Assembly (NCBI GenBank): GCA_040756075.1
Contig: JBFLZX010000006.1
Span: forward strand, 1 to 45,169
Reading direction: 5' to 3'
DNA length: 45,169 nt
Origin: Patescibacteria group bacterium
Lineage (GTDB): Bacteria > Patescibacteriota > JABMPQ01 > JBFLZX01
In this document: positions 1 through 45,169 of the stretch, one piece after another
Numbering within the stretch: position 1 is the first letter of the stretch
How the letters are laid out: the number at the start of each line of letters is the position of its first letter
Notes under the pieces: model-generated
What the model was told of the DNA's origin: nothing
The model's input: only the letters and a program-made list of their open reading frames with translations
Database searches by the model: none
Program-made: the position numbers and the translations under genes

Positions 1-7
1 CTTCAAC

Positions 8-141
8 ATACTAAAATCCCTGGCTCGAGCCTCAGATTTTGGTATGGTAATCTTTTAGCAATTTAAACAGTCTCAATAAATTATCGAGGTTTTGAATCTA
101 AGCGATACTAAAATCCCTGGCTCGAGCTTCAGATTTTGGTA
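8..141. repeat. Two 37-bp palindromic direct repeats (8-44, 105-141) separated by a 60-bp unique spacer; CRISPR-like, may continue beyond the window
   Basis: ATACTAAAATCCCTGGCTCGAGC(C/T)TCAGATTTTGGTA occurs twice with 1 mismatch; ends TACTAAAATC/GATTTTGGTA are near-complementary; central GGCTCGAGCC palindrome. Confidence 0.9.
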
Positions 142-143
142 AA

Positions 144-695
144 CTATTTCAATTTAAAATATTTCAAAATCTCCTCTTGGTGATCAATGGATTTTGCTAC
201 AATATAACGCACATAGGGTTTGATGTTGTAAATTTCTTTTAAAAATTCAATTTCTTTATAACAATCGTAAGGATAAACTAAAACGCTTTCTTGAAGTTTA
301 TAAAATCCTAGAATTTCCAATCTATCGCGAAACATATCGCGCGTATATTTCCTCATATTCGGGATATCAGAAATAACTATCCGGAAAAACCCATCCCAAT
401 GTAAAGGTGTATCGATAAATAAAGAATCAAGATAATATCGAAAAGCATGAGCCTTGCCGGATTTAGTTAGTTCCAAATAATCTATTTTTCCATTTTTTGT
501 TATTTCAATGAATCGCTTATGTTTTAAATAATTAATTGATCTTCGATATTTTTTTCGATCAAATCTATGTTTTTTGTATATAGGCCGGCCCAACGCGCCC
601 ACTAAATTAGGAGCAATAATTGCTATTGACAAAATACCCCCGACAGCAAGCAAACCTAAAATTTTCCCTGTGATATTGTCTTTAATAATCGGCAT
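144..695 (-). CDS. PaaX-family / Cas2-like protein (hydrophobic N-terminus, winged-helix, Cas2-like ferredoxin fold)
   Basis: Motifs LELTKSG, WDGFFRIVISDIP, RDMFRDRLEILGFYKLQESVLVYPY are typical of the PaaX-central/Cas2-like family common in CPR genomes. Confidence 0.8.
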   Translation of the reverse strand: MPIIKDNITGKILGLLAVGGILSIAIIAPNLVGALGRPIYKKHRFDRKKYRRSINYLKHKRFIEITKNGKIDYLELTKSGKAHAFRYYLDSLFIDTPLHWDGFFRIVISDIPNMRKYTRDMFRDRLEILGFYKLQESVLVYPYDCYKEIEFLKEIYNIKPYVRYIVAKSIDHQEEILKYFKLK

Positions 696-716
696 ATGAT
701 AAATTTTATTATTTGC

Positions 717-745
717 ATTATAGCATTAAACTGCCGAAAAGACAA
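717..745 (-). promoter_or_regulatory. Sigma70-type promoter for the PaaX/Cas2-like gene
   Basis: Minus strand TTGTCT-17 bp-TATAAT with extended -10 TGn (TGcTATAAT), 21 bp upstream of the ATG. Confidence 0.6.
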
Positions 746-758
746 TTTTCTATTGTCT

Positions 759-780
759 AAAAAAAACAGGCTTACGCCTA
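759..780 (-). terminator. Possible short intrinsic terminator
   Basis: Minus strand AGGC-GTAA-GCCT hairpin followed by a T run; the stem is short. Confidence 0.35.
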
Positions 781-825
781 AAATTTTAGACAGCATTATT
801 TCTAATAATCTAAATAAATCTAGAA

Positions 826-1064
826 AATAAATCCCACACCCTTCAGCGGGGTATTAGACCCCGCCGAAAGGCTCTAATTTTTTATCCCAAAAGCAAGAGA
901 GGCTGTCTAAAAACTCGATTTTTTACTTTTCGAGCGAGTGAAGCGAGTCGAGAAATAGCCCATTTAAGCCAAAATTTATTTTCTCGACTCCGCTCGAAAG
1001 GTAAATTTTGGCATTCTTAGACAGCCTCAAGAGCGGTGGGGTATTTTAAAAGGTGTGGGATAAA
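826..1064 (+). mobile_element. 105-bp miniature inverted-repeat element (TIR ATCCCACACC/GGTGTGGGAT) interrupted by a 130-bp insertion
   Basis: After removing 899-1028 and one AAGA copy it aligns end to end with the reverse complement of 28756-28860. Confidence 0.85.
899..1028. mobile_element. 130-bp MITE with 12-bp TIRs GAGGCTGTCTAA/TTAGACAGCCTC and 4-bp target duplication AAGA; carries an internal REP-like inverted repeat
   Basis: Perfect TIRs at 899-910 and 1017-1028; AAGA at 895-898 and 1029-1032; single TCTT at 28788-28791 in the empty copy; internal arms TTTCGAGCG..GTCGAGAAA / TTTCTCGACTCCGCTCGAAA. Confidence 0.85.
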
Positions 1065-1113
1065 TTACCTAACTGCCCCAAAGGGCGGGGCTTAGAAATT
1101 TTAGTTAAACATT

Positions 1114-1139
1114 AAAAAAAGACAGGAGGTATTCCTGCC
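1114..1139 (-). terminator. Rho-independent terminator of the surface-protein cluster
   Basis: Minus strand GGCAGGA-ATACC-TCCTGTC followed by T7, 24 bp after the stop of 1164..4151. Confidence 0.7.
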
Positions 1140-1163
1140 CTTTAATTTTATAGATTTTCAGAC

Positions 1164-4151
1164 TTACTCTTTTATTACTTTCTCAAACTCATCGCTTGAC
1201 AAAAATTTCTGTTTTAAAATATCAAGCGCCAAGCCAGTTTTATTCCAGTATTCCACGCCTTCAATATCTGCCGGCCGAACATAAAGAGTCTCATAGATTT
1301 CAGAAATCGCTGCGGTCCGGCCTAAATTTTTTTCAATTTCATAAAGACGATTATCATATTCTTCAGACAAAGCCAGATGGCGGCGTTGATCTTTAGTTAG
1401 GGAAAAATTCGCCTCAAGATATTTTGCTCCGGCTTTGTCTGCTCCCCGTTTTAAGACAATTTGATAAGCTAATTCCGGCTTTGCTAAAGCAGCGCCAATC
1501 GCGCTAAAAATTTCCTCTTGATATTCTTTTGAAACTGAAAGGGCGAATTTCACGCCAAAAATATCAATCGCATCACGACCAGCAATTTCCGGATCCGTTC
1601 TTTCCAGCCAAAATTTCACCCCCTCTTCGTCAAATAATTTTTCCAGATTGTCATCATAAATCCGGTCTAAAATTTTTTGGTATAATATTTTTATTGCTTC
1701 TTCACTGCCCTTTTCTTTCTGAATGGCAAGTAATTTATTATTAAATTCTCCACGAAGACGATCGTTTAAAATTGTAAATTTAATTCCGAGTAAAGTTAAA
1801 GCCTGGCGGTTTTCTGGTCTATAAAAGAAAGCTAAGCCGCCATTTTCTAACTCCTTAACTTTTTTGCCGGCAAACTCTGAATCTGGCGTTTCCCATTTTG
1901 CAAGATTTTCCTCGCTTTGGTCTTTTAAATAATCGCGGTCTAAAAGTAAAGTATAATAATAAACAATTGTCTGCAGACGGTTTAATGTTTTAAAAGTTTT
2001 AATTTCAGTTTCTTTTTTGTCGGCAGAAATTTGATAATAATAAATAAATCTTCCTTTTTCAAAACCATCACTATTTTTATCTGACCACTCGCCGCCTTTT
2101 AAATTCCGCAAAACAACATAATATTTATTATCATTTTTGTCTTGATACACTTTTGTGCTGTTATTGAATGAATTTTGGTTCTCGCCATAACGAAAAGAAA
2201 TTTCTTTTGGTTTTAAAACTTGCTCGTTTGATGAAGTAAAATTCCATTTTAAAACAACCCGTGAATGTTCGCGAAATTGCAAAGAAGACTCAATTTGCAA
2301 TTTATTTTCTAAAATTTCTTCATTTTCTTTTAAAATATCTTCTTCTGGTTCTGACGGCGAAGGCGTTAAAATAGCAGTAGGCGAAGAAGTTGGCGTAGGC
2401 GAAGGGGTTGGCGAAAGAGTCGAAGCCCTCACTGTCAGCATACAAGAATCTTTTTCTCCATTTTCTTTAAAATCTTCATAATTATAAACTAATTCCGGTT
2501 TCGCAATTTTTTTGTTCTCTTTAAAACCTTTTATAAAAGCGCGGTAAATTTTTTCCCATTCTTCCCCGCTATATCCCCAATTTAAATTCTGACTTCCAAG
2601 CTGAAACGGCGAAGCGCCATAAAATATCACTCCTTTTGCTCCTGCCTGCCGTAATTGATAACCAACATATTGGGCATATTCTTCTGATTTAATGACAAAT
2701 CGATTTTTTACACAAGGATAATTTTCTTTCTTGGAAATGCTGTCAACTAAATAAGAAAAAGAAAGATAAACCAGCGAATCATTAAGCTCTAAATCTTGTA
2801 AAGTCATATCAAAAGCATCCAACGAAGAAATTATATAAAGAGAAGGATTGGGAATATCGCCGGTTTTTGGCGGCATATAAAATGAATTCTCTAAAACATC
2901 GTTAGAAATTGTTTTTTGTCTTTGAGCAAGAATATACTGATTTCCTTGAAATTTTATTTCGGAATTATTTTCTATCTTTTTACAGCTTATATCCGGCCCA
3001 GCAACTTTTGAACAATAATCACTGTCTTTTGAAGTATATAAATAAGGAGTATATTTATATTTTTTGTCCGAAAAAGCGTACTCTCCATAAAAGGCGATCA
3101 AAACATTTTTTACCTCGCCGCTTCCTTCTTTTATTCCTTCTTTTGCCGCATTATAAAGATCCTTCCCGCGCTCTTTCCAGTGATAAAGATAACACTCTGA
3201 AGATGATAATCCCTTTGGACAAGCCTCATTTAATCTTTTTGCTTTGTCCAAAAATTCTTCACTGGGCAAAATAGACAAAGTTGGATCTAAACTGCAAAAA
3301 TCATTAACTCGCCAAGGCGCTTCATAAACTTCAAAATCAATATTAATCAAATCGCCCGGCTCATATTTTATTTTTGCCACTCTGTCGGTTGTTAATATTT
3401 TTAAATTCACTTCCTGCCAGAGATTTCCCTGATAAGAAGGATCAAATACTTTTGGATGAGGATATTTGCTGTAAAGTTTATCCGTAAGATAAGGCTGAAC
3501 ACAGACATTATTTTTATTACAAACATAAGAGAGTGAGCAATCAGAATCATTTTTACATTTTTTACAATCAGAATCTTTACTAACATCACAAGTTTCTTTT
3601 TTTGGACAATGCCAAGGATTAAAATTTGGCACATCAAAAATCGCTTGACAATATTCTTGCGCCCCCGGCTTTCCTGCCTGTTTTTCTTCAAATTTTTCTT
3701 TTGTGCAGTTATTAAATATTCCGGGATAAAATTTTTCATTAAAACCGTAATCAGCGGGACTAATGTTATGGACAATTTTAAATCCCAAATTCCGGGCTAC
3801 CTCAACTGCTTTTTTATTCAAATCAGCGGCATCTTTGCCGCTGTCATAACTTGGCCTTAATTTTATATAAGTAAAACCTATATCTTTTAATTCTCTAAAT
3901 TTTTTCTCTAAAATACACAATCTTTTTTCTTGTTCATCTGTTTTGCTTTTACATTCTTCATTAGTATTTGCCGTCTGCATTATTGAAGAAGAAGTAATTT
4001 CTGTCGTATCAGGAGCAATAATCAATTCTTCCGGAGCAATAACCCCGCTGAAATATAAGATGCCGCCGACTCCGGCCAAAACGGCAACAAAAACCGCCAA
4101 TCCGACAGCCAATTTTAAACCTACCCCCTTTGTTTTCACTTGCGTTTTCAT
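1164..4151 (-). CDS. Large membrane-anchored surface protein (paralog A): N-terminal TM, possible glycoside-hydrolase-like barrel with Cys-rich insert, PT linker, DUF4214-like C-terminal repeats
   Basis: 995-aa ORF; TM LAVGLAVFVAVLAGVGGILYF; SPTPSPTPTSSPT linker; repeats such as YQIVLKRGADKAG and YETLYVRPADIEGVEYW. Confidence 0.75.
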   Translation of the reverse strand: MKTQVKTKGVGLKLAVGLAVFVAVLAGVGGILYFSGVIAPEELIIAPDTTEITSSSIMQTANTNEECKSKTDEQEKRLCILEKKFRELKDIGFTYIKLRPSYDSGKDAADLNKKAVEVARNLGFKIVHNISPADYGFNEKFYPGIFNNCTKEKFEEKQAGKPGAQEYCQAIFDVPNFNPWHCPKKETCDVSKDSDCKKCKNDSDCSLSYVCNKNNVCVQPYLTDKLYSKYPHPKVFDPSYQGNLWQEVNLKILTTDRVAKIKYEPGDLINIDFEVYEAPWRVNDFCSLDPTLSILPSEEFLDKAKRLNEACPKGLSSSECYLYHWKERGKDLYNAAKEGIKEGSGEVKNVLIAFYGEYAFSDKKYKYTPYLYTSKDSDYCSKVAGPDISCKKIENNSEIKFQGNQYILAQRQKTISNDVLENSFYMPPKTGDIPNPSLYIISSLDAFDMTLQDLELNDSLVYLSFSYLVDSISKKENYPCVKNRFVIKSEEYAQYVGYQLRQAGAKGVIFYGASPFQLGSQNLNWGYSGEEWEKIYRAFIKGFKENKKIAKPELVYNYEDFKENGEKDSCMLTVRASTLSPTPSPTPTSSPTAILTPSPSEPEEDILKENEEILENKLQIESSLQFREHSRVVLKWNFTSSNEQVLKPKEISFRYGENQNSFNNSTKVYQDKNDNKYYVVLRNLKGGEWSDKNSDGFEKGRFIYYYQISADKKETEIKTFKTLNRLQTIVYYYTLLLDRDYLKDQSEENLAKWETPDSEFAGKKVKELENGGLAFFYRPENRQALTLLGIKFTILNDRLRGEFNNKLLAIQKEKGSEEAIKILYQKILDRIYDDNLEKLFDEEGVKFWLERTDPEIAGRDAIDIFGVKFALSVSKEYQEEIFSAIGAALAKPELAYQIVLKRGADKAGAKYLEANFSLTKDQRRHLALSEEYDNRLYEIEKNLGRTAAISEIYETLYVRPADIEGVEYWNKTGLALDILKQKFLSSDEFEKVIKE

Positions 4152-4188
4152 TGAAAAAAGTCTTATTTTTCTTGATTGTTTTTAATTT

Positions 4189-7100
4189 TTATTCCAATTT
4201 TTTCCCCATTGCCTCTTTAGCGAATGCCGGCTCGCCGAATTTCTTAAATTCCTTGCTTTCAAACAACATTTGCGCTGTCTGCTCAAATGTTAATCCTTCT
4301 TTTTCCATTTTTTCTTTATAAAATTTCAAACCATCAGGATCAATTGGCCGGCCCAAAACACCTAAATATAAATAGCCCAAGGCTTGATCGCGGCCAACTT
4401 CTTTATCAATTTTTTCTATTCGCTCTTTTGGCTCTTTTTTAAATTGGAAGGTTTTTGTAACTTCTCTTGTCTGTTTATTTTCAGTCTCAACAAAATCCCC
4501 CAAAATCTCGCGCCGCATTTCTTTGCTGTTTGTGCCGTATTGCTGTTTTAGCCATTCTAAATCTTTTTCTACGCCTGGACGGCCAAGGGTTGTTAAATAA
4601 GAGAAAGAGGCGAGAGTTTTCTCTAAACCCTGCGAGACAATTAAATTTTTGTTGTATTCCGAAGACAAGAAGAAATAACTAATCGCTCCTTCCCAAGAAA
4701 TCTTTTTAGTATCAATTTGCTCCCGCCAGAAATTTAATCCTTCTTGGTCTGCAGCTTTTGCTAAATCTTCAGGATAAATACGATCGTGAATAGTTGAAAA
4801 TAACCGTTCCACTCCCAACAAACTTCCTTTTTCCGAAACTGTCCGTTCAAAACGAGAAATAAATTCCTGGCGCAAAGGATCATGCATCACTGCGTATTTT
4901 ATTCCCTCAAAAGTCAAACCGCTATCATACCAGAAAGTTGCTCCGTCGCATCTTGCGCCCTTGCATTCTTTAGGATTCATATTACCCGTAAAATCAAGGT
5001 TCTCTTCTTCACCAAAAATGCGATAATAAAGATACAAAATCGTTTGCAGACGATTTAAAGTTGTAAACGGCAAGGTTGAAGTAGTTCTTGTTATTTTATC
5101 TCCTTCTAAATAATCTACTTTAAAGACATAGGATGCTGAACCATTAACATAGTCTTTGTCAGTTTTTTCATAATATTCCCCGCCTTTCAATGATTCTAAA
5201 ACTGTATAATATAGATCGTCTTTAGGAGAATAATAAACTTTTTCTTCTAAATTAAGCGGCAATTCTTTAATTTCCTCTCCTTCTTTTGCTTTTTCTTTCT
5301 TTTCATTAAGCATTTGGGCATATTTAAATTTCAAAGATTTAAGCTCAAAAGGTTCGGTCCTGTCTTGTTTTTCGGCATCGACTGCCGTTTTTATTCCCGC
5401 GTCTTCGGTTTTCCATTTAACAATTATTCTATCCGCTCCGCGATATTCATATTTAACATCTTTAATCTCAAAAAGAGGAAGAAGAGTTTTTAAAGTATCA
5501 ATTAAATTTGGATTATTTTCTAAGACTGTTTTAAATGGAGTAAGATTAATATTATTTTTTGGATTTACTTTCCTCGTGTCTTCCCACCAATTTATTATAT
5601 CTGACCATTTTGCTTTAGGATCTTCTGGTTTTATTCCAGAAAGATCAGGGCCTGAAATATCCGGAGATGTATTGGGATTAAGCGGCAAGGCTGAAGTTGG
5701 AGCTGGAGGTGAAGATTTTTGTTGCAACGTTTCTTCTTCTTTTTCTTTTTCTCCTTTAACTTTCATTTCAACTTGGCTGATGCCAAGCGGGAAAGAAGTG
5801 GTTGTTCCATCATCAGGCAAAACAACAACTCCTAAAACTCTTGCATCGCTTTTTTCTTGCGACAGTTTAAACCCTATTGCTGATATCTCCTCATCCCATT
5901 TGCATTCCCATCGTAATTGGTCATATCCTTCATAATCTGCAATAACTGTATTTTTATTCAGTGTTGTGCTATTAGAATCTGTAAGATAGGCAAAATCTCC
6001 TTGTGCAGGATATTTTAAGACCCCCTTTTCGGCTCCTTGAATTTCATATTTCGAGGTTAGCTTACGATCAACACCTTCGCCACATTTATCGCTGATTGAA
6101 ACATGTTGACCTTTCAAAATAAACAAAGTTTTCAGTGAATCTATATTCATTTCGCCATAAGACGGTATCTTTGGTTCATCTCCTTTTCCTATTTTATTCA
6201 CAGACTTAAAAGGATATATTTGTTCGTTATTCGTTAAGGTTCTTTCTTCAGTTGAAAGCTGTTTTTGATTTGTAAACACAAAAGCTAATTTTAAATCTGA
6301 CCCTGTATTTCCAGAAAAGTCGAAATTAAATTCCTTCTCTTTTTCTCCATTTTCTTCGTTTATTTCAGCTTTCTCATTGTTTTTTGCAGAATACCATCTT
6401 TTTCCCCCATCATTTGAAGCATAAATATCAACAACATCTCCTCTTAAAAAATCAGCTTTGGTTTTTATTTTTAAATTTAATTCTTTAATATTTTCAAGCG
6501 AATTATTGTTGTTATCAACAAATTCGCTTGCTGAAAAAGTCTTGCTTACTGCTTTTCCTCGCAAAAACCGCATATCTACTGCCCCGCCAAAATCAATTTC
6601 CGGCGTCTCTCCTTTATAATCAACCCAAACAGAAAGTTCGCCTATTTTTTTATCATAGAAATAGGCAGAGATTTTTGTTTTTCCATAAGCAGTCGGCAAT
6701 GGATAAGCTTTGGTGCCTGAAGAATAAAGAATCATTAATGGTTTTTCTGTAATTTTCCATCTTAGTGCTTCAGGAGCGCACAAATTAATATCTGAACTTG
6801 ATAATGACGAAAATTGTTTAGCCTTAGCCAGATTTTCAATGTTAATATAAAAATAAGGCACCTCGTGGGTTTTAAAATATGCAGCTAAATCAGGCGAGTA
6901 GTTTTCATTTTTTTTAAATATTTCATTATGTAAATTTAATAAATTCGTAGTCCCAAGTGTTATTGGCCTCATATACGCACCTGAAGGTATGTAAGCATAG
7001 TTATCTTTAAAACTATCTTCCTCAGTAATGCCTACATCATAATTAAGGTAATTTTCATTAAGGGGTAATTCACTAATCTTTTCTTTTATTTTTTGGCATT

Positions 7101-7536
7101 TATTATATTCATCAGAAGAAAGATTAGGAATATTTTTTGCGCCAAAATCCGGCATACGATCTTTATTTGCGAGGTATGCAAACTTTTCTGTGCTTAACGA
7201 TATGCCTCTGTCTTTATTAAACTCTATAAAAATGTCGGTATCGGCATAACCAGGCGTCTCTTTTTTTTCCAAAAAATCTTTCGCCTTTTTAAAAACCTCA
7301 TCATCAGCGGTTTTAAAAATCAATGCCACGGGCTTTGATTCTGTTAATTTTTTTGCCAAAGACGGCAACTCTGCAAAAAATATCACTGCCCCAATCCCAA
7401 CCGCCACTGCCACGCCAATGACCATTCCAATAATAAGTTTTACTGTAATTTTTGTTTTGGTTTTTAAAGGTGAAGTCTCGTACATAGGTTTTTTGTTAGT
7501 TGATAAATTGCTAGATTTTTGAAAATCCTGAGCCAT
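4189..7536 (-). CDS. Large membrane-anchored surface protein (paralog B) with DUF4214-like C-terminus
   Basis: 1115-aa ORF; N-terminal TM; TLNRLQTI motif shared with A and C; LYLGVLGRPIDPDGLKFY repeat. Confidence 0.75.
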   Translation of the reverse strand: MAQDFQKSSNLSTNKKPMYETSPLKTKTKITVKLIIGMVIGVAVAVGIGAVIFFAELPSLAKKLTESKPVALIFKTADDEVFKKAKDFLEKKETPGYADTDIFIEFNKDRGISLSTEKFAYLANKDRMPDFGAKNIPNLSSDEYNKCQKIKEKISELPLNENYLNYDVGITEEDSFKDNYAYIPSGAYMRPITLGTTNLLNLHNEIFKKNENYSPDLAAYFKTHEVPYFYINIENLAKAKQFSSLSSSDINLCAPEALRWKITEKPLMILYSSGTKAYPLPTAYGKTKISAYFYDKKIGELSVWVDYKGETPEIDFGGAVDMRFLRGKAVSKTFSASEFVDNNNNSLENIKELNLKIKTKADFLRGDVVDIYASNDGGKRWYSAKNNEKAEINEENGEKEKEFNFDFSGNTGSDLKLAFVFTNQKQLSTEERTLTNNEQIYPFKSVNKIGKGDEPKIPSYGEMNIDSLKTLFILKGQHVSISDKCGEGVDRKLTSKYEIQGAEKGVLKYPAQGDFAYLTDSNSTTLNKNTVIADYEGYDQLRWECKWDEEISAIGFKLSQEKSDARVLGVVVLPDDGTTTSFPLGISQVEMKVKGEKEKEEETLQQKSSPPAPTSALPLNPNTSPDISGPDLSGIKPEDPKAKWSDIINWWEDTRKVNPKNNINLTPFKTVLENNPNLIDTLKTLLPLFEIKDVKYEYRGADRIIVKWKTEDAGIKTAVDAEKQDRTEPFELKSLKFKYAQMLNEKKEKAKEGEEIKELPLNLEEKVYYSPKDDLYYTVLESLKGGEYYEKTDKDYVNGSASYVFKVDYLEGDKITRTTSTLPFTTLNRLQTILYLYYRIFGEEENLDFTGNMNPKECKGARCDGATFWYDSGLTFEGIKYAVMHDPLRQEFISRFERTVSEKGSLLGVERLFSTIHDRIYPEDLAKAADQEGLNFWREQIDTKKISWEGAISYFFLSSEYNKNLIVSQGLEKTLASFSYLTTLGRPGVEKDLEWLKQQYGTNSKEMRREILGDFVETENKQTREVTKTFQFKKEPKERIEKIDKEVGRDQALGYLYLGVLGRPIDPDGLKFYKEKMEKEGLTFEQTAQMLFESKEFKKFGEPAFAKEAMGKKLE

Positions 7537-7548
7537 AATTTAAAAATT

Positions 7549-7896
7549 TTAAAAATAAATCATTTTCCCTTCTTTTTTTGCCTGTTTCATAATTATTGAT
7601 TCTTTGTCAATATTTTTAAATTCCTCTGGCGTATAGCCGATTATATCCATCGGAATTTTTTCGGCGACTCCCTCGCGCATCTTCGATAAAAATTCAAGCC
7701 GTTCTAAAAAACCTAGATTTTTAAAACTTCGAGAAATAACAACCAAATCTATATCACTATGTCTGTTTGGTTTTCCATAAGCATAAGAGCCAAATAATAA
7801 AACACCATCTAATTTAATTTTAGATTTTAAATTTTTAAAATAATTTCTTAAAATCTTTTTTTGGAATGTTTTTAATTTACTTTTTTTTCTAGACAT
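7549..7896 (-). CDS. Minimal nucleotidyltransferase (MNT)
   Basis: GS-x10-DxD motif LFGSYAYGKPNRHSDIDL; overlaps the upstream HEPN gene. Confidence 0.85.
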   Translation of the reverse strand: MSRKKSKLKTFQKKILRNYFKNLKSKIKLDGVLLFGSYAYGKPNRHSDIDLVVISRSFKNLGFLERLEFLSKMREGVAEKIPMDIIGYTPEEFKNIDKESIIMKQAKKEGKMIYF

Positions 7897-8279
7897 AAAA
7901 ATAGGTTTCTAGATTTTTCCAAAATATCCTTGGCCTTTTGCCTATTAATTATTGGCTGGGATTTTTTTAGCGGCAAATCTGGATAACGAGGCGTTATATA
8001 ATATTGATTCAATGCCATAAGAAAATCTTTCTGAAATTTGGAGAATAATTTTTTATCCGCAATGATATCAAAAAGCCGTAGCAAATCATGAATACGCAAC
8101 AAATCTTTATTTTGCTTAATAATAATTGCTTTGAGTATTTTTTCTATTGCCTGATGGCAATGCCAAACAACTAATAAATATGTCCATTGATTAGCATTTG
8201 GCTTATGAAAAAGATATTCCGCTGCTTCTAAATCGCTTTTAGCAAATTTTAGCCATTTTTGGATTAAATCTTTTGACAT
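7872..8279 (-). CDS. HEPN domain protein (partner of MNT)
   Basis: WLKFAKSDLEAA...CHQAIEKILKA...HDL...RYPD pattern of the HEPN family; no clear RX4H motif. Confidence 0.85.
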   Translation of the reverse strand: MSKDLIQKWLKFAKSDLEAAEYLFHKPNANQWTYLLVVWHCHQAIEKILKAIIIKQNKDLLRIHDLLRLFDIIADKKLFSKFQKDFLMALNQYYITPRYPDLPLKKSQPIINRQKAKDILEKSRNLFLCLEKKVN

Positions 8280-8463
8280 AGTTTATATAATCGCAGTACT
8301 CAAAAAATGCTTTCATCTTAAATTCGACGAAATCTCTCGGGTTTCCGTAAACCATTATACAATTTTCAATTATTTTTTTCAATAAAAAAGGGTCGGCGTG
8401 GTTTAAATGGTATTTTTTAGCGATTTTTTTAATTTGATTTTTTTGCGCAGAAGAAATTTTCAT
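8239..8463 (-). pseudogene. Internally deleted MntA-like nucleotidyltransferase lacking the catalytic core
   Basis: MKISSAQKNQIKKIAKKYHL|NHADPFLL...YGNPRD aligns to both ends of 12661..13062 but lacks the 55 aa containing GSX10DXD; ATG at 8463 is the likely start. Confidence 0.75.
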
Positions 8464-8469
8464 AAAATA

Positions 8470-8538
8470 ACTTATCACTTACAACTTATAACTTATCACC
8501 TATAACTTGTAACAGTTATTAGTTGTTAGTTGTCAGTT
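8470..8538. repeat. Inverted degenerate heptamer array (ACTTAYM units / AGTTGTY units), no cargo
   Basis: acttatc acttaca acttata acttatc acctata acttgta, then agttatt agttgtt agttgtc; same unit family as the flanks of 13959..14336. Confidence 0.75.
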
Positions 8539-11500
8539 AATCTTTCAATACCTTGACAAACTCATCGCTTGACAAAAATTTCTGCATTAAAATATCAAAT
8601 GACGAACCGGTTTTATCCCAATATTCAACGCCTTTAACATCTGGCGCTCGGCCATAAAGAGTTTCGTACATTTCCGAGATAGCCGATGACCTGCCAAATT
8701 CTTTCTCAATTTCTTTTAAGCGATTTGTGTATTCTTCGGATTCTGCGAGATGTTTTCGCATATCTTTAGCAAGAGCAAAACTTGCGCCAAAATATTTTGC
8801 TCCGGCTTTATCTGCTCCGCGCTTTAAAACAATTTGATAGGCAAGTTCGGGTTTTGCTTCGGCCGCGCCAATAGCAGAAATTAATTCATCTTGATACTCT
8901 TTTGAAACTGAAAGGGCAAATTTCACGCCAAAAATATCAATCGCGTCTTTTCCTGTGATTTTCGAATCTGTGCGGGAGACCCAATATTCAAGACCTTTTT
9001 GGTCATAAAATTTTCCTAAATCTTCATTATAAATTCGGTCATGAATTACGCGATACAGCATTGAAATTGCTTCTTTAGTCTCTTTTTCCTTTTGCAAAGC
9101 TAAAAGTTTATTGTCAAATTCTTTCATCATTCGATCATTAATCATTGTAAACTTTATCCCCGGCAAAGTTAATGATTCTTTTCCTTCTGGCTTGTAAAAA
9201 AATCCCGGCCCGCCTTTTTCTAAGTCTTTAACTTTTTTGCCGGCAAACTCTGAATCTGGCGTTTCCCATTTTTTAAGATTTGTCTCGTCTTGATTTTTAA
9301 GATAATCTCGATCTAAAACCAAGGTGTAGTAATAGCCGATTGTCTGCATTCTATTTAAAGTCTTAAATATTTTAGGCTCGGTTATCTTATTGGCGACAGA
9401 AACCTGATAGTAATAAGGAAATCTTCCTTTTTCAAAACCCTGATCATTTTTATCTGACCACTCTCCGCCTTTTAAATCACGCAGGACAACATAATATTTT
9501 CCATCATTTTTGTCTTTGTAAACTTTTGCTCCTTTATTTATTGAATTTTTATTTTCGCCGTATTTAAAAGAAATATCTTTTGGGTCTAGATTGTTTTGCG
9601 CGCCTTGGGTAAAATTCCATTTTAAAACTAGCCGCGTCGGACCGCGATGCCAAACAAAAGAACTAATATCCAATGGTTCTTCCGGCTTCGGAGTTGGTTT
9701 TGGCTCGGTGGCAAATGAAATTTCTGCTTCCGATAATACAGGAGTAGAATAAGGCAAAACTACGGCGCTAAAAATCAAAGATGGTGAAGATGACGAAAAC
9801 TGCGTCGGCTGCAAAATTGATGGTCCTATTCCTGGCGAAACTCCTGATGACGGTTGTTTATCAATTACTTGGGCTTTTGCTTGAGAGATTAAATTAAAAT
9901 TAAATGAGGTTGGTGATGAAAAATTTTGTTGATCTTGCAAAGCTGCTTCGATAGAATTAATACTTCTGTTAATTTTATTTAATGTCTCTAATGTACTGCC
10001 ATCTAAGGTTCTTCGCGTTGCAAAATCTTTTTTTAAATTTTGAATCTCGGCGGCCAAATTATCAATTTGCGACTTTTCTAAATCTTTTGCCTCTGCCTGC
10101 TGCAATCGAACTGTCTCTTGTTCTAAAATAGCAATTTTTTGATCAATTGGCGCAGGATCAGTAAAAAATTCACCTGTTTCGCTTTTATCCAAAACTAAGT
10201 TATTTTCGTCGATTATTTTCTTGGTTTGGTTTTTTATTTTTTGGATAATATCTTTGATCTCAGCGGGCGAAATTGGAGTTAAAGTCGGCGCCGATGGAGT
10301 TGGCAAAGGAATAGGAGTTGACAAAGCCGGAGAAGCTGATTCTGTAAAACTGATTTGAGTATAAAATGGAGTTGAACCTGTTTTTATCTTAGTGTTTTGT
10401 TTTTTCATTTCTTGATCTCCATATTTAGAAATCAAATTAAAATCTGATAATGGAGAGTTATTGATTTTTATTTCTTTTTCATCATTTGGCAAAAGGAATA
10501 ATGTCCGCTGAAAGACAAAATTAGCCGCTTTATCAGAAGGAACTTCTTTTTGTAATTCATAAGACTTATCTTTTATAGTTTCTAAATTATTTTTCCATTG
10601 CGTATTTTCCTCTCCCACGCCTGTCTCGCTTTTATTCTGCGCGACGGCAATCATTCTTAAATCTTTTGGCTCAATTTCTTTTTTAAAATTATAAGTAAAA
10701 ATATCTTTTTTTGCTGTGTAATCTTGATTTTCTTTCTTTTCTGGCGGGGTTATTTTTGGATTCTGCCATTCTTCTGCTGTAATCCAGGTTTTGCCGCCAT
10801 CAGGCGACAAATATATTTCCATCTCACCCTTGGCATCTTTGTGATGGAAAGTTTTTACTTCCAATTTCGCCCCAGTAATATAATTTTTTTCTAGAATTTT
10901 GTTTATTTCTTCCTGCAAAATTGGCTGACTTTGGGCTTTTCCAATTAAAAATCCAGTGTCATAAACGCCATATTTATTTTGAGGCTGTCCTGATGGTGAT
11001 TGGCCAGCCGGCTTTTGCGATTTAAAATTTTCAAAATTGTTTTGCGGAATAATTATTTTTATTTCTTGTGACGAGGCGCCATCGCATATTTTTGCTTTAA
11101 GCGATGCGCCGTCAGTAGAAGTTGGCGCGAGCGGAAAAATCTGGCCATTGCGGATAATAAAGTATCGAGGATCATATTGATAGCGAACTTCAATTAATTC
11201 AATTAAATGGTTGCTGACAATTTTTTCAAAAGGAAGGTAAAGCGGCATACCTTCTTTTTTAAGTTTTTCAAGTTCTTGTTTTTGTTCTTGTTCAAAAATA
11301 TTTTCATCAATATTAACACTAATTTTCGTTAAATACGCCTCATATTGCTTTTTTTGTTCTTCACTTAGTTTTGGATCTTGTAGTAGTTCTTCTTCAATAA
11401 TTTTTTTAACCGCCTCTTGCACTTGCATTTGTCTTCCTCCTTCAATAATCTGTTTTGCCATCTCTTCAAAAACTTTTCCTTTTAATAAAATTTTGATTTT

Positions 11501-12001
11501 TGTATAAACTTTGTTCTTTTCCGGATTTGTAAAATCAAAAGTTACATTTTTTGATATTTCATCTTTATTTTTAGAATTATCAGTTGAAGAAAGGAAAACT
11601 TCTGAAGAATCTATTTTAAAAAGTTCATTTTCGTATTTTAATTTATCGCAGACAGGAAAAACTCCTTGGGCGCCAGAAAAAGGATTATCTTCTGGATTAT
11701 CTACTTGATTTACAAATTTTTGGATGGCTAAACGAAGACCAGCCGGCTCTGTTCGTGATTCAGTATTATAAACCATATAAGGATCGCTTGAATCTTTGTT
11801 TAAATCGCTAAAAGCAGATGAAAGATCAATTTTATACGGTCTTTCTTGCGGCGTGATTACTCCGCCAAAATATAAAGCGCCGCCAATTCCGGCTAAAACC
11901 GCCACCCCAAGGATTATGCCGATAATTAGCTTTGTCCTCGCTTTAATTTTTGTCTGTGCAGAAATTGGATTTAGGTTAGTTTTTAAAATAATTTGACCCA
12001 T
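8537..12001 (-). CDS. Large membrane-anchored surface protein (paralog C) with coiled-coil segments and DUF4214-like C-terminus
   Basis: 1154-aa ORF; N-terminal TM like A and B; C-terminal ~370 aa highly similar to A, including a 45-bp identical DNA stretch (9228-9272 = 1855-1899). Confidence 0.75.
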   Translation of the reverse strand: MGQIILKTNLNPISAQTKIKARTKLIIGIILGVAVLAGIGGALYFGGVITPQERPYKIDLSSAFSDLNKDSSDPYMVYNTESRTEPAGLRLAIQKFVNQVDNPEDNPFSGAQGVFPVCDKLKYENELFKIDSSEVFLSSTDNSKNKDEISKNVTFDFTNPEKNKVYTKIKILLKGKVFEEMAKQIIEGGRQMQVQEAVKKIIEEELLQDPKLSEEQKKQYEAYLTKISVNIDENIFEQEQKQELEKLKKEGMPLYLPFEKIVSNHLIELIEVRYQYDPRYFIIRNGQIFPLAPTSTDGASLKAKICDGASSQEIKIIIPQNNFENFKSQKPAGQSPSGQPQNKYGVYDTGFLIGKAQSQPILQEEINKILEKNYITGAKLEVKTFHHKDAKGEMEIYLSPDGGKTWITAEEWQNPKITPPEKKENQDYTAKKDIFTYNFKKEIEPKDLRMIAVAQNKSETGVGEENTQWKNNLETIKDKSYELQKEVPSDKAANFVFQRTLFLLPNDEKEIKINNSPLSDFNLISKYGDQEMKKQNTKIKTGSTPFYTQISFTESASPALSTPIPLPTPSAPTLTPISPAEIKDIIQKIKNQTKKIIDENNLVLDKSETGEFFTDPAPIDQKIAILEQETVRLQQAEAKDLEKSQIDNLAAEIQNLKKDFATRRTLDGSTLETLNKINRSINSIEAALQDQQNFSSPTSFNFNLISQAKAQVIDKQPSSGVSPGIGPSILQPTQFSSSSPSLIFSAVVLPYSTPVLSEAEISFATEPKPTPKPEEPLDISSFVWHRGPTRLVLKWNFTQGAQNNLDPKDISFKYGENKNSINKGAKVYKDKNDGKYYVVLRDLKGGEWSDKNDQGFEKGRFPYYYQVSVANKITEPKIFKTLNRMQTIGYYYTLVLDRDYLKNQDETNLKKWETPDSEFAGKKVKDLEKGGPGFFYKPEGKESLTLPGIKFTMINDRMMKEFDNKLLALQKEKETKEAISMLYRVIHDRIYNEDLGKFYDQKGLEYWVSRTDSKITGKDAIDIFGVKFALSVSKEYQDELISAIGAAEAKPELAYQIVLKRGADKAGAKYFGASFALAKDMRKHLAESEEYTNRLKEIEKEFGRSSAISEMYETLYGRAPDVKGVEYWDKTGSSFDILMQKFLSSDEFVKVLKD

Positions 12002-12050
12002 AGATTTAGATTTAATCTCCGATGCCTCCCCTTAAAGTAAGGAGAGGTTA

Positions 12051-12179
12051 AGACCTTTTGCTAAATAATGATTGGAGTGACAAATTGAATGAAGTGAAAT
12101 TTGTTTTGGCTAATATATAACGAAATTCGCTTCACTCATTTCGTCAATCCATCTAAAAGTTAAATTCTTAGACAGCCTC
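12051..12179. mobile_element. Degenerate or hybrid miniature element sharing its right end with the 899-1028 MITE
   Basis: ATTCTTAGACAGCCTC at 12164-12179 is identical to 1013-1028; long imperfect internal hairpin; left end differs (AGACCTTTTGCTAAA). Confidence 0.5.
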
Positions 12180-12222
12180 TAAAGTTAGGTAGAAAGTTAT
12201 TTCGCAAAACATCTATTATAGA

Positions 12223-12660
12223 TTAAACTAATTTTGACTGATTATCAATAAATTTTTTAATTTTTTCTAAATAAACAGGTATATCATTAAAAAAATCCTT
12301 AATTGATTGATAAATTTTTTCTTCGTTGATGCCATTGTATTCATGCGCTAAGCGATTGCGAAGACCGGCTAGCTGTGCTAATTTTTTTGCAAAATCATAC
12401 GGCAATATCTTTAATCCAGAAAGTAAAGTGAAAGATTCAAAATAATCTTTCGGAGCTGAATTGCTTGTTTCGGAAACTAAATGATAATTAATATCAATTA
12501 TTCTCCCAATAATTCGTTCAAATAATCTTTCAGCAATAATCTCATATTCGTCTTTTTTTAAATATTCCTCTAATTTTAAGTTTGCCAAAGGACGTAACTT
12601 CTGCATATCACGGGAAATAAGATTAATTTTTCTAATTATAAGATTTCTATCTATTGGCAT
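12223..12660 (-). CDS. HepT-like (DUF86) HEPN RNase toxin, type VII TA
   Basis: RX4HXY motif RNRLAHEY; directly downstream of the MntA-like gene. Confidence 0.85.
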   Translation of the reverse strand: MPIDRNLIIRKINLISRDMQKLRPLANLKLEEYLKKDEYEIIAERLFERIIGRIIDINYHLVSETSNSAPKDYFESFTLLSGLKILPYDFAKKLAQLAGLRNRLAHEYNGINEEKIYQSIKDFFNDIPVYLEKIKKFIDNQSKLV

Positions 12661-13062
12661 TTATTGCAAATTATTAATAAACCGCGAGACTGTTTTTTCT
12701 TCAATATCAAAATACGGCTTAAAATCGCAAAACCTAAAAAAAGCATACATTTTAAATTCTGCTAAATCGCGCGGGTTGCCATATAAAACTAAATTATTCT
12801 CAAGAATTTTTTGAAGCAATAATGGATCAGCTTCATTTAAAATTGTGACATCGGGATTAATATGGAAGATTTCTTTCAATCTTGAAATTAACAAAAGATG
12901 TTTTTCAAAACTAATATCTTTTGTAACCCAAATGCCTATATCCAAATCACTTTGCCGGTGTGTTTTCTTTGAAACTTGTGAACCAAAAATCAAAATTAAC
13001 TTTAAATAATATTCTCTTGCAATTTGTGCAATTTGTTCTTTTTGCTTTTGAGAAATCTTCAT
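12661..13062 (-). CDS. MntA-like adenylyltransferase antitoxin
   Basis: GSX10DXD motif FGSQVSKKTHRQSDLDIG; DVTILNEADPLL motif. Confidence 0.85.
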   Translation of the reverse strand: MKISQKQKEQIAQIAREYYLKLILIFGSQVSKKTHRQSDLDIGIWVTKDISFEKHLLLISRLKEIFHINPDVTILNEADPLLLQKILENNLVLYGNPRDLAEFKMYAFFRFCDFKPYFDIEEKTVSRFINNLQ

Positions 13063-13069
13063 AAAATTA

Positions 13070-13339
13070 TTAACTTTTTCTAAACTCTTTTACTGCTCTT
13101 TTTGCTTTGCGTTCAAAGCCTTTTGCTTCTGTTTTGGCTTTTTCTTTTAATTCATTTATACCCTTTAAAAGCTCATCGCGCGCTTCTAAGGCCTTCTTTT
13201 TTGCCAAGTCAGCTTTTTTCTTTAAAATCTTTCTCGCTTCACGGCCGGTGGTCGGTGCATAAAGCAAAGCTAAAGCCGCGCCCGCTGCGGCACCAAAAAT
13301 TAATCCCGCTAAAAATGATCCGCAATTTTTTTGACACAT
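13070..13339 (-). CDS. YtxH domain protein
   Basis: FLAGLIFGAAAGAALALLYAPTTGREARK signature followed by a coiled coil. Confidence 0.9.
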   Translation of the reverse strand: MCQKNCGSFLAGLIFGAAAGAALALLYAPTTGREARKILKKKADLAKKKALEARDELLKGINELKEKAKTEAKGFERKAKRAVKEFRKS

Positions 13340-13344
13340 AGAAT

Positions 13345-13449
13345 TAATTTTAAATTTTAAATTTTAAATCAATTTTTAAATTATTTAATTTTAAAAATTT
13401 AATCATTAAAAAATTCATTAAAAATTAAAAATTTGACATTTTGAATTTT
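13345..13449. repeat. Inverted AT-rich heptamer array, no cargo
   Basis: aatttta x3, aatc, aattttt..., then the mirror arm attaaaa units. Confidence 0.6.
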
Positions 13450-13773
13450 TTATTCTTCCTCTTCTTCCTCCCCGCCGCTAAATATTCCAGTTATATTCTT
13501 AATTTTTTTCACCACCCGCGAAAACGAGGCAATTGGTTTTAAAAAATTCTTATCAATTTCCCGGACAGTTTGCAGAAGATCAGTCGCTGTGCCGCTAGCC
13601 TCATCCAGCACCGGATCAACTTTTGCAAGCTTTTTATTTAGATCTTCCACTGTTCGCTTTGTTTCCTGCATTAATTTTGCCCAATTAAAAAGCAGGTAAC
13701 AGAAATACCCGCTCACGCTCAAAATCGCCAAAGATAGCGCAAAGAATAAAATTGTTTTACCAATTTCTAGCAT
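13450..13773 (-). CDS. DUF948/YoxC-like membrane protein
   Basis: N-terminal TM plus coiled coil upstream of YtxH (typical pairing); ATG at 13773 preferred over 13809, which lies within a hairpin. Confidence 0.65.
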   Translation of the reverse strand: MLEIGKTILFFALSLAILSVSGYFCYLLFNWAKLMQETKRTVEDLNKKLAKVDPVLDEASGTATDLLQTVREIDKNFLKPIASFSRVVKKIKNITGIFSGGEEEEEE

Positions 13774-13784
13774 AGTTTTGTTTT

Positions 13785-13842
13785 TACTATGTACCACTAA
13801 AGGGTACATGGTAACCTTAAATCCTTTAGTGGTTTAGGGTTA
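13785..13842. other. Tandem double hairpin with complementary 7-nt loops (kissing-loop or switch candidate)
   Basis: TACTATGTACC-ACTAAAG-GGTACATGGTA and TAACCTTAAATC-CTTTAGT-GGTTTAGGGTTA; loops ACTAAAG/CTTTAGT are exact reverse complements. Confidence 0.6.
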
Positions 13843-13865
13843 TTTATTAAAATTTATCTATTTAT

Positions 13866-13916
13866 ATTCTATCAAAATAAGAAATATTTGTCAAAACATT
13901 TTTCGAGAGATATAAT
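13866..13916. promoter_or_regulatory. Back-to-back sigma70 promoters with overlapping -35 boxes
   Basis: Plus: TTGTCA(13888)-17-TATAAT(13911); minus: TTGACA(13894)-17-TAGAAT(13871) with extended TGn. Confidence 0.65.
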
Positions 13917-13958
13917 GTAACTAACAACTAACAACTTATAACTAACAACAATTTAAAA

Positions 13959-14336
13959 ATGGATAAATTCCGATTCTTAAAGTGGAAGGTTTATAAAGAT
14001 GCAAAACTTATCTTTTCTTTAGTTTTAAAAATAGTCAGAAAATTACCGAAAGAGTACCGATTTGAATTAGGAAGCCAAATTATTAAATGTTGTCTATCAA
14101 TAATTTTAAATATCGCCGAAGGTTGTGGAAAAACTTCTGATAAAGAACTGAATAGATTTATAAATATTTCCTTGGGATCAATAAATGAGTTACTTGCGGC
14201 AATTGATATTCTAAGGGATAATAAATTTATAACGATTGATGAATTTAATAATATTTACAAAAGACTTGACAGCATTTCTAATCAGTTGGGCGGATTCAAA
14301 AAGAAACTAATAACTTGCAACAGTTGTAAGTTGTAA
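13959..14336 (+). CDS. Four helix bundle protein (23S rRNA IVP / Avd-like family)
   Basis: FRFLKWKVY...LPKEYRFELGSQI...SIILNIAEGCGK..DKELNRFINISLGSINE pattern; flanked by inverted heptamer arms at ~13919-13951 and ~14322-14347. Confidence 0.9.
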   Translation: MDKFRFLKWKVYKDAKLIFSLVLKIVRKLPKEYRFELGSQIIKCCLSIILNIAEGCGKTSDKELNRFINISLGSINELLAAIDILRDNKFITIDEFNNIYKRLDSISNQLGGFKKKLITCNSCKL

Positions 14337-14358
14337 GTTGTAAGTTAATACAAATACT

Positions 14359-14976
14359 ATGAATCCTCTTTCTTGGCAAACAGTGGAAAAATATCTCTCG
14401 GAAAAAACAAAATCAGGCAACATTTTGGCCTTGATTGAGACAGAAAAAATTTTCAAAAAAGTTTTAGAAAAACTGAATTTTCCCGGAAAAACTATTTCCC
14501 AAAAAATAAAAGGCTTAAAATTTGTCCTTTCTGATTATGAAAACTTTTTATCAGCGCAAAAAATATATCAACGAATTATCTCTGATTTAAATTTTGAACC
14601 AGAACAAACAAAAATTGAAGAAATTTTAACCTATTATTATAAAGCAATTGAAGAGATTGTAAATTTTCAAAAAGAAAAACAGAATATTATCTTGATGCTA
14701 AAAATTAAGTCAACGGTATATTTGCCGTCGCAACCCCGTTCTTTTTTGAAAAAATTTATTTTAATTTCAGTTATTTTTTTCTTTATTATTTTTGTTTTAG
14801 ACAACACGCAAATTGGCAGAGCGCTGGTTAATCTCCTGGTAAAAATATCTCATTTTATCTTTAGCTGGATTTTATTTGCTGTTCTTTTGTTATTTGGACT
14901 CGCAATTATCATTATCGGCGCGCTTTTTTACTTTGAAAACCGAAAGAAAACAAAGATAACTAAAATTGAAAATTAA
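14359..14976 (+). CDS. Hypothetical membrane protein with helical N-terminal domain and two C-terminal TM segments
   Basis: 205-aa ORF, hydrophobic C-terminal half. Confidence 0.6.
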   Translation: MNPLSWQTVEKYLSEKTKSGNILALIETEKIFKKVLEKLNFPGKTISQKIKGLKFVLSDYENFLSAQKIYQRIISDLNFEPEQTKIEEILTYYYKAIEEIVNFQKEKQNIILMLKIKSTVYLPSQPRSFLKKFILISVIFFFIIFVLDNTQIGRALVNLLVKISHFIFSWILFAVLLLFGLAIIIIGALFYFENRKKTKITKIEN

Positions 14977-15030
14977 ATTCAAATTTTTAATTACAAATTT
15001 TAAATCAAATTCAAATAAATAAATGAATGA

Positions 15031-15384
15031 ATGAAAAAAACAGCAAAAAAATTTGACCTCGAAGAAAGAACCGCCAAATTCGGCGAAAATATCATTGAAT
15101 TTGTAATGAAATTACCAAAAAATTCAATAAATAATCCTTTAATTAGCCGACTTATTAAGTCTGCAACATCAATTGGCGCAAACTACATGGAAGCTAACGG
15201 CGCCGAATCTAAAAAGGATTTTTTACACAAAATTCATCTTTGTAAAAAAGAATCAAAAGAAACAATGCATTGGCTTAGGATGATTGCTAAAGCTAATCAA
15301 AATTATTCAGAAAATTGTCGTCACTTCTGGCAAGAAGCGAAAGAGTTAACTTTAATTTTTGCAAAAATTTGCCAAACTAAATAA
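15031..15384 (+). CDS. Four helix bundle protein
   Basis: DLEERTAKFG...LIKSATSIGANYMEANGAESKKDFLHKIHLCKKESKETMHWL; flanked by AT-rich heptamer arms. Confidence 0.9.
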   Translation: MKKTAKKFDLEERTAKFGENIIEFVMKLPKNSINNPLISRLIKSATSIGANYMEANGAESKKDFLHKIHLCKKESKETMHWLRMIAKANQNYSENCRHFWQEAKELTLIFAKICQTK

Positions 15385-15429
15385 TGTCTTAGATTTTGAA
15401 TTTAAAAATTCATTAAAAATTTAAAATTA

Positions 15430-18400
15430 ATGTTCACTCACCTCCACGTTCACTCCCACTACTCGCTTTTAGACGGTCTGCCAAAGATTGATGATTTAGT
15501 AATGCGAGCAAAAGAGCTTGGAATGCACTCTCTAGCTTTAACTGATCATGGGGTAATGTACGGACTTGTAGAATTTTATCAAAAGGCAAAAAAAATTGGG
15601 ATTAAACCAATTTTGGGTTGTGAAATTTATTTAGCTCCCTATGGAATGAGTCAAAAAAGAGCGAAAATTGACACAAAACCGTATCATCTAGTTTTACTCT
15701 GCAAAAATAATGAAGGGTATAAAAATTTAATCAAAATTGTCACTGCCGCCCACCTTGCCGGATATTATTACAAACCCAGAGTGGATTTTGAATTTCTAAA
15801 AAATCATGCCCAAGGCCTAATCGCGCTCACCTCTTGTCTTGAAGGAGAAATTCCGCGCCTAGTTCTTTCCGGCAATCTAGAAAAAACAGCAAAACGGGCA
15901 AAAGACTACGAACAAATTTTTGGTAAAGGAAATTTTTATTTAGAAATTCAGCACCATCCTGGCATCGCCGAGCAAAAGATTGCTAACCAAGGAATGATCA
16001 CGATTTCCAAAAAATACAATTTGCCGATTGTTGCAACCTGCGATTCGCATTATTTAATGCCGGCTGATGCCGAAATTCAAGATATTCTACTCTGTGTCCA
16101 GACACAAAAAAAAGTGGCGGAAAAAAATCGTATTTCAATGCTTGACGATGATTTTTCTTTACGAACACCGAAAGAAATGGCAGAAATTTTCAAAGAGACG
16201 CCGGAGGCGATTGCCAATACCGAAAAAATCGCAAAAATGTGCAATCTGGAATTAGAGTTTGGAAAAATAAAACTTCCAAAATTTGAAGTACCGAAACCCT
16301 ATAATCCTGATACTTATCTTAAAGAATTAGCTTATCACGGATTAACAAAAAAATATGGAATTGAAATTCACAAGAACACAAAAACACAAAAACAAGAAAA
16401 CAAATTAACCGCTGAAATTTTAAAACGCTTGGAATATGAATTGGCGGTAATTGAAAAAACCGGCTTTGCTTCATATCTCTTAATTGTCCAGGATTTTGTC
16501 AACTGGGCGAAGGAAAATAAAATCGTTGTTGGGCCTGGCCGTGGTTCTGCCGCAGGTTCCCTTGTTTGCTACCTTTTGAATATAACTGAAATTGATCCGA
16601 TTAAATATGATTTATTATTTGAAAGATTCTTAAATCCGGAGCGAATTTCAATGCCCGATATCGATTTAGACTTTGCTGACACTCGCCGCGATGAAGTAAT
16701 TGAATATGTAAAAAATAAATACGGCAAAGATCACGTTGCCCGAATTATTACTTTTGGAAAAATGGCAGCTAGAGCGGCAGTTCGCGATGTTGTCCGTGTT
16801 TTGGGTTATCCTTATAGTTTTGGCGACCAAATCGCAAAATTGATTCCTATGTTTATGACTATTTCTGAAACTTGCGATAAAGTTTATGAATTAAAAGATT
16901 TATACCAAAAAGATCCCGACGCAAAAAAAATCCTTGAATATGCAAAAAAACTAGAAGGCGTAGCCAGACATGCTTCTGTCCATGCTTGCGGCGTGGTTAT
17001 TACTCCAGAACCTCTTGATAACTATATTCCAAGACAATTTGCTTCTCAAGACGACAAGACAGTTATCACTCAATATGAAATGCATGGAATTGAAGATCTT
17101 GGTCTTTTAAAAATGGATTTTCTTGGACTCAAAAATTTAACTATTATCCAAAATACTATTAAAATTATTGAAAAAATTCATAATATAAAAAATGAGATTG
17201 ATAAAATTCCGCTTGACAATAAAAAAACTTTTGAACTTTTGCAAAAAGGAAATACAACAGGTGTGTTTCAACTGGAATCAGCGGGGATGAAACGTTATTT
17301 AAAGCAATTAAAACCAACAGAATTTGAAAATATTATCGCGATGATTTCTTTATATCGGCCAGGACCAATAGAATGGATCCCGGAATATATTTTAAGAAAA
17401 CAAGGGGAAAAAGATATAACCTATATTCATCCAAAATTAAAAAGAGCTTTGGAAAAAACTTATGGAATTTGCGTCTATCAGGAACAGTTAATGCAGATTG
17501 CCCAAGATGTGGCGGGCTTTACTTTAGCAGAAGCAGATGTCTTGCGTAAAGCAGTTGGCAAAAAAATCAAACATTTACTTTTAGAACAAAAGAAAAAATT
17601 TATCCAAGGCGCGATGGCAAATAATATTCCAGAAAGCATTGCCCAAGAAATATTTTCTTTTATTGAACCTTTTGCTGGCTATGGTTTTAATAAAGCCCAC
17701 GGAACATGTTACGCAATGATTGCTTATCAAACTGCTTATTTAAAAGCCCACTATCCGGCAGAATTTATGGCTGCTCTGCTCACTTCTGACCAAGAAGATA
17801 TTGACCGCATTGCAATTGAAATTCAAGAGTGTAAAGAAATGGGACTTGAGGTTTTGCCACCTGATGTTAATGAAAGTTTTACGAATTTTGCGGTAGTAAA
17901 AAAAGACGGAAAACCAGTTATCCGCTTCGGCCTTAATGGAATTAAAAATTTAGGTCATGATATCGCCAGCCAAATTGTTGAAGAAAGAAAACAAAACGGA
18001 AAATTCAAAAACTTTGACGATTTTATTCAGCGACTTGCCAGTCCAAAATTCAACAAAAAATTTCTCGAAAGTCTGGCAAAATCAGGAGCTTTAGATTCCC
18101 TTGCCGAAAGAAATCAAATTTTACAAAATACAGAAAAAATATTAAACTATTCAAAGAACATCCAAAAAACAAAATCAAAAGGTCAAGTTGATTTATTTGG
18201 CAATTTAAACAGCTCGGCCTCTCTTCAACTCCGTTTAGATGAAGCTCCGCCTGCTTCTAAAAATGAAAGGCTTTCCTGGGAACGAGAGCTTTTAGGCCTT
18301 TATGTCTCTGAACATCCTCTGGCGGAATTAAAAGACTATTTTGATCAAAAAACAACAAACTGCCGCCAATTAAAATCAAAACGAGGAAACGAAAAAGTTA

Positions 18401-18924
18401 TTTTGGGCGGAGTAATAAACAAAATAAAAAAGATTCTTACCCGAAATTCACAGACAATGCTTTTTGTTAAAATTGAAGACCTTGCTGGAGAGGCAGAAAT
18501 TATAGTTTTCCCAAAAGTGTTGTCCAAAAACCCAATTATTTTCCAAGAAGATAAAATTATTTTAGTAGAAGGAAGAACTTCGGATAAAAACCAGGAAATC
18601 AAGGTTCTTTGCGACAATGCCCGGGAACTAACTAAAGAAATAGTTGACGGATGGCGAAAAACAAAAAATCCAAAAAACAGTTCTATTCTTAAACTAACAA
18701 TTCCGCAAAACGCTACGCCAGATCTGCTCTATAAATTAAAAAATATTTTTGAAGCTAATCCTGGTCCTTGCGAAATTATTTTAAATATTCCCGACGGCAC
18801 AAACAGCTTTAAAACTATAAAGGCAAAAACTAAAACCGATACTAATAAAACTGTTTTAGAAAAAGTCAAAAGCTTTGTTGGAAGAGAGAATGTAAAAATA
18901 ATAAATCCAAATATCAAAGCCTAA
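15430..18924 (+). CDS. dnaE: DNA polymerase III alpha subunit
   Basis: PHP motifs FTHLHVHSHYSLLDG and TDHG; GPGRGSAAGS; FERFLNPER; MPDIDLDF; KMDFLGL; C-terminal OB fold. Confidence 0.98.
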   Translation: MFTHLHVHSHYSLLDGLPKIDDLVMRAKELGMHSLALTDHGVMYGLVEFYQKAKKIGIKPILGCEIYLAPYGMSQKRAKIDTKPYHLVLLCKNNEGYKNLIKIVTAAHLAGYYYKPRVDFEFLKNHAQGLIALTSCLEGEIPRLVLSGNLEKTAKRAKDYEQIFGKGNFYLEIQHHPGIAEQKIANQGMITISKKYNLPIVATCDSHYLMPADAEIQDILLCVQTQKKVAEKNRISMLDDDFSLRTPKEMAEIFKETPEAIANTEKIAKMCNLELEFGKIKLPKFEVPKPYNPDTYLKELAYHGLTKKYGIEIHKNTKTQKQENKLTAEILKRLEYELAVIEKTGFASYLLIVQDFVNWAKENKIVVGPGRGSAAGSLVCYLLNITEIDPIKYDLLFERFLNPERISMPDIDLDFADTRRDEVIEYVKNKYGKDHVARIITFGKMAARAAVRDVVRVLGYPYSFGDQIAKLIPMFMTISETCDKVYELKDLYQKDPDAKKILEYAKKLEGVARHASVHACGVVITPEPLDNYIPRQFASQDDKTVITQYEMHGIEDLGLLKMDFLGLKNLTIIQNTIKIIEKIHNIKNEIDKIPLDNKKTFELLQKGNTTGVFQLESAGMKRYLKQLKPTEFENIIAMISLYRPGPIEWIPEYILRKQGEKDITYIHPKLKRALEKTYGICVYQEQLMQIAQDVAGFTLAEADVLRKAVGKKIKHLLLEQKKKFIQGAMANNIPESIAQEIFSFIEPFAGYGFNKAHGTCYAMIAYQTAYLKAHYPAEFMAALLTSDQEDIDRIAIEIQECKEMGLEVLPPDVNESFTNFAVVKKDGKPVIRFGLNGIKNLGHDIASQIVEERKQNGKFKNFDDFIQRLASPKFNKKFLESLAKSGALDSLAERNQILQNTEKILNYSKNIQKTKSKGQVDLFGNLNSSASLQLRLDEAPPASKNERLSWERELLGLYVSEHPLAELKDYFDQKTTNCRQLKSKRGNEKVILGGVINKIKKILTRNSQTMLFVKIEDLAGEAEIIVFPKVLSKNPIIFQEDKIILVEGRTSDKNQEIKVLCDNARELTKEIVDGWRKTKNPKNSSILKLTIPQNATPDLLYKLKNIFEANPGPCEIILNIPDGTNSFKTIKAKTKTDTNKTVLEKVKSFVGRENVKIINPNIKA

Positions 18925-19008
18925 ATGTCAAATGAATGTCAAATGACTAAATAACAAATTGTAGATTTTGTCATTTGGGTTTCATTTGTTATTTGGATTT
19001 TGGATTTT
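18903..19008. repeat. Inverted heptamer array overlapping the dnaE stop; left arm near-identical to 32418-32459
   Basis: CAAATAT CAAAGCC TAAATGT CAAATGAATGT CAAAT..., mirror arm TTTGTCA TTTGGGT...TTTGGAT. Confidence 0.8.
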
Positions 19009-19015
19009 CGAAGTT

Positions 19016-20155
19016 ATGTACCAAAGACTCGATTCTCAAAAATCATATCGCGGTATTTTTATTTTCTTCGTCCTTATTACCTTAGCCTTGATTATCTTTG
19101 TCTTATACACCTCTTTTTCTCAAGCAATTATCACCCTCACGCCAAAAAAGGACAAAGTTTCTGTTGACTTCGGAATAAAAATTGAAAAAAACGAAAAGCT
19201 CGACCAAGAACCAAAAATTCTAGCTGGTCGCGTCTTGCAGACACAGGAGACCGCCGAAGAAAAAATTACTGACATCCCAAAAATAAAAACTGGCGACAGG
19301 GCTCACGGCAAAGTCACAATTTATAACCAAAACGAAGAGGCAATGGGCATTGTCGCCAAAACCCAACTTAGACATGAAACAACCGGACAGATTTTTAGAA
19401 CTGACCAAGCAATTAACATTCCTCCTCGCGGAAAAGTAGAAGTGGAAGTTACAGCTGATCAGCCGGGAACAAACGGAGAAGTAGAGCCGGACAATTTTCG
19501 ATTAATAAAACTATCTCCGGAATGGCAAAAAATTATTTATGGCGAATCCAAAGAAAAATTTAAAATTATTCAAAAAGAAGTAAAAATCGCAACTGCCGAA
19601 TTTATGGAAAAAGAAAAACAAAAAATTGTTGAGAATTTAGAAGACACGGCGAGGACAAAACTTGAAGACAAACTTTCCGGCTCTGAAAAAATTCCCAAAA
19701 AAGCAATTAAATATGAAATTTTAGAATCTAAAGCTTCAGTTGAACCAGAAACAGAAACAGAAGAATTTACTATTTTTATCAGAGTAAAAATTACCGCCTT
19801 GGTTTTTAATGAAGATATTCTCTTTAATATCGCTCAAGAAAAAATAAAAGAGAAAACAACTAGTGAGCAAGAATTTTTGAAATCTGATAAAGAAAGTATA
19901 AAATATGAAATTTTAAATTACGATTTAAATAGTCAAAAAACTACCGTCAAAGTTCATCTCGAAGGCGAAGTTCAATCTAAACTAAACGCCGAGGAAATTG
20001 ACCGTGAAAAACTGCTTGGCCGCAAAGATGAAGAAGTAAAAATGTATTTCAATAGTGACCCGAAAGTTGAAAATGTTGAAGTTTTATTTTCGCCTTTTTG
20101 GGTAAATCGAGTGCCGACGCTAAAAGACCATATTGAGATAGTAGTTAAAAAATAA
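19016..20155 (+). CDS. Membrane-anchored protein with baseplate J/gp47-like domain
   Basis: N-terminal TM; AHGKVTIYN...T.L...TGQIFRT...VEVTADQPGTNG pattern; C-terminal SPFWVNRVP; ATG at 19016 (the upstream extension is repeat-derived). Confidence 0.6.
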   Translation: MYQRLDSQKSYRGIFIFFVLITLALIIFVLYTSFSQAIITLTPKKDKVSVDFGIKIEKNEKLDQEPKILAGRVLQTQETAEEKITDIPKIKTGDRAHGKVTIYNQNEEAMGIVAKTQLRHETTGQIFRTDQAINIPPRGKVEVEVTADQPGTNGEVEPDNFRLIKLSPEWQKIIYGESKEKFKIIQKEVKIATAEFMEKEKQKIVENLEDTARTKLEDKLSGSEKIPKKAIKYEILESKASVEPETETEEFTIFIRVKITALVFNEDILFNIAQEKIKEKTTSEQEFLKSDKESIKYEILNYDLNSQKTTVKVHLEGEVQSKLNAEEIDREKLLGRKDEEVKMYFNSDPKVENVEVLFSPFWVNRVPTLKDHIEIVVKK

Positions 20156-20157
20156 CA

Positions 20158-20275
20158 AAAATTCCAATGACCAAATTCCAATGTTCAATCAAATCTCAAA
20201 TCATAAATTCCAAACAAGTTTGAGATTTGGAATTTGGAATTTGATTGGTCATTGAGATTTGGAATTTGGAAATTC
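20158..20275. repeat. Inverted heptamer array, no cargo
   Basis: aaattcc aatgacc aaattcc aatgttc aatc aaatctc..., mirror tttgaga tttggaa tttggaa... Confidence 0.85.
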
Positions 20276-20291
20276 TATTTTAATAAAATAT

Positions 20292-22055
20292 ATGCCTTCA
20301 AAAAAATCTAAATCAATTGATATTCTCCGCCACTCTTGCTCCCATGTTCTCGCTCAGGCAGTCTGGCAAATGTTCCCCGAAGCCAAACTCGGAATAGGGC
20401 CAACCATTGAAAATGGTTTTTATTATGATTTTTTATTGCCGCGGACTTTAACTCCCGAAGATTTAAAAATCTTGGAAGATAAAATGCGGCAAATTATTAA
20501 ACAAAACGCCGCCTTTGAAAAAAAAGTTGTGCCTATCGAACGAGCTTTAGAGTTTTACAGCAAAAAATGGGATCAGCCATTTAAACGCGAATTAACTGAA
20601 GATTTAAAAAAACAAGGGGCGCGGGCAGTAATAGTTTATCAAGATGGAAAATTTATTGATCTCTGCCGCGGCCCGCATCTAGATTCTACTGGCGAAATTA
20701 CACCTTCAGCTTTTAAATTAACTCGCATTGCTGGCGCTTATTGGAAAGGAAGTGAAAAAAGACCGATGATGCAAAGAATATATGGTATTGCTTTTGCCTC
20801 GGAAAAAGAGTTAAAAGATTACTTACAATTACAAGAAAAAATAAAACAATACGATCATCGCGAAACAAATAAAGCGCAAAAATTGTTCGGAATTTACGAG
20901 CAAGTTGGCGGCGGGCTTATTTTATGGCATCCAAAAGGAGCAATTGTGCGCCAAATTATTGAAAATTTTTGGCGCGAGGAACATTTGCGTCGCGGCTATC
21001 AATATGTTTATACCCCGCATATTGGACAACTCGGACTTTGGAAAAAATCCGGACATTTTTCTTTTTACCGGGAAAATATGTATTCGCCAATTAAAATTGA
21101 TAAAGTTGAGTATATGTTAAAACCAATGAATTGTCCTTTTCATGTCCAAATTTACAAATCAGAAATGCGCTCTTACCGCGATTTGCCAATAAGATTTTGC
21201 GAGCTCGGAACTGTTTATCGCTATGAACGAGCTGGAACTTTACATGGTTTGCTTCGCGTTCGCGGTTTTACTCAAGACGATGCTCATATTTTCTGCGCAT
21301 CTTTGCAAGTAGAAAAAGAGGTTAGCGATGTTCTTGATTTTGCAATTTTTATGCTTAAAAGTTTTGGTTTTAAAAAATTTGAAATTGACTTGTCATTGCG
21401 GGATCCTAAGAATAAACAAAAATATCTAGGAAATGAGACAGTTTGGCAAAAAGCCGAAGGAGCACTAGAAACAGCATTAAAAAAGAAAAAATTAAAATAT
21501 AAAAAGACTTTGGGCGAAGCAGTTTTTTATGGGCCAAAGATTGATTTAAAATTAATTGATTCTTTGGGCCGCGGCTGGCAAGGACCGACAGTGCAAATTG
21601 ATTTTAATTTTCCGGAAAAATTTGATTTAAATTATATAAATGAAAAAGGTCAAAAAGAAAAAGTGGTAATGATTCATCGCACAGTTTTAGGATCTATGGA
21701 AAGATTTTTTGGCTCACTCTTAGAACATACAGGCGGAGCTCTGCCAACCTGGCTTGCGCCTGTGCAATGTATTTTTATCCCAGTCTCTGATAAATTTGAA
21801 AAGAAAATTGGTGTGATTGTAGAAAAAATTAAAAAAGAAGGCCTGCGCATAGAAATAGATTTGCGCAATGAATCAGTTGGCAAAAAAATCTCCGACGCAA
21901 TAAAACAAAAAATCCCTTATATGATTGTGATGGGAGAGAAAGAAATAAAATCAAAGAAATTGGCAGTTCGCGAGCGTGGCGGCAAAAAAGTCCAAAAGAT
22001 TGCGCTAGCGACGTTTGTGAAGAAATTGAAAAAGGAAATTCAAAGTAGAAGCTAG
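20292..22055 (+). CDS. thrS: Threonine--tRNA ligase (short form lacking the N-terminal TGS domain)
   Basis: RHSCSHVLAQA, DLCRGPH, KPMNCPFH, GLLRVRGFTQDDAH, FYGPKID, HRTVLGSMERF; ATG at 20292 is the likely start. Confidence 0.97.
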   Translation: MPSKKSKSIDILRHSCSHVLAQAVWQMFPEAKLGIGPTIENGFYYDFLLPRTLTPEDLKILEDKMRQIIKQNAAFEKKVVPIERALEFYSKKWDQPFKRELTEDLKKQGARAVIVYQDGKFIDLCRGPHLDSTGEITPSAFKLTRIAGAYWKGSEKRPMMQRIYGIAFASEKELKDYLQLQEKIKQYDHRETNKAQKLFGIYEQVGGGLILWHPKGAIVRQIIENFWREEHLRRGYQYVYTPHIGQLGLWKKSGHFSFYRENMYSPIKIDKVEYMLKPMNCPFHVQIYKSEMRSYRDLPIRFCELGTVYRYERAGTLHGLLRVRGFTQDDAHIFCASLQVEKEVSDVLDFAIFMLKSFGFKKFEIDLSLRDPKNKQKYLGNETVWQKAEGALETALKKKKLKYKKTLGEAVFYGPKIDLKLIDSLGRGWQGPTVQIDFNFPEKFDLNYINEKGQKEKVVMIHRTVLGSMERFFGSLLEHTGGALPTWLAPVQCIFIPVSDKFEKKIGVIVEKIKKEGLRIEIDLRNESVGKKISDAIKQKIPYMIVMGEKEIKSKKLAVRERGGKKVQKIALATFVKKLKKEIQSRS

Positions 22056-22264
22056 AAACTCGAATCTCGCAACTTGAATCGAATATTAAATTTAAGAAAA
22101 TTGAAATTAGTTTTTGGAAAATAGAAAATAGTAATGGAAATTGGAAAATCGAAAATGGTAACTAATTTCTAATTTCCATTTTCTATTACAAATTTCCAAT
22201 TTCTAACAACCAATTTCCAATTTCATAATTCCATTCAAGATTCCAGTTGCCAGTTGCGAGATTC
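22056..22264. repeat. Two nested inverted repeat arrays between convergent genes
   Basis: Outer arms GAATCTCGCAAC.../...GTTGCGAGATTC; inner GAAAATW heptamers mirrored by AATTTCY heptamers. Confidence 0.75.
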
Positions 22265-23639
22265 ATTTTTTACTTGCTTTTATCAGTCTCTTTGCATATT
22301 TCACATCTGGATAAATAAATTCAAGTTTTGCCAAACCAGCTCGCACAAGTTCTTCATTTATAAAAGTTCCGTCAGAAAAAACATAAGCTAAATATCGACC
22401 AAAAGGGTCAATTTTTTGTTTATCGTACTCTATTGTCACTTCTTTACCATAAATTAATTCTTTGTTTTTATTTGTTGCTTCCAAATAAAACGGCTCGCCA
22501 ATTTCCGGCGTGTCTATTCCAATATAACGAATTTCTTGGCCCGAATCTAAGAAAATAGTATCGCCGTCATCAACATAAATTACTTTGGCGCGGACTTTTG
22601 TTTTCGAAGAAAAAACATCAATGCCGCTTATATTTTGCAGAGTATAAATAGTTTTCCAAATTGAGACCTCATGATTAATTTTATAAACACTTATTCTGCC
22701 GCCATATCCTTCGCCAATTAATACTTCTGCCCTGCCATCGTCATCAACATCTTTTAATTTCAAATAAATTTCATTATTTGATATCAAATTATTTGGCCAC
22801 GCAATATTTTGATAATTAAATTTTGAAATTTGACATTGGCCATTGCTTAAAAAACTGCAAATTCCAAATTCCGATTTTCCATCGCCTTCTAAATCGCCGG
22901 CAGAAATGTTAAAATCTCTATAATTTGAAATATCAATTGACGCAGGATATATTTTTTTGTTTTTATAAATAAATATTTTTGATAAACCGCTGCTTGAAAA
23001 AATAATCTCATCTTTACGGTCGCGATCAATATCTCCGGAAGTAATTTTTATTCCACCTCGGTAATTTTTGGAAAAAGGAATGAATTTATCTAGAAGTTTT
23101 CCTTTGTAATTGAAAATTTTTATATAAGGCGGAGTAGAAACAATAATTTCTGACTTGCCGTCATTATTTAAATCGCCTAAAGTAATGTCGTTCCAAGTGC
23201 TAGCGAGGAATTCCCTTGATAAGCCGTGGGATTCCTCGCCCCGATTAACATCGGGGCTCGGAATGACATCATATTTCAGTGCGCCATTTTTAGAAAATAT
23301 TGCAATCCGCGACATCCCATATTTTGACACCACCACAATTTCATTTTCAAAATCGTAATCAACATCGCCGACTGCAAAATTTATCGGAACTTGCATATTT
23401 TCTGGCAAAAAAAATGAAGAAACAATATTGCCTTGTAAATCATAAAAAATTATTTGCCCCAAATTCGTTGAAACAACAATTTTTTTTTCTTGAGCCGCTA
23501 AAGAAAAACTCGGCAATAAAAATAGCCAAAATAAAAAAATAACCCCAGAAATTATTAACTTTGAGTTTTGAGCTTTAGTTTTGAGTTTTGAGCTTTGAGC
23601 TTTGAGCTTTAACTTTGTTTTTAAACAAAACATAATCAA
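22263..23639 (-). CDS. Secreted FG-GAP-repeat protein fused to a C-terminal thermonuclease (SNase) domain; start uncertain
   Basis: Repeats GDVDYDFENEI, GDLNNDGKSEI, GDIDRDRKDEI, GDLEGDGKSE; SNase motifs VDDGDTI, IRYIGIDTPE, D.FGRYLAYV, NEELVRAGLA; the N-terminus includes a heptamer arm (23558-23612). Confidence 0.85.
   Translation of the reverse strand: MIMFCLKTKLKLKAQSSKLKTKAQNSKLIISGVIFLFWLFLLPSFSLAAQEKKIVVSTNLGQIIFYDLQGNIVSSFFLPENMQVPINFAVGDVDYDFENEIVVVSKYGMSRIAIFSKNGALKYDVIPSPDVNRGEESHGLSREFLASTWNDITLGDLNNDGKSEIIVSTPPYIKIFNYKGKLLDKFIPFSKNYRGGIKITSGDIDRDRKDEIIFSSSGLSKIFIYKNKKIYPASIDISNYRDFNISAGDLEGDGKSEFGICSFLSNGQCQISKFNYQNIAWPNNLISNNEIYLKLKDVDDDGRAEVLIGEGYGGRISVYKINHEVSIWKTIYTLQNISGIDVFSSKTKVRAKVIYVDDGDTIFLDSGQEIRYIGIDTPEIGEPFYLEATNKNKELIYGKEVTIEYDKQKIDPFGRYLAYVFSDGTFINEELVRAGLAKLEFIYPDVKYAKRLIKASKK
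23186..23268 (-). repeat. REP-like palindromic element read in-frame inside the nuclease gene
   Basis: Minus strand TGTCATTCCGAG-CCCCGATGTTAATCGGGG-CGAGGAATCCC...GGGAATTCCTCG...TTGGAACGACA matches the intergenic elements at 24400 and 45082. Confidence 0.85.
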
Positions 23640-23648
23640 TGCCTAAAA

Positions 23649-24359
23649 CTATTTCGGCAATAATTTACCGCTGCCAGCCGGATTATACCCATGCTCTACC
23701 TCTTCGCCATCTTTATATCCATCGCCATCAGTATCCGAATTTTGAGGATCGGTTTGATATTGATATTCTTCCAAATTATTCAGGCCATCCTCATCAGGAT
23801 CAGAAAGGGCGTCAACATAATCTAAAGGGTTTAACTTGTATTTTACTTCAAAACCATCAGGTAATCCATCAAAATCTGTATCTTTTTCTTTGGGATTGGT
23901 GCCGTATTGCAGTTCCTGCGAATTTGAAAGTCCATCGCCATCTTCATCAATATTCCCAAAATCAGATTCTTTTGTTTCGGTTATAACTTCTTTTTTTGCC
24001 TGGTTTTTTTTGAAAAATATGCCTCTTTGCCAAAACTGCCATACACCATAAGATAAAGCCAAAATCACAACAATCAATAAAAGTAAAATATTTTTTCTAT
24101 TTTTTGGCACTCTGCCCGCACCTTCAAGATAGTGTTTTTTTTCTTCTTTCTGTGGTTCTTGTTTAACAAATTTTGGAAGATGAATTTCCTCTTCGCCAAA
24201 AGAAGGCAGAACCTCTCGCTTTGATTTAGATCTATCGTTTTCAAAATCTACTTCCTCCGACAAAAAATCTTCGTTTTTGCTTGGCCTAAAACTTCCTTCT
24301 CCTGCTTTTGGTAAATTTGCCGGCGGATTAGATTTAGATTCTTGAGTACGAAAATCCAT
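23649..24359 (-). CDS. Single-pass membrane protein with DxDxDG (thrombospondin type-3-like) Ca-binding repeats
   Basis: TM LLLLIVVILALSYGVW; DEDGDGL, DTDFDGL, DPDEDGL, DTDGDGYKDGEEVEHGYNP. Confidence 0.8.
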   Translation of the reverse strand: MDFRTQESKSNPPANLPKAGEGSFRPSKNEDFLSEEVDFENDRSKSKREVLPSFGEEEIHLPKFVKQEPQKEEKKHYLEGAGRVPKNRKNILLLLIVVILALSYGVWQFWQRGIFFKKNQAKKEVITETKESDFGNIDEDGDGLSNSQELQYGTNPKEKDTDFDGLPDGFEVKYKLNPLDYVDALSDPDEDGLNNLEEYQYQTDPQNSDTDGDGYKDGEEVEHGYNPAGSGKLLPK

Positions 24360-24399
24360 AAAAAATTAAAAATGACAATGTTAAAATTGACACAGAATG

Positions 24400-24515
24400 T
24401 GTCATTCCGAGCGAGGAGCGGAGCGACGAGTCGAGGAATCTCGCAGCTTGTCTGCGAACTCGCATTCGCGAGAGATCCCTCGCTACGCTCGGGATGACTC
24501 CGATGCATCGGAGTC
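24400..24515. repeat. Complete REP-like element plus a 20-bp perfect palindrome, located between heptamer arms
   Basis: TGTCATTCCGAG...CGAGGAATCTC / GAGATCCCTCG...CTCGGGATGAC; GACTCCGATGCATCGGAGTC at 24496-24515; heptamer arms at ~24362-24393 and ~24528-24567. Confidence 0.85.
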
Positions 24516-24562
24516 AATCTTAATATCTGAATTGTCATTTTTTATTTTACATTTTAAATTTT

Positions 24563-25510
24563 TCATTTTACAACAAGTTTCCCCATCATTCCTTTTCCTT
24601 TATCTTCAATTGTATTAGAGTAATAAATGTATTCCCCGGTTTTTTGCGGCGTAAATTCTATTGTTGCTTTTTCGCCCGCCTTAATTGTCTGATTAATATC
24701 CAATTCATCAATTGTAAAAGTATGATCTGCATCTTGACTTGTGATTTCCAGCGTTGCTTTTTCTCCTGTTTTTACTTCAAATTGAGCAGGGTCAAAGATG
24801 TAATTTTTAGCAATAATTGTTATTATTTTTTGCTCTTCTGAAACTGCTGTCTTTTCTAGCTTGCCAGAACCCAAGGGATTATAGCCATTATCAATTTCTA
24901 CTTTATCTAGATACTTATCTCCGTCAGTGTCTTTAAGATTAGGATTTGTATTATAAGTAACCACTTCATCATAATCTGATAATCCATCGTTATCAGTATC
25001 GGTTAATTTTAAAATCATCTCTAGCTGTTTAATTGATTCTGTATCCGCTGGCGCGGCTTGCGTCTGTGATATTTTATTTATTTTATCTTCCAGGGAATTA
25101 ATTTTTTCTGCTTCTGCTTTTTTTAAATCGGCCAATTCTTTTTCCAAATTCTCTAATTTCGTCTTTTGTGTTTCAAGTTCTTGAGGACTTAATTGTGTTG
25201 CTTGACTCAATTCAGAAATTTTGGCTTTGAGTGAATTTGTTTGTAAATACAAAATACCTAGAGCAATAAAAAGTCCAAGAATTAATAAAAAAACAAAAAT
25301 AAAACCTAATATTAAGCCTATATGGCTTGGTTTTTTGGGTAATGATTGGGGCGCAGATGGAGACGGAGATTTTGAAGAAAGCGACCTCATTTCTTTTGTT
25401 TCTGATGACTCCAAATTTCCGCTTAATTCTGATTCAGCGATTTTTTGTTTAATTAATTCTCTTGGCGGAATCCTCCGCGGCAAATTTTCTGGCGGGGCAA
25501 TGTCGATCAT
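24563..25510 (-). CDS. Membrane protein with coiled coil, DxDxDG repeats and a C-terminal cupredoxin-like domain
   Basis: TM; DTDNDGLSDYDE, DTDGDKYLD; F.P..F.VKTGE...DADHTF...F.P.KTGEY.YY...GMMGKLVV. Confidence 0.75.
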   Translation of the reverse strand: MIDIAPPENLPRRIPPRELIKQKIAESELSGNLESSETKEMRSLSSKSPSPSAPQSLPKKPSHIGLILGFIFVFLLILGLFIALGILYLQTNSLKAKISELSQATQLSPQELETQKTKLENLEKELADLKKAEAEKINSLEDKINKISQTQAAPADTESIKQLEMILKLTDTDNDGLSDYDEVVTYNTNPNLKDTDGDKYLDKVEIDNGYNPLGSGKLEKTAVSEEQKIITIIAKNYIFDPAQFEVKTGEKATLEITSQDADHTFTIDELDINQTIKAGEKATIEFTPQKTGEYIYYSNTIEDKGKGMMGKLVVK

Positions 25511-25568
25511 AATTAATTTAAGATTTAAGATTGATAATTGATGATTTAAAAAATTTGGGATTTTAGAT

Positions 25569-25928
25569 TTAAGATTTATTATTTTTAGATGCTGATTTTC
25601 TTGAAACTACCATAATTGATATAATTTCATTAGTTTCTTTTAATAGTGGTTCTACTAATTCCTTTTTCAGTAATCTACTTTCTATAACAATTTCAAGCCA
25701 AAATGCACTTTCATCAGCCTCTTCAATCACAACGCCAAGTTTCGCTATAAATTCTGTTTTTGATCTTGCACGGCAAGCGGCATAATAATTTGCTCCTACT
25801 GATGTTCCGCTTCTCATTAACTGATTGCCTATTATACGGCCCTCAACTGTATTCGGTAAGGCTCTTACTAATTTTATTATCCGCAATACATATTGCTTTG
25901 TTCTTTTTCGCAAATCATTTTTATTCAT
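25569..25928 (-). CDS. Four helix bundle protein
   Basis: DLRKRTK...QLMRSGTSVGANYYAACRARSKTEFIAKLGVVIEEADESAFWLE; inverted heptamer arms at ~25935-25969 and ~25515-25577. Confidence 0.9.
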   Translation of the reverse strand: MNKNDLRKRTKQYVLRIIKLVRALPNTVEGRIIGNQLMRSGTSVGANYYAACRARSKTEFIAKLGVVIEEADESAFWLEIVIESRLLKKELVEPLLKETNEIISIMVVSRKSASKNNKS

Positions 25929-25975
25929 AATTCATAAAATCTACAATCTGCAATCATCAATCTACAATTATTTAT

Positions 25976-26004
25976 AGTATAACATATTCTTAACTAAAAA
26001 TCAA
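25976..26004 (-). promoter_or_regulatory. Sigma70-type promoter upstream of the four helix bundle gene
   Basis: Minus strand TTGATT-17-TATACT with extended TGn. Confidence 0.5.
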
Positions 26005-26019
26005 ACAAAATTGTCCACT

Positions 26020-26058
26020 AAAATAAAAACTTTGCATACTTACTAAATACGCAAAGTT
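26020..26058 (-). terminator. Probable intrinsic terminator after 26096..27181
   Basis: Minus strand AACTTTGCGTATTT/AAGTATGCAAAGTT stem followed by TTTATTTT. Confidence 0.5.
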
Positions 26059-26095
26059 ATGCCCTCGCTTATTTCTAGAAATGCGGAAAATTAAA

Positions 26096-27181
26096 TTACT
26101 GTTTTTTAATTTTCAAATTTCCTCGATCGCTTTTCAGCCAAATTAAACCTTGACTTTTTGAAGATATAATCCAGGTTCCGCTGATTTCACCTTTTGTTTC
26201 TTTTCCTTCTAAAGTTAAACTAAACAACCCTTCACCTGAAACATCTTTAATTTTGCCTAAAAAAACTGCTGAGCCTGATGAATCAACAGAAAAAATTCCA
26301 CTTTCCTTTTTAAAATCATAAGTTCCAGAAATTTCATTTTGGATTCTATATTGTTGATAAAAACTTGTAAATTTACCGCTCACTTTCCCATCTGTTTGTA
26401 TTGTTAAATTTAAATCTTTAATCTGGTAAAAGGCGCCAAACATTGTCCCCTGCCAATTCCCTTCTATTTCTGAAAATTTTTTCTCGCCCTCAAAGGTTTT
26501 TGTTTCTTCTAATTTGCCCTGGCCCTTTGGGTTATATCCATTTTTAACCTCATCACCATCTTTATATCCATCACCATCAGTATCCGAGTTTTGGGGATCA
26601 GTTTGATATTTGTATTCTTCCGAATTTTTCAACTTATCTAAGTCCGGATCAAAATCAGTGTCTTTTGGATCGCGAGGATCTAATTTGTGTTCATTTTCCC
26701 AAATATCCGGCATTCCATCACCATCAGAATCTGTTGATTCATCAATTATTTGTTGAGTAGTTTTTGATGGAGGAGAGATAGGCGATGGCGTCTGTGTTGC
26801 TGTCTCTTTTTTTGACAATAAAAACCTGTTTATTGTTAAAACAACACCAAAAACAACTAATAAAACTAAAATAATAAAAATTAAACTTTTTTTAATTGTT
26901 TCGCGCCGGGCAATTTTTTCCGGCGAAAGACCTTCCTCAGGCATAAAAGAAACTGACTCTTTTTCTTCCTTTGTCTGTTTTGACGGCGGGATGATTTTTT
27001 CAACTGGCTGTTTTGGCACTACATCCGATGGCTGGCCAAAACGATCTATTTGCGGTTTTTCTGGTAATTCTTCTGAAGCCTTCTTTGGAAAAATCGGCCG
27101 CTGGGGAACAATTCTTTCTGCCTCCTGCGGTGTTTCTTTTTCACCGATAGATAAATTTGTAGGCGCAATTCCTTTGGGCAT
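26096..27181 (-). CDS. Membrane protein with Pro/Glu-rich N-terminus, DxDxDG repeats and a beta-rich C-terminal domain
   Basis: TM LIFIILVLLVVFGVVLTI; DSDGDGMPD, EEYKYQTDPQNSDTDGDGYKDGDEV (near-identical to the repeat in 23649..24359). Confidence 0.8.
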   Translation of the reverse strand: MPKGIAPTNLSIGEKETPQEAERIVPQRPIFPKKASEELPEKPQIDRFGQPSDVVPKQPVEKIIPPSKQTKEEKESVSFMPEEGLSPEKIARRETIKKSLIFIILVLLVVFGVVLTINRFLLSKKETATQTPSPISPPSKTTQQIIDESTDSDGDGMPDIWENEHKLDPRDPKDTDFDPDLDKLKNSEEYKYQTDPQNSDTDGDGYKDGDEVKNGYNPKGQGKLEETKTFEGEKKFSEIEGNWQGTMFGAFYQIKDLNLTIQTDGKVSGKFTSFYQQYRIQNEISGTYDFKKESGIFSVDSSGSAVFLGKIKDVSGEGLFSLTLEGKETKGEISGTWIISSKSQGLIWLKSDRGNLKIKKQ

Positions 27182-27338
27182 AAAAAATTAAAAGTTAAAA
27201 ACGAAAAATTAAGAAATCATCTTCGGCGACTGCTCATTAATTTGTTGATATTAATATTATAACACCTCTTTTTTAATTTCTCAAAGTTATCTGTTGATAT
27301 CTTGAAAAAAATAAAAAGATATGATAAAAATAGCTAGT

Positions 27339-28640
27339 ATGAAATACTTCATTTATACTTTTGGCTGTCAGATGAATAAGTCAGACTCGGAAAGAATTGC
27401 TGGTTTTTTAGAAAACCAAAATTTTGTTATGGTAAAAAATTTTAAAGAGGCAGATTGGGTGATTTTAAATACTTGCTCGGTGCGTCAATCGGCAGAAGAC
27501 CGCGTTTTTGGTCTGATTAAAAATTTAAAAAAATTAAAAAATCGGCCGAAAATTGCTATTACTGGCTGTATGGCGACAAAAAATACAAAAGAATTGAAAA
27601 AGAAAGCAGACTTAGTTTTTGAAATCGAAAATTTACATCAACTAAACAATTACCTAAAAAAATTTCACATTTCAGGCGATAGCTTAAAATGTGAAAAAAA
27701 GAATTTTACTGATTCTTATTTTAAAATTTCTCCTCATTGCGAAAATAATTTTCATGCTTATGTCCCAATTGCAACGGGTTGTAATAATTTTTGCACTTAC
27801 TGCGTTGTACCCTATGTCAGAGGTCGCGAAGTCAGCCGTCCACTTGATGAAATTTTATGTGAAATTAAAAATCTATTAAAACAAGGATATAAAGCTATTA
27901 CTTTAATTGGCCAAAACGTAAATTCTTACGGCCATGATTTTAAAAAACAACCTGATTTTCCGAAGCTTTTGCAAAAAATTGAAAAGATTCAAAGTAATTT
28001 TTGGCTTTGGTTTATTACTTCACATCCAAAAGATATGTCTGACCAGTTGATTAAAACTATCGCCAAATCAAAAAAGATTTGCCGCTATATTCATTTACCA
28101 ACACAAGCGGGAGACAATAAAGTACTCGCCGCAATGAATCGCGGCTATACGCGAGAAAAATATTTAAAATTAATTGCTAAAATTAAAAAGGCTCTCTCCG
28201 ACGCCTCTCTTTCTACTGATATTATTGTTGGCTTTCCTGGCGAAACAAAAGCGCAGTTTCAGAAAACTGTTGACTTATTTAAAAAAGTAAAGTTTGATAT
28301 GGCTTATATTGCCGAGTACTCACCTCGACCCGGCACTGCTGCTTACAATTTAAAAGATAATGTTCCATCCCAAGAAAAAAAACGCCGCCATAAAGTTCTG
28401 GATAAATTGCTTCGTCAAATAGCTTTAGAAAAAAACAAAAAATTAATTGGAAAAACTCTTGAAGCTCTTATTGAAGCGAAAAAAGGTAATTTTTACTTTG
28501 GCAAAACAAAGACTTTTAAAACTATAAAAATAACTAATAACCAACAACTAATAACCAACAACCAATTAATTGGCCAAATTATTCCAGTAAAAATAAAAAA
28601 GGCTTATGATTTTGGATTAGAAGGTAAATCAACCTCTTGA
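27339..28640 (+). CDS. miaB: tRNA-2-methylthio-N6-dimethylallyladenosine synthase
   Basis: TFGCQMNKSDSE, NTCSVRQSAE, radical SAM CNNFCTYC, TSHP, DIIVGFPGET, YSPRPGT, C-terminal TRAM domain; start at 27339 or 27321. Confidence 0.93.
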   Translation: MKYFIYTFGCQMNKSDSERIAGFLENQNFVMVKNFKEADWVILNTCSVRQSAEDRVFGLIKNLKKLKNRPKIAITGCMATKNTKELKKKADLVFEIENLHQLNNYLKKFHISGDSLKCEKKNFTDSYFKISPHCENNFHAYVPIATGCNNFCTYCVVPYVRGREVSRPLDEILCEIKNLLKQGYKAITLIGQNVNSYGHDFKKQPDFPKLLQKIEKIQSNFWLWFITSHPKDMSDQLIKTIAKSKKICRYIHLPTQAGDNKVLAAMNRGYTREKYLKLIAKIKKALSDASLSTDIIVGFPGETKAQFQKTVDLFKKVKFDMAYIAEYSPRPGTAAYNLKDNVPSQEKKRRHKVLDKLLRQIALEKNKKLIGKTLEALIEAKKGNFYFGKTKTFKTIKITNNQQLITNNQLIGQIIPVKIKKAYDFGLEGKSTS

Positions 28641-28755
28641 AAATATTCATTAATCTACCGATTGAAATATTTAAGTTACTGGTACTGGTGTTAACAAGAA
28701 TGAAGCTGTAGCAACAGAACTGTTATACACTCTTCCACAAATACCCTGCTTCATT

Positions 28756-28860
28756 TTTATCCCACACCTTTTAAAATACCCCACCGCTCTTGCTTTGGGA
28801 ACAAAAAATTAGAGCCTTTCGGCGGGGTCTAATGCCTCGCTGAAAGGTGTGGGATTTATT
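28756..28860 (-). mobile_element. Uninterrupted 105-bp miniature inverted-repeat element
   Basis: TIR ATCCCACACCTTT/AAAGGTGTGGGAT; internal hairpin CCTTTCGGCGGGGT..GCCTCGCTGAAAGG; inverted copy of 826-1064. Confidence 0.85.
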
Positions 28861-28866
28861 ACGATT

Positions 28867-29012
28867 TCCAATACCCAGCACGTCTCTGCCGCAGGGTATT
28901 GGACGTGATAATCAAGTCCCGATGGATCGGGAAACTTCTCGTAAAAAAGCCGCCCGTTATAAGTCTCCTAAGGTCGCTTATAACCCCGCGGTCTCTGCCG
29001 CGGGGTCGGCTT
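28867..29012. repeat. GC-rich palindrome cluster with two related GTCTCTGCCGC hairpins and a CCCGAT..ATCGGG palindrome
   Basis: TCCAATACCC..GGGTATTGGA (28867-28903); TCCCGATGGATCGGGA (28917-28932); ACCCCGCGGTCTCTGCCGCGGGGT (28983-29006). Confidence 0.7.
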
Positions 29013-29974
29013 CATTTCTTTTTACATTTTTTCAACAGCTTTTCCCACTCTAAATCTACTTTCTCTTGAATTTCTTGGAGAATTTTTTTATTGCGAGGAT
29101 GGCTAGAAAATAAATGTTTAAAGCGGCCTTGTAATTTTAAAAAGTCTGTAACTGGCCGCGGATTTTTAGGCTGATAATTTAATTTATATTTACCATTTTC
29201 AACTTCATACAAAGGCCAAAAACAAGTTTCCACTGCCAACCGAGAAATTTCCACTCCCATATTTGGCGGAAATTTCCAGCCCAAAGTGCATGGCGCCAAG
29301 ATATTAATAAAAGCTGGCCCACGGATTGCAAAAGCTTTTTTTGCTTTTTCATATAAATCCTGCCAGGCCGAAACTGCTGTTTGAGCAACATAAGGAATAT
29401 TATGAGCAGCGACAATTTCTGTTAGATTTTTTCTAAATTGCGGCTTGCCAAAAGAAACATCATCAGGCGGTGTTATTGTAGTTGCGGCCCCATACGGTGT
29501 TGCACCGGAACGCTGATTGCCAGTATTTTGATAAGCTTCGTTGTTGTAGCAAACATAAAGAAAATTTTCCTGCCGCTCTAAGGCGCCAGATAAAGATTGA
29601 AGTCCTATGTCGTAGCTTCCACCATCTCCTCCAAAGGCAACAAACTTTAGATCGCTAATTCGCGCTAATTTCTTGCTAATTTTTGCTAATTTTCCTCTTT
29701 CTTTTAATGCTTCATAAGCGCTAACCACTCCCCCCATTGTTGCCGCGGCATTAGCAAAAACAGAGTGAATCCAAGGCACTCGCCAGGCTGTCTGAGGGTA
29801 AGGCGTAGTTGTCACTTCCATACAACTAGTAGCACAAGCAACAATAACAGGTTTATCTGTTGCCCGTAAAATATGGCGAGCAACAACAGGCACTGGCAAA
29901 CAGCCGCGGCAAGAACGATGGCCAGAAGCAAGACAGCTATGACGAGAAATAAGTTTTTGAAGAAGGTTATCCAT
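29012..29974 (-). CDS. porB: Pyruvate/2-oxoacid:ferredoxin oxidoreductase beta subunit
   Basis: GHRSCRGC; TPP-binding GGDGGSYDIG...YNNEAYQNTG.QRS; PCTLGW. Confidence 0.92.
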   Translation of the reverse strand: MDNLLQKLISRHSCLASGHRSCRGCLPVPVVARHILRATDKPVIVACATSCMEVTTTPYPQTAWRVPWIHSVFANAAATMGGVVSAYEALKERGKLAKISKKLARISDLKFVAFGGDGGSYDIGLQSLSGALERQENFLYVCYNNEAYQNTGNQRSGATPYGAATTITPPDDVSFGKPQFRKNLTEIVAAHNIPYVAQTAVSAWQDLYEKAKKAFAIRGPAFINILAPCTLGWKFPPNMGVEISRLAVETCFWPLYEVENGKYKLNYQPKNPRPVTDFLKLQGRFKHLFSSHPRNKKILQEIQEKVDLEWEKLLKKCKKK

Positions 29975-29979
29975 AAAAA

Positions 29980-30201
29980 ATTATTCTAATTATTCTAATT
30001 GCTTTAATTATTCTAATCAAATCCTAATAACCAATTTTAGAAATCCCAAATCACAAATCCCAAATTACAAATAAATTCAAAATTCAAATTTTCAAATGAC
30101 AAAAAATTGTTTTGGATTTTGGTCATTGGTGCTTATTTGGAATTTGGTGCTTGTAATTTGGAATTTGACTATTCAACATTTATTAAGTTAATTAGGTTAA
30201 T
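29980..30201. repeat. Heptamer inverted array nested inside a 9-mer inverted array within the por operon
   Basis: AATTATTCT-like x4 ... ATTAAGTTA/ATTAGGTTA outside; AAATCMC units / TTTGGWD units inside (~30041-30167). Confidence 0.75.
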
Positions 30202-30213
30202 TTTATCTGTGGT

Positions 30214-31380
30214 CTACTTCAATCCAACATATCTAACCTTCTCGTTTAATTTTCCTTTTAGCAAATCTTCAAATACTATTTCAATCTCTTCTGGAAAAAT
30301 ATCCCTGCCGCCCAAACCAAAAATATAAGATTGCAATTTTGGTCTTGCATCACATAAAGCATTTTTTATTTCTGAAAAAAGTGGAGGGAAAGCGCCATAA
30401 GATTCAGAACGGTCTAAAACGCCGATTGTTTTTATTTTCGACAATGCCTCGCATACTTCCTGATAAGGAAAAGGTCTAAATAATTTTATTTTTAAAAGCC
30501 CTACCCTTTTGCCTTGTTTTCTCAATTTATTCACAACATATTTTGTTGTCCCACAAGTAGAAGCCGTTGTTACAATCGCCGCCTTTGCATCATCTAAATA
30601 ATATTTTTCAAAATGCTCATATTTTGAACCGGTAATTTTGCTTAGTTCTTTTCCAATTTCTAAATAAACTTTTTTTGCTTTTTCCATTGCCTGCGACTGC
30701 TCTACTTTAATTTCAAAATGATTTAAAGGCAAGGTAATTGATCCATAAGTGACTGGCTTTTCAATATTTAATAAAGGGCATTCTGGCTGATATTCGCCAA
30801 TAAATTTTTTTACAATACTACCAGGAAATATTTTTACTGGTTCAACTGAATGGCTTGTGACAAAACCATCAAAAGCTATCATCACTGGCAATTTTACATC
30901 GGGATGCTCTGCCAAACGCACCGCTAAAAGTACCATCTCGTAAATTTCCTGATTTGTTTCACAAAAAATTTGAACCCAAGATAAATCTCGCGCTCCCATA
31001 ACATCAGAGTGGTCGCCGTGAATATTAATAGGAGCAGACAATGCTCGACAAGCTATCGACATTACAATAGGCAAACGCAGTCCCGAAGCAACGCCAAGAA
31101 CCTCCCACATATAAGCTAAACCTTGCGAAGCAGTGGCAGTCATTGCTCGAACACCTGCGGCAGCCGCTCCAACAACATAACTCATTGCCGAATGTTCTGA
31201 TTCTACCGGCACAAACTTTGTTTTAACTTTTCCATCTGCGACATCCTTTGCAAATTTTTCAATAATCGGCGTCTGGGGAGTAATCGGGTAAGCAGCAATT
31301 ACTTCTGGATCAATTTGCCGCCAAGCTTCAGCCACGCATTCAGCGCCAGTGAGAGCTTCTAATTTATAATGATTCTTCAT
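30214..31380 (-). CDS. porA: Pyruvate/2-oxoacid:ferredoxin oxidoreductase alpha subunit
   Basis: AAYPITPQT, VESEHSAMS, TATASQGL, DGFVTSH, GLGGRD. Confidence 0.93.
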   Translation of the reverse strand: MKNHYKLEALTGAECVAEAWRQIDPEVIAAYPITPQTPIIEKFAKDVADGKVKTKFVPVESEHSAMSYVVGAAAAGVRAMTATASQGLAYMWEVLGVASGLRLPIVMSIACRALSAPINIHGDHSDVMGARDLSWVQIFCETNQEIYEMVLLAVRLAEHPDVKLPVMIAFDGFVTSHSVEPVKIFPGSIVKKFIGEYQPECPLLNIEKPVTYGSITLPLNHFEIKVEQSQAMEKAKKVYLEIGKELSKITGSKYEHFEKYYLDDAKAAIVTTASTCGTTKYVVNKLRKQGKRVGLLKIKLFRPFPYQEVCEALSKIKTIGVLDRSESYGAFPPLFSEIKNALCDARPKLQSYIFGLGGRDIFPEEIEIVFEDLLKGKLNEKVRYVGLK

Positions 31381-31385
31381 TGTTT

Positions 31386-31441
31386 ATTAACGGATTAACG
31401 GATTGATTTCTAATTCGTTAATTCGCTAAATTCGTTAATTG
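31386..31441. repeat. Inverted 8-mer array between porD and porA
   Basis: ATTAACGG x2, mirrored by ATTCGTTA-like x3. Confidence 0.6.
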
Positions 31442-31454
31442 AATAATTTTTAAA

Positions 31455-31742
31455 TTACACTTTCTTCATCACAATCGCCTTATTCGGACATTCATGGGCG
31501 CAAATTCCGCAACCCTTGCAATAAGCATAATCAATATGAGAAATTTTGCCTTCTTTAATCTTGATACAATTCTCAGGACAAAAATTTGCACACAAAAGAC
31601 AATTTTTACATTTCTTTTTATCCAAAATTGGTATTTGATTACGCCAGCTGCCAGTTTTATATTCACTTGTTGAACCCGGTTTATCAATTACCGCCCCCTT
31701 TGGCCATTGCTGATTTTTAGAAATTTTTTTGTTTTCAGCCAT
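31455..31742 (-). CDS. porD: Oxidoreductase delta subunit (2x[4Fe-4S] ferredoxin)
   Basis: YKTGSWR; CKNCLLCANFCP and CKGCGICAHECP. Confidence 0.93.
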   Translation of the reverse strand: MAENKKISKNQQWPKGAVIDKPGSTSEYKTGSWRNQIPILDKKKCKNCLLCANFCPENCIKIKEGKISHIDYAYCKGCGICAHECPNKAIVMKKV

Positions 31743-31802
31743 ATTTTTTCCATTACTACATTTTATCGCGGTCGCGAAAATTTGTAGTAGTCATTTTTAC
31801 TC

Positions 31803-32363
31803 TCAAATAGACTCACAGCCCCTTCTCATTGCTTCAATATTCTTTTCTGTCATCTCTTTGCCTAGTTTTCTTTCAAATTTTTTATACACTATTTTCTCTA
31901 AATCCTTTAGTTGAATATAATTAGTGATTTTACTAAAAGCGCCCAATAAAACAATATTTGGAAAATCTTTGCCTAAAATACCTCGGGAAATACCGCTGGC
32001 ATCAAGAGTATAAACTTTAGCTTTAGTTTTTAGTTTATGTTGCAAATCTTTTTGTGATAATTTTGTGTTAGCCAAAAAAATATCACTGCTGTCTAAGCCC
32101 AATTTAACCTCTTCTAAATCTAAAAGCGTTGGATCAATGATAATCATTAAATCCGGATTTAAAACTGCGCAATGAAGTAAAATTGGTTTTGTGGAAATCC
32201 GAACATAAGCTTCCATTGGAGCGCCTTCGCGATCAGCGCTATAAGAAGGAAAGGCTTGAATAAATTTCCCTTTTTCCATAGCCGCTTGGGCAACAAATTG
32301 AGCCAAAGTTTTTGCTCCCTGTCCTGCCCGGCCGTGGATCCTAATTTCGAAAATTGATTTCAT
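31803..32363 (-). CDS. porC: Oxidoreductase gamma subunit
   Basis: EIRIHGRAGQGAKT, QAFPSY..DREGAP, PNIVLLGA. Confidence 0.9.
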   Translation of the reverse strand: MKSIFEIRIHGRAGQGAKTLAQFVAQAAMEKGKFIQAFPSYSADREGAPMEAYVRISTKPILLHCAVLNPDLMIIIDPTLLDLEEVKLGLDSSDIFLANTKLSQKDLQHKLKTKAKVYTLDASGISRGILGKDFPNIVLLGAFSKITNYIQLKDLEKIVYKKFERKLGKEMTEKNIEAMRRGCESI

Positions 32364-32409
32364 ATTTTTTAAGATATCGAGAAATTGAAGTAAGTTACAA
32401 TATAAAAAT

Positions 32410-32535
32410 AAAATCTAAAATCCAAATATCAAAGCCCAAATGCCAAATGAATGTCAAATACTTAAATGTCAAATAAAAAATTTGTCATTAGGATTTTGGA
32501 TTTGATTTGACATTTGAAATTTGGATTTTGACATT
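32410..32535. repeat. Inverted heptamer array, no cargo
   Basis: Left arm 40/42 identical to 18903-18944; mirror arm TTTGTCA...TTTGACA TTTGAAA TTTGGAT TTTGACA. Confidence 0.8.
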
Positions 32536-33614
32536 TACTCTAAATTCACTACCGCGCTCTTTAACTCCATTCTTTTCAAAATAATCTTACTTTCTTGCCT
32601 AGTCGCGAATCTTGGCTGACTGTAGTCCTCAATCTTTGTCGGGACAAATTCCATACTTTTTAATTTCATGCCTTGAAACTTGCATTTTGCAATGACGCCC
32701 TCGCGCGTTTCTTCTGACCACATTTGATCAAAAACCAAATTTCCCAAACTGTAAATAATAAAGCTATCTTTATATTTTTCTGTTGTCTGGACCCAATGCG
32801 GATGATGGCCTAAGACTAAATTTGCTCCGCTGTCGATCGCCGCATGGGCAAATTCAACTTGCTGTGGATTGGGTGTTACTTGATACTCTGTTCCCGCGTG
32901 CATGGAAACAATGACAACATCTGCTTCTTTTTTTAATTTTTCTACATCCTCTTTCATTCTATCGATTTCCATAAAAGCTAAATCGTAAATTTCCGGATCT
33001 TCATTTTTTGAAAATTTGATACCGTCAGAATAAGTATAGGCCAAAAAGCCAAATTTTATATTCTTACTTTCTAAAATTACTCCCTTATGAGCTTTTTCAT
33101 AATTTTTTCCCGCTCCAGTATATTTTATATTATTTTCTGTCAGATGTGAAAAAGTAAAAGCTAAACCTTCCCTGCCTTGATTCTTCATGTGATTATTAGC
33201 CAAGGAAACAACATCCACACCAGCTAAAATCAAACCTTCAATAAAATCTGGCTCAGCCTTAAATGACATTCCTTCCGTTACTAACTCGCCTTTATCTAAA
33301 AATGGGGCTTCAAAATTGACAAAAGTAATATCACCTGATTGCATCAGCGGAGCAATCTTGCGAAAGGGCATAGCTGAATCCCCTGATCTTCTAATCTTTA
33401 CTCCTACCCAGCGAGAAGGGATAACATCGCCGCCAGCAACTAATAAATTCTTAACTTCTTCTTTATACTTTTCTTCGTCTTTTAAAGCCTCTAGGGCAGC
33501 GCTTTTGATTTCTTCTTTTTTAAAATCATTTTGCCCAACAAGACTTTTAAATCCAAAAAAACTCAAAATAATCAGCAAAAAACCAACAGTAATTAAAATT
33601 AAACCTTTTTTCAT
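32535..33614 (-). CDS. CapA/PgsA-cap family metallophosphoesterase-like protein with N-terminal anchor
   Basis: GGDV, NFE, SLANNH, SMHAGTEY, GHHPHWVQ, YSLGNLVFDQ. Confidence 0.9.
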   Translation of the reverse strand: MKKGLILITVGFLLIILSFFGFKSLVGQNDFKKEEIKSAALEALKDEEKYKEEVKNLLVAGGDVIPSRWVGVKIRRSGDSAMPFRKIAPLMQSGDITFVNFEAPFLDKGELVTEGMSFKAEPDFIEGLILAGVDVVSLANNHMKNQGREGLAFTFSHLTENNIKYTGAGKNYEKAHKGVILESKNIKFGFLAYTYSDGIKFSKNEDPEIYDLAFMEIDRMKEDVEKLKKEADVVIVSMHAGTEYQVTPNPQQVEFAHAAIDSGANLVLGHHPHWVQTTEKYKDSFIIYSLGNLVFDQMWSEETREGVIAKCKFQGMKLKSMEFVPTKIEDYSQPRFATRQESKIILKRMELKSAVVNLE

Positions 33615-34189
33615 TATATTTTTAAACCCTTTTTAAATCTATGAAGCTGCCACAAAAAATCCATTAGCGCGACAACGCCAAAAACAATGCTAACAGCGGC
33701 GAACCAAAATTTGTAAGGCAGATTAAACAAATAAAAAATCCCTGTGCCATAGACAAAAAATATTGCTACTTCTGAAATTTCTAATTTTCTGGCAAACCAT
33801 CTTTTTTGGGCAAAGTAGATTACCAGCAAATTTAAAAATCCAATAAAAAAAATAACCAAATAAATCGTAAAAATCAAAAAATGCAAATCGAGGCGGAAAG
33901 TAACAAATAAAATCGTGCTAAAAACAAGCAAGGTGTCGGCAATAGGCTCTAAAATTACGCCCAGCCGTGAACTCTGATTCAACCTTCTTGCTAAAACTCC
34001 GTCAAAAGCATCACTTGCCACTCCAAAAACAAAAAGCCACTTTATCAAATCCGGCAAAAGACGAGTAAAAAACAAAATAAAAATAATTGCGGCAATAAAA
34101 ATCCGAAAAACTGTAAGTAAATTTGGAATTTTTAGAAAGTCTTTTGTTTGAATTTTATAATTTTGCGTAAAATCGCTTTTCTTCATCAC
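33614..34189 (-). CDS. CDP-alcohol phosphatidyltransferase (PgsA-like)
   Basis: IPNLLTVFR; DAFDGVLARRLNQSSRLGVILEPIAD; multiple TM segments. Confidence 0.85.
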   Translation of the reverse strand: MMKKSDFTQNYKIQTKDFLKIPNLLTVFRIFIAAIIFILFFTRLLPDLIKWLFVFGVASDAFDGVLARRLNQSSRLGVILEPIADTLLVFSTILFVTFRLDLHFLIFTIYLVIFFIGFLNLLVIYFAQKRWFARKLEISEVAIFFVYGTGIFYLFNLPYKFWFAAVSIVFGVVALMDFLWQLHRFKKGLKI

Positions 34190-34213
34190 TGTCTAATGTT
34201 TAATGTTCAATGA

Positions 34214-34675
34214 TTAATGTTTAATATTCAGTTTCGCTTTCACCATCTCGCCGACTAACTTCCCATCTGCTTTTCCCTTAACCTGCTTCATCACGGCGCC
34301 CATTACTTTGCCAAAATCCAAAGGCGAACTTGCGCCAAGGTTAGAAATCGCCTCATTAATAATTTTTTCCAACTCTTCTTGACTTATTTGTTTTGGTAAA
34401 TAATTTTGCAAAATTTGAAGCTCGCCTTCTTCTTTTTTAGCTAAATCCTCGCGGCTCCCAGCGCGATAGGACTCAATAGAATCTTTATGACGCCGAACGG
34501 CGCGGGAAACAACAGCTTGAATTTCCGCATCTTCTAATTTTCCTTTTTTCTTTTTAGCGATTTCCTCGTTTTTAATATCCGAAATAAGCATTCTCAAAGT
34601 AGAAATTTTTTCTGCATTTTTTTCTTTTAATGCTGTTTTTAAATCGTCTTGGATTTTTTTAAATAAATTAGACAT
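34214..34675 (-). CDS. GatB/YqeY domain protein
   Basis: DLKTALK...TLRML.S.IKNEEI...YLPKQ...DFGKVMGAVM...GKADG. Confidence 0.9.
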   Translation of the reverse strand: MSNLFKKIQDDLKTALKEKNAEKISTLRMLISDIKNEEIAKKKKGKLEDAEIQAVVSRAVRRHKDSIESYRAGSREDLAKKEEGELQILQNYLPKQISQEELEKIINEAISNLGASSPLDFGKVMGAVMKQVKGKADGKLVGEMVKAKLNIKH

Positions 34676-34676
34676 A

Positions 34677-34797
34677 ACAAAAACTCAGAACTCAAAACGC
34701 AAAGTGCAAAACCAAAATGTAAAATTTAAAACTTTTAAGTAATAATTTTTAAGTTTTTAATTTTGGTTTTTCGCTTTTAGTTTTGCACTTTGAGCTT
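34677..34797. repeat. Inverted heptamer array, no cargo
   Basis: AAAACTC AGAACTC AAAACGC AAAGTGC..., mirror ...GTTTTGCACTTTGAGC. Confidence 0.75.
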
Positions 34798-34800
34798 AAT

Positions 34801-37095
34801 TCACTTCAACACCGTAAACCCATTTTTTAATGTCGCTTTCTGACCATCAACATTTTTTACCATTACATCATAAGACCCTGGCGAAAGTTTTCTAAAATCA
34901 AATTTTATTGTTATTTCTTTTGAAGAATTAACATAAGTTTTTACTGCTTCTATTCCTCCGATATACCCTTTTGCGCCGTAACGAAAATGATCTCCTTTAA
35001 TGTAGAGCATAATATAATCATAGCTTCCTGTTTTATATTTATTATCCGGGCCAACAAGATAAACTTTTGGCGCCGGATTTGTGTATGGCGCTTTTCCTTT
35101 AATTGAAATTAAACGAATCACATCATTCCAAGTATCAGCAACAAAAAGTCTGCCGCGCTTTGTGTCTGGCAAAAGACCTTTTGGATTATCAAATTTTGCT
35201 GTCTTGTTTTTGCCATTTCGATAGCCGCGAAAGCCCGAACCAGCAACAAGTTTGACTTCTAAAGTCTTTGGATTTAAAACTCTTACTCTTTCTCCGCCGA
35301 CTTCCGTAATATAAAGCTGACCATTTTCTCCCATTTTTATATATTCTGGATAAGAAAAGCACGCGGTTTTGCCAATTCCTTCTAAATAACCTGCTTTGCC
35401 GCAACCAGCAACTGTTGTCACGCTTTTTGTTTTAAGATTAAGTTTGCGGATTGCATGATTATCTCGGTCAGCAATGTATAAATTTTTCTTTTCTTTATCT
35501 AAAGTAATTCCAAAGGGACTATAAAATGCCGCCGCCTTGCGTTTGCCATCTTTAAAACCAACTTCTCCTGATCCAGCAAGCAACCAGGTTTTTCCATTGG
35601 AAATTCTCACTTTTCTAATTCTTTGATTGGCAGTGTCAGAAACATACAAAAATTTATTCTTTTTTGAAATTGCAATGCCTGATGGTAAATTAAATCTTGC
35701 CCTATTTCTCTTTCCTTCTTTATATCCATTCACCGGTCCTGTAACAGTATGACTGCCTGAACCAGAAACAAGCGAAGTAGTTAATGTTTTTAAATTTATT
35801 TTTCGGATTCGGTTATTCCAATGATCAGTGATGTAAATATTTTTCCCCTTTGAATCTAAAGCTAAAGAAGAAATAAAACTGAAATATGCTTCATTGCGAT
35901 CACCTTCGACATACATATCAACACTATTGCCAATTAACCACGAAACTTTACCTTTTTTATAATTTATTTTCCTTATTTTATTATTTTCTGCCAGATAAAT
36001 AAATTTTTTCGAAGGGCTGAAAACCATATCATACGGACGGCCCAACATTGCTTTCTTTTTTGAACCATCAGTATTGCCAAATCTTTCTTTGCCAACAACA
36101 AGCTCGGCAGTTCCTAATTCTTTTGTGCCTCGAATACGATAATAACGATGAATTGTCCCAATGCCTGAATTTGCAACATAAATATAATCACCGTATAAGG
36201 AGATGCCTTTAGGAAAATTGATTGTTGCCATTACTTTATCAATTGAAACTAAAGAAGTTTCATTGTTTGATAAATTAATTGCCCGCACCATATCAGTAAA
36301 ACCATCTCCGTCTGTTACAAATAAAGTATTTTGTTTAGAGTCCAAAACTACGCCGACAATATTTCTAAATTTTGCTCCACTTCCTATGCCTTCTTTATAG
36401 CCTGCGCTGCCAGAACCAGCAACTAAAGAAACTTCGCCTGATGCAATATTTATTTTTATAACTCGATATCTTCCTGCTTCAACTACATAAAGATTTTGAC
36501 CAGTTAAGTCAACGGCTAATTTTCTTGGAGAAAGAATTCCTGAAGATAAAATTTCTTCTTGTCCTCCACTTGTAGAAATCTTTTTAATCATATTATGACC
36601 AGTGTCTGAAAAATAAAGAGTGTTGCCAAAAACTGCTAATCCTTGTGGATCTTTTAATCCTTCAATAAGTGTTGTTACTTTGCCTCCAGAAATCTTTTTT
36701 ATTTTTTGATTATCAGTGTCCGCAACAAAAACCTCGCTCTTAGAACTTGCGGCAATCCCTTTTGGTTGAGCAAAATCGGCTAATTTTGCCTTACCTGCCC
36801 CATCTCCATAAGAACCAGTGCCTGCTAAAGTAGAAATTTTTCCATTTTCTACCTTACGAATTACATTATTCATCGTATCGGCAATATACATTCTTCCCTG
36901 TGAATCAAAAGTTACGTCTTCCGGAAAATCCAAATATGCTTGTTTTGGATCTCCTCCATCGCCAGCATAAGGCCGGGACAGCCAAGTTGTGGTGTCGCCG
37001 TAAGCGGCGAAAGTAGTGCTAAAAAGCATTAACCCAAAAACAACCGCAACTAGCACTAAAAATGTTTGTTTTGATTTCATGATCTTAATTTTCAA
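34801..37095 (-). CDS. Secreted NHL-repeat (beta-propeller) protein with C-terminal IPT/TIG-like domain
   Basis: Signal peptide; about 12 repeats of P.G/D...YIADT.N..IRK, several with AGSG..GY.EG linkers; PGSYDVMVKNVDG. Confidence 0.88.
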   Translation of the reverse strand: MKIKIMKSKQTFLVLVAVVFGLMLFSTTFAAYGDTTTWLSRPYAGDGGDPKQAYLDFPEDVTFDSQGRMYIADTMNNVIRKVENGKISTLAGTGSYGDGAGKAKLADFAQPKGIAASSKSEVFVADTDNQKIKKISGGKVTTLIEGLKDPQGLAVFGNTLYFSDTGHNMIKKISTSGGQEEILSSGILSPRKLAVDLTGQNLYVVEAGRYRVIKINIASGEVSLVAGSGSAGYKEGIGSGAKFRNIVGVVLDSKQNTLFVTDGDGFTDMVRAINLSNNETSLVSIDKVMATINFPKGISLYGDYIYVANSGIGTIHRYYRIRGTKELGTAELVVGKERFGNTDGSKKKAMLGRPYDMVFSPSKKFIYLAENNKIRKINYKKGKVSWLIGNSVDMYVEGDRNEAYFSFISSLALDSKGKNIYITDHWNNRIRKINLKTLTTSLVSGSGSHTVTGPVNGYKEGKRNRARFNLPSGIAISKKNKFLYVSDTANQRIRKVRISNGKTWLLAGSGEVGFKDGKRKAAAFYSPFGITLDKEKKNLYIADRDNHAIRKLNLKTKSVTTVAGCGKAGYLEGIGKTACFSYPEYIKMGENGQLYITEVGGERVRVLNPKTLEVKLVAGSGFRGYRNGKNKTAKFDNPKGLLPDTKRGRLFVADTWNDVIRLISIKGKAPYTNPAPKVYLVGPDNKYKTGSYDYIMLYIKGDHFRYGAKGYIGGIEAVKTYVNSSKEITIKFDFRKLSPGSYDVMVKNVDGQKATLKNGFTVLK

Positions 37096-37205
37096 TTTTT
37101 AATTTCTAATTTCTAATGAATTTTTAATGACTTAATTTTAAATATTGTTTAAAAATTAATTCATTAAAAAATTGATTGAAAATTGAAAATTTGAAATTTA
37201 AAATT
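37088..37205. repeat. Inverted AT-rich heptamer array, no cargo
   Basis: aattttc aattttt aatttct aatttct aatg aattttt..., mirror attgaaa units. Confidence 0.7.
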
Positions 37206-38468
37206 TTACTTTTTCTCCTCCAGCTTCACTTTCACTGTTTTTTCTTGTCCTTTGTGCCAAATTTTCAAAGTTACTTCGTCTTCAACTTTTTGTTTTGAAA
37301 TCAATTTTGCTAAGGTATTTTTTTCATCGATTTTTTGGCCGTTAAGTTCTAAAATCAAGTCATTTTCAACAATCCCCGCTTTATCTGCTGGCGAACCAGG
37401 AACTACTGCTAATTCATCTTTATTTTCTCCGCGCAGAACTAGGACGCCATATTCATAAGGCAAATTATTTTTCTTGGCAATTTCGGAATTAACAAGCTGA
37501 TAACGCACGCCTAAAAACGGTCTTGAAATTTTTCCAGTTCGCTCGACACTTTCAATATCTGCCTTTGCCGAATTTATCGGAGTAGCAAAGCCCAAAAGCT
37601 GGCCTCCGGCATCAACTGCCGTATTTAAACCAATTACTTGACCGGCTAAATTCAAAAGCGGGCCTCCGGAATTTCCCGGATTAATTGCCGCATCAGTCTG
37701 AATCACATTTTCTAAAGTTTGATAACCAACATACGAACCGCCGGCAGTAATATTGCGGCCCAAGCCAGAAATTACGCCTTTTGTCACTGTATTTGGATAT
37801 TCACCCAAAGCATAACCAATAGCAATGACTGTCTGGCCAATCTGCAGCGAATCAGAATTACCAAGTTCCGTCGTCGGCAGATCTTTCGCCTCAATTTTTA
37901 CCAAAGCAACATCGCTTATTGAATCACTGGCTAAAACTTTTGCCGGATATTTTTTGCCGTCATTTAAAATCACTGTGTATTCTACGTTATCAAATGAGAC
38001 AACATGGGAATTTGTTAAAATTAAGCCGTCATTGCGGATAATAAATCCTGAACCGCCAGAAATTTTTTGTTGGCCACCTTCTTGATTTTGATCATTCTGA
38101 CTTTGATCTCCCTGCTCGCCAAAAAATTCTTTGAAAAAATCATCGCCAAATGGCGATTCATAAGGCATCTGATACTGTTCGTATAATTTTTTTAAATCCT
38201 GGGTTACAACAATTGAAACTACTGCCGGTTGAACTTTTTTAACCACATCAATTGTTGCTGACTCTTCTTCAACTTTTAGCGCTTGTTTTGGTGACTCATA
38301 CGGCATTTCTTTTTTAATGTATTTTTGGTAAAGCGCCTGACCAAGACCTGATGTTGTAAAACCGACAAGGCCGGAAATAATAAAGCTAACAATAACCGTA
38401 ATAATAATTACTGCCGCATAACTTGGTTTTTTTTGTTGTTGGAGTGGAATGTTTGGTTGAATGATCAT
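37206..38468 (-). CDS. HtrA/DegP-family serine protease with one PDZ domain
   Basis: N-terminal TM; catalytic triad TNSHV, SDVAL, DAAINPGNSGGPL; RPFLGV; GSPADKAG. Confidence 0.95.
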   Translation of the reverse strand: MIIQPNIPLQQQKKPSYAAVIIITVIVSFIISGLVGFTTSGLGQALYQKYIKKEMPYESPKQALKVEEESATIDVVKKVQPAVVSIVVTQDLKKLYEQYQMPYESPFGDDFFKEFFGEQGDQSQNDQNQEGGQQKISGGSGFIIRNDGLILTNSHVVSFDNVEYTVILNDGKKYPAKVLASDSISDVALVKIEAKDLPTTELGNSDSLQIGQTVIAIGYALGEYPNTVTKGVISGLGRNITAGGSYVGYQTLENVIQTDAAINPGNSGGPLLNLAGQVIGLNTAVDAGGQLLGFATPINSAKADIESVERTGKISRPFLGVRYQLVNSEIAKKNNLPYEYGVLVLRGENKDELAVVPGSPADKAGIVENDLILELNGQKIDEKNTLAKLISKQKVEDEVTLKIWHKGQEKTVKVKLEEKK

Positions 38469-38498
38469 AAATTTTGAAAATTTAAACTAATTACTAAA

Positions 38499-40589
38499 TC
38501 ATTTCTTCCCAACTGCAAAATATGTTGTTGGGGAAAAAAACTTATTAAAGAAAATTGTAAAAGTGTTTTTCTTTTTGTTGTGCCTAGCGGATAATTTCTG
38601 CCATTTTTTTATTTTTTGGTTATAGTATTTTAAAACAAGAAAGTTTTCTTTTAATTTTTTAAGTTCTTTGTCGGAATATTCAAATATTAATTTAAGATTA
38701 AATTTATCTTTTTTTGTCTTTGGTTTATATTTATTAAAATTTGTTTTAATAATCCAGTATTTCTTTAAGATAAGTTTTTTGGCCTTTTTATATTTTAGCG
38801 GATATTTTAATTTTCTTTGGATTTTAAGGTAATATTTTTTCTTTTGGAGTTTTTTAGGAAATTTTGAAAAGAGGAAATTAAAATCATTAGCATAGTAAGT
38901 TTTGTTTTTCTTGGTAATTTTCTCTTCTGTTGATTTGGCTTTTTGAAAAACAAACCTTGCTTTTTTTATTTTGTATTTTGAAGTTTTAATTTGTTCCCGA
39001 TTGCCGGAAATATCTGCCGCAAAATACTTTATCGTTATGTCGCGGGTAATTTTAAATGGCTTTGTATAGATCTTTGAAGAAGTAGTAGGGGTTAAACCAT
39101 CGATAGTGTAATAAATTTTGTCTATTCCCAAAAGAGCATCTGTGGAAGATAAAGTAATTTTTTTAATTGATTTGTATGTTCCGCCAGAAGGAGCGGCAGT
39201 GGTAGTTGGAGCAGTAGTGTCTAAAATAATCGTATCAGAAACAGTATCAGTTTCCGCGCGCCACTGATCTCTAAATTTAACATAAACAGTTTTTGTTCCA
39301 TCGCCAGAAGACAAAGTAAAGGATTTTGAAATGGCGTAAGTTTCCCAAGAAGCTCCAGAAAAATCTGAATTTTCTGAAATTAACATTTGAGCAGCATCGC
39401 CGGAAGCAGAGAGAATTAAAGTAATATTTTGGGAATTAGTGTAAGAAGCGTCAGAATTTATAGAAACAGAAGGAGAAGAAGGACCAGAAGTCTGGGCATA
39501 TTTCAAATCTCCATTGATAAAATCATAATAAACAATATGAATTCTGTTATAAGAATCAAGGGCCAAAGAAGTATAACCACCAACCCTTCCATCGCTATCT
39601 AAAATCGCGGCCTGCCAAGAATCTGAAGAATTTGTGGTGTATTTTAGATTGCCATTTGTCCAATCGTAATAACTGATAAGAACTTTATTATCCGAATTAA
39701 CGGCTACAGAATTATAATAACCATCATCTTCAGTATTATCAATTGTTTCTTTCTGCCAAGATCCAGAAGCATCAGTGGCATATTTAAGAGCAGTATTAGA
39801 CCAATCGTAATAGACAATATGGGCCCTATTATTTGAATCAAAACGAAGAAAACTTTCATCGCCGACATCTCCGCTATTATCTATTGTCGCAATTGTCCAT
39901 GTAGAATCAGAAAGATTGCTCGCATACCGAAGATTAGAAGTTTGATAATAACTAATGTGAGGTTTATTATCAGAATCCAGAGCTAAAGAAATTCGACCGT
40001 TTATATTAGCACTCTCATCAATCAAAGAAAGCGAAAAGGAACCGGAAATATTATTTGCATATTTTAAAATATGCTTTGAGCCGTCATAATTTTTATAAGC
40101 GATATGAAGTTTATCATTAGAATCAATTGCCAAGGAAGACTCCGGACCCTGCAGCTCAGGATCTATCGTCTCAATCGTCCAAGAAGAGCTATTTAAATTT
40201 TTTCTTGCTAATTTAATTTTGCTGTTTGTCCGATCGTAATAACTGATATAAATATTATTATCGCTATCCAAAACCAAAGAAGGATATTCTCCCACATAAT
40301 TTTCGCTCGCCACGGTTTCAATCTGCCAAGCCCCTGAAATATTGGTCGTGTATTTAAGATCCTTATTAGTAGAATCATGATAAGCAATATGAATATTATT
40401 ATTTGAATCTATCGCTAAAGAAGTTGTGCCGCCGACATCGCCGTTTTCATCCAATGTCGAAAATGTCCAGCCAGCCGCCTCTGTTGCGTTTGCAGCTAAA
40501 AGTAAAATAAAAATTGCTGAAAATATCAAAAGAAAAAATATTTTAATAAAATTTATTTTCTTCGTTTTGTAAAAATATCTTTTTATCAT
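38499..40589 (-). CDS. Secreted protein: propeller-like repeats, Ig/Fn3-associated domain, very Lys-rich C-terminus
   Basis: About 7 repeats of SLALDSxNxxHIxYYD...LKY; LSSGDGTKTVYVKFRD; DTTAP; IYYTIDGLTPT..S..YT.P. Confidence 0.8.
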   Translation of the reverse strand: MIKRYFYKTKKINFIKIFFLLIFSAIFILLLAANATEAAGWTFSTLDENGDVGGTTSLAIDSNNNIHIAYHDSTNKDLKYTTNISGAWQIETVASENYVGEYPSLVLDSDNNIYISYYDRTNSKIKLARKNLNSSSWTIETIDPELQGPESSLAIDSNDKLHIAYKNYDGSKHILKYANNISGSFSLSLIDESANINGRISLALDSDNKPHISYYQTSNLRYASNLSDSTWTIATIDNSGDVGDESFLRFDSNNRAHIVYYDWSNTALKYATDASGSWQKETIDNTEDDGYYNSVAVNSDNKVLISYYDWTNGNLKYTTNSSDSWQAAILDSDGRVGGYTSLALDSYNRIHIVYYDFINGDLKYAQTSGPSSPSVSINSDASYTNSQNITLILSASGDAAQMLISENSDFSGASWETYAISKSFTLSSGDGTKTVYVKFRDQWRAETDTVSDTIILDTTAPTTTAAPSGGTYKSIKKITLSSTDALLGIDKIYYTIDGLTPTTSSKIYTKPFKITRDITIKYFAADISGNREQIKTSKYKIKKARFVFQKAKSTEEKITKKNKTYYANDFNFLFSKFPKKLQKKKYYLKIQRKLKYPLKYKKAKKLILKKYWIIKTNFNKYKPKTKKDKFNLKLIFEYSDKELKKLKENFLVLKYYNQKIKKWQKLSARHNKKKNTFTIFFNKFFSPTTYFAVGKK

Positions 40590-40592
40590 AAT

Positions 40593-42011
40593 TTAATTTT
40601 TATCAGCAGCTTCATACGCCCACGCTCCTTCAAGCAGCTTTTTTTCATTATAATAATCTCCAATAATTTGTAAACCAACGGGTAATTTGCCAATAAAGCC
40701 GCAAGGCAAAGACAGGGCAGGCAAACCAGCAATATTTACTGGCACAGTTAAAATATCGCTCATATACATTGCTAGCGGATCCTGAATTTTCTCGCCTAAT
40801 TTAAAAGCAACGGTTGGGGTGGTAGGCGTAACTAATAAATCAAACTTCTCAAAAGCTTTCTTAAAATCTTCAATAACTTTTGTTCTTACTTTTTGGGCTT
40901 TTTTATAATAAGCATCATAATAGCCGGCGGACAAAGCATAAGTACCAAGCATAATTCTTCGTTTTACTTCTGGGCCAAAGCCCGATGCTCTGCTTTCTAA
41001 ATACGTATCCAAAAGATTTTTTGGTGCATTGACAGAATAACCATAACGAATTCCATCGTATCGCGCTAAATTCGCGCAAGCCTCTGAAGGCAAAATAATA
41101 TAGTAACAAGCTAAGGCATACTTTGTATGAGGCAAACTTACTTCATCAACTTTTGCTCCTAAGTCTTCCATTTTTTTTATTGCTGCCTTAACTTTTTCTT
41201 TGATTTTTTTATCAACTCCCTGCTCAAAATATTCTTTTGGCACGCCAATCTTTAAATCTTTTAAGCCTGGAGAAAAAAGCGGACCAAAATTTTCCATACT
41301 TTCTGTTAATGAAGTAGAATCTTTTTCGTCAAAACCGCCAATAGCGGCAAAAACCATTGCTGCATCTTCCACTGATGAAGTCAATGGCCCAATTTGGTCT
41401 AAAGAAGAAGCTAAAGCGACAAGTCCATATCTTGAAACCCGGCCATAGGTTGGTTTGAAGCCAACCACCCCGCAAAAAGCAGCTGGCTGACGAATTGAGC
41501 CGCCAGTGTCTGAACCTAAGGAAAAAACGCACTGCCCGCTCGCCACTGCCGCGGCTGAGCCGCCTGACGAACCGCCAGGTACTCGTTCTGAATCATGTGG
41601 ATTTCTTGTCTTTTTAAAAGCAGAGGTTTCGCATGAAGATCCCATAGCAAACTCATCCATATTTGTCTTGCCTAAGCACACCGCGCCAGCGTTATTTAAT
41701 TTCTCGATAACTACAGCATCATATGGCGCGAGATAATTTTCCAAAATTTTTGAACCGCAAGTCGAGCGCTCCCCCTCAATCAAAATATTATCCTTGCACG
41801 CATAAGGAATTCCTTCTAAAAAATTGATTTTTTTGCCAGCCTGAATTTTTTTATCAACTTCTTCTGCTTGTGCGAGTGCTTTTTTCTCAAAAACAGATAA
41901 ATATGCGCCGATTTTATCATCAGTTTTTTTAATTTTACCCAAATATTGGCCAACTAATTCTTTGGCAGAAATTTCTTTATTAACTAATTTTTGATGCAAG
42001 TCGCGAAGCAT
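40593..42011 (-). CDS. gatA: Asp/Glu-tRNA amidotransferase subunit A
   Basis: KDNI, GKTNMDEFAMGSS, PGGSSGGSAAAV, GSDTGGSIRQPA, NLARYDG, EVKRRIMLG; ATG at 42011 (the upstream extension is repeat-derived). Confidence 0.97.
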   Translation of the reverse strand: MLRDLHQKLVNKEISAKELVGQYLGKIKKTDDKIGAYLSVFEKKALAQAEEVDKKIQAGKKINFLEGIPYACKDNILIEGERSTCGSKILENYLAPYDAVVIEKLNNAGAVCLGKTNMDEFAMGSSCETSAFKKTRNPHDSERVPGGSSGGSAAAVASGQCVFSLGSDTGGSIRQPAAFCGVVGFKPTYGRVSRYGLVALASSLDQIGPLTSSVEDAAMVFAAIGGFDEKDSTSLTESMENFGPLFSPGLKDLKIGVPKEYFEQGVDKKIKEKVKAAIKKMEDLGAKVDEVSLPHTKYALACYYIILPSEACANLARYDGIRYGYSVNAPKNLLDTYLESRASGFGPEVKRRIMLGTYALSAGYYDAYYKKAQKVRTKVIEDFKKAFEKFDLLVTPTTPTVAFKLGEKIQDPLAMYMSDILTVPVNIAGLPALSLPCGFIGKLPVGLQIIGDYYNEKKLLEGAWAYEAADKN

Positions 42012-42017
42012 AATATT

Positions 42018-42113
42018 AATTTTCAATTTTAAATTTTCAATTTTCAATAAATTTTCAATGATTAAATTTTTAATTATTTAAACATTTATAAATTTAAAAT
42101 TCATTTAAAATTT
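42018..42113. repeat. Inverted AT-rich heptamer array between gatC and gatA
   Basis: aattttc aatttta aattttc aattttc aata aattttc aatgatt..., mirror atttaaa units. Confidence 0.7.
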
Positions 42114-42397
42114 CATTCGAGGACTGCCTTTACTTTCCAAAAATTTCCTTCTCTTTTTGGCGCCTGAGATAATATTTTTTCACTTCCTTTAAACTTTTTA
42201 ACTTTATCTTGCCGGCCAGAATTGACGACACCAATAATATGGTGGGTTGGCGCTATATCTTGAGTATTCACCTCCTTTAGCTCTCCAACATAATCTAAAA
42301 TTTTAACCAACTGCTTGGTGTAAAGTTCTTTTTCTTCTTCAGAAATTTTTATTCTTGCTAATTTGGCGATATGTTCAACTTCAGATTTGGTAATCAT
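42113..42397 (-). CDS. gatC: Asp/Glu-tRNA amidotransferase subunit C
   Basis: ITKSEVEHIAKLARI...ILDYVGELKEVNT...AP; upstream of gatA. Confidence 0.93.
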   Translation of the reverse strand: MITKSEVEHIAKLARIKISEEEKELYTKQLVKILDYVGELKEVNTQDIAPTHHIIGVVNSGRQDKVKKFKGSEKILSQAPKREGNFWKVKAVLE

Positions 42398-42404
42398 AAA
42401 CAAA

Positions 42405-42476
42405 GTTGTTATCTTGCTATCTTGTTAGCTTGCTTATAAAATAATAAAACAAGATAGCAATCAGCAAGATAGCAAT
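42405..42476. repeat. Inverted 8-mer array (TTGCTATC / GATAGCAA)
   Basis: ttgttatc ttgctatc ttgttagc ttgc ... caagatag caatcag caagatag caa. Confidence 0.7.
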
Positions 42477-42505
42477 TTATTTTATCTTACCACAAAATAA
42501 AAATT

Positions 42506-44941
42506 TTAGATAATCCTTTTCACCCGCAAAGACTTTTGCAAAAATTTTCCGAATTTTTCTTTTATTTTTTTATCAGAAACTTTAAAAGATTCAATTTCCT
42601 TGCCCAAGGAAATTCCTTTTTCGGTTTTACATTTTCTAATGGCGTCTGCCGCGGCTAAAACCTTACTAAATTCCACTTTTTCTTTCTCTGGCCAAAAAAA
42701 ACCTTTGTCAACTTTTGGCCAAAGTGTTAAGTGAATACTTTTAACTTTTTCTATTTTTTTAAAATACAATTGATAAATTTCTTCAGTGATAAACGGCAAA
42801 ATTGGGGCGTATAATTTTAAAATAGTCAATAAAACTAAATATAAAGTATTTTTTGCTGAATCTAAATTTTGGGATGCCTGAAAGCCGGGGGATTCTTCAG
42901 CCCCGATAAATCGGGGCTTCAGAATGACGGCTCTTGAAGAATCCGTATACAGCCGGTATTTTACAAACTCCAAATAACGGTCGCAAAAATCATGCCAAAA
43001 AAAATCTTCAATTATTCTTCTGGCTTTGGAATATTCGTAATTTTCAAAAAATTTCGTCGCTGCACCAATCGTTTTTTGCAATCCGTCTAAAATCCAGCGA
43101 TCGCAAAAATCTTTTGGCGTAAAATTTTTAGCCGGGGTGAAATTTCGCAAGTGTAAAAAACAAAAACGGCTGGCATTCCAAATTTTTACCACTAGCCGCT
43201 TGCCTTTTTTTATTTCTTCTGGGCTAAAACGCATATTTTCTCCGAGCGTTGCGCCGGTTGCCCAATACCGAATGGCATCAGCGCCGCATTCAGACAATAT
43301 TTTCTGCGGCTCAATGTAATTTTTTAATCTTTTAGAAATTTTTCTTCCTTTCTCATCCAAACCATGGCCAGAAATCATCACATCAAAAAAAGGCAAAGAA
43401 TTATGATGATAAAGGGATTTAACAACGGTATAAAAAAGCCAAGTGCGAATAATTTCAAAGGCTTGCGGCCGCAAAGTTGCAGGGTATAATTTTTTTTGCA
43501 TTTTATCATTTTTAACTAGCCGTGCGCCGATGAGAGGAGTCATTGAAGAAGTCATCCAAGTATCCATAGCATCTTTTTCGCCAACAAATTCTTTACTGCC
43601 GCACTTCGGACATTTTTTAATTTTTGGCTCTTCCTCGCGCGGATCAACTGGCAAATCTTCTTCTTCTTTTGGCAAAATCGCTTTTTGACATTTTTTGCAA
43701 TACCAAACCGGGAAAGGAACGCCGTAATATCTTTGCCGAGAAATGCACCAATCCCACGCCAAAGTCTTGACCCAGTCATTATATCTGCTTCTCATATGAT
43801 CAGGAAACCAGCGCAACTTTCTGCCCCGCGCTAAAAACTTTTCTTTATTTTCCAAAAGAGAAATAAACCACTGGCGAGTTAAAACAAACTCTGCTGGCGT
43901 CCCGCATCTTTCATGAATATTTAATGTATGGGTAATTTTTTCTTGTTTTTTTAGCTTTCCAATTTTTTTAAAATCGCTAAGAATATTTTCACGAGCTTTT
44001 TGGATATTCTGGCCTTGATATTTTTTGGCTAAAGAAGAAAGTGTTCCTTTTGAGGTAATTGCTGGGCGATGCAATAAATCATATTTTTTCCATTTTTTAA
44101 TATCTTCAATATCGCCCCAGGTGCATACCATCATCAAACCTGTGCCAAAATCTTTATCCACTGAAAGATCAGATAATATAGGCACCTCATAATTAAAAAT
44201 TGGGACAATAGCTTTTTTATTTTTTAAATGTTGATATCGCGAGTCTTTTGGATGAAAAAACAAAGCAACACAAGCGGCTAGAAGTTCTGGCCTTGTTGTG
44301 GCAACAAAATATGGTTTTCCTTCTATCTGAAATTCTATTTCTGAAATTAAACCTTCTTCTTCTTTATCTTCTAAATCTGCTTGAGCAAGCGCTGTTTGAC
44401 ATTTAGGACACCAATGAATTGGTTCTTCTCGTCGCACTAACTTTCCTTTTTTATATAAATCTAAAAATGACCACTGAGAAATTTTCTGACAATGAGGATT
44501 AATAGTGCTATAAGTTTTTGACCAATCACAGGAAATACCAAGCGATGTCCATAATTTTTTATAATTTTGCGCGCCAAGCTTTGTCTCTAAAAGACACTTT
44601 TTAATAAATTCGGCACGTTCGATTTTTGACTTATCAAGGTTATATTTCTTTTCAACATATCTTTCTGTTGGCAAACCATTATCATCAAAACCCATCGGAT
44701 AAAAAACCGAAAACCCCTGCATTCTTTTAAATCTAACAACAAACTCTGCCTGAGAATAACTCATAATATGACCTAAATGCAAATGCTCAGCAGAAACATA
44801 GGGCGGCGGCGTATCCACGGAATAAATCGGTTTTTTACTTTTTTCATCAAATTTATAAATCTGCTCGCGCTCCCAGAACTTCTGCCAAAAAGCCTCGCGG
44901 CTTTTGTGATCGTAAGTCTTAGGAAAATTATTTTCTGCCAT
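42506..44941 (-). CDS. valS: Valine--tRNA ligase, archaeal-type (no C-terminal coiled coil)
   Basis: DTPPPYVS..HLHLGH, GFDDNGLPTE, ATTRPELL, GTGLMMVCTWGD, WDWCISRQRYYG, DTWMTSS, KISKR at the KMSKS position. Confidence 0.95.
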   Translation of the reverse strand: MAENNFPKTYDHKSREAFWQKFWEREQIYKFDEKSKKPIYSVDTPPPYVSAEHLHLGHIMSYSQAEFVVRFKRMQGFSVFYPMGFDDNGLPTERYVEKKYNLDKSKIERAEFIKKCLLETKLGAQNYKKLWTSLGISCDWSKTYSTINPHCQKISQWSFLDLYKKGKLVRREEPIHWCPKCQTALAQADLEDKEEEGLISEIEFQIEGKPYFVATTRPELLAACVALFFHPKDSRYQHLKNKKAIVPIFNYEVPILSDLSVDKDFGTGLMMVCTWGDIEDIKKWKKYDLLHRPAITSKGTLSSLAKKYQGQNIQKARENILSDFKKIGKLKKQEKITHTLNIHERCGTPAEFVLTRQWFISLLENKEKFLARGRKLRWFPDHMRSRYNDWVKTLAWDWCISRQRYYGVPFPVWYCKKCQKAILPKEEEDLPVDPREEEPKIKKCPKCGSKEFVGEKDAMDTWMTSSMTPLIGARLVKNDKMQKKLYPATLRPQAFEIIRTWLFYTVVKSLYHHNSLPFFDVMISGHGLDEKGRKISKRLKNYIEPQKILSECGADAIRYWATGATLGENMRFSPEEIKKGKRLVVKIWNASRFCFLHLRNFTPAKNFTPKDFCDRWILDGLQKTIGAATKFFENYEYSKARRIIEDFFWHDFCDRYLEFVKYRLYTDSSRAVILKPRFIGAEESPGFQASQNLDSAKNTLYLVLLTILKLYAPILPFITEEIYQLYFKKIEKVKSIHLTLWPKVDKGFFWPEKEKVEFSKVLAAADAIRKCKTEKGISLGKEIESFKVSDKKIKEKFGKFLQKSLRVKRII
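42890..42944 (-). repeat. REP-like half element read in-frame inside valS
   Basis: Minus strand GTCATTCTGAAG-CCCCGATTTATCGGGG-CTGAAGAATCC encodes VILKPRFIGAEES; preceded by the complementary GGATTCTTCA. Confidence 0.8.
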
Positions 44942-45081
44942 GTATTTTAAAACTACTTAATATTATAAAAACAAAACTTGAAATTAACATTTTCTTATTG
45001 AGATTTTCAAATGTATTTCAATTATAAGCAAAGCTTGAAATTGAACTTTCTTTAATTACCTTGAGTTACGAAATTCATCGT

Positions 45082-45141
45082 TGTCATTCCGAGTCCCGAT
45101 CTACCCCGATAACATCGGGGTTTATCGGGACGAGGAATCTC
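45082..45141 (+). repeat. REP-like left arm with doubly nested CCCGAT..ATCGGG palindromes; the right arm probably lies beyond the window
   Basis: TGTCATTCCGAG-TCCCGAT-cta-CCCCGAT-aac-ATCGGGG-ttt-ATCGGGA-CGAGGAATCTC. Confidence 0.85.
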
Positions 45142-45169
45142 TGGCGAATGCCAGATCTCAAACAAATTC

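Follow-up and report, generated by a model that had tools for sequence, protein, structure and literature searches.

What does a short gene of the PaaX/Cas2 type do with a pair of palindromic repeats placed directly behind its stop codon? This arrangement was found in a 45,169-nt stretch of DNA from an ultra-small bacterium of the Patescibacteria (contig JBFLZX010000006.1), which was analysed as a whole and is called the window below. The gene, here named mini-PaaX, lies on the minus strand at 144..695, ends with a TAG at 146-144 and encodes 183 aa. The protein is laid out as a hydrophobic N-terminal segment (residues ~10-36), a winged helix (~38-91) and a PaaX_M/Cas2-like domain (99-174). The last of these matched Pfam PF20803 at E 8e-16, with 58.3 bits against a cut-off of 24, in line with the initial annotation, which had recognized a Cas2-like PaaX central domain from the sequence. 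The C-terminal helical (inducer-binding) domain of PaaX is absent, as the protein stops at residue 183 and no Pfam match was obtained past residue 174. Two full-family models scored below threshold, the PaaX equivalog TIGR02277 (29.8 bits, cut-off 264.55) and the Cas2 model TIGR01573 (14 bits, cut-off 24.5), and PADLOC and PHROGs searches returned nothing meaningful.

The AF2 model of the protein had a pLDDT of 79, with low confidence over the hydrophobic segment, and its winged helix was formed by helices 38-42 and 47-59 and a hairpin at 63-76. The top structural match in the PDB by Foldseek was PaaX 8a39 (E 1.6e-4, probability 1.0), followed by 3l09 and the Cas2 entries 6jhz and 3exc; 3ui3, of the Cas2/VapD group, was also among the matches. 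A profile search against PDB sequences returned the AspA wHTH (4rs8, 4e-4), PaaX (1.4e-3) and Cas2 (6jhz, 0.01), with TubR 4asn listed, and the PaaX 8a39 matches of both methods span residues 46-152. PaaX is a phenylacetyl-CoA-responsive repressor of the paa genes, and the proteins of E. coli W (8a39) and Jannaschia (3l09) likewise carry a winged helix followed by the Cas2-like PF20803 domain. The aspartate of the VISDIP motif, to which attention had been drawn as standing at the Cas2 metal-binding position, is D110; it was invariant in the 12 paralogs of this genome and in 81/81 tabulated family members, and the residue that follows the invariant D-I-P is N113 in this protein.

The two repeats were recovered as described earlier. 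Site D1 (8..44) is a 37-nt near-palindrome with TACCAAAAT-type arms and a GGC-TCGA-GCC core, and site D2 (105..141) is a second 37-nt copy; the single mismatch between them (C/T at 31/128) falls inside the core stem. Their starts are 97 nt apart and a 60-nt spacer (45..104) separates them, which is unique in the genome apart from an overlap between two contigs. Because the stop codon ends at 144 and D2 at 141, the gap between gene and repeat is 2 nt. The repeat was matched twice in the window at up to 3 mismatches and never in any of 100 dinucleotide shuffles. Both copies fold as RNA in the manner that the initial annotation had drawn, D1 with -12.1 kcal/mol (z -3.1) and D2 with -7.8 kcal/mol (z -1.6). 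Rfam and tRNA scans of positions 1-1400 gave nothing near gathering score. On the minus strand nothing terminator-like lies between the stop codon and the repeats, as had been noted before, and we rejected a reading of the sites themselves as terminators, their T-runs before and A-runs after the GC core being the reverse of an intrinsic terminator. Among the sites, a GC stem followed by a T-run was seen only in site U, described below.

Two repeats around a unique spacer, next to a Cas2-fold domain with its conserved Asp, had suggested a minimal CRISPR-like array with a stand-alone Cas2, perhaps running on beyond the window edge. The array did not turn out to be longer. The first 127 nt of the window are also the end of another contig (C26), and beyond D1 this contig continues for 30 unique nt before it reaches the start codon of the following minus-strand gene, which encodes an FxLYD-domain protein. 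The exact 37-mer occurs in two copies in the whole genome, a third match being the contig overlap itself, and a genome-wide pattern search together with a half-repeat search found no further copies. Cas1 (PF01867) had no match in this genome, which is 97.8% complete, while the control search matched 7/14 genomes. The spacer had no match elsewhere in the genome or in 50,697 phage records, a collection from which phages of this lineage may be absent. The Cas2 model remained under its cut-off, and homologous loci show a site-gene-site order and not arrays. As far as sequence can tell, we therefore regard a CRISPR-like array as practically untenable. Mini-PaaX shares with Cas2 and VapD the ferredoxin-like fold and the Asp at the end of strand 1, with weak sequence matches; in contrast to them, it joins this domain to a winged helix and apparently reads duplex DNA with it, and neither Cas1 nor an array accompanies it.

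On the other side of the gene, a sigma-70-type promoter is predicted at 717..745 on the minus strand, by consensus match only. It consists of TTGTCT (745-740), 17 nt and TG-TATAAT, with 10/12 consensus positions matched, and its extended -10 element, already pointed out in the initial annotation, ends at 717. Upstream of it lies site U (754..792), a 39-nt imperfect palindrome with TGTCTAAAA arms and an AGGC-GTAA-GCCT core, 8 nt from the -35 hexamer and with its centre ~62 nt upstream of the predicted transcription start. Its RNA fold reached -16.9 kcal/mol (z -5.2). Read from the sequence, a CTAAAAT half-site stands in the same register in U, D1 and D2, and site U is homologous to a pair of sites on another contig (C5). 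Private palindromes thus bracket the gene, with the imperfect variant U upstream and the doubled site, D2 and D1, downstream. The neighbours encode a DUF4214 protein, the FxLYD protein and RodA, with no paa genes among them. The interval from D1 to the FxLYD gene yielded no sigma-70-like promoter prediction.

The pairing of gene and palindrome proved to be general in this genome. A profile of 12 paralogs gave exactly 12 matches among 5,338 ORFs, and all 12 genes have a private palindrome of common design within 250 nt, ~36 bp long with AT-rich arms and a GC core. The class numbers 71 palindromes in the genome against 1-6 in shuffled genomes; 13 of these are no more than 250 nt from one of the 12 genes, where 0.27 were expected (binomial P 2e-18), and among the 52 intergenic ones the count is 12 against 0.9. 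Each family has 2-8 copies, and the paralogs are 25-59% identical. The remaining 58 of the 71 have no adjoining paralog, and 5 members of the class stand between convergent genes (by crude gene calls). The objection named in advance, that the repeat is a dispersed genome-wide REP unlinked to the gene family, thus applies by half: the exact 37-mer is unique to this locus, and the class to which it belongs is dispersed, with 71 copies, yet strongly linked to the genes. Within site families, 51 arm deviations were mirrored on both arms, 7 affected both arms differently and 98 affected one arm only. The excess of mirrored over different changes (51 against 7) suggests that palindromy itself is maintained, beyond the two half-sites.

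The linkage extends to other genomes. We found 104 homologous loci, of which 93 have at least 150 nt on both sides. Such a palindrome was present in 76 of these 93 loci of other Patescibacteria, on both sides of the gene in 51, upstream only in 10 and downstream only in 15, and in none of these positions in 17. Palindrome density near the gene ends was 21 times that elsewhere in the loci, and where both sides were occupied the upstream and downstream copies were at least 75% identical in 46/51 cases. In loci of phylum relatives, 9/14 had class palindromes. The expectation that homologs would carry their own locus-specific palindrome thus held both in this genome and across the 93 loci elsewhere. 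Two peptide patterns alone retrieved 376 metagenome relatives. A close ortholog was found neither in genome contigs (best identity 38%) nor in metagenome contigs (43%). A literature search on PaaX/Cas2-fold proteins with palindromes in Patescibacteria found no paper on such a module among the matches listed, as judged from titles and the openings of abstracts.

We compared protein and site in 81 non-redundant pairs. The top-scoring pair of columns was the residue after D-I-P and the second base from the dyad, with a mutual information of 1.13 bits (z 18.8). Proteins with Q, H, K or Y in this position had a CATG core in 16/16 cases, those with E had G..C tetramers in 44/51, and those with N had TCGA, ATAT, CTAG or ATAG in 9/9. 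By this covariation the residue after D-I-P is predictive of the central tetranucleotide, here N113 with TCGA. The combination of N and TCGA was shared by this protein, its 59%-identical paralog (on contig C63) and two further loci, L107 and L125. Phylogenetically independent pairs agreed in 4-5/6, 4/4 and 4/4 cases with none opposite, in sign tests that are underpowered at p 0.06-0.125 each. The metagenomic relative L125 (D-I-P-N with TCGA cores) repeats the present layout closely, with one site upstream and two downstream that are 98 nt apart against 97 here; its second downstream copy repeats the promoter region of its own gene.

The anatomy of the locus, the linkage of gene and palindrome throughout the family, the fold and the covariation of residue and base are what the analysis shows. 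We propose, with a probability of about 60%, that mini-PaaX is a dimeric DNA binder of the PaaX type, that D1, D2 and U are its sites, and that it regulates itself and controls the next operon. The protein would be a member of the PaaX family reduced to the winged helix and a Cas2-like dimerization domain, without the ligand-binding C-domain and, in this case, with a predicted membrane anchor at the N-terminus. Its dimer would bind palindromes of ~36-39 bp with the geometry of a PaaX-type operator, the two winged helices reading the AT-rich outer arms and the loop after the first Cas2-like strand (D110-I-P-N113) lying over the dyad and reading the central tetranucleotide. Placed at U, close upstream of the promoter of its gene, at D2, 2 nt behind the stop codon, and at D1, which precedes the next gene by 30 nt, the bound protein would repress its own gene and control, or insulate, the downstream operon of the FxLYD-protein gene and rodA. 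A review (PMC9493321) quotes the E. coli PaaX operator as TGATTC(N27)GAATCA, which spans 39 bp, and states that PaaX is a repressor of its own promoter. From arm to arm, D1, D2 and U measure 37-39 bp, a likeness to the two outer half-sites of that operator which is one of geometry only.

Apart from the missing C-terminal domain and its 183-aa length, mini-PaaX differs from PaaX in its hydrophobic N-terminus, in having no paa genes nearby, in the sites on both sides of the gene, in the 12 paralogs with private sites and in the conserved GC-rich core that covaries with a residue of the Cas2 domain. Several observations count against this proposal. The position of site U, outside the core promoter, is untypical of a simple repressor, most class palindromes (58/71) lie away from the paralogs, the FxLYD gene has no predicted sigma-70-like promoter behind D1, and the mirrored arm deviations point to upkeep of the palindrome as such. 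Of the protein-plus-repeat module that had been envisaged, the module and its locus-specific repeat stand, and among the three roles offered for the repeats that of an operator array fits best; the likeness to CRISPR does not. If the PaaX-type binder is correct, Patescibacteria have a large branch of the PaaX family that has gone undescribed, in which a Cas2-fold domain shares in base-specific DNA recognition and many protein/site pairs follow a simple residue-to-base rule. This would matter for how organisms with very few known regulators control their genes and for the origin of Cas2, and would supply candidate orthogonal repressor/operator parts.

The same sites could act in the transcript, forming hairpins at the 3' end of the gene and in the 5' leader of its neighbour. 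The Cas2/VapD-like domain would bind or cut these hairpins, whose loop would be the central tetranucleotide. The hairpins are stable, D2 follows the stop codon by 2 nt with no terminator before it, and some of the fold-matching Cas2 and VapD relatives are called RNases in their PDB titles. The covarying bases would then sit in a loop, and mirrored arm changes would fit selection on a stem. However, in most loci the upstream copies lie at or before the promoter region, the winged helix is canonical and the site span equals that of the double-stranded PaaX operator. The palindromes are also perfect, with equivalent strands, as a dimer on duplex DNA would need, and we consider an RNA-level role quite improbable.

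The hydrophobic segment raises another possibility, namely that the predicted anchor fixes the bound chromosomal sites to the membrane for organization or segregation, in a centromere-like manner. Over 19 residues, hydropathy peaks at 2.16 in this protein; the peak reaches at least 2.0 in 4/12 paralogs and at least 1.8 in 61/104 homologs, and the top PDB sequence matches of the winged helix, AspA and TubR, are centromere-binding proteins that bind palindromic sites. AspA and TubR themselves are without a Cas2-like domain. Against a tether, no partition genes, and in particular no partition ATPase, adjoin the mini-PaaX locus, and half of the paralogs are without the hydrophobic segment while their site layout is unchanged. 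The segment may also be no more than the first helix of the winged helix, in a region that is modelled with low confidence. A membrane tether therefore appears very improbable.

The PaaX-type binder has more to answer for in the dispersed palindromes, and an operator role alone does not explain those that lie in frame within genes or between convergent genes. About 10 class palindromes lie in frame within genes, prmC and miaB included. In prmC, two palindromes occur within a segment of 57 aa (query residues 188-244, 171 nt); in 11/12 order relatives the flanks align in two pieces that abut or are separated by no more than 45 nt, so this segment is missing there. In miaB, a palindrome of another paralog's family (27662..27697, TTTCACATTT arms) encodes FHISGDSLKCEK, an insert of 12 aa that is absent from the 60%-identical ortholog in a related genome (G006). 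The peptide KFHIS..KCEK recurs in the same frame in three proteins. A composite two-palindrome element common to the window pair, the prmC insert and the pairs on contigs C5, C14 and C63 was considered and rejected, the similarity being essentially within the palindromes.

With ~70 dispersed copies and ~10 in frame, there is room for a selfish side that resembles RPE or REP sequences. The palindromes could be small mobile elements, perhaps domesticated, which the cognate mini-PaaX nicks, cuts or helps to copy and maintain, and the repeats at 8-141 would then be two copies parked beside their gene, as in RAYT with REP/REPIN. To the excess over shuffled genomes, the in-frame copies, the mirrored arms and the invariant D110, all of which agree with this, the patchy distribution of the family can be added, with 12 copies here, none in the order's other 15 genomes and presence in 9/61 relatives overall. 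At E<=0.5, a covariance model built only from the sites of other genomes located 20 distinct sites in this genome and gave no match in 5 members of the order that lack the protein. This model is specific but insensitive: at E<=0.01 it matched in 2/61 genomes, its matches in protein-positive genomes were weak and confined to 2/5, and the imperfect repeats of the window were not recovered at E<=1.

As in REP/REPIN with RAYT, palindromic repeats private to a protein gene stand beside it, related copies are scattered between genes and each protein class is paired with its own repeat class. Mini-PaaX is not an HUH/Y1 transposase, however, its domains being winged helix and PaaX_M only, its palindrome families have 2-8 copies where REP/REPIN have hundreds, and the copies here are found also in frame inside genes. 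To our knowledge RPEs have no cognate protein, whereas the palindromes here are linked to a protein family; an RPE also measures ~150 bp against the 36-bp unit here, or the 171-nt two-palindrome segment of prmC. Both insert in frame into conserved genes, the inserts in prmC and miaB being absent from orthologs, and Rickettsia palindromic elements are a precedent, described in a review (PMC10969869) as lying in frame in housekeeping genes and adding a peptide segment.

The few copies per family, the age of the paralogs (25-59% identity) and the lack of any homolog found on viral contigs weigh against mobile elements. Template-switching correction of quasipalindromes could, moreover, mirror arm changes without any protein, and we know of no nuclease activity in PaaX. 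Selfish or domesticated palindromes are thus unlikely, though worth some weight, and the stricter form, in which they propagate themselves and the Cas2-fold domain, with its invariant Asp loop on the dyad, acts as their enzyme or guardian by nicking, copying or maintaining them, is rather unlikely. If it applied, a protein-palindrome partnership of the RAYT/REP kind would have been built on the Cas2 fold, which would hint at sequence-specific handling of palindromic repeats as a role of Cas2 before CRISPR. The dispersed and in-frame copies also prompt the question of how palindromes of 36 bp came to enter essential genes in a reduced genome. One further member of the class lies between genes in the window itself (31754..31789), with TACTACATTT arms and a GCGGTCGC core, and its family is the one found on the flanks of the contig C98 paralog.

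Two 37-nt near-palindromes that differ at one base, D1 (8-44) and D2 (105-141), flank a unique 60-nt spacer at the left end of the window, and D2 ends 2 nt from the stop codon (146-144) of the mini-PaaX gene, a 183-aa ORF on the minus strand (144-695). No match to the repeats arose in any of 100 dinucleotide shuffles, and RNA folding gave -12.1 kcal/mol (z -3.1) for D1 and -7.8 kcal/mol (z -1.6) for D2. The gene has an extended -10 promoter at 745-717 (consensus match 10/12), and no terminator-like site was found between its stop codon and the repeats. The features that the initial annotation reported as seen, namely the repeats, their fold, the 2-nt gap, the promoter, the lack of a terminator and the PaaX/Cas2-like domain, were all correct.

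The annotation had also supposed that the array might continue past the window edge. The window is contig C6 of its assembly (1.49 Mb, 113 contigs, 97.8% complete). Positions 1-127 were identical to the final 127 nt of contig C26, and overlaps of 127 nt recurred at many other contig ends of the assembly, which suggests an effect of the assembler's k-mer. Past D1, C26 has 30 unique nt before the start codon of a minus-strand gene for a 304-aa protein; rodA/ftsW, the gene for ribosomal protein L25 and the ATP synthase operon come next. The single family match of the 304-aa protein was the FxLYD domain (24.1 bits, cut-off 23). Whole-genome pattern and half-repeat searches found no further copy of the 37-nt repeat, so the array ends with this pair. 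The CRISPR-like interpretation of the pair was rejected, since there were only two repeats, Cas1 was absent from the genome, the Cas2 model scored 14 bits on the mini-PaaX protein against a cut-off of 24.5, and the 60-nt spacer, compared with phage and host sequences as had been proposed, had no match in the phage collection or in the rest of the genome.

Residues 99-174 of the protein matched the Pfam family PF20803, the PaaX central Cas2-like domain (E 8e-16), and residues 47-84 gave weak winged-helix matches. The AF2 model (pLDDT 79, pTM 0.67) showed a long, low-confidence N-terminal helix (8-25). A winged helix came next, made up of helices 38-42, 47-59 and 78-91 with a hairpin at 63-76, and residues 104-179 formed a beta-alpha-beta-beta-alpha-beta domain. 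Among known structures E. coli PaaX matched best (8a39, E 1.6e-4, probability 1.0), followed by the PaaX-like 3l09, Cas2 (6jhz, 3exc) and VapD, and a profile of the paralogs searched against PDB sequences matched the AspA winged helix (4e-4), PaaX (1.4e-3, residues 46-152) and Cas2 (0.01). The PaaX equivalog model scored only 29.8 bits (cut-off 264.55) and the C-terminal domain of PaaX is missing; mini-PaaX therefore belongs to the PaaX superfamily as a truncated ("mini") form and is not orthologous to PaaX. An N-terminal membrane anchor is predicted from an unbroken run of hydrophobic and small residues at about 10-36 (19-residue Kyte-Doolittle maximum 2.16) with a very basic stretch after it; hydropathy was at least 2.0 in 4 of 12 paralogs and at least 1.8 in 61 of 104 homologs.

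The genome encodes 12 paralogs with 25-59% identity, and a profile built from them retrieved exactly those 12 from the 5,338 ORFs that were 60 aa or longer. Every paralog had a palindrome of one class no more than 250 nt from its start or stop codon, and a first, strict pass found palindromes on both sides of six. The shared design is a site of about 36 bp with AT-rich arms and a GC-rich core of 8-12 bp around a palindromic tetranucleotide, and each paralog has arm and core sequences of its own. When the genome was scanned for this class (at least 14/18 symmetric positions, GC-rich centre, AT-rich arms), 72 palindromes were returned compared with 1-6 in five shuffled genomes. After removal of the duplicate in the C26/C6 overlap, 13 of 71 sites were within 250 nt of a paralog where 0.27 were expected (P 2e-18); for intergenic sites against intergenic DNA only, the count was 12 of 52 (expected 0.9, P 8e-11). 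PF20803 occurred 12 times in this genome, and a search of 15 further genomes from the same order gave none (of the 16 genomes, 11 were at least 90% complete), a contrast that suggests either gain followed by expansion or recurrent loss. The mini-PaaX family was present in 9 of 61 relatives overall, a patchy distribution.

The homologous loci that we gathered, 24 in GTDB species genomes and 80 in metagenomes, were Patescibacteria wherever a title was given, and all of the homologs were at most 43% identical to the window protein. Among the 93 loci whose flanks both reached 150 nt or more, palindromes were found on both sides in 51, upstream only in 10, downstream only in 15 and on neither side in 17. 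Palindrome density near the gene ends was 21 times that of the rest of the loci, and in 46 of the 51 the upstream and downstream copies shared 75% identity or more. The proposed check, whether homologs carry their own locus-specific palindrome, thus gave a positive answer for 12/12 paralogs and 76/93 loci elsewhere, and class palindromes were present at 9 of 14 further loci from relatives in the phylum. A covariance model built from 65 foreign sites matched, at E<=0.01 across the 61 relatives, only this genome (17 hits) and one other, mini-PaaX-bearing genome; at E<=0.5 it found 20 distinct sites in this genome, and none in five order mates without mini-PaaX. The model was insensitive, giving weak matches in just 2 of 5 protein-positive genomes and missing the imperfect repeats of the window itself.

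A third palindrome, U (754-792), lies 8 nt upstream of the -35 hexamer of the mini-PaaX gene. It is an imperfect 39-nt site with TGTCTAAAA arms and an AGGC-GTAA-GCCT core, it folds at -16.9 kcal/mol (z -5.2), and two TCGA-core sites in tandem on contig C5 are its homologs. As read from the sequence, the CTAAAAT half-site is at an equal distance from the centre in U, D1 and D2. With U, D2 and D1 around the gene, the locus obeys the site-gene-site rule, with two sites in place of one downstream. Its nearest counterpart is the metagenomic locus L125, whose protein has D-I-P-N and whose TCGA-core sites number one upstream and two downstream, the latter 98 nt apart compared with 97 nt in the window. 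The second downstream palindrome of L125 and about 35 nt beyond it are a near-exact duplicate of the gene's own promoter/operator region (1270-1330 and 2140-2210), with TTGACA embedded in the palindrome arm. This duplication suggests, by analogy, that the downstream copy may place the next gene under the same control as mini-PaaX; in the window genome the next genes are those for the FxLYD protein and rodA. However, the predicted transcription start lies about 62 nt downstream of the centre of U, and the stretch from D1 to the next start codon yielded no consensus promoter. Upstream, the window encodes a 995-aa secreted or anchored protein (1164-4151) with a C-terminal DUF4214 as sole family match, and its gene has its own terminator-like hairpin at 1143-1117.

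Mutual information was computed for each alignment column and each half-site position in 81 protein-site pairs, which were the 83 non-redundant pairs less locus L086 and the C7 paralog, whose best "site" was outside the class. By far the top pair (1.13 bits, z 18.8) was the residue after the invariant D-I-P, N113 in the window protein, and the second base from the dyad. Q, H, K or Y at this position went with CATG in 16 of 16 cases. E went with GATC (36), TATA (6), GGTC (4), GGCC (2), GACC (1), GTAC (1) and TGTA (1); N with TCGA (4), ATAT (3), CTAG (1) and ATAG (1); D with TATA (2) and TCCA (1); and R and V with ACGT once each. N with TCGA was shared by the window protein, its 59% identical paralog on contig C63 and two unrelated metagenomic members. 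Independent pairs on a tree built without the residue-113 column were concordant in 4-5/6, 4/4 and 4/4 cases and never opposite, in sign tests that were underpowered (p 0.06-0.125 each).

The Asp of this motif, D110, did not vary across the 81 pairs. Loops with the corresponding Asp are opposed at the interface of Cas2 dimers, which would put residue 113 over the dyad. For the operator of E. coli PaaX the sequence TGATTC(N27)GAATCA is quoted, a 39-bp span equal to that of the mini-PaaX sites (PMC9493321). Together these suggest a dimer in which the Cas2-like domains would hold the centre of the site and the winged helices would contact its outer arms. Site binding, dimerisation and regulatory sign are what we infer for mini-PaaX.

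Fifty-eight of the 71 class palindromes were away from any paralog. When D2, overlooked by the strict scan, was included, at least 49 of 72 fell into arm/core families of three or more (size 3-8), and every family included or resembled a paralog-flanking site. They were mainly intergenic, with about ten convincing cases in frame inside genes (16 listed, six discounted as apparent chance, low-complexity or gene-end cases). prmC (C26 2618-3556) has a 57-aa in-frame insert at 3179-3352 (residues 188-244) with two different class palindromes, one with a TCGA and one with a GATC core, which are 94 nt apart. The insert is missing from 11 of 12 order relatives, in which its flanks (residues 6-187 and 245-310) matched as two segments that were adjacent or at most 45 nt apart (0-24 nt in ten). 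It is followed by the motif NLPY, where release-factor methyltransferases usually have NPPY. In miaB, an in-frame palindrome (window 27662-27697) encoding FHISGDSLKCEK was absent from a 60%-identical ortholog, and the KFHIS..KCEK peptide recurred in the same frame in two other proteins. A MiaB-like paralog (C2 3298-3333) has an in-frame palindrome from another family in the same place in the linker (residue ~114). Within families, deviations from the majority base were mirrored on both arms in 51 cases, restricted to one arm in 98 and different on both arms in seven; an estimated 5 or so mirrored cases were expected under independence, which suggests that palindromy itself is being maintained.

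These dispersed and in-frame copies, the maintained palindromy and the patchy protein family keep alive the explanation that the palindromes are selfish and mini-PaaX is their partner, as they recall RPEs (PMC10969869) and REP/RAYT pairs. Among the readings offered, the operator array proposed by the initial annotation is the supported one. The module is a variant on the PaaX repressor/operator theme with what would be an unusual base readout by the Cas2 domain, and its sites have a tendency to spread. Literature searches of papers open without subscription found none on such a protein-palindrome family.

Other repeats were also present. The 468-nt gap upstream of the mini-PaaX gene contains nested dispersed repeats (825-1065), in which a 130-nt hairpin element (899-1028) splits another of about 110 nt (825-902 and 1028-1065). 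Copies with 70-100% identity occurred on more than 20 contigs, one of them also upstream of the C13 and C28 paralogs, and Rfam gave no match. The right edge of the window (45050-45169) is a GC-rich palindromic repeat of the TCCCGATC...GATCGGGA type with more than 15 copies genome-wide, several near contig ends, and it probably causes assembly breaks. Between the ATP synthase c and b subunit genes, C26 (4562-4924) encodes a 120-aa four-helix-bundle-like ORF, which we take to resemble the "23S rRNA intervening sequence" proteins.

Follow-up and report, generated by a model that had tools for sequence, protein, structure and literature searches.

The described systems that lie closest to the DNA studied here are the intervening sequences (IVSs) of 23S rRNA genes, the tandem heptamer repeats of bacterial intergenic regions, MITEs and REPINs with their RAYT transposases, and the accessory protein Avd of diversity-generating retroelements (DGRs). 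In Coxiella, the 23S IVS contains an S23p open reading frame (ORF), is closed by a 28-bp terminal inverted-repeat stem that RNase III cuts in vitro, and carries two to three tandem GACAGAT heptamers, the number of which varies between strains (passages of PMC4990558); the discussion section of the same source describes the origin and function of 23S IVSs as unclear. The homology between S23p and Avd is noted in a passage of PMC10053308, and intergenic heptamer repeats have been reported repeatedly without a cause (passages of PMC4679880 and PMC4692102). A term search of the available text of the last two sources returned no S23, IVS or four-helix genes, and our literature search returned no description of cassettes outside rRNA as heptamer-armed units or as elements that are gained and lost.

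Here, we have compared these systems with the window, i.e. the whole 45,169-nucleotide stretch of patescibacterial DNA (contig C6) that was analysed. The reading that we prefer, and that we regard as somewhat probable, is that the window contains transposase-less, IVS-type mobile cassettes accompanied by non-autonomous hairpin derivatives; each of the three cassettes would be a unit of about 430–480 bp, consisting of a 5′ heptamer array, a four-helix-bundle (FH) gene and an inverted 3′ array.

The three FH genes are located at positions 13959..14336 (+ strand; FH1, 125 aa), 15031..15384 (+ strand; FH2, 117 aa) and 25569..25928 (− strand; FH3, 119 aa). In profile searches, FH1, FH2 and FH3 give full-domain matches to PF05635, with E-values of 3e-26, 5e-14 and 6e-16 and scores of 92, 52.7 and 58.9 bits, respectively (cut-off 33.8), as well as matches to TIGR02436, the model of the 23S rRNA IVS protein, with 91.7, 70.6 and 84.4 bits (cut-off 24). 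Solved four-helix bundles are found as sequence relatives of FH1 (PDB ID:2GSC, E 4.5e-8) and of FH2 (PDB ID:2RLD, E 4.6e-11). The proteins are mutually divergent (pairwise identity 0–32% in BLASTP), as the initial annotation had stated of the three genes; FH2 is 78% identical to another copy of the genome, located at C11:16023-16367. Inspection of the ORFs and profiles of the three cassettes has revealed the four-helix gene as the single ORF of each, with no transposase being encoded, and PADLOC matched 0 families. The genome contains 16 FH loci in total, 4–5 of which are broken copies.

Each gene is bracketed by inverted heptamer arms, whose pairing segments are 24–26 nt long and 79–88% complementary, with period-7 arrays being called by TRF at all six arms; the arms proposed in the initial annotation are thereby borne out. 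The 5′ arm of FH1 is an AACTAAC-type array (13918..13949, +; TRF period 7, 4.4 copies), of which positions 13918-13943 pair with the AGTTGTA array of the 3′ arm (14322..14347, +; 3.6 copies, 100% matches) over 26 nt with 88% complementarity; the final 15 nt of the ORF lie within the 3′ arm. The arms of FH2 are located at 14967..15016 (+; AT-rich heptamers, with a 38-nt stretch that is identical in the paralogous cassette of contig C11) and at 15389..15436 (+; extending as far as the start codon, at 15430, of the gene for DNA polymerase III alpha), and they pair at 14967-14991/15412-15436 (25 nt, 88%) and also at 14987-15011/15406-15430 (80%). On the minus strand, the 5′ arm of FH3 (25938..25975, GATTGTA-type on the strand of the gene; TRF 25938-25968) pairs through positions 25945-25968 with positions 25523-25546 of the 3′ arm (24 nt, 79%), which is ATTTAAG-type on the plus strand, extends over 25516..25578 (TRF period 7, 8.7 copies) and overlaps the end of the ORF.

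A sigma-70-like promoter (TTGTCA-17-TATAAT, 13888..13916, +), matching the consensus at 11 of 12 positions, stops 2 nt short of the 5′ arm of FH1, and a promoter-like site with TG (TTGATT-17-TATACT, 25976..26004, −; 9 of 12 positions) is located directly before the 5′ arm of FH3, downstream of a terminator-like hairpin (26058-26028). The earlier placement of two of the genes right after a predicted promoter is thus reproduced, by sites that are consensus matches only and whose totals do not exceed those of shuffled sequences in either of two scans. The co-orientation of the genes with their surroundings, also claimed earlier, holds for FH2 and FH3 with respect to both neighbours, but not for FH1, whose upstream neighbour is divergent. 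In the predicted minimum-energy folds of all three cassettes, the arms are paired and the ORF is looped out, as had been proposed, with z-scores of −2.15, −2.43 and, for cassette 3, −0.36, i.e. a fold that is no better than shuffles. The mismatches of the FH arms include 29 sense and 37 antisense G-U-type mismatches, with no strand bias of G-U versus A-C, and those of 253 hairpins from tandem intergenic regions include 353 and 386, respectively (p 0.24), with transversions being dominant; given this lack of wobble strand bias, nothing points to selection for an RNA helix.

The association between gene and arms has been scored on 60-nt flanks, with a threshold of at least 24. Twelve of the 16 FH loci of the genome reach this threshold, compared with about 5% of the other genes: among 1498 other ORFs the 95th percentile lies at 23, and among 1500 random pairs of flanks at 21; the remaining four low scorers are broken genes with wrong ORF bounds, where inverted arms are seen by eye once the bounds have been corrected, so that inverted heptamer arms occur at 16 of 16 loci (12 by score, four by eye). 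Among relatives at the order level, 18 of 26 FH loci score at least 24. One protein clade, with 60–72% identity, comprises 80 loci and covers dozens of species, both in a wide range of CPR lineages and in other MAGs: 45 of its 77 evaluable loci score at least 24, against 41 of 468 other ORFs at the same loci, and nearly all of its arms belong to a single GTATTAT/GAATTAT family. Protein clade and heptamer type covary, the observed value being reached in 0 of 300 permutations, and the two, whose joint phylogeny the initial annotation had suggested comparing, go together both in this test and in the clade just described, which keeps to a single heptamer family in all these species. In other phyla, inverted heptamer arms flank 10 of 12 plasmid FH loci (Calothrix, Nostoc, Stanieria, Picosynechococcus, Geminocystis, Anabaena, Riemerella and Azospirillum); the same layout spans Patescibacteria, Cyanobacteriota, Bacteroidota and Alphaproteobacteria. 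Direct rather than inverted arrays are seen by eye in about four of the 26 cassettes of the order, at four of the 77 clade loci (direct score at least 24) and also in Pseudanabaena, and the stem is thus not obligatory.

Two comparisons suggest that arms and gene move together. In the paralogous cassettes C6b/C11a and C52a/C15/C8b, the alignment stops on either side at the outer arm end, and in the pair C6b/C11a a 38-nt stretch of the arm is identical while the coding DNA has diverged. In a sister genus (g2), all three of the cassettes compared in genome G001 (arms and gene) are absent at the orthologous junctions in the congeners G008 and G012: at locus 1, G008 and G012 have 70 nt and 30 nt, respectively, both without arms; at locus 2, a short ORF-less array is all that is present in G008, and G012 carries a different, 416-nt insert; at locus 3, both congeners carry a hairpin (136 and 156 nt) that belongs to another heptamer family. 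A-runs are located on both sides at locus 1, and no clear target-site duplication could be defined at the junctions. These filled and empty alleles come from the sister genus and not from the three loci of the window, the window's genome having no close relative in the genome collection. A filled/empty difference exists, and the FH genes are arm-flanked above other genes, the two points on which the initial annotation had said that its reading would stand or fall; the transposase-less mobile cassette that it proposed agrees with homology that ends at the arms, with presence and absence in three of three cases and with the covariation of clade and heptamer. As judged from these sequence comparisons, arms plus gene behave as a transposase-less mobile cassette, the whole unit being duplicated, gained and lost. 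The cassette is probably a selfish DNA element: besides the broken copies, its distribution is patchy, with FH genes being found in 19 of 31 relatives and in 157 of 301 sampled genomes of the phylum.

Heptamer hairpins without an ORF are far more numerous than the cassettes. A hairpin with a score of at least 28 is present in 309 of 996 intergenic regions, against 12 in shuffles, and the self-match of the intergenic hairpins reaches 0.50 at lag 7 but about 0.3 at the remaining lags; the hairpins also nest within one another. With relatedness defined by BLAST (at least 24 nt, at least 80% identity), ORF-less relatives have been found for the arms of 11 of the 16 FH cassettes. In the window, a hairpin that fills its intergenic region (13346..13440; score 52, 3-nt loop) is a BLAST neighbour of the 3′ arm of FH2, and a second hairpin of the FH2/C11a arm family (37088..37204; score 57) is a neighbour of the 3′ arm of C11a; of the three sites once matched to the FH2 arms, these two are confirmed by BLAST, while the third is an AT-rich heptamer hairpin (42040..42111; score 33, TRF 42018-42117). 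The weaker hairpin at 8467..8539, with ATAACTT/AGTTATT units (TRF; score 24 at 8479-8536), had likewise been matched to the FH1 arms: its unit resembles theirs, but there is no BLAST link, the FH1 arms having no hairpin relative under the same thresholds. The nested hairpin at 22056..22269 (score 73) has outer GAATCTCG-type arms around a conserved GAAAATA-type module, with the loop ATGGTAACTAA; this module occurs at eight or more loci, inside different outer arms. Further ORF-less hairpins are located at 20159..20260 (score 34), at 30041..30166 (AAATCCC/AAATCAC type, score 38; inserts in the 23S rRNA gene have, as judged by eye, units of the same type), at 32411..32536 (CAAATGN-type, score 35; of the family of the 5′ arm of the broken C3 FH copy, a neighbour of FH5_C3) and at 34681..34797 (score 48). 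The 23S rRNA gene, located on another contig (C36:6038-11560), has at least seven heptamer hairpins at insertion points, including the helix-45 region. The gene-less hairpins resemble non-autonomous elements in their own right, which are dispersed and nested; of the earlier proposal that they are targets, scars or non-autonomous derivatives, the last part fits, whereas they are not simply targets or scars of the same cassette: one empty junction is armless, and another has a hairpin of a different heptamer family.

The distribution of the repeats also bears on an improbable reading in which each four-helix protein is a regulator that binds its heptamer in RNA or DNA, the arrays serve as operator or leader sites ahead of numerous genes, and every regulator gene is autoregulated by the arrays at its own flanks. 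Arrays stand at 17% in convergent spacers against 39% in tandem or divergent ones, and hairpins at 20% against 28–36%, which indicates that both are positioned 5′ of genes; the paralogues are many and divergent, each with its own heptamer, and the FH count tracks period-7 array density in 24 related genomes (rho 0.71, with 20–60 kb per genome and no phylogenetic correction), a correlation that is confounded with GC (rho −0.54) and that speaks for the preferred reading as well. TAACTGA heptamers upstream of start codons in Beggiatoaceae have been proposed to form a post-transcriptional network (a passage of PMC4679880). A regulatory network does not lead one to expect, however, that the whole unit is present or absent between congeners, that homology stops at the arm ends, that 4–5 of 16 copies are broken, that the distribution is patchy, or that hairpins are nested and also occur in 23S rRNA. 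The regulatory and mobile readings are compatible, since the protein of the element may bind its own repeats. In a further reading, which we consider unlikely, the origin or movement of the hairpins is due to Y1 (IS200/RAYT-type) transposases that act on hairpin DNA, or to replication slippage and palindrome repair, and hairpin loops are the places where the FH and GxxExxY genes, as passengers, have the best chance of survival. Five Y1_Tnp genes are present in the genome and could act on hairpins, heptamer over-representation in many bacteria has been ascribed to polymerase slippage (a passage of PMC4692102), and arms of the same kind surround two unrelated cargo families, GxxExxY/PDDEXK_3 being the second. 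In the same density test, Y1 transposases correlate weakly (rho 0.48) and PDDEXK_3 gives rho 0.37; among the 13 genomes without Y1, the FH correlation is not significant (rho 0.45, p 0.12). Against the passenger role, the Y1 genes are flanked by non-heptamer hairpins of their own, with no heptamer hairpin within 1 kb, so that a REPIN/RAYT identity of the dispersed repeat has been rejected; in genome G023, 11 FH genes and a density of 6.8 arrays per 10 kb go with 0 Y1 matches; and at g2 locus 1 the arms arrive with the gene, while heptamer type follows protein clade across species, neither of which is expected of a passenger in pre-existing local hairpins.

Two readings leave mobility aside. 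That the arms are RNase III sites, freeing the mRNA of a small, ordinary host gene from an operon transcript, would agree with the pairing of the arms in predicted folds, with the encoded RNase III and with the IVS precedent, but a compensatory or wobble pattern is lacking, the arms of long hairpins are about 73% identical in their interior, and both the filled/empty alleles and the occurrence of 60–72% identical cassettes in unrelated lineages speak against it, making such a non-mobile processing signal very unlikely. We give almost no weight to the FH proteins being Avd accessory proteins of a DGR: FH1 has weak matches to bAvd PF22296 (33.4 bits) and NF033474 (32 bits), yet neither reaches its cut-off (40 and 80 bits, respectively), no reverse transcriptase (RVT_1) is found in the 97.8%-complete genome, and nothing retroelement-like lies beside the genes; DGR Avd membership has accordingly been rejected.

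The cassette, a mobile, IVS-type unit under the preferred reading, lodges in intergenic spacers, mostly co-oriented in operons or just behind a promoter, a location from which it is probably transcribed with the host genes. Its arms are predicted to fold into an imperfect stem of 25–45 bp that loops out the ORF, and the insert may be excised or processed from host transcripts at this stem: the stems of 23S IVSs with the same protein family are cut by RNase III, and an RNase III gene is encoded in the window's genome, so that excision or processing would be the likely means by which the insertion does no harm. We infer such RNA processing with no wobble signature in its favour. The hundreds of ORF-less hairpins would be MITE-like, non-autonomous relatives in intergenic regions and at 23S insertion points; among candidates for a factor that recognises its own heptamer, the four-helix protein ranks first, being related to Avd, which binds nucleic acids. 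GxxExxY/PDDEXK_3 rides as a second small cargo between arms of the same kind.

More tentatively, and as a proposal that we hold to be possible but doubtful, the Avd-like S23p proteins may be the trans-acting, heptamer-specific factor of pan-bacterial transposase-less hairpin elements, from which 23S IVSs, intergenic heptamer repeats (the STRR of cyanobacteria, and those of Beggiatoaceae and others) and the dense intergenic hairpins of some CPR genomes would have a common origin; every clade would have a 7-mer of its own to recognise and propagate, with GxxExxY/PD-(D/E)XK as a second, possibly nucleolytic, cargo. If the architecture is general, 23S IVSs and intergenic heptamer repeats are facets of one mobile-element family. 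The sole protein of this mobile-element family would be a small Avd-related four-helix bundle. A protein family that is very widespread but "hypothetical" would then have a function open to testing, mobile DNA that can do without a recognisable transposase would be defined as a class, and the long hairpins in up to one third of the intergenic regions of some tiny genomes would be explained.

Compared with the known systems, the FH proteins share the fold superfamily and a weak HMM similarity with DGR Avd, but they differ from it in scoring under the Avd cut-offs and in lacking a reverse transcriptase in the genome. As in MITEs and in REPINs with their RAYT, dispersed intergenic hairpin families outnumber a few coding "master" copies with the same flanking repeat; here, however, the protein is a four-helix or a small PD-(D/E)XK-fold protein and not an HUH/Y1 transposase, and the arms are tandem heptamer arrays instead of one fixed palindrome. 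The G-rich heptamers in the plasmid FH arms of Nostoc and Calothrix are of the same general kind as the intergenic heptamer repeats, among which are the STRR of cyanobacteria. The TAACTGA repeats of Beggiatoaceae and the GGGNATC repeats of Xanthomonas and Nostoc are, likewise, tandem 7-nt intergenic units, often just 5′ of start codons, while inverted arrays that pair around a gene do not feature in the passages that describe them (PMC4679880, PMC4692102). The window cassettes differ from the 23S IVSs of Leptospira and Coxiella in being located between protein-coding genes of contig C6 and not in rRNA helix 25/45; they resemble them, as far as the IVSs are described in the source text, in the protein family, in the terminal inverted repeats that close a stem and, for Coxiella, in the terminal tandem heptamers, and the genome's own 23S gene, with its ORF-less hairpins of the heptamer kind, one of them in the helix-45 region, adds to this likeness.

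The window (contig C6) is part of a genome of 1.49 Mb in 113 contigs, with about 33% G+C, and its three four-helix-bundle (FH) genes, FH1 (13959-14336, + strand), FH2 (15031-15384, + strand) and FH3 (25569-25928, - strand), all match PF05635 (23S_rRNA_IVP; E values of 3e-26, 5e-14 and 6e-16, respectively) and TIGR02436 above its cut-off, which confirms the family assignment made in the initial annotation. The three proteins have pairwise identities of 0-32%; related solved structures are 2GSC and 2RLD, and the nearest relatives of one of the proteins are found mostly in CPR/Patescibacteria MAGs, so that the genome is probably that of a CPR member. The same annotation had placed each gene between inverted arms of its own heptamer, and this description holds for all three: the arms of FH1 are located at 13918-13943 and 14322-14347 (26 nt, 88% complementary), those of FH2 at 14967-14991 and 15412-15436 (25 nt, 88%), and those of FH3 at 25523-25546 and 25945-25968 (24 nt, 79%). 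The proposal that the arms pair and loop out the gene agrees with the predicted minimum-energy RNA folds, where the arms are paired and the ORF is enclosed in all three cassettes (i.e. arms plus gene), but just two of the three fold better than shuffled sequences, the third having a z of only -0.36 (-2.15 and -2.43 for the others). By consensus match only, a good sigma-70-like site stops 2 nt ahead of the FH1 arm, while a weaker promoter-like site with an extended -10 element abuts the FH3 arm.

The association of arms with FH genes extends to the whole genome, where PF05635 has 17 matches at 16 loci. For crude ORF calls, 1606 in all, we have computed how far the two 60-nt flanks of each ORF are complementary: 12/16 FH loci reach a score of at least 24, compared with a 95th percentile of 23 in 1498 other ORFs and of 21 in 1500 random flank pairs, so that the arms mark FH genes beyond other genes, as had been anticipated. 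The four low-scoring loci hold broken genes, for which the called ORF bounds were incorrect; once the full gene extent is used, inverted heptamer arms are seen in 4/4, and the inverted-arm architecture is thus found in 16/16 loci, 4-5 of which are pseudogenes. A “split-arm” filter, based on the self-complementarity of single flanks, was dropped because of its inflated self-scores. Fourteen of the 16 loci are co-oriented with both neighbours (the same-strand background for adjacent pairs is 0.78), and at C11:16023-18419, on another contig, three FH cassettes, one of them broken, alternate with the co-oriented genes of one operon-like cluster.

The limits of the unit coincide with the arms. FH2 has a paralogue of 78% identity on contig C11, and the two cassettes can be aligned only between the outer limits of their 5' and 3' arms, with 38 nt of arm sequence identical, the coding DNA diverged and the flanks unrelated; likewise, in a trio of copies on contigs C52, C15 and C8 (70-74% identity), homology is confined between the outer arm ends. 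As this genome has no close relative (the nearest, among related genomes of 0.7-1.4 Mb, belong to the same order, with a DnaE identity of at most 66%), junctions have been compared within one sister genus, represented by the species G001, G008 and G012; 3/3 of the G001 cassettes tested have no counterpart at the orthologous junction of one or both of the other species. At the first locus, G001 has arms and gene (~480-510 nt), while the junction is 70 nt long in G008 and 30 nt in G012, with no heptamer arm; at the second, the G008 junction holds no more than a short array of related units, without an ORF, and that of G012 a different, non-FH insert of 416 nt; at the third, G008 and G012 have an ORF-less hairpin of 136 and 156 nt, respectively, from another heptamer family. 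The filled and empty alleles predicted for related genomes do therefore exist, in the sister genus rather than at the window loci; the comparison indicates that the arms come together with the gene, and that different elements reuse the same junctions. No definable target-site duplication has been found at these junctions. In two public DNA runs (share 0.07 each), only relatives of ~88% identity to the window are seen; one contig from these runs appears to retain the filled FH2 site. At window position 15411, in the 3' arm region of FH2, one public-run contig has an additional 7-nt unit (TAAATTG), which may derive from a different copy of the repeat family, present in another organism, and is a weak hint of variation in unit number.

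The type of heptamer follows the protein. A search with three close proteins as query, which therefore samples one clade only, has returned 80 loci of 60-72% identity from many CPR lineages and other MAGs, some of which carry the database labels Gammaproteobacteria or Bdellovibrionales; 45/77 evaluable loci have an inverted flank score of at least 24, compared with 41/468 of the other ORFs at the same loci, although the 45, being related by descent, are not independent events. Almost all arms in the clade belong to a single heptamer family, with the variants GTATTAT, GTAGTAT, GAATTAT and GAATCAT, which is also that of the C11 copy in the window's genome, with a lag-7 self-match of 0.75 versus 0.23 at other lags. 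Across 123 cassettes, compared by protein identity in pairs from different genomes, the 5' flanks have 1.15 exact 7-mers in common at protein identities of at least 55% and 0.49 below 40%, a covariation that was reached in 0/300 permutations; the expected link between protein clade and heptamer type is thus supported. In the same order, 18/26 FH loci have a flank score of at least 24, and a few have direct, not inverted, arrays.

PF05635 occurs in 157/301 sampled genomes of the phylum, a tally that includes one unpublished genome, G162. In stretches of 20-60 kb sampled from each of 24 related genomes, some of them including FH loci, the density of period-7 arrays is higher where PF05635 genes are more numerous (Spearman 0.71, p 1e-4, phylogeny ignored), with G+C as a confounder of array density (rho -0.54); the nine genomes without FH genes have 0-1.9 arrays per 10 kb, and the nine with at least five have 0.8-9.3. 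The corresponding coefficients are 0.48 for Y1 transposases and 0.37 for PDDEXK_3 genes (PF13366, “GxxExxY”, TIGR04256), two of which were also caught by the blind flank scan. PDDEXK_3 genes appear as a second cargo: inverted arms of the types TGCGAAT, CACTAAT and CTCGAAT surround 4/4 copies by eye and 3/4 by score, and the arms of the copy on contig C8 have ORF-less relatives. In the relatives, the arms are weaker (4/11 score at least 24), and at several loci a long 5' array is paired with an inverted match of just 10-12 nt past the stop codon; all nine genomes with PDDEXK_3 genes are FH-positive (9/9).

Other phyla have the architecture as well. Among plasmids, a tblastn search has returned 34 records, mainly from Nostoc and Calothrix, but also from Riemerella and Azospirillum, and 10/12 of the plasmid FH loci examined have inverted heptamer arms, including GGGTGTA in Calothrix, TAGGGAG in Nostoc edaphicum, CAGGAGT in N. 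punctiforme, GGTTTAA in Riemerella, CAGAGGA/CGGATGA in Azospirillum, and five others. The Pseudanabaena locus has direct arrays (AAAAGCT x12, AAAAGCC x10), and the arrays of the Nostoc 7120 locus are unlike each other. Several plasmid FH genes are located between co-oriented operon genes, such as cas6-cas4 and cmr2-cmr3. On the gene strand, plasmid 5' arms are usually G-rich, often with GGAG-like motifs (9/12), and 3' arms are C-rich (11/12); this bias is inconsistent in the window's genome, where the 5' arms are mixed (9 vs 6 of 16), and it has been rejected as a general rule, although it is strong (73/77) in the single clade whose loci share a common descent.

Heptamer arrays are not confined to cassettes. 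In this genome, 939 tandem arrays have period 7, while periods 6 and 8 account for 137 and 364 arrays, respectively; 596/984 merged arrays are mostly intergenic, in a genome with 12% intergenic DNA. A hairpin score of at least 28 is reached in 309 of the 996 intergenic regions that are 30-400 nt long, compared with 12 after shuffling, with a median arm of 34 nt (up to ~100 nt), a median loop of 12 nt and a lag-7 self-match of 0.50 versus ~0.3 at other lags. The hairpins form dispersed families and are nested in one another; for example, a GAAAATA-type module with the loop ATTGTAACTAA is conserved inside differing outer arms at no fewer than eight loci, including window 22056-22269. Elhai and co-workers reportedly described, in 2008, small dispersed repeats within heptamer arrays of Nostoc. 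That gene-less hairpins are related to cassettes is upheld in part: the arms of 11/16 FH cassettes have ORF-less relatives (at least 24 nt, at least 80% identity), those of FH1 and FH3 having none in the genome at these thresholds, but most hairpins are not decayed cassettes, as loops are either short or gene-sized, with few intermediates, and FH remnants are few. Two nucleotidyltransferase/HEPN pairs of the window (7549-8279 and 12223-13062, - strand; MNT-HEPN, HepT-type toxin-antitoxin-like) adjoin ORF-less hairpins. The largest contig, C1 (109,970 bases), has no heptamer hairpin and 0.8 period-7 arrays per 10 kb, most other contigs having 4-17; C1 may be a binning error or a recent acquisition (the contamination estimate of the genome is 4.9%).

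The 23S rRNA gene (C36:6038-11560, - strand) is 5523 nt long, against a model of 2925 positions, with heptamer hairpins after E. coli positions 131, 227, 268, 1355, 1623 and 2135 and a further one between positions 1105 and 1175, in the helix-45 region; in the part of the Rfam alignment that was covered, the first inserts are located at helix apices. One of these hairpins is, by eye, of the ATGGTTC type that surrounds the FH gene of contig C26, which ties the intergenic hairpins to the classical 23S intervening sequences (IVSs). Further inserts in this gene are one of 704 nt after position 1951 and one of 356 nt after position 2451; these, and a hairpin of non-heptamer type at about 530-760, in the helix-25 region, are probably introns or other types of IVS.

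Judged from the comparison of sequences, the unit of arms and one small ORF has been copied within genomes and passed between lineages, and has been gained or lost at intergenic junctions, its heptamer going with the protein clade. The complementarity of the arms seems to be inherited as DNA sequence and not to be kept for RNA pairing, because mismatches have no strand bias of G-U versus A-C (29 vs 37 in FH arms, 353 vs 386 in 253 hairpins), the interior arm identity of hairpins is only ~73%, and some loci have direct arrays; nor is there an apex-to-base gradient of complementarity in 117 hairpins (0.74, 0.72, 0.74). The cassette would be transcribed as part of the host operon and the insert cut out at the stem by RNase III, whose gene is present, as in rRNA IVSs; the four-helix protein may recognise its own heptamer, and ORF-less hairpins would be non-autonomous derivatives.

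Other systems have been weighed against this reading. That the FH genes are DGR Avd genes is ruled out by the test with the Avd model, and by the genome, where no reverse transcriptase has been found. A REPIN/RAYT system would require its Y1 genes to go with the repeats; five Y1 (IS200/IS605 or RAYT-like) transposase genes are present (C7:33129-33563, C17:13451-13852, C25:5812-6237, C1:1856-2554 and C11:30723-31337), one with an internal TAG, each between its own short, GC-richer, non-heptamer hairpins, and this system is ruled out by these flanks. A defence system has been rejected as well, no PADLOC family having been matched. Other small elements have been seen in the genome: two PaaX/Cas2-like genes (PF20803; C5:17533-18066 and C13:25632-26180) have a near-perfect, GC-containing, non-heptamer palindrome on both sides and may represent another small cassette family, and an inverted pair of 26-nt, CRISPR-type-looking repeats surrounds a small nucleoside 2-deoxyribosyltransferase-like gene (C45:156-533).

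Heptamer repeats between genes are on record for Beggiatoaceae, Xanthomonas, Nostoc and Calothrix; in the sections covered of PMC4679880 and PMC4692102, a term search finds no mention of four-helix genes, and full-text searches of the open literature have found no paper that links PF05635/S23p genes outside rRNA to heptamer arrays or mobility. The occurrence of FH genes outside rRNA as heptamer-armed cassettes that are gained and lost thus appears to be new, membership in TIGR02436/PF05635 being known; the finding could bring together IVSs, heptamer repeats and the role of a “hypothetical” family that is very common. A close parallel is the IVS of Coxiella, which, in the sections covered of PMC4990558, has the same anatomy, i.e. 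an S23p ORF and a 28-bp terminal inverted-repeat stem that is cut by RNase III in vitro, with two or three tandem GACAGAT heptamers, their number depending on the strain. The cassettes would work in the same way as a 23S IVS, but are located outside rRNA, the site by which an IVS is defined.
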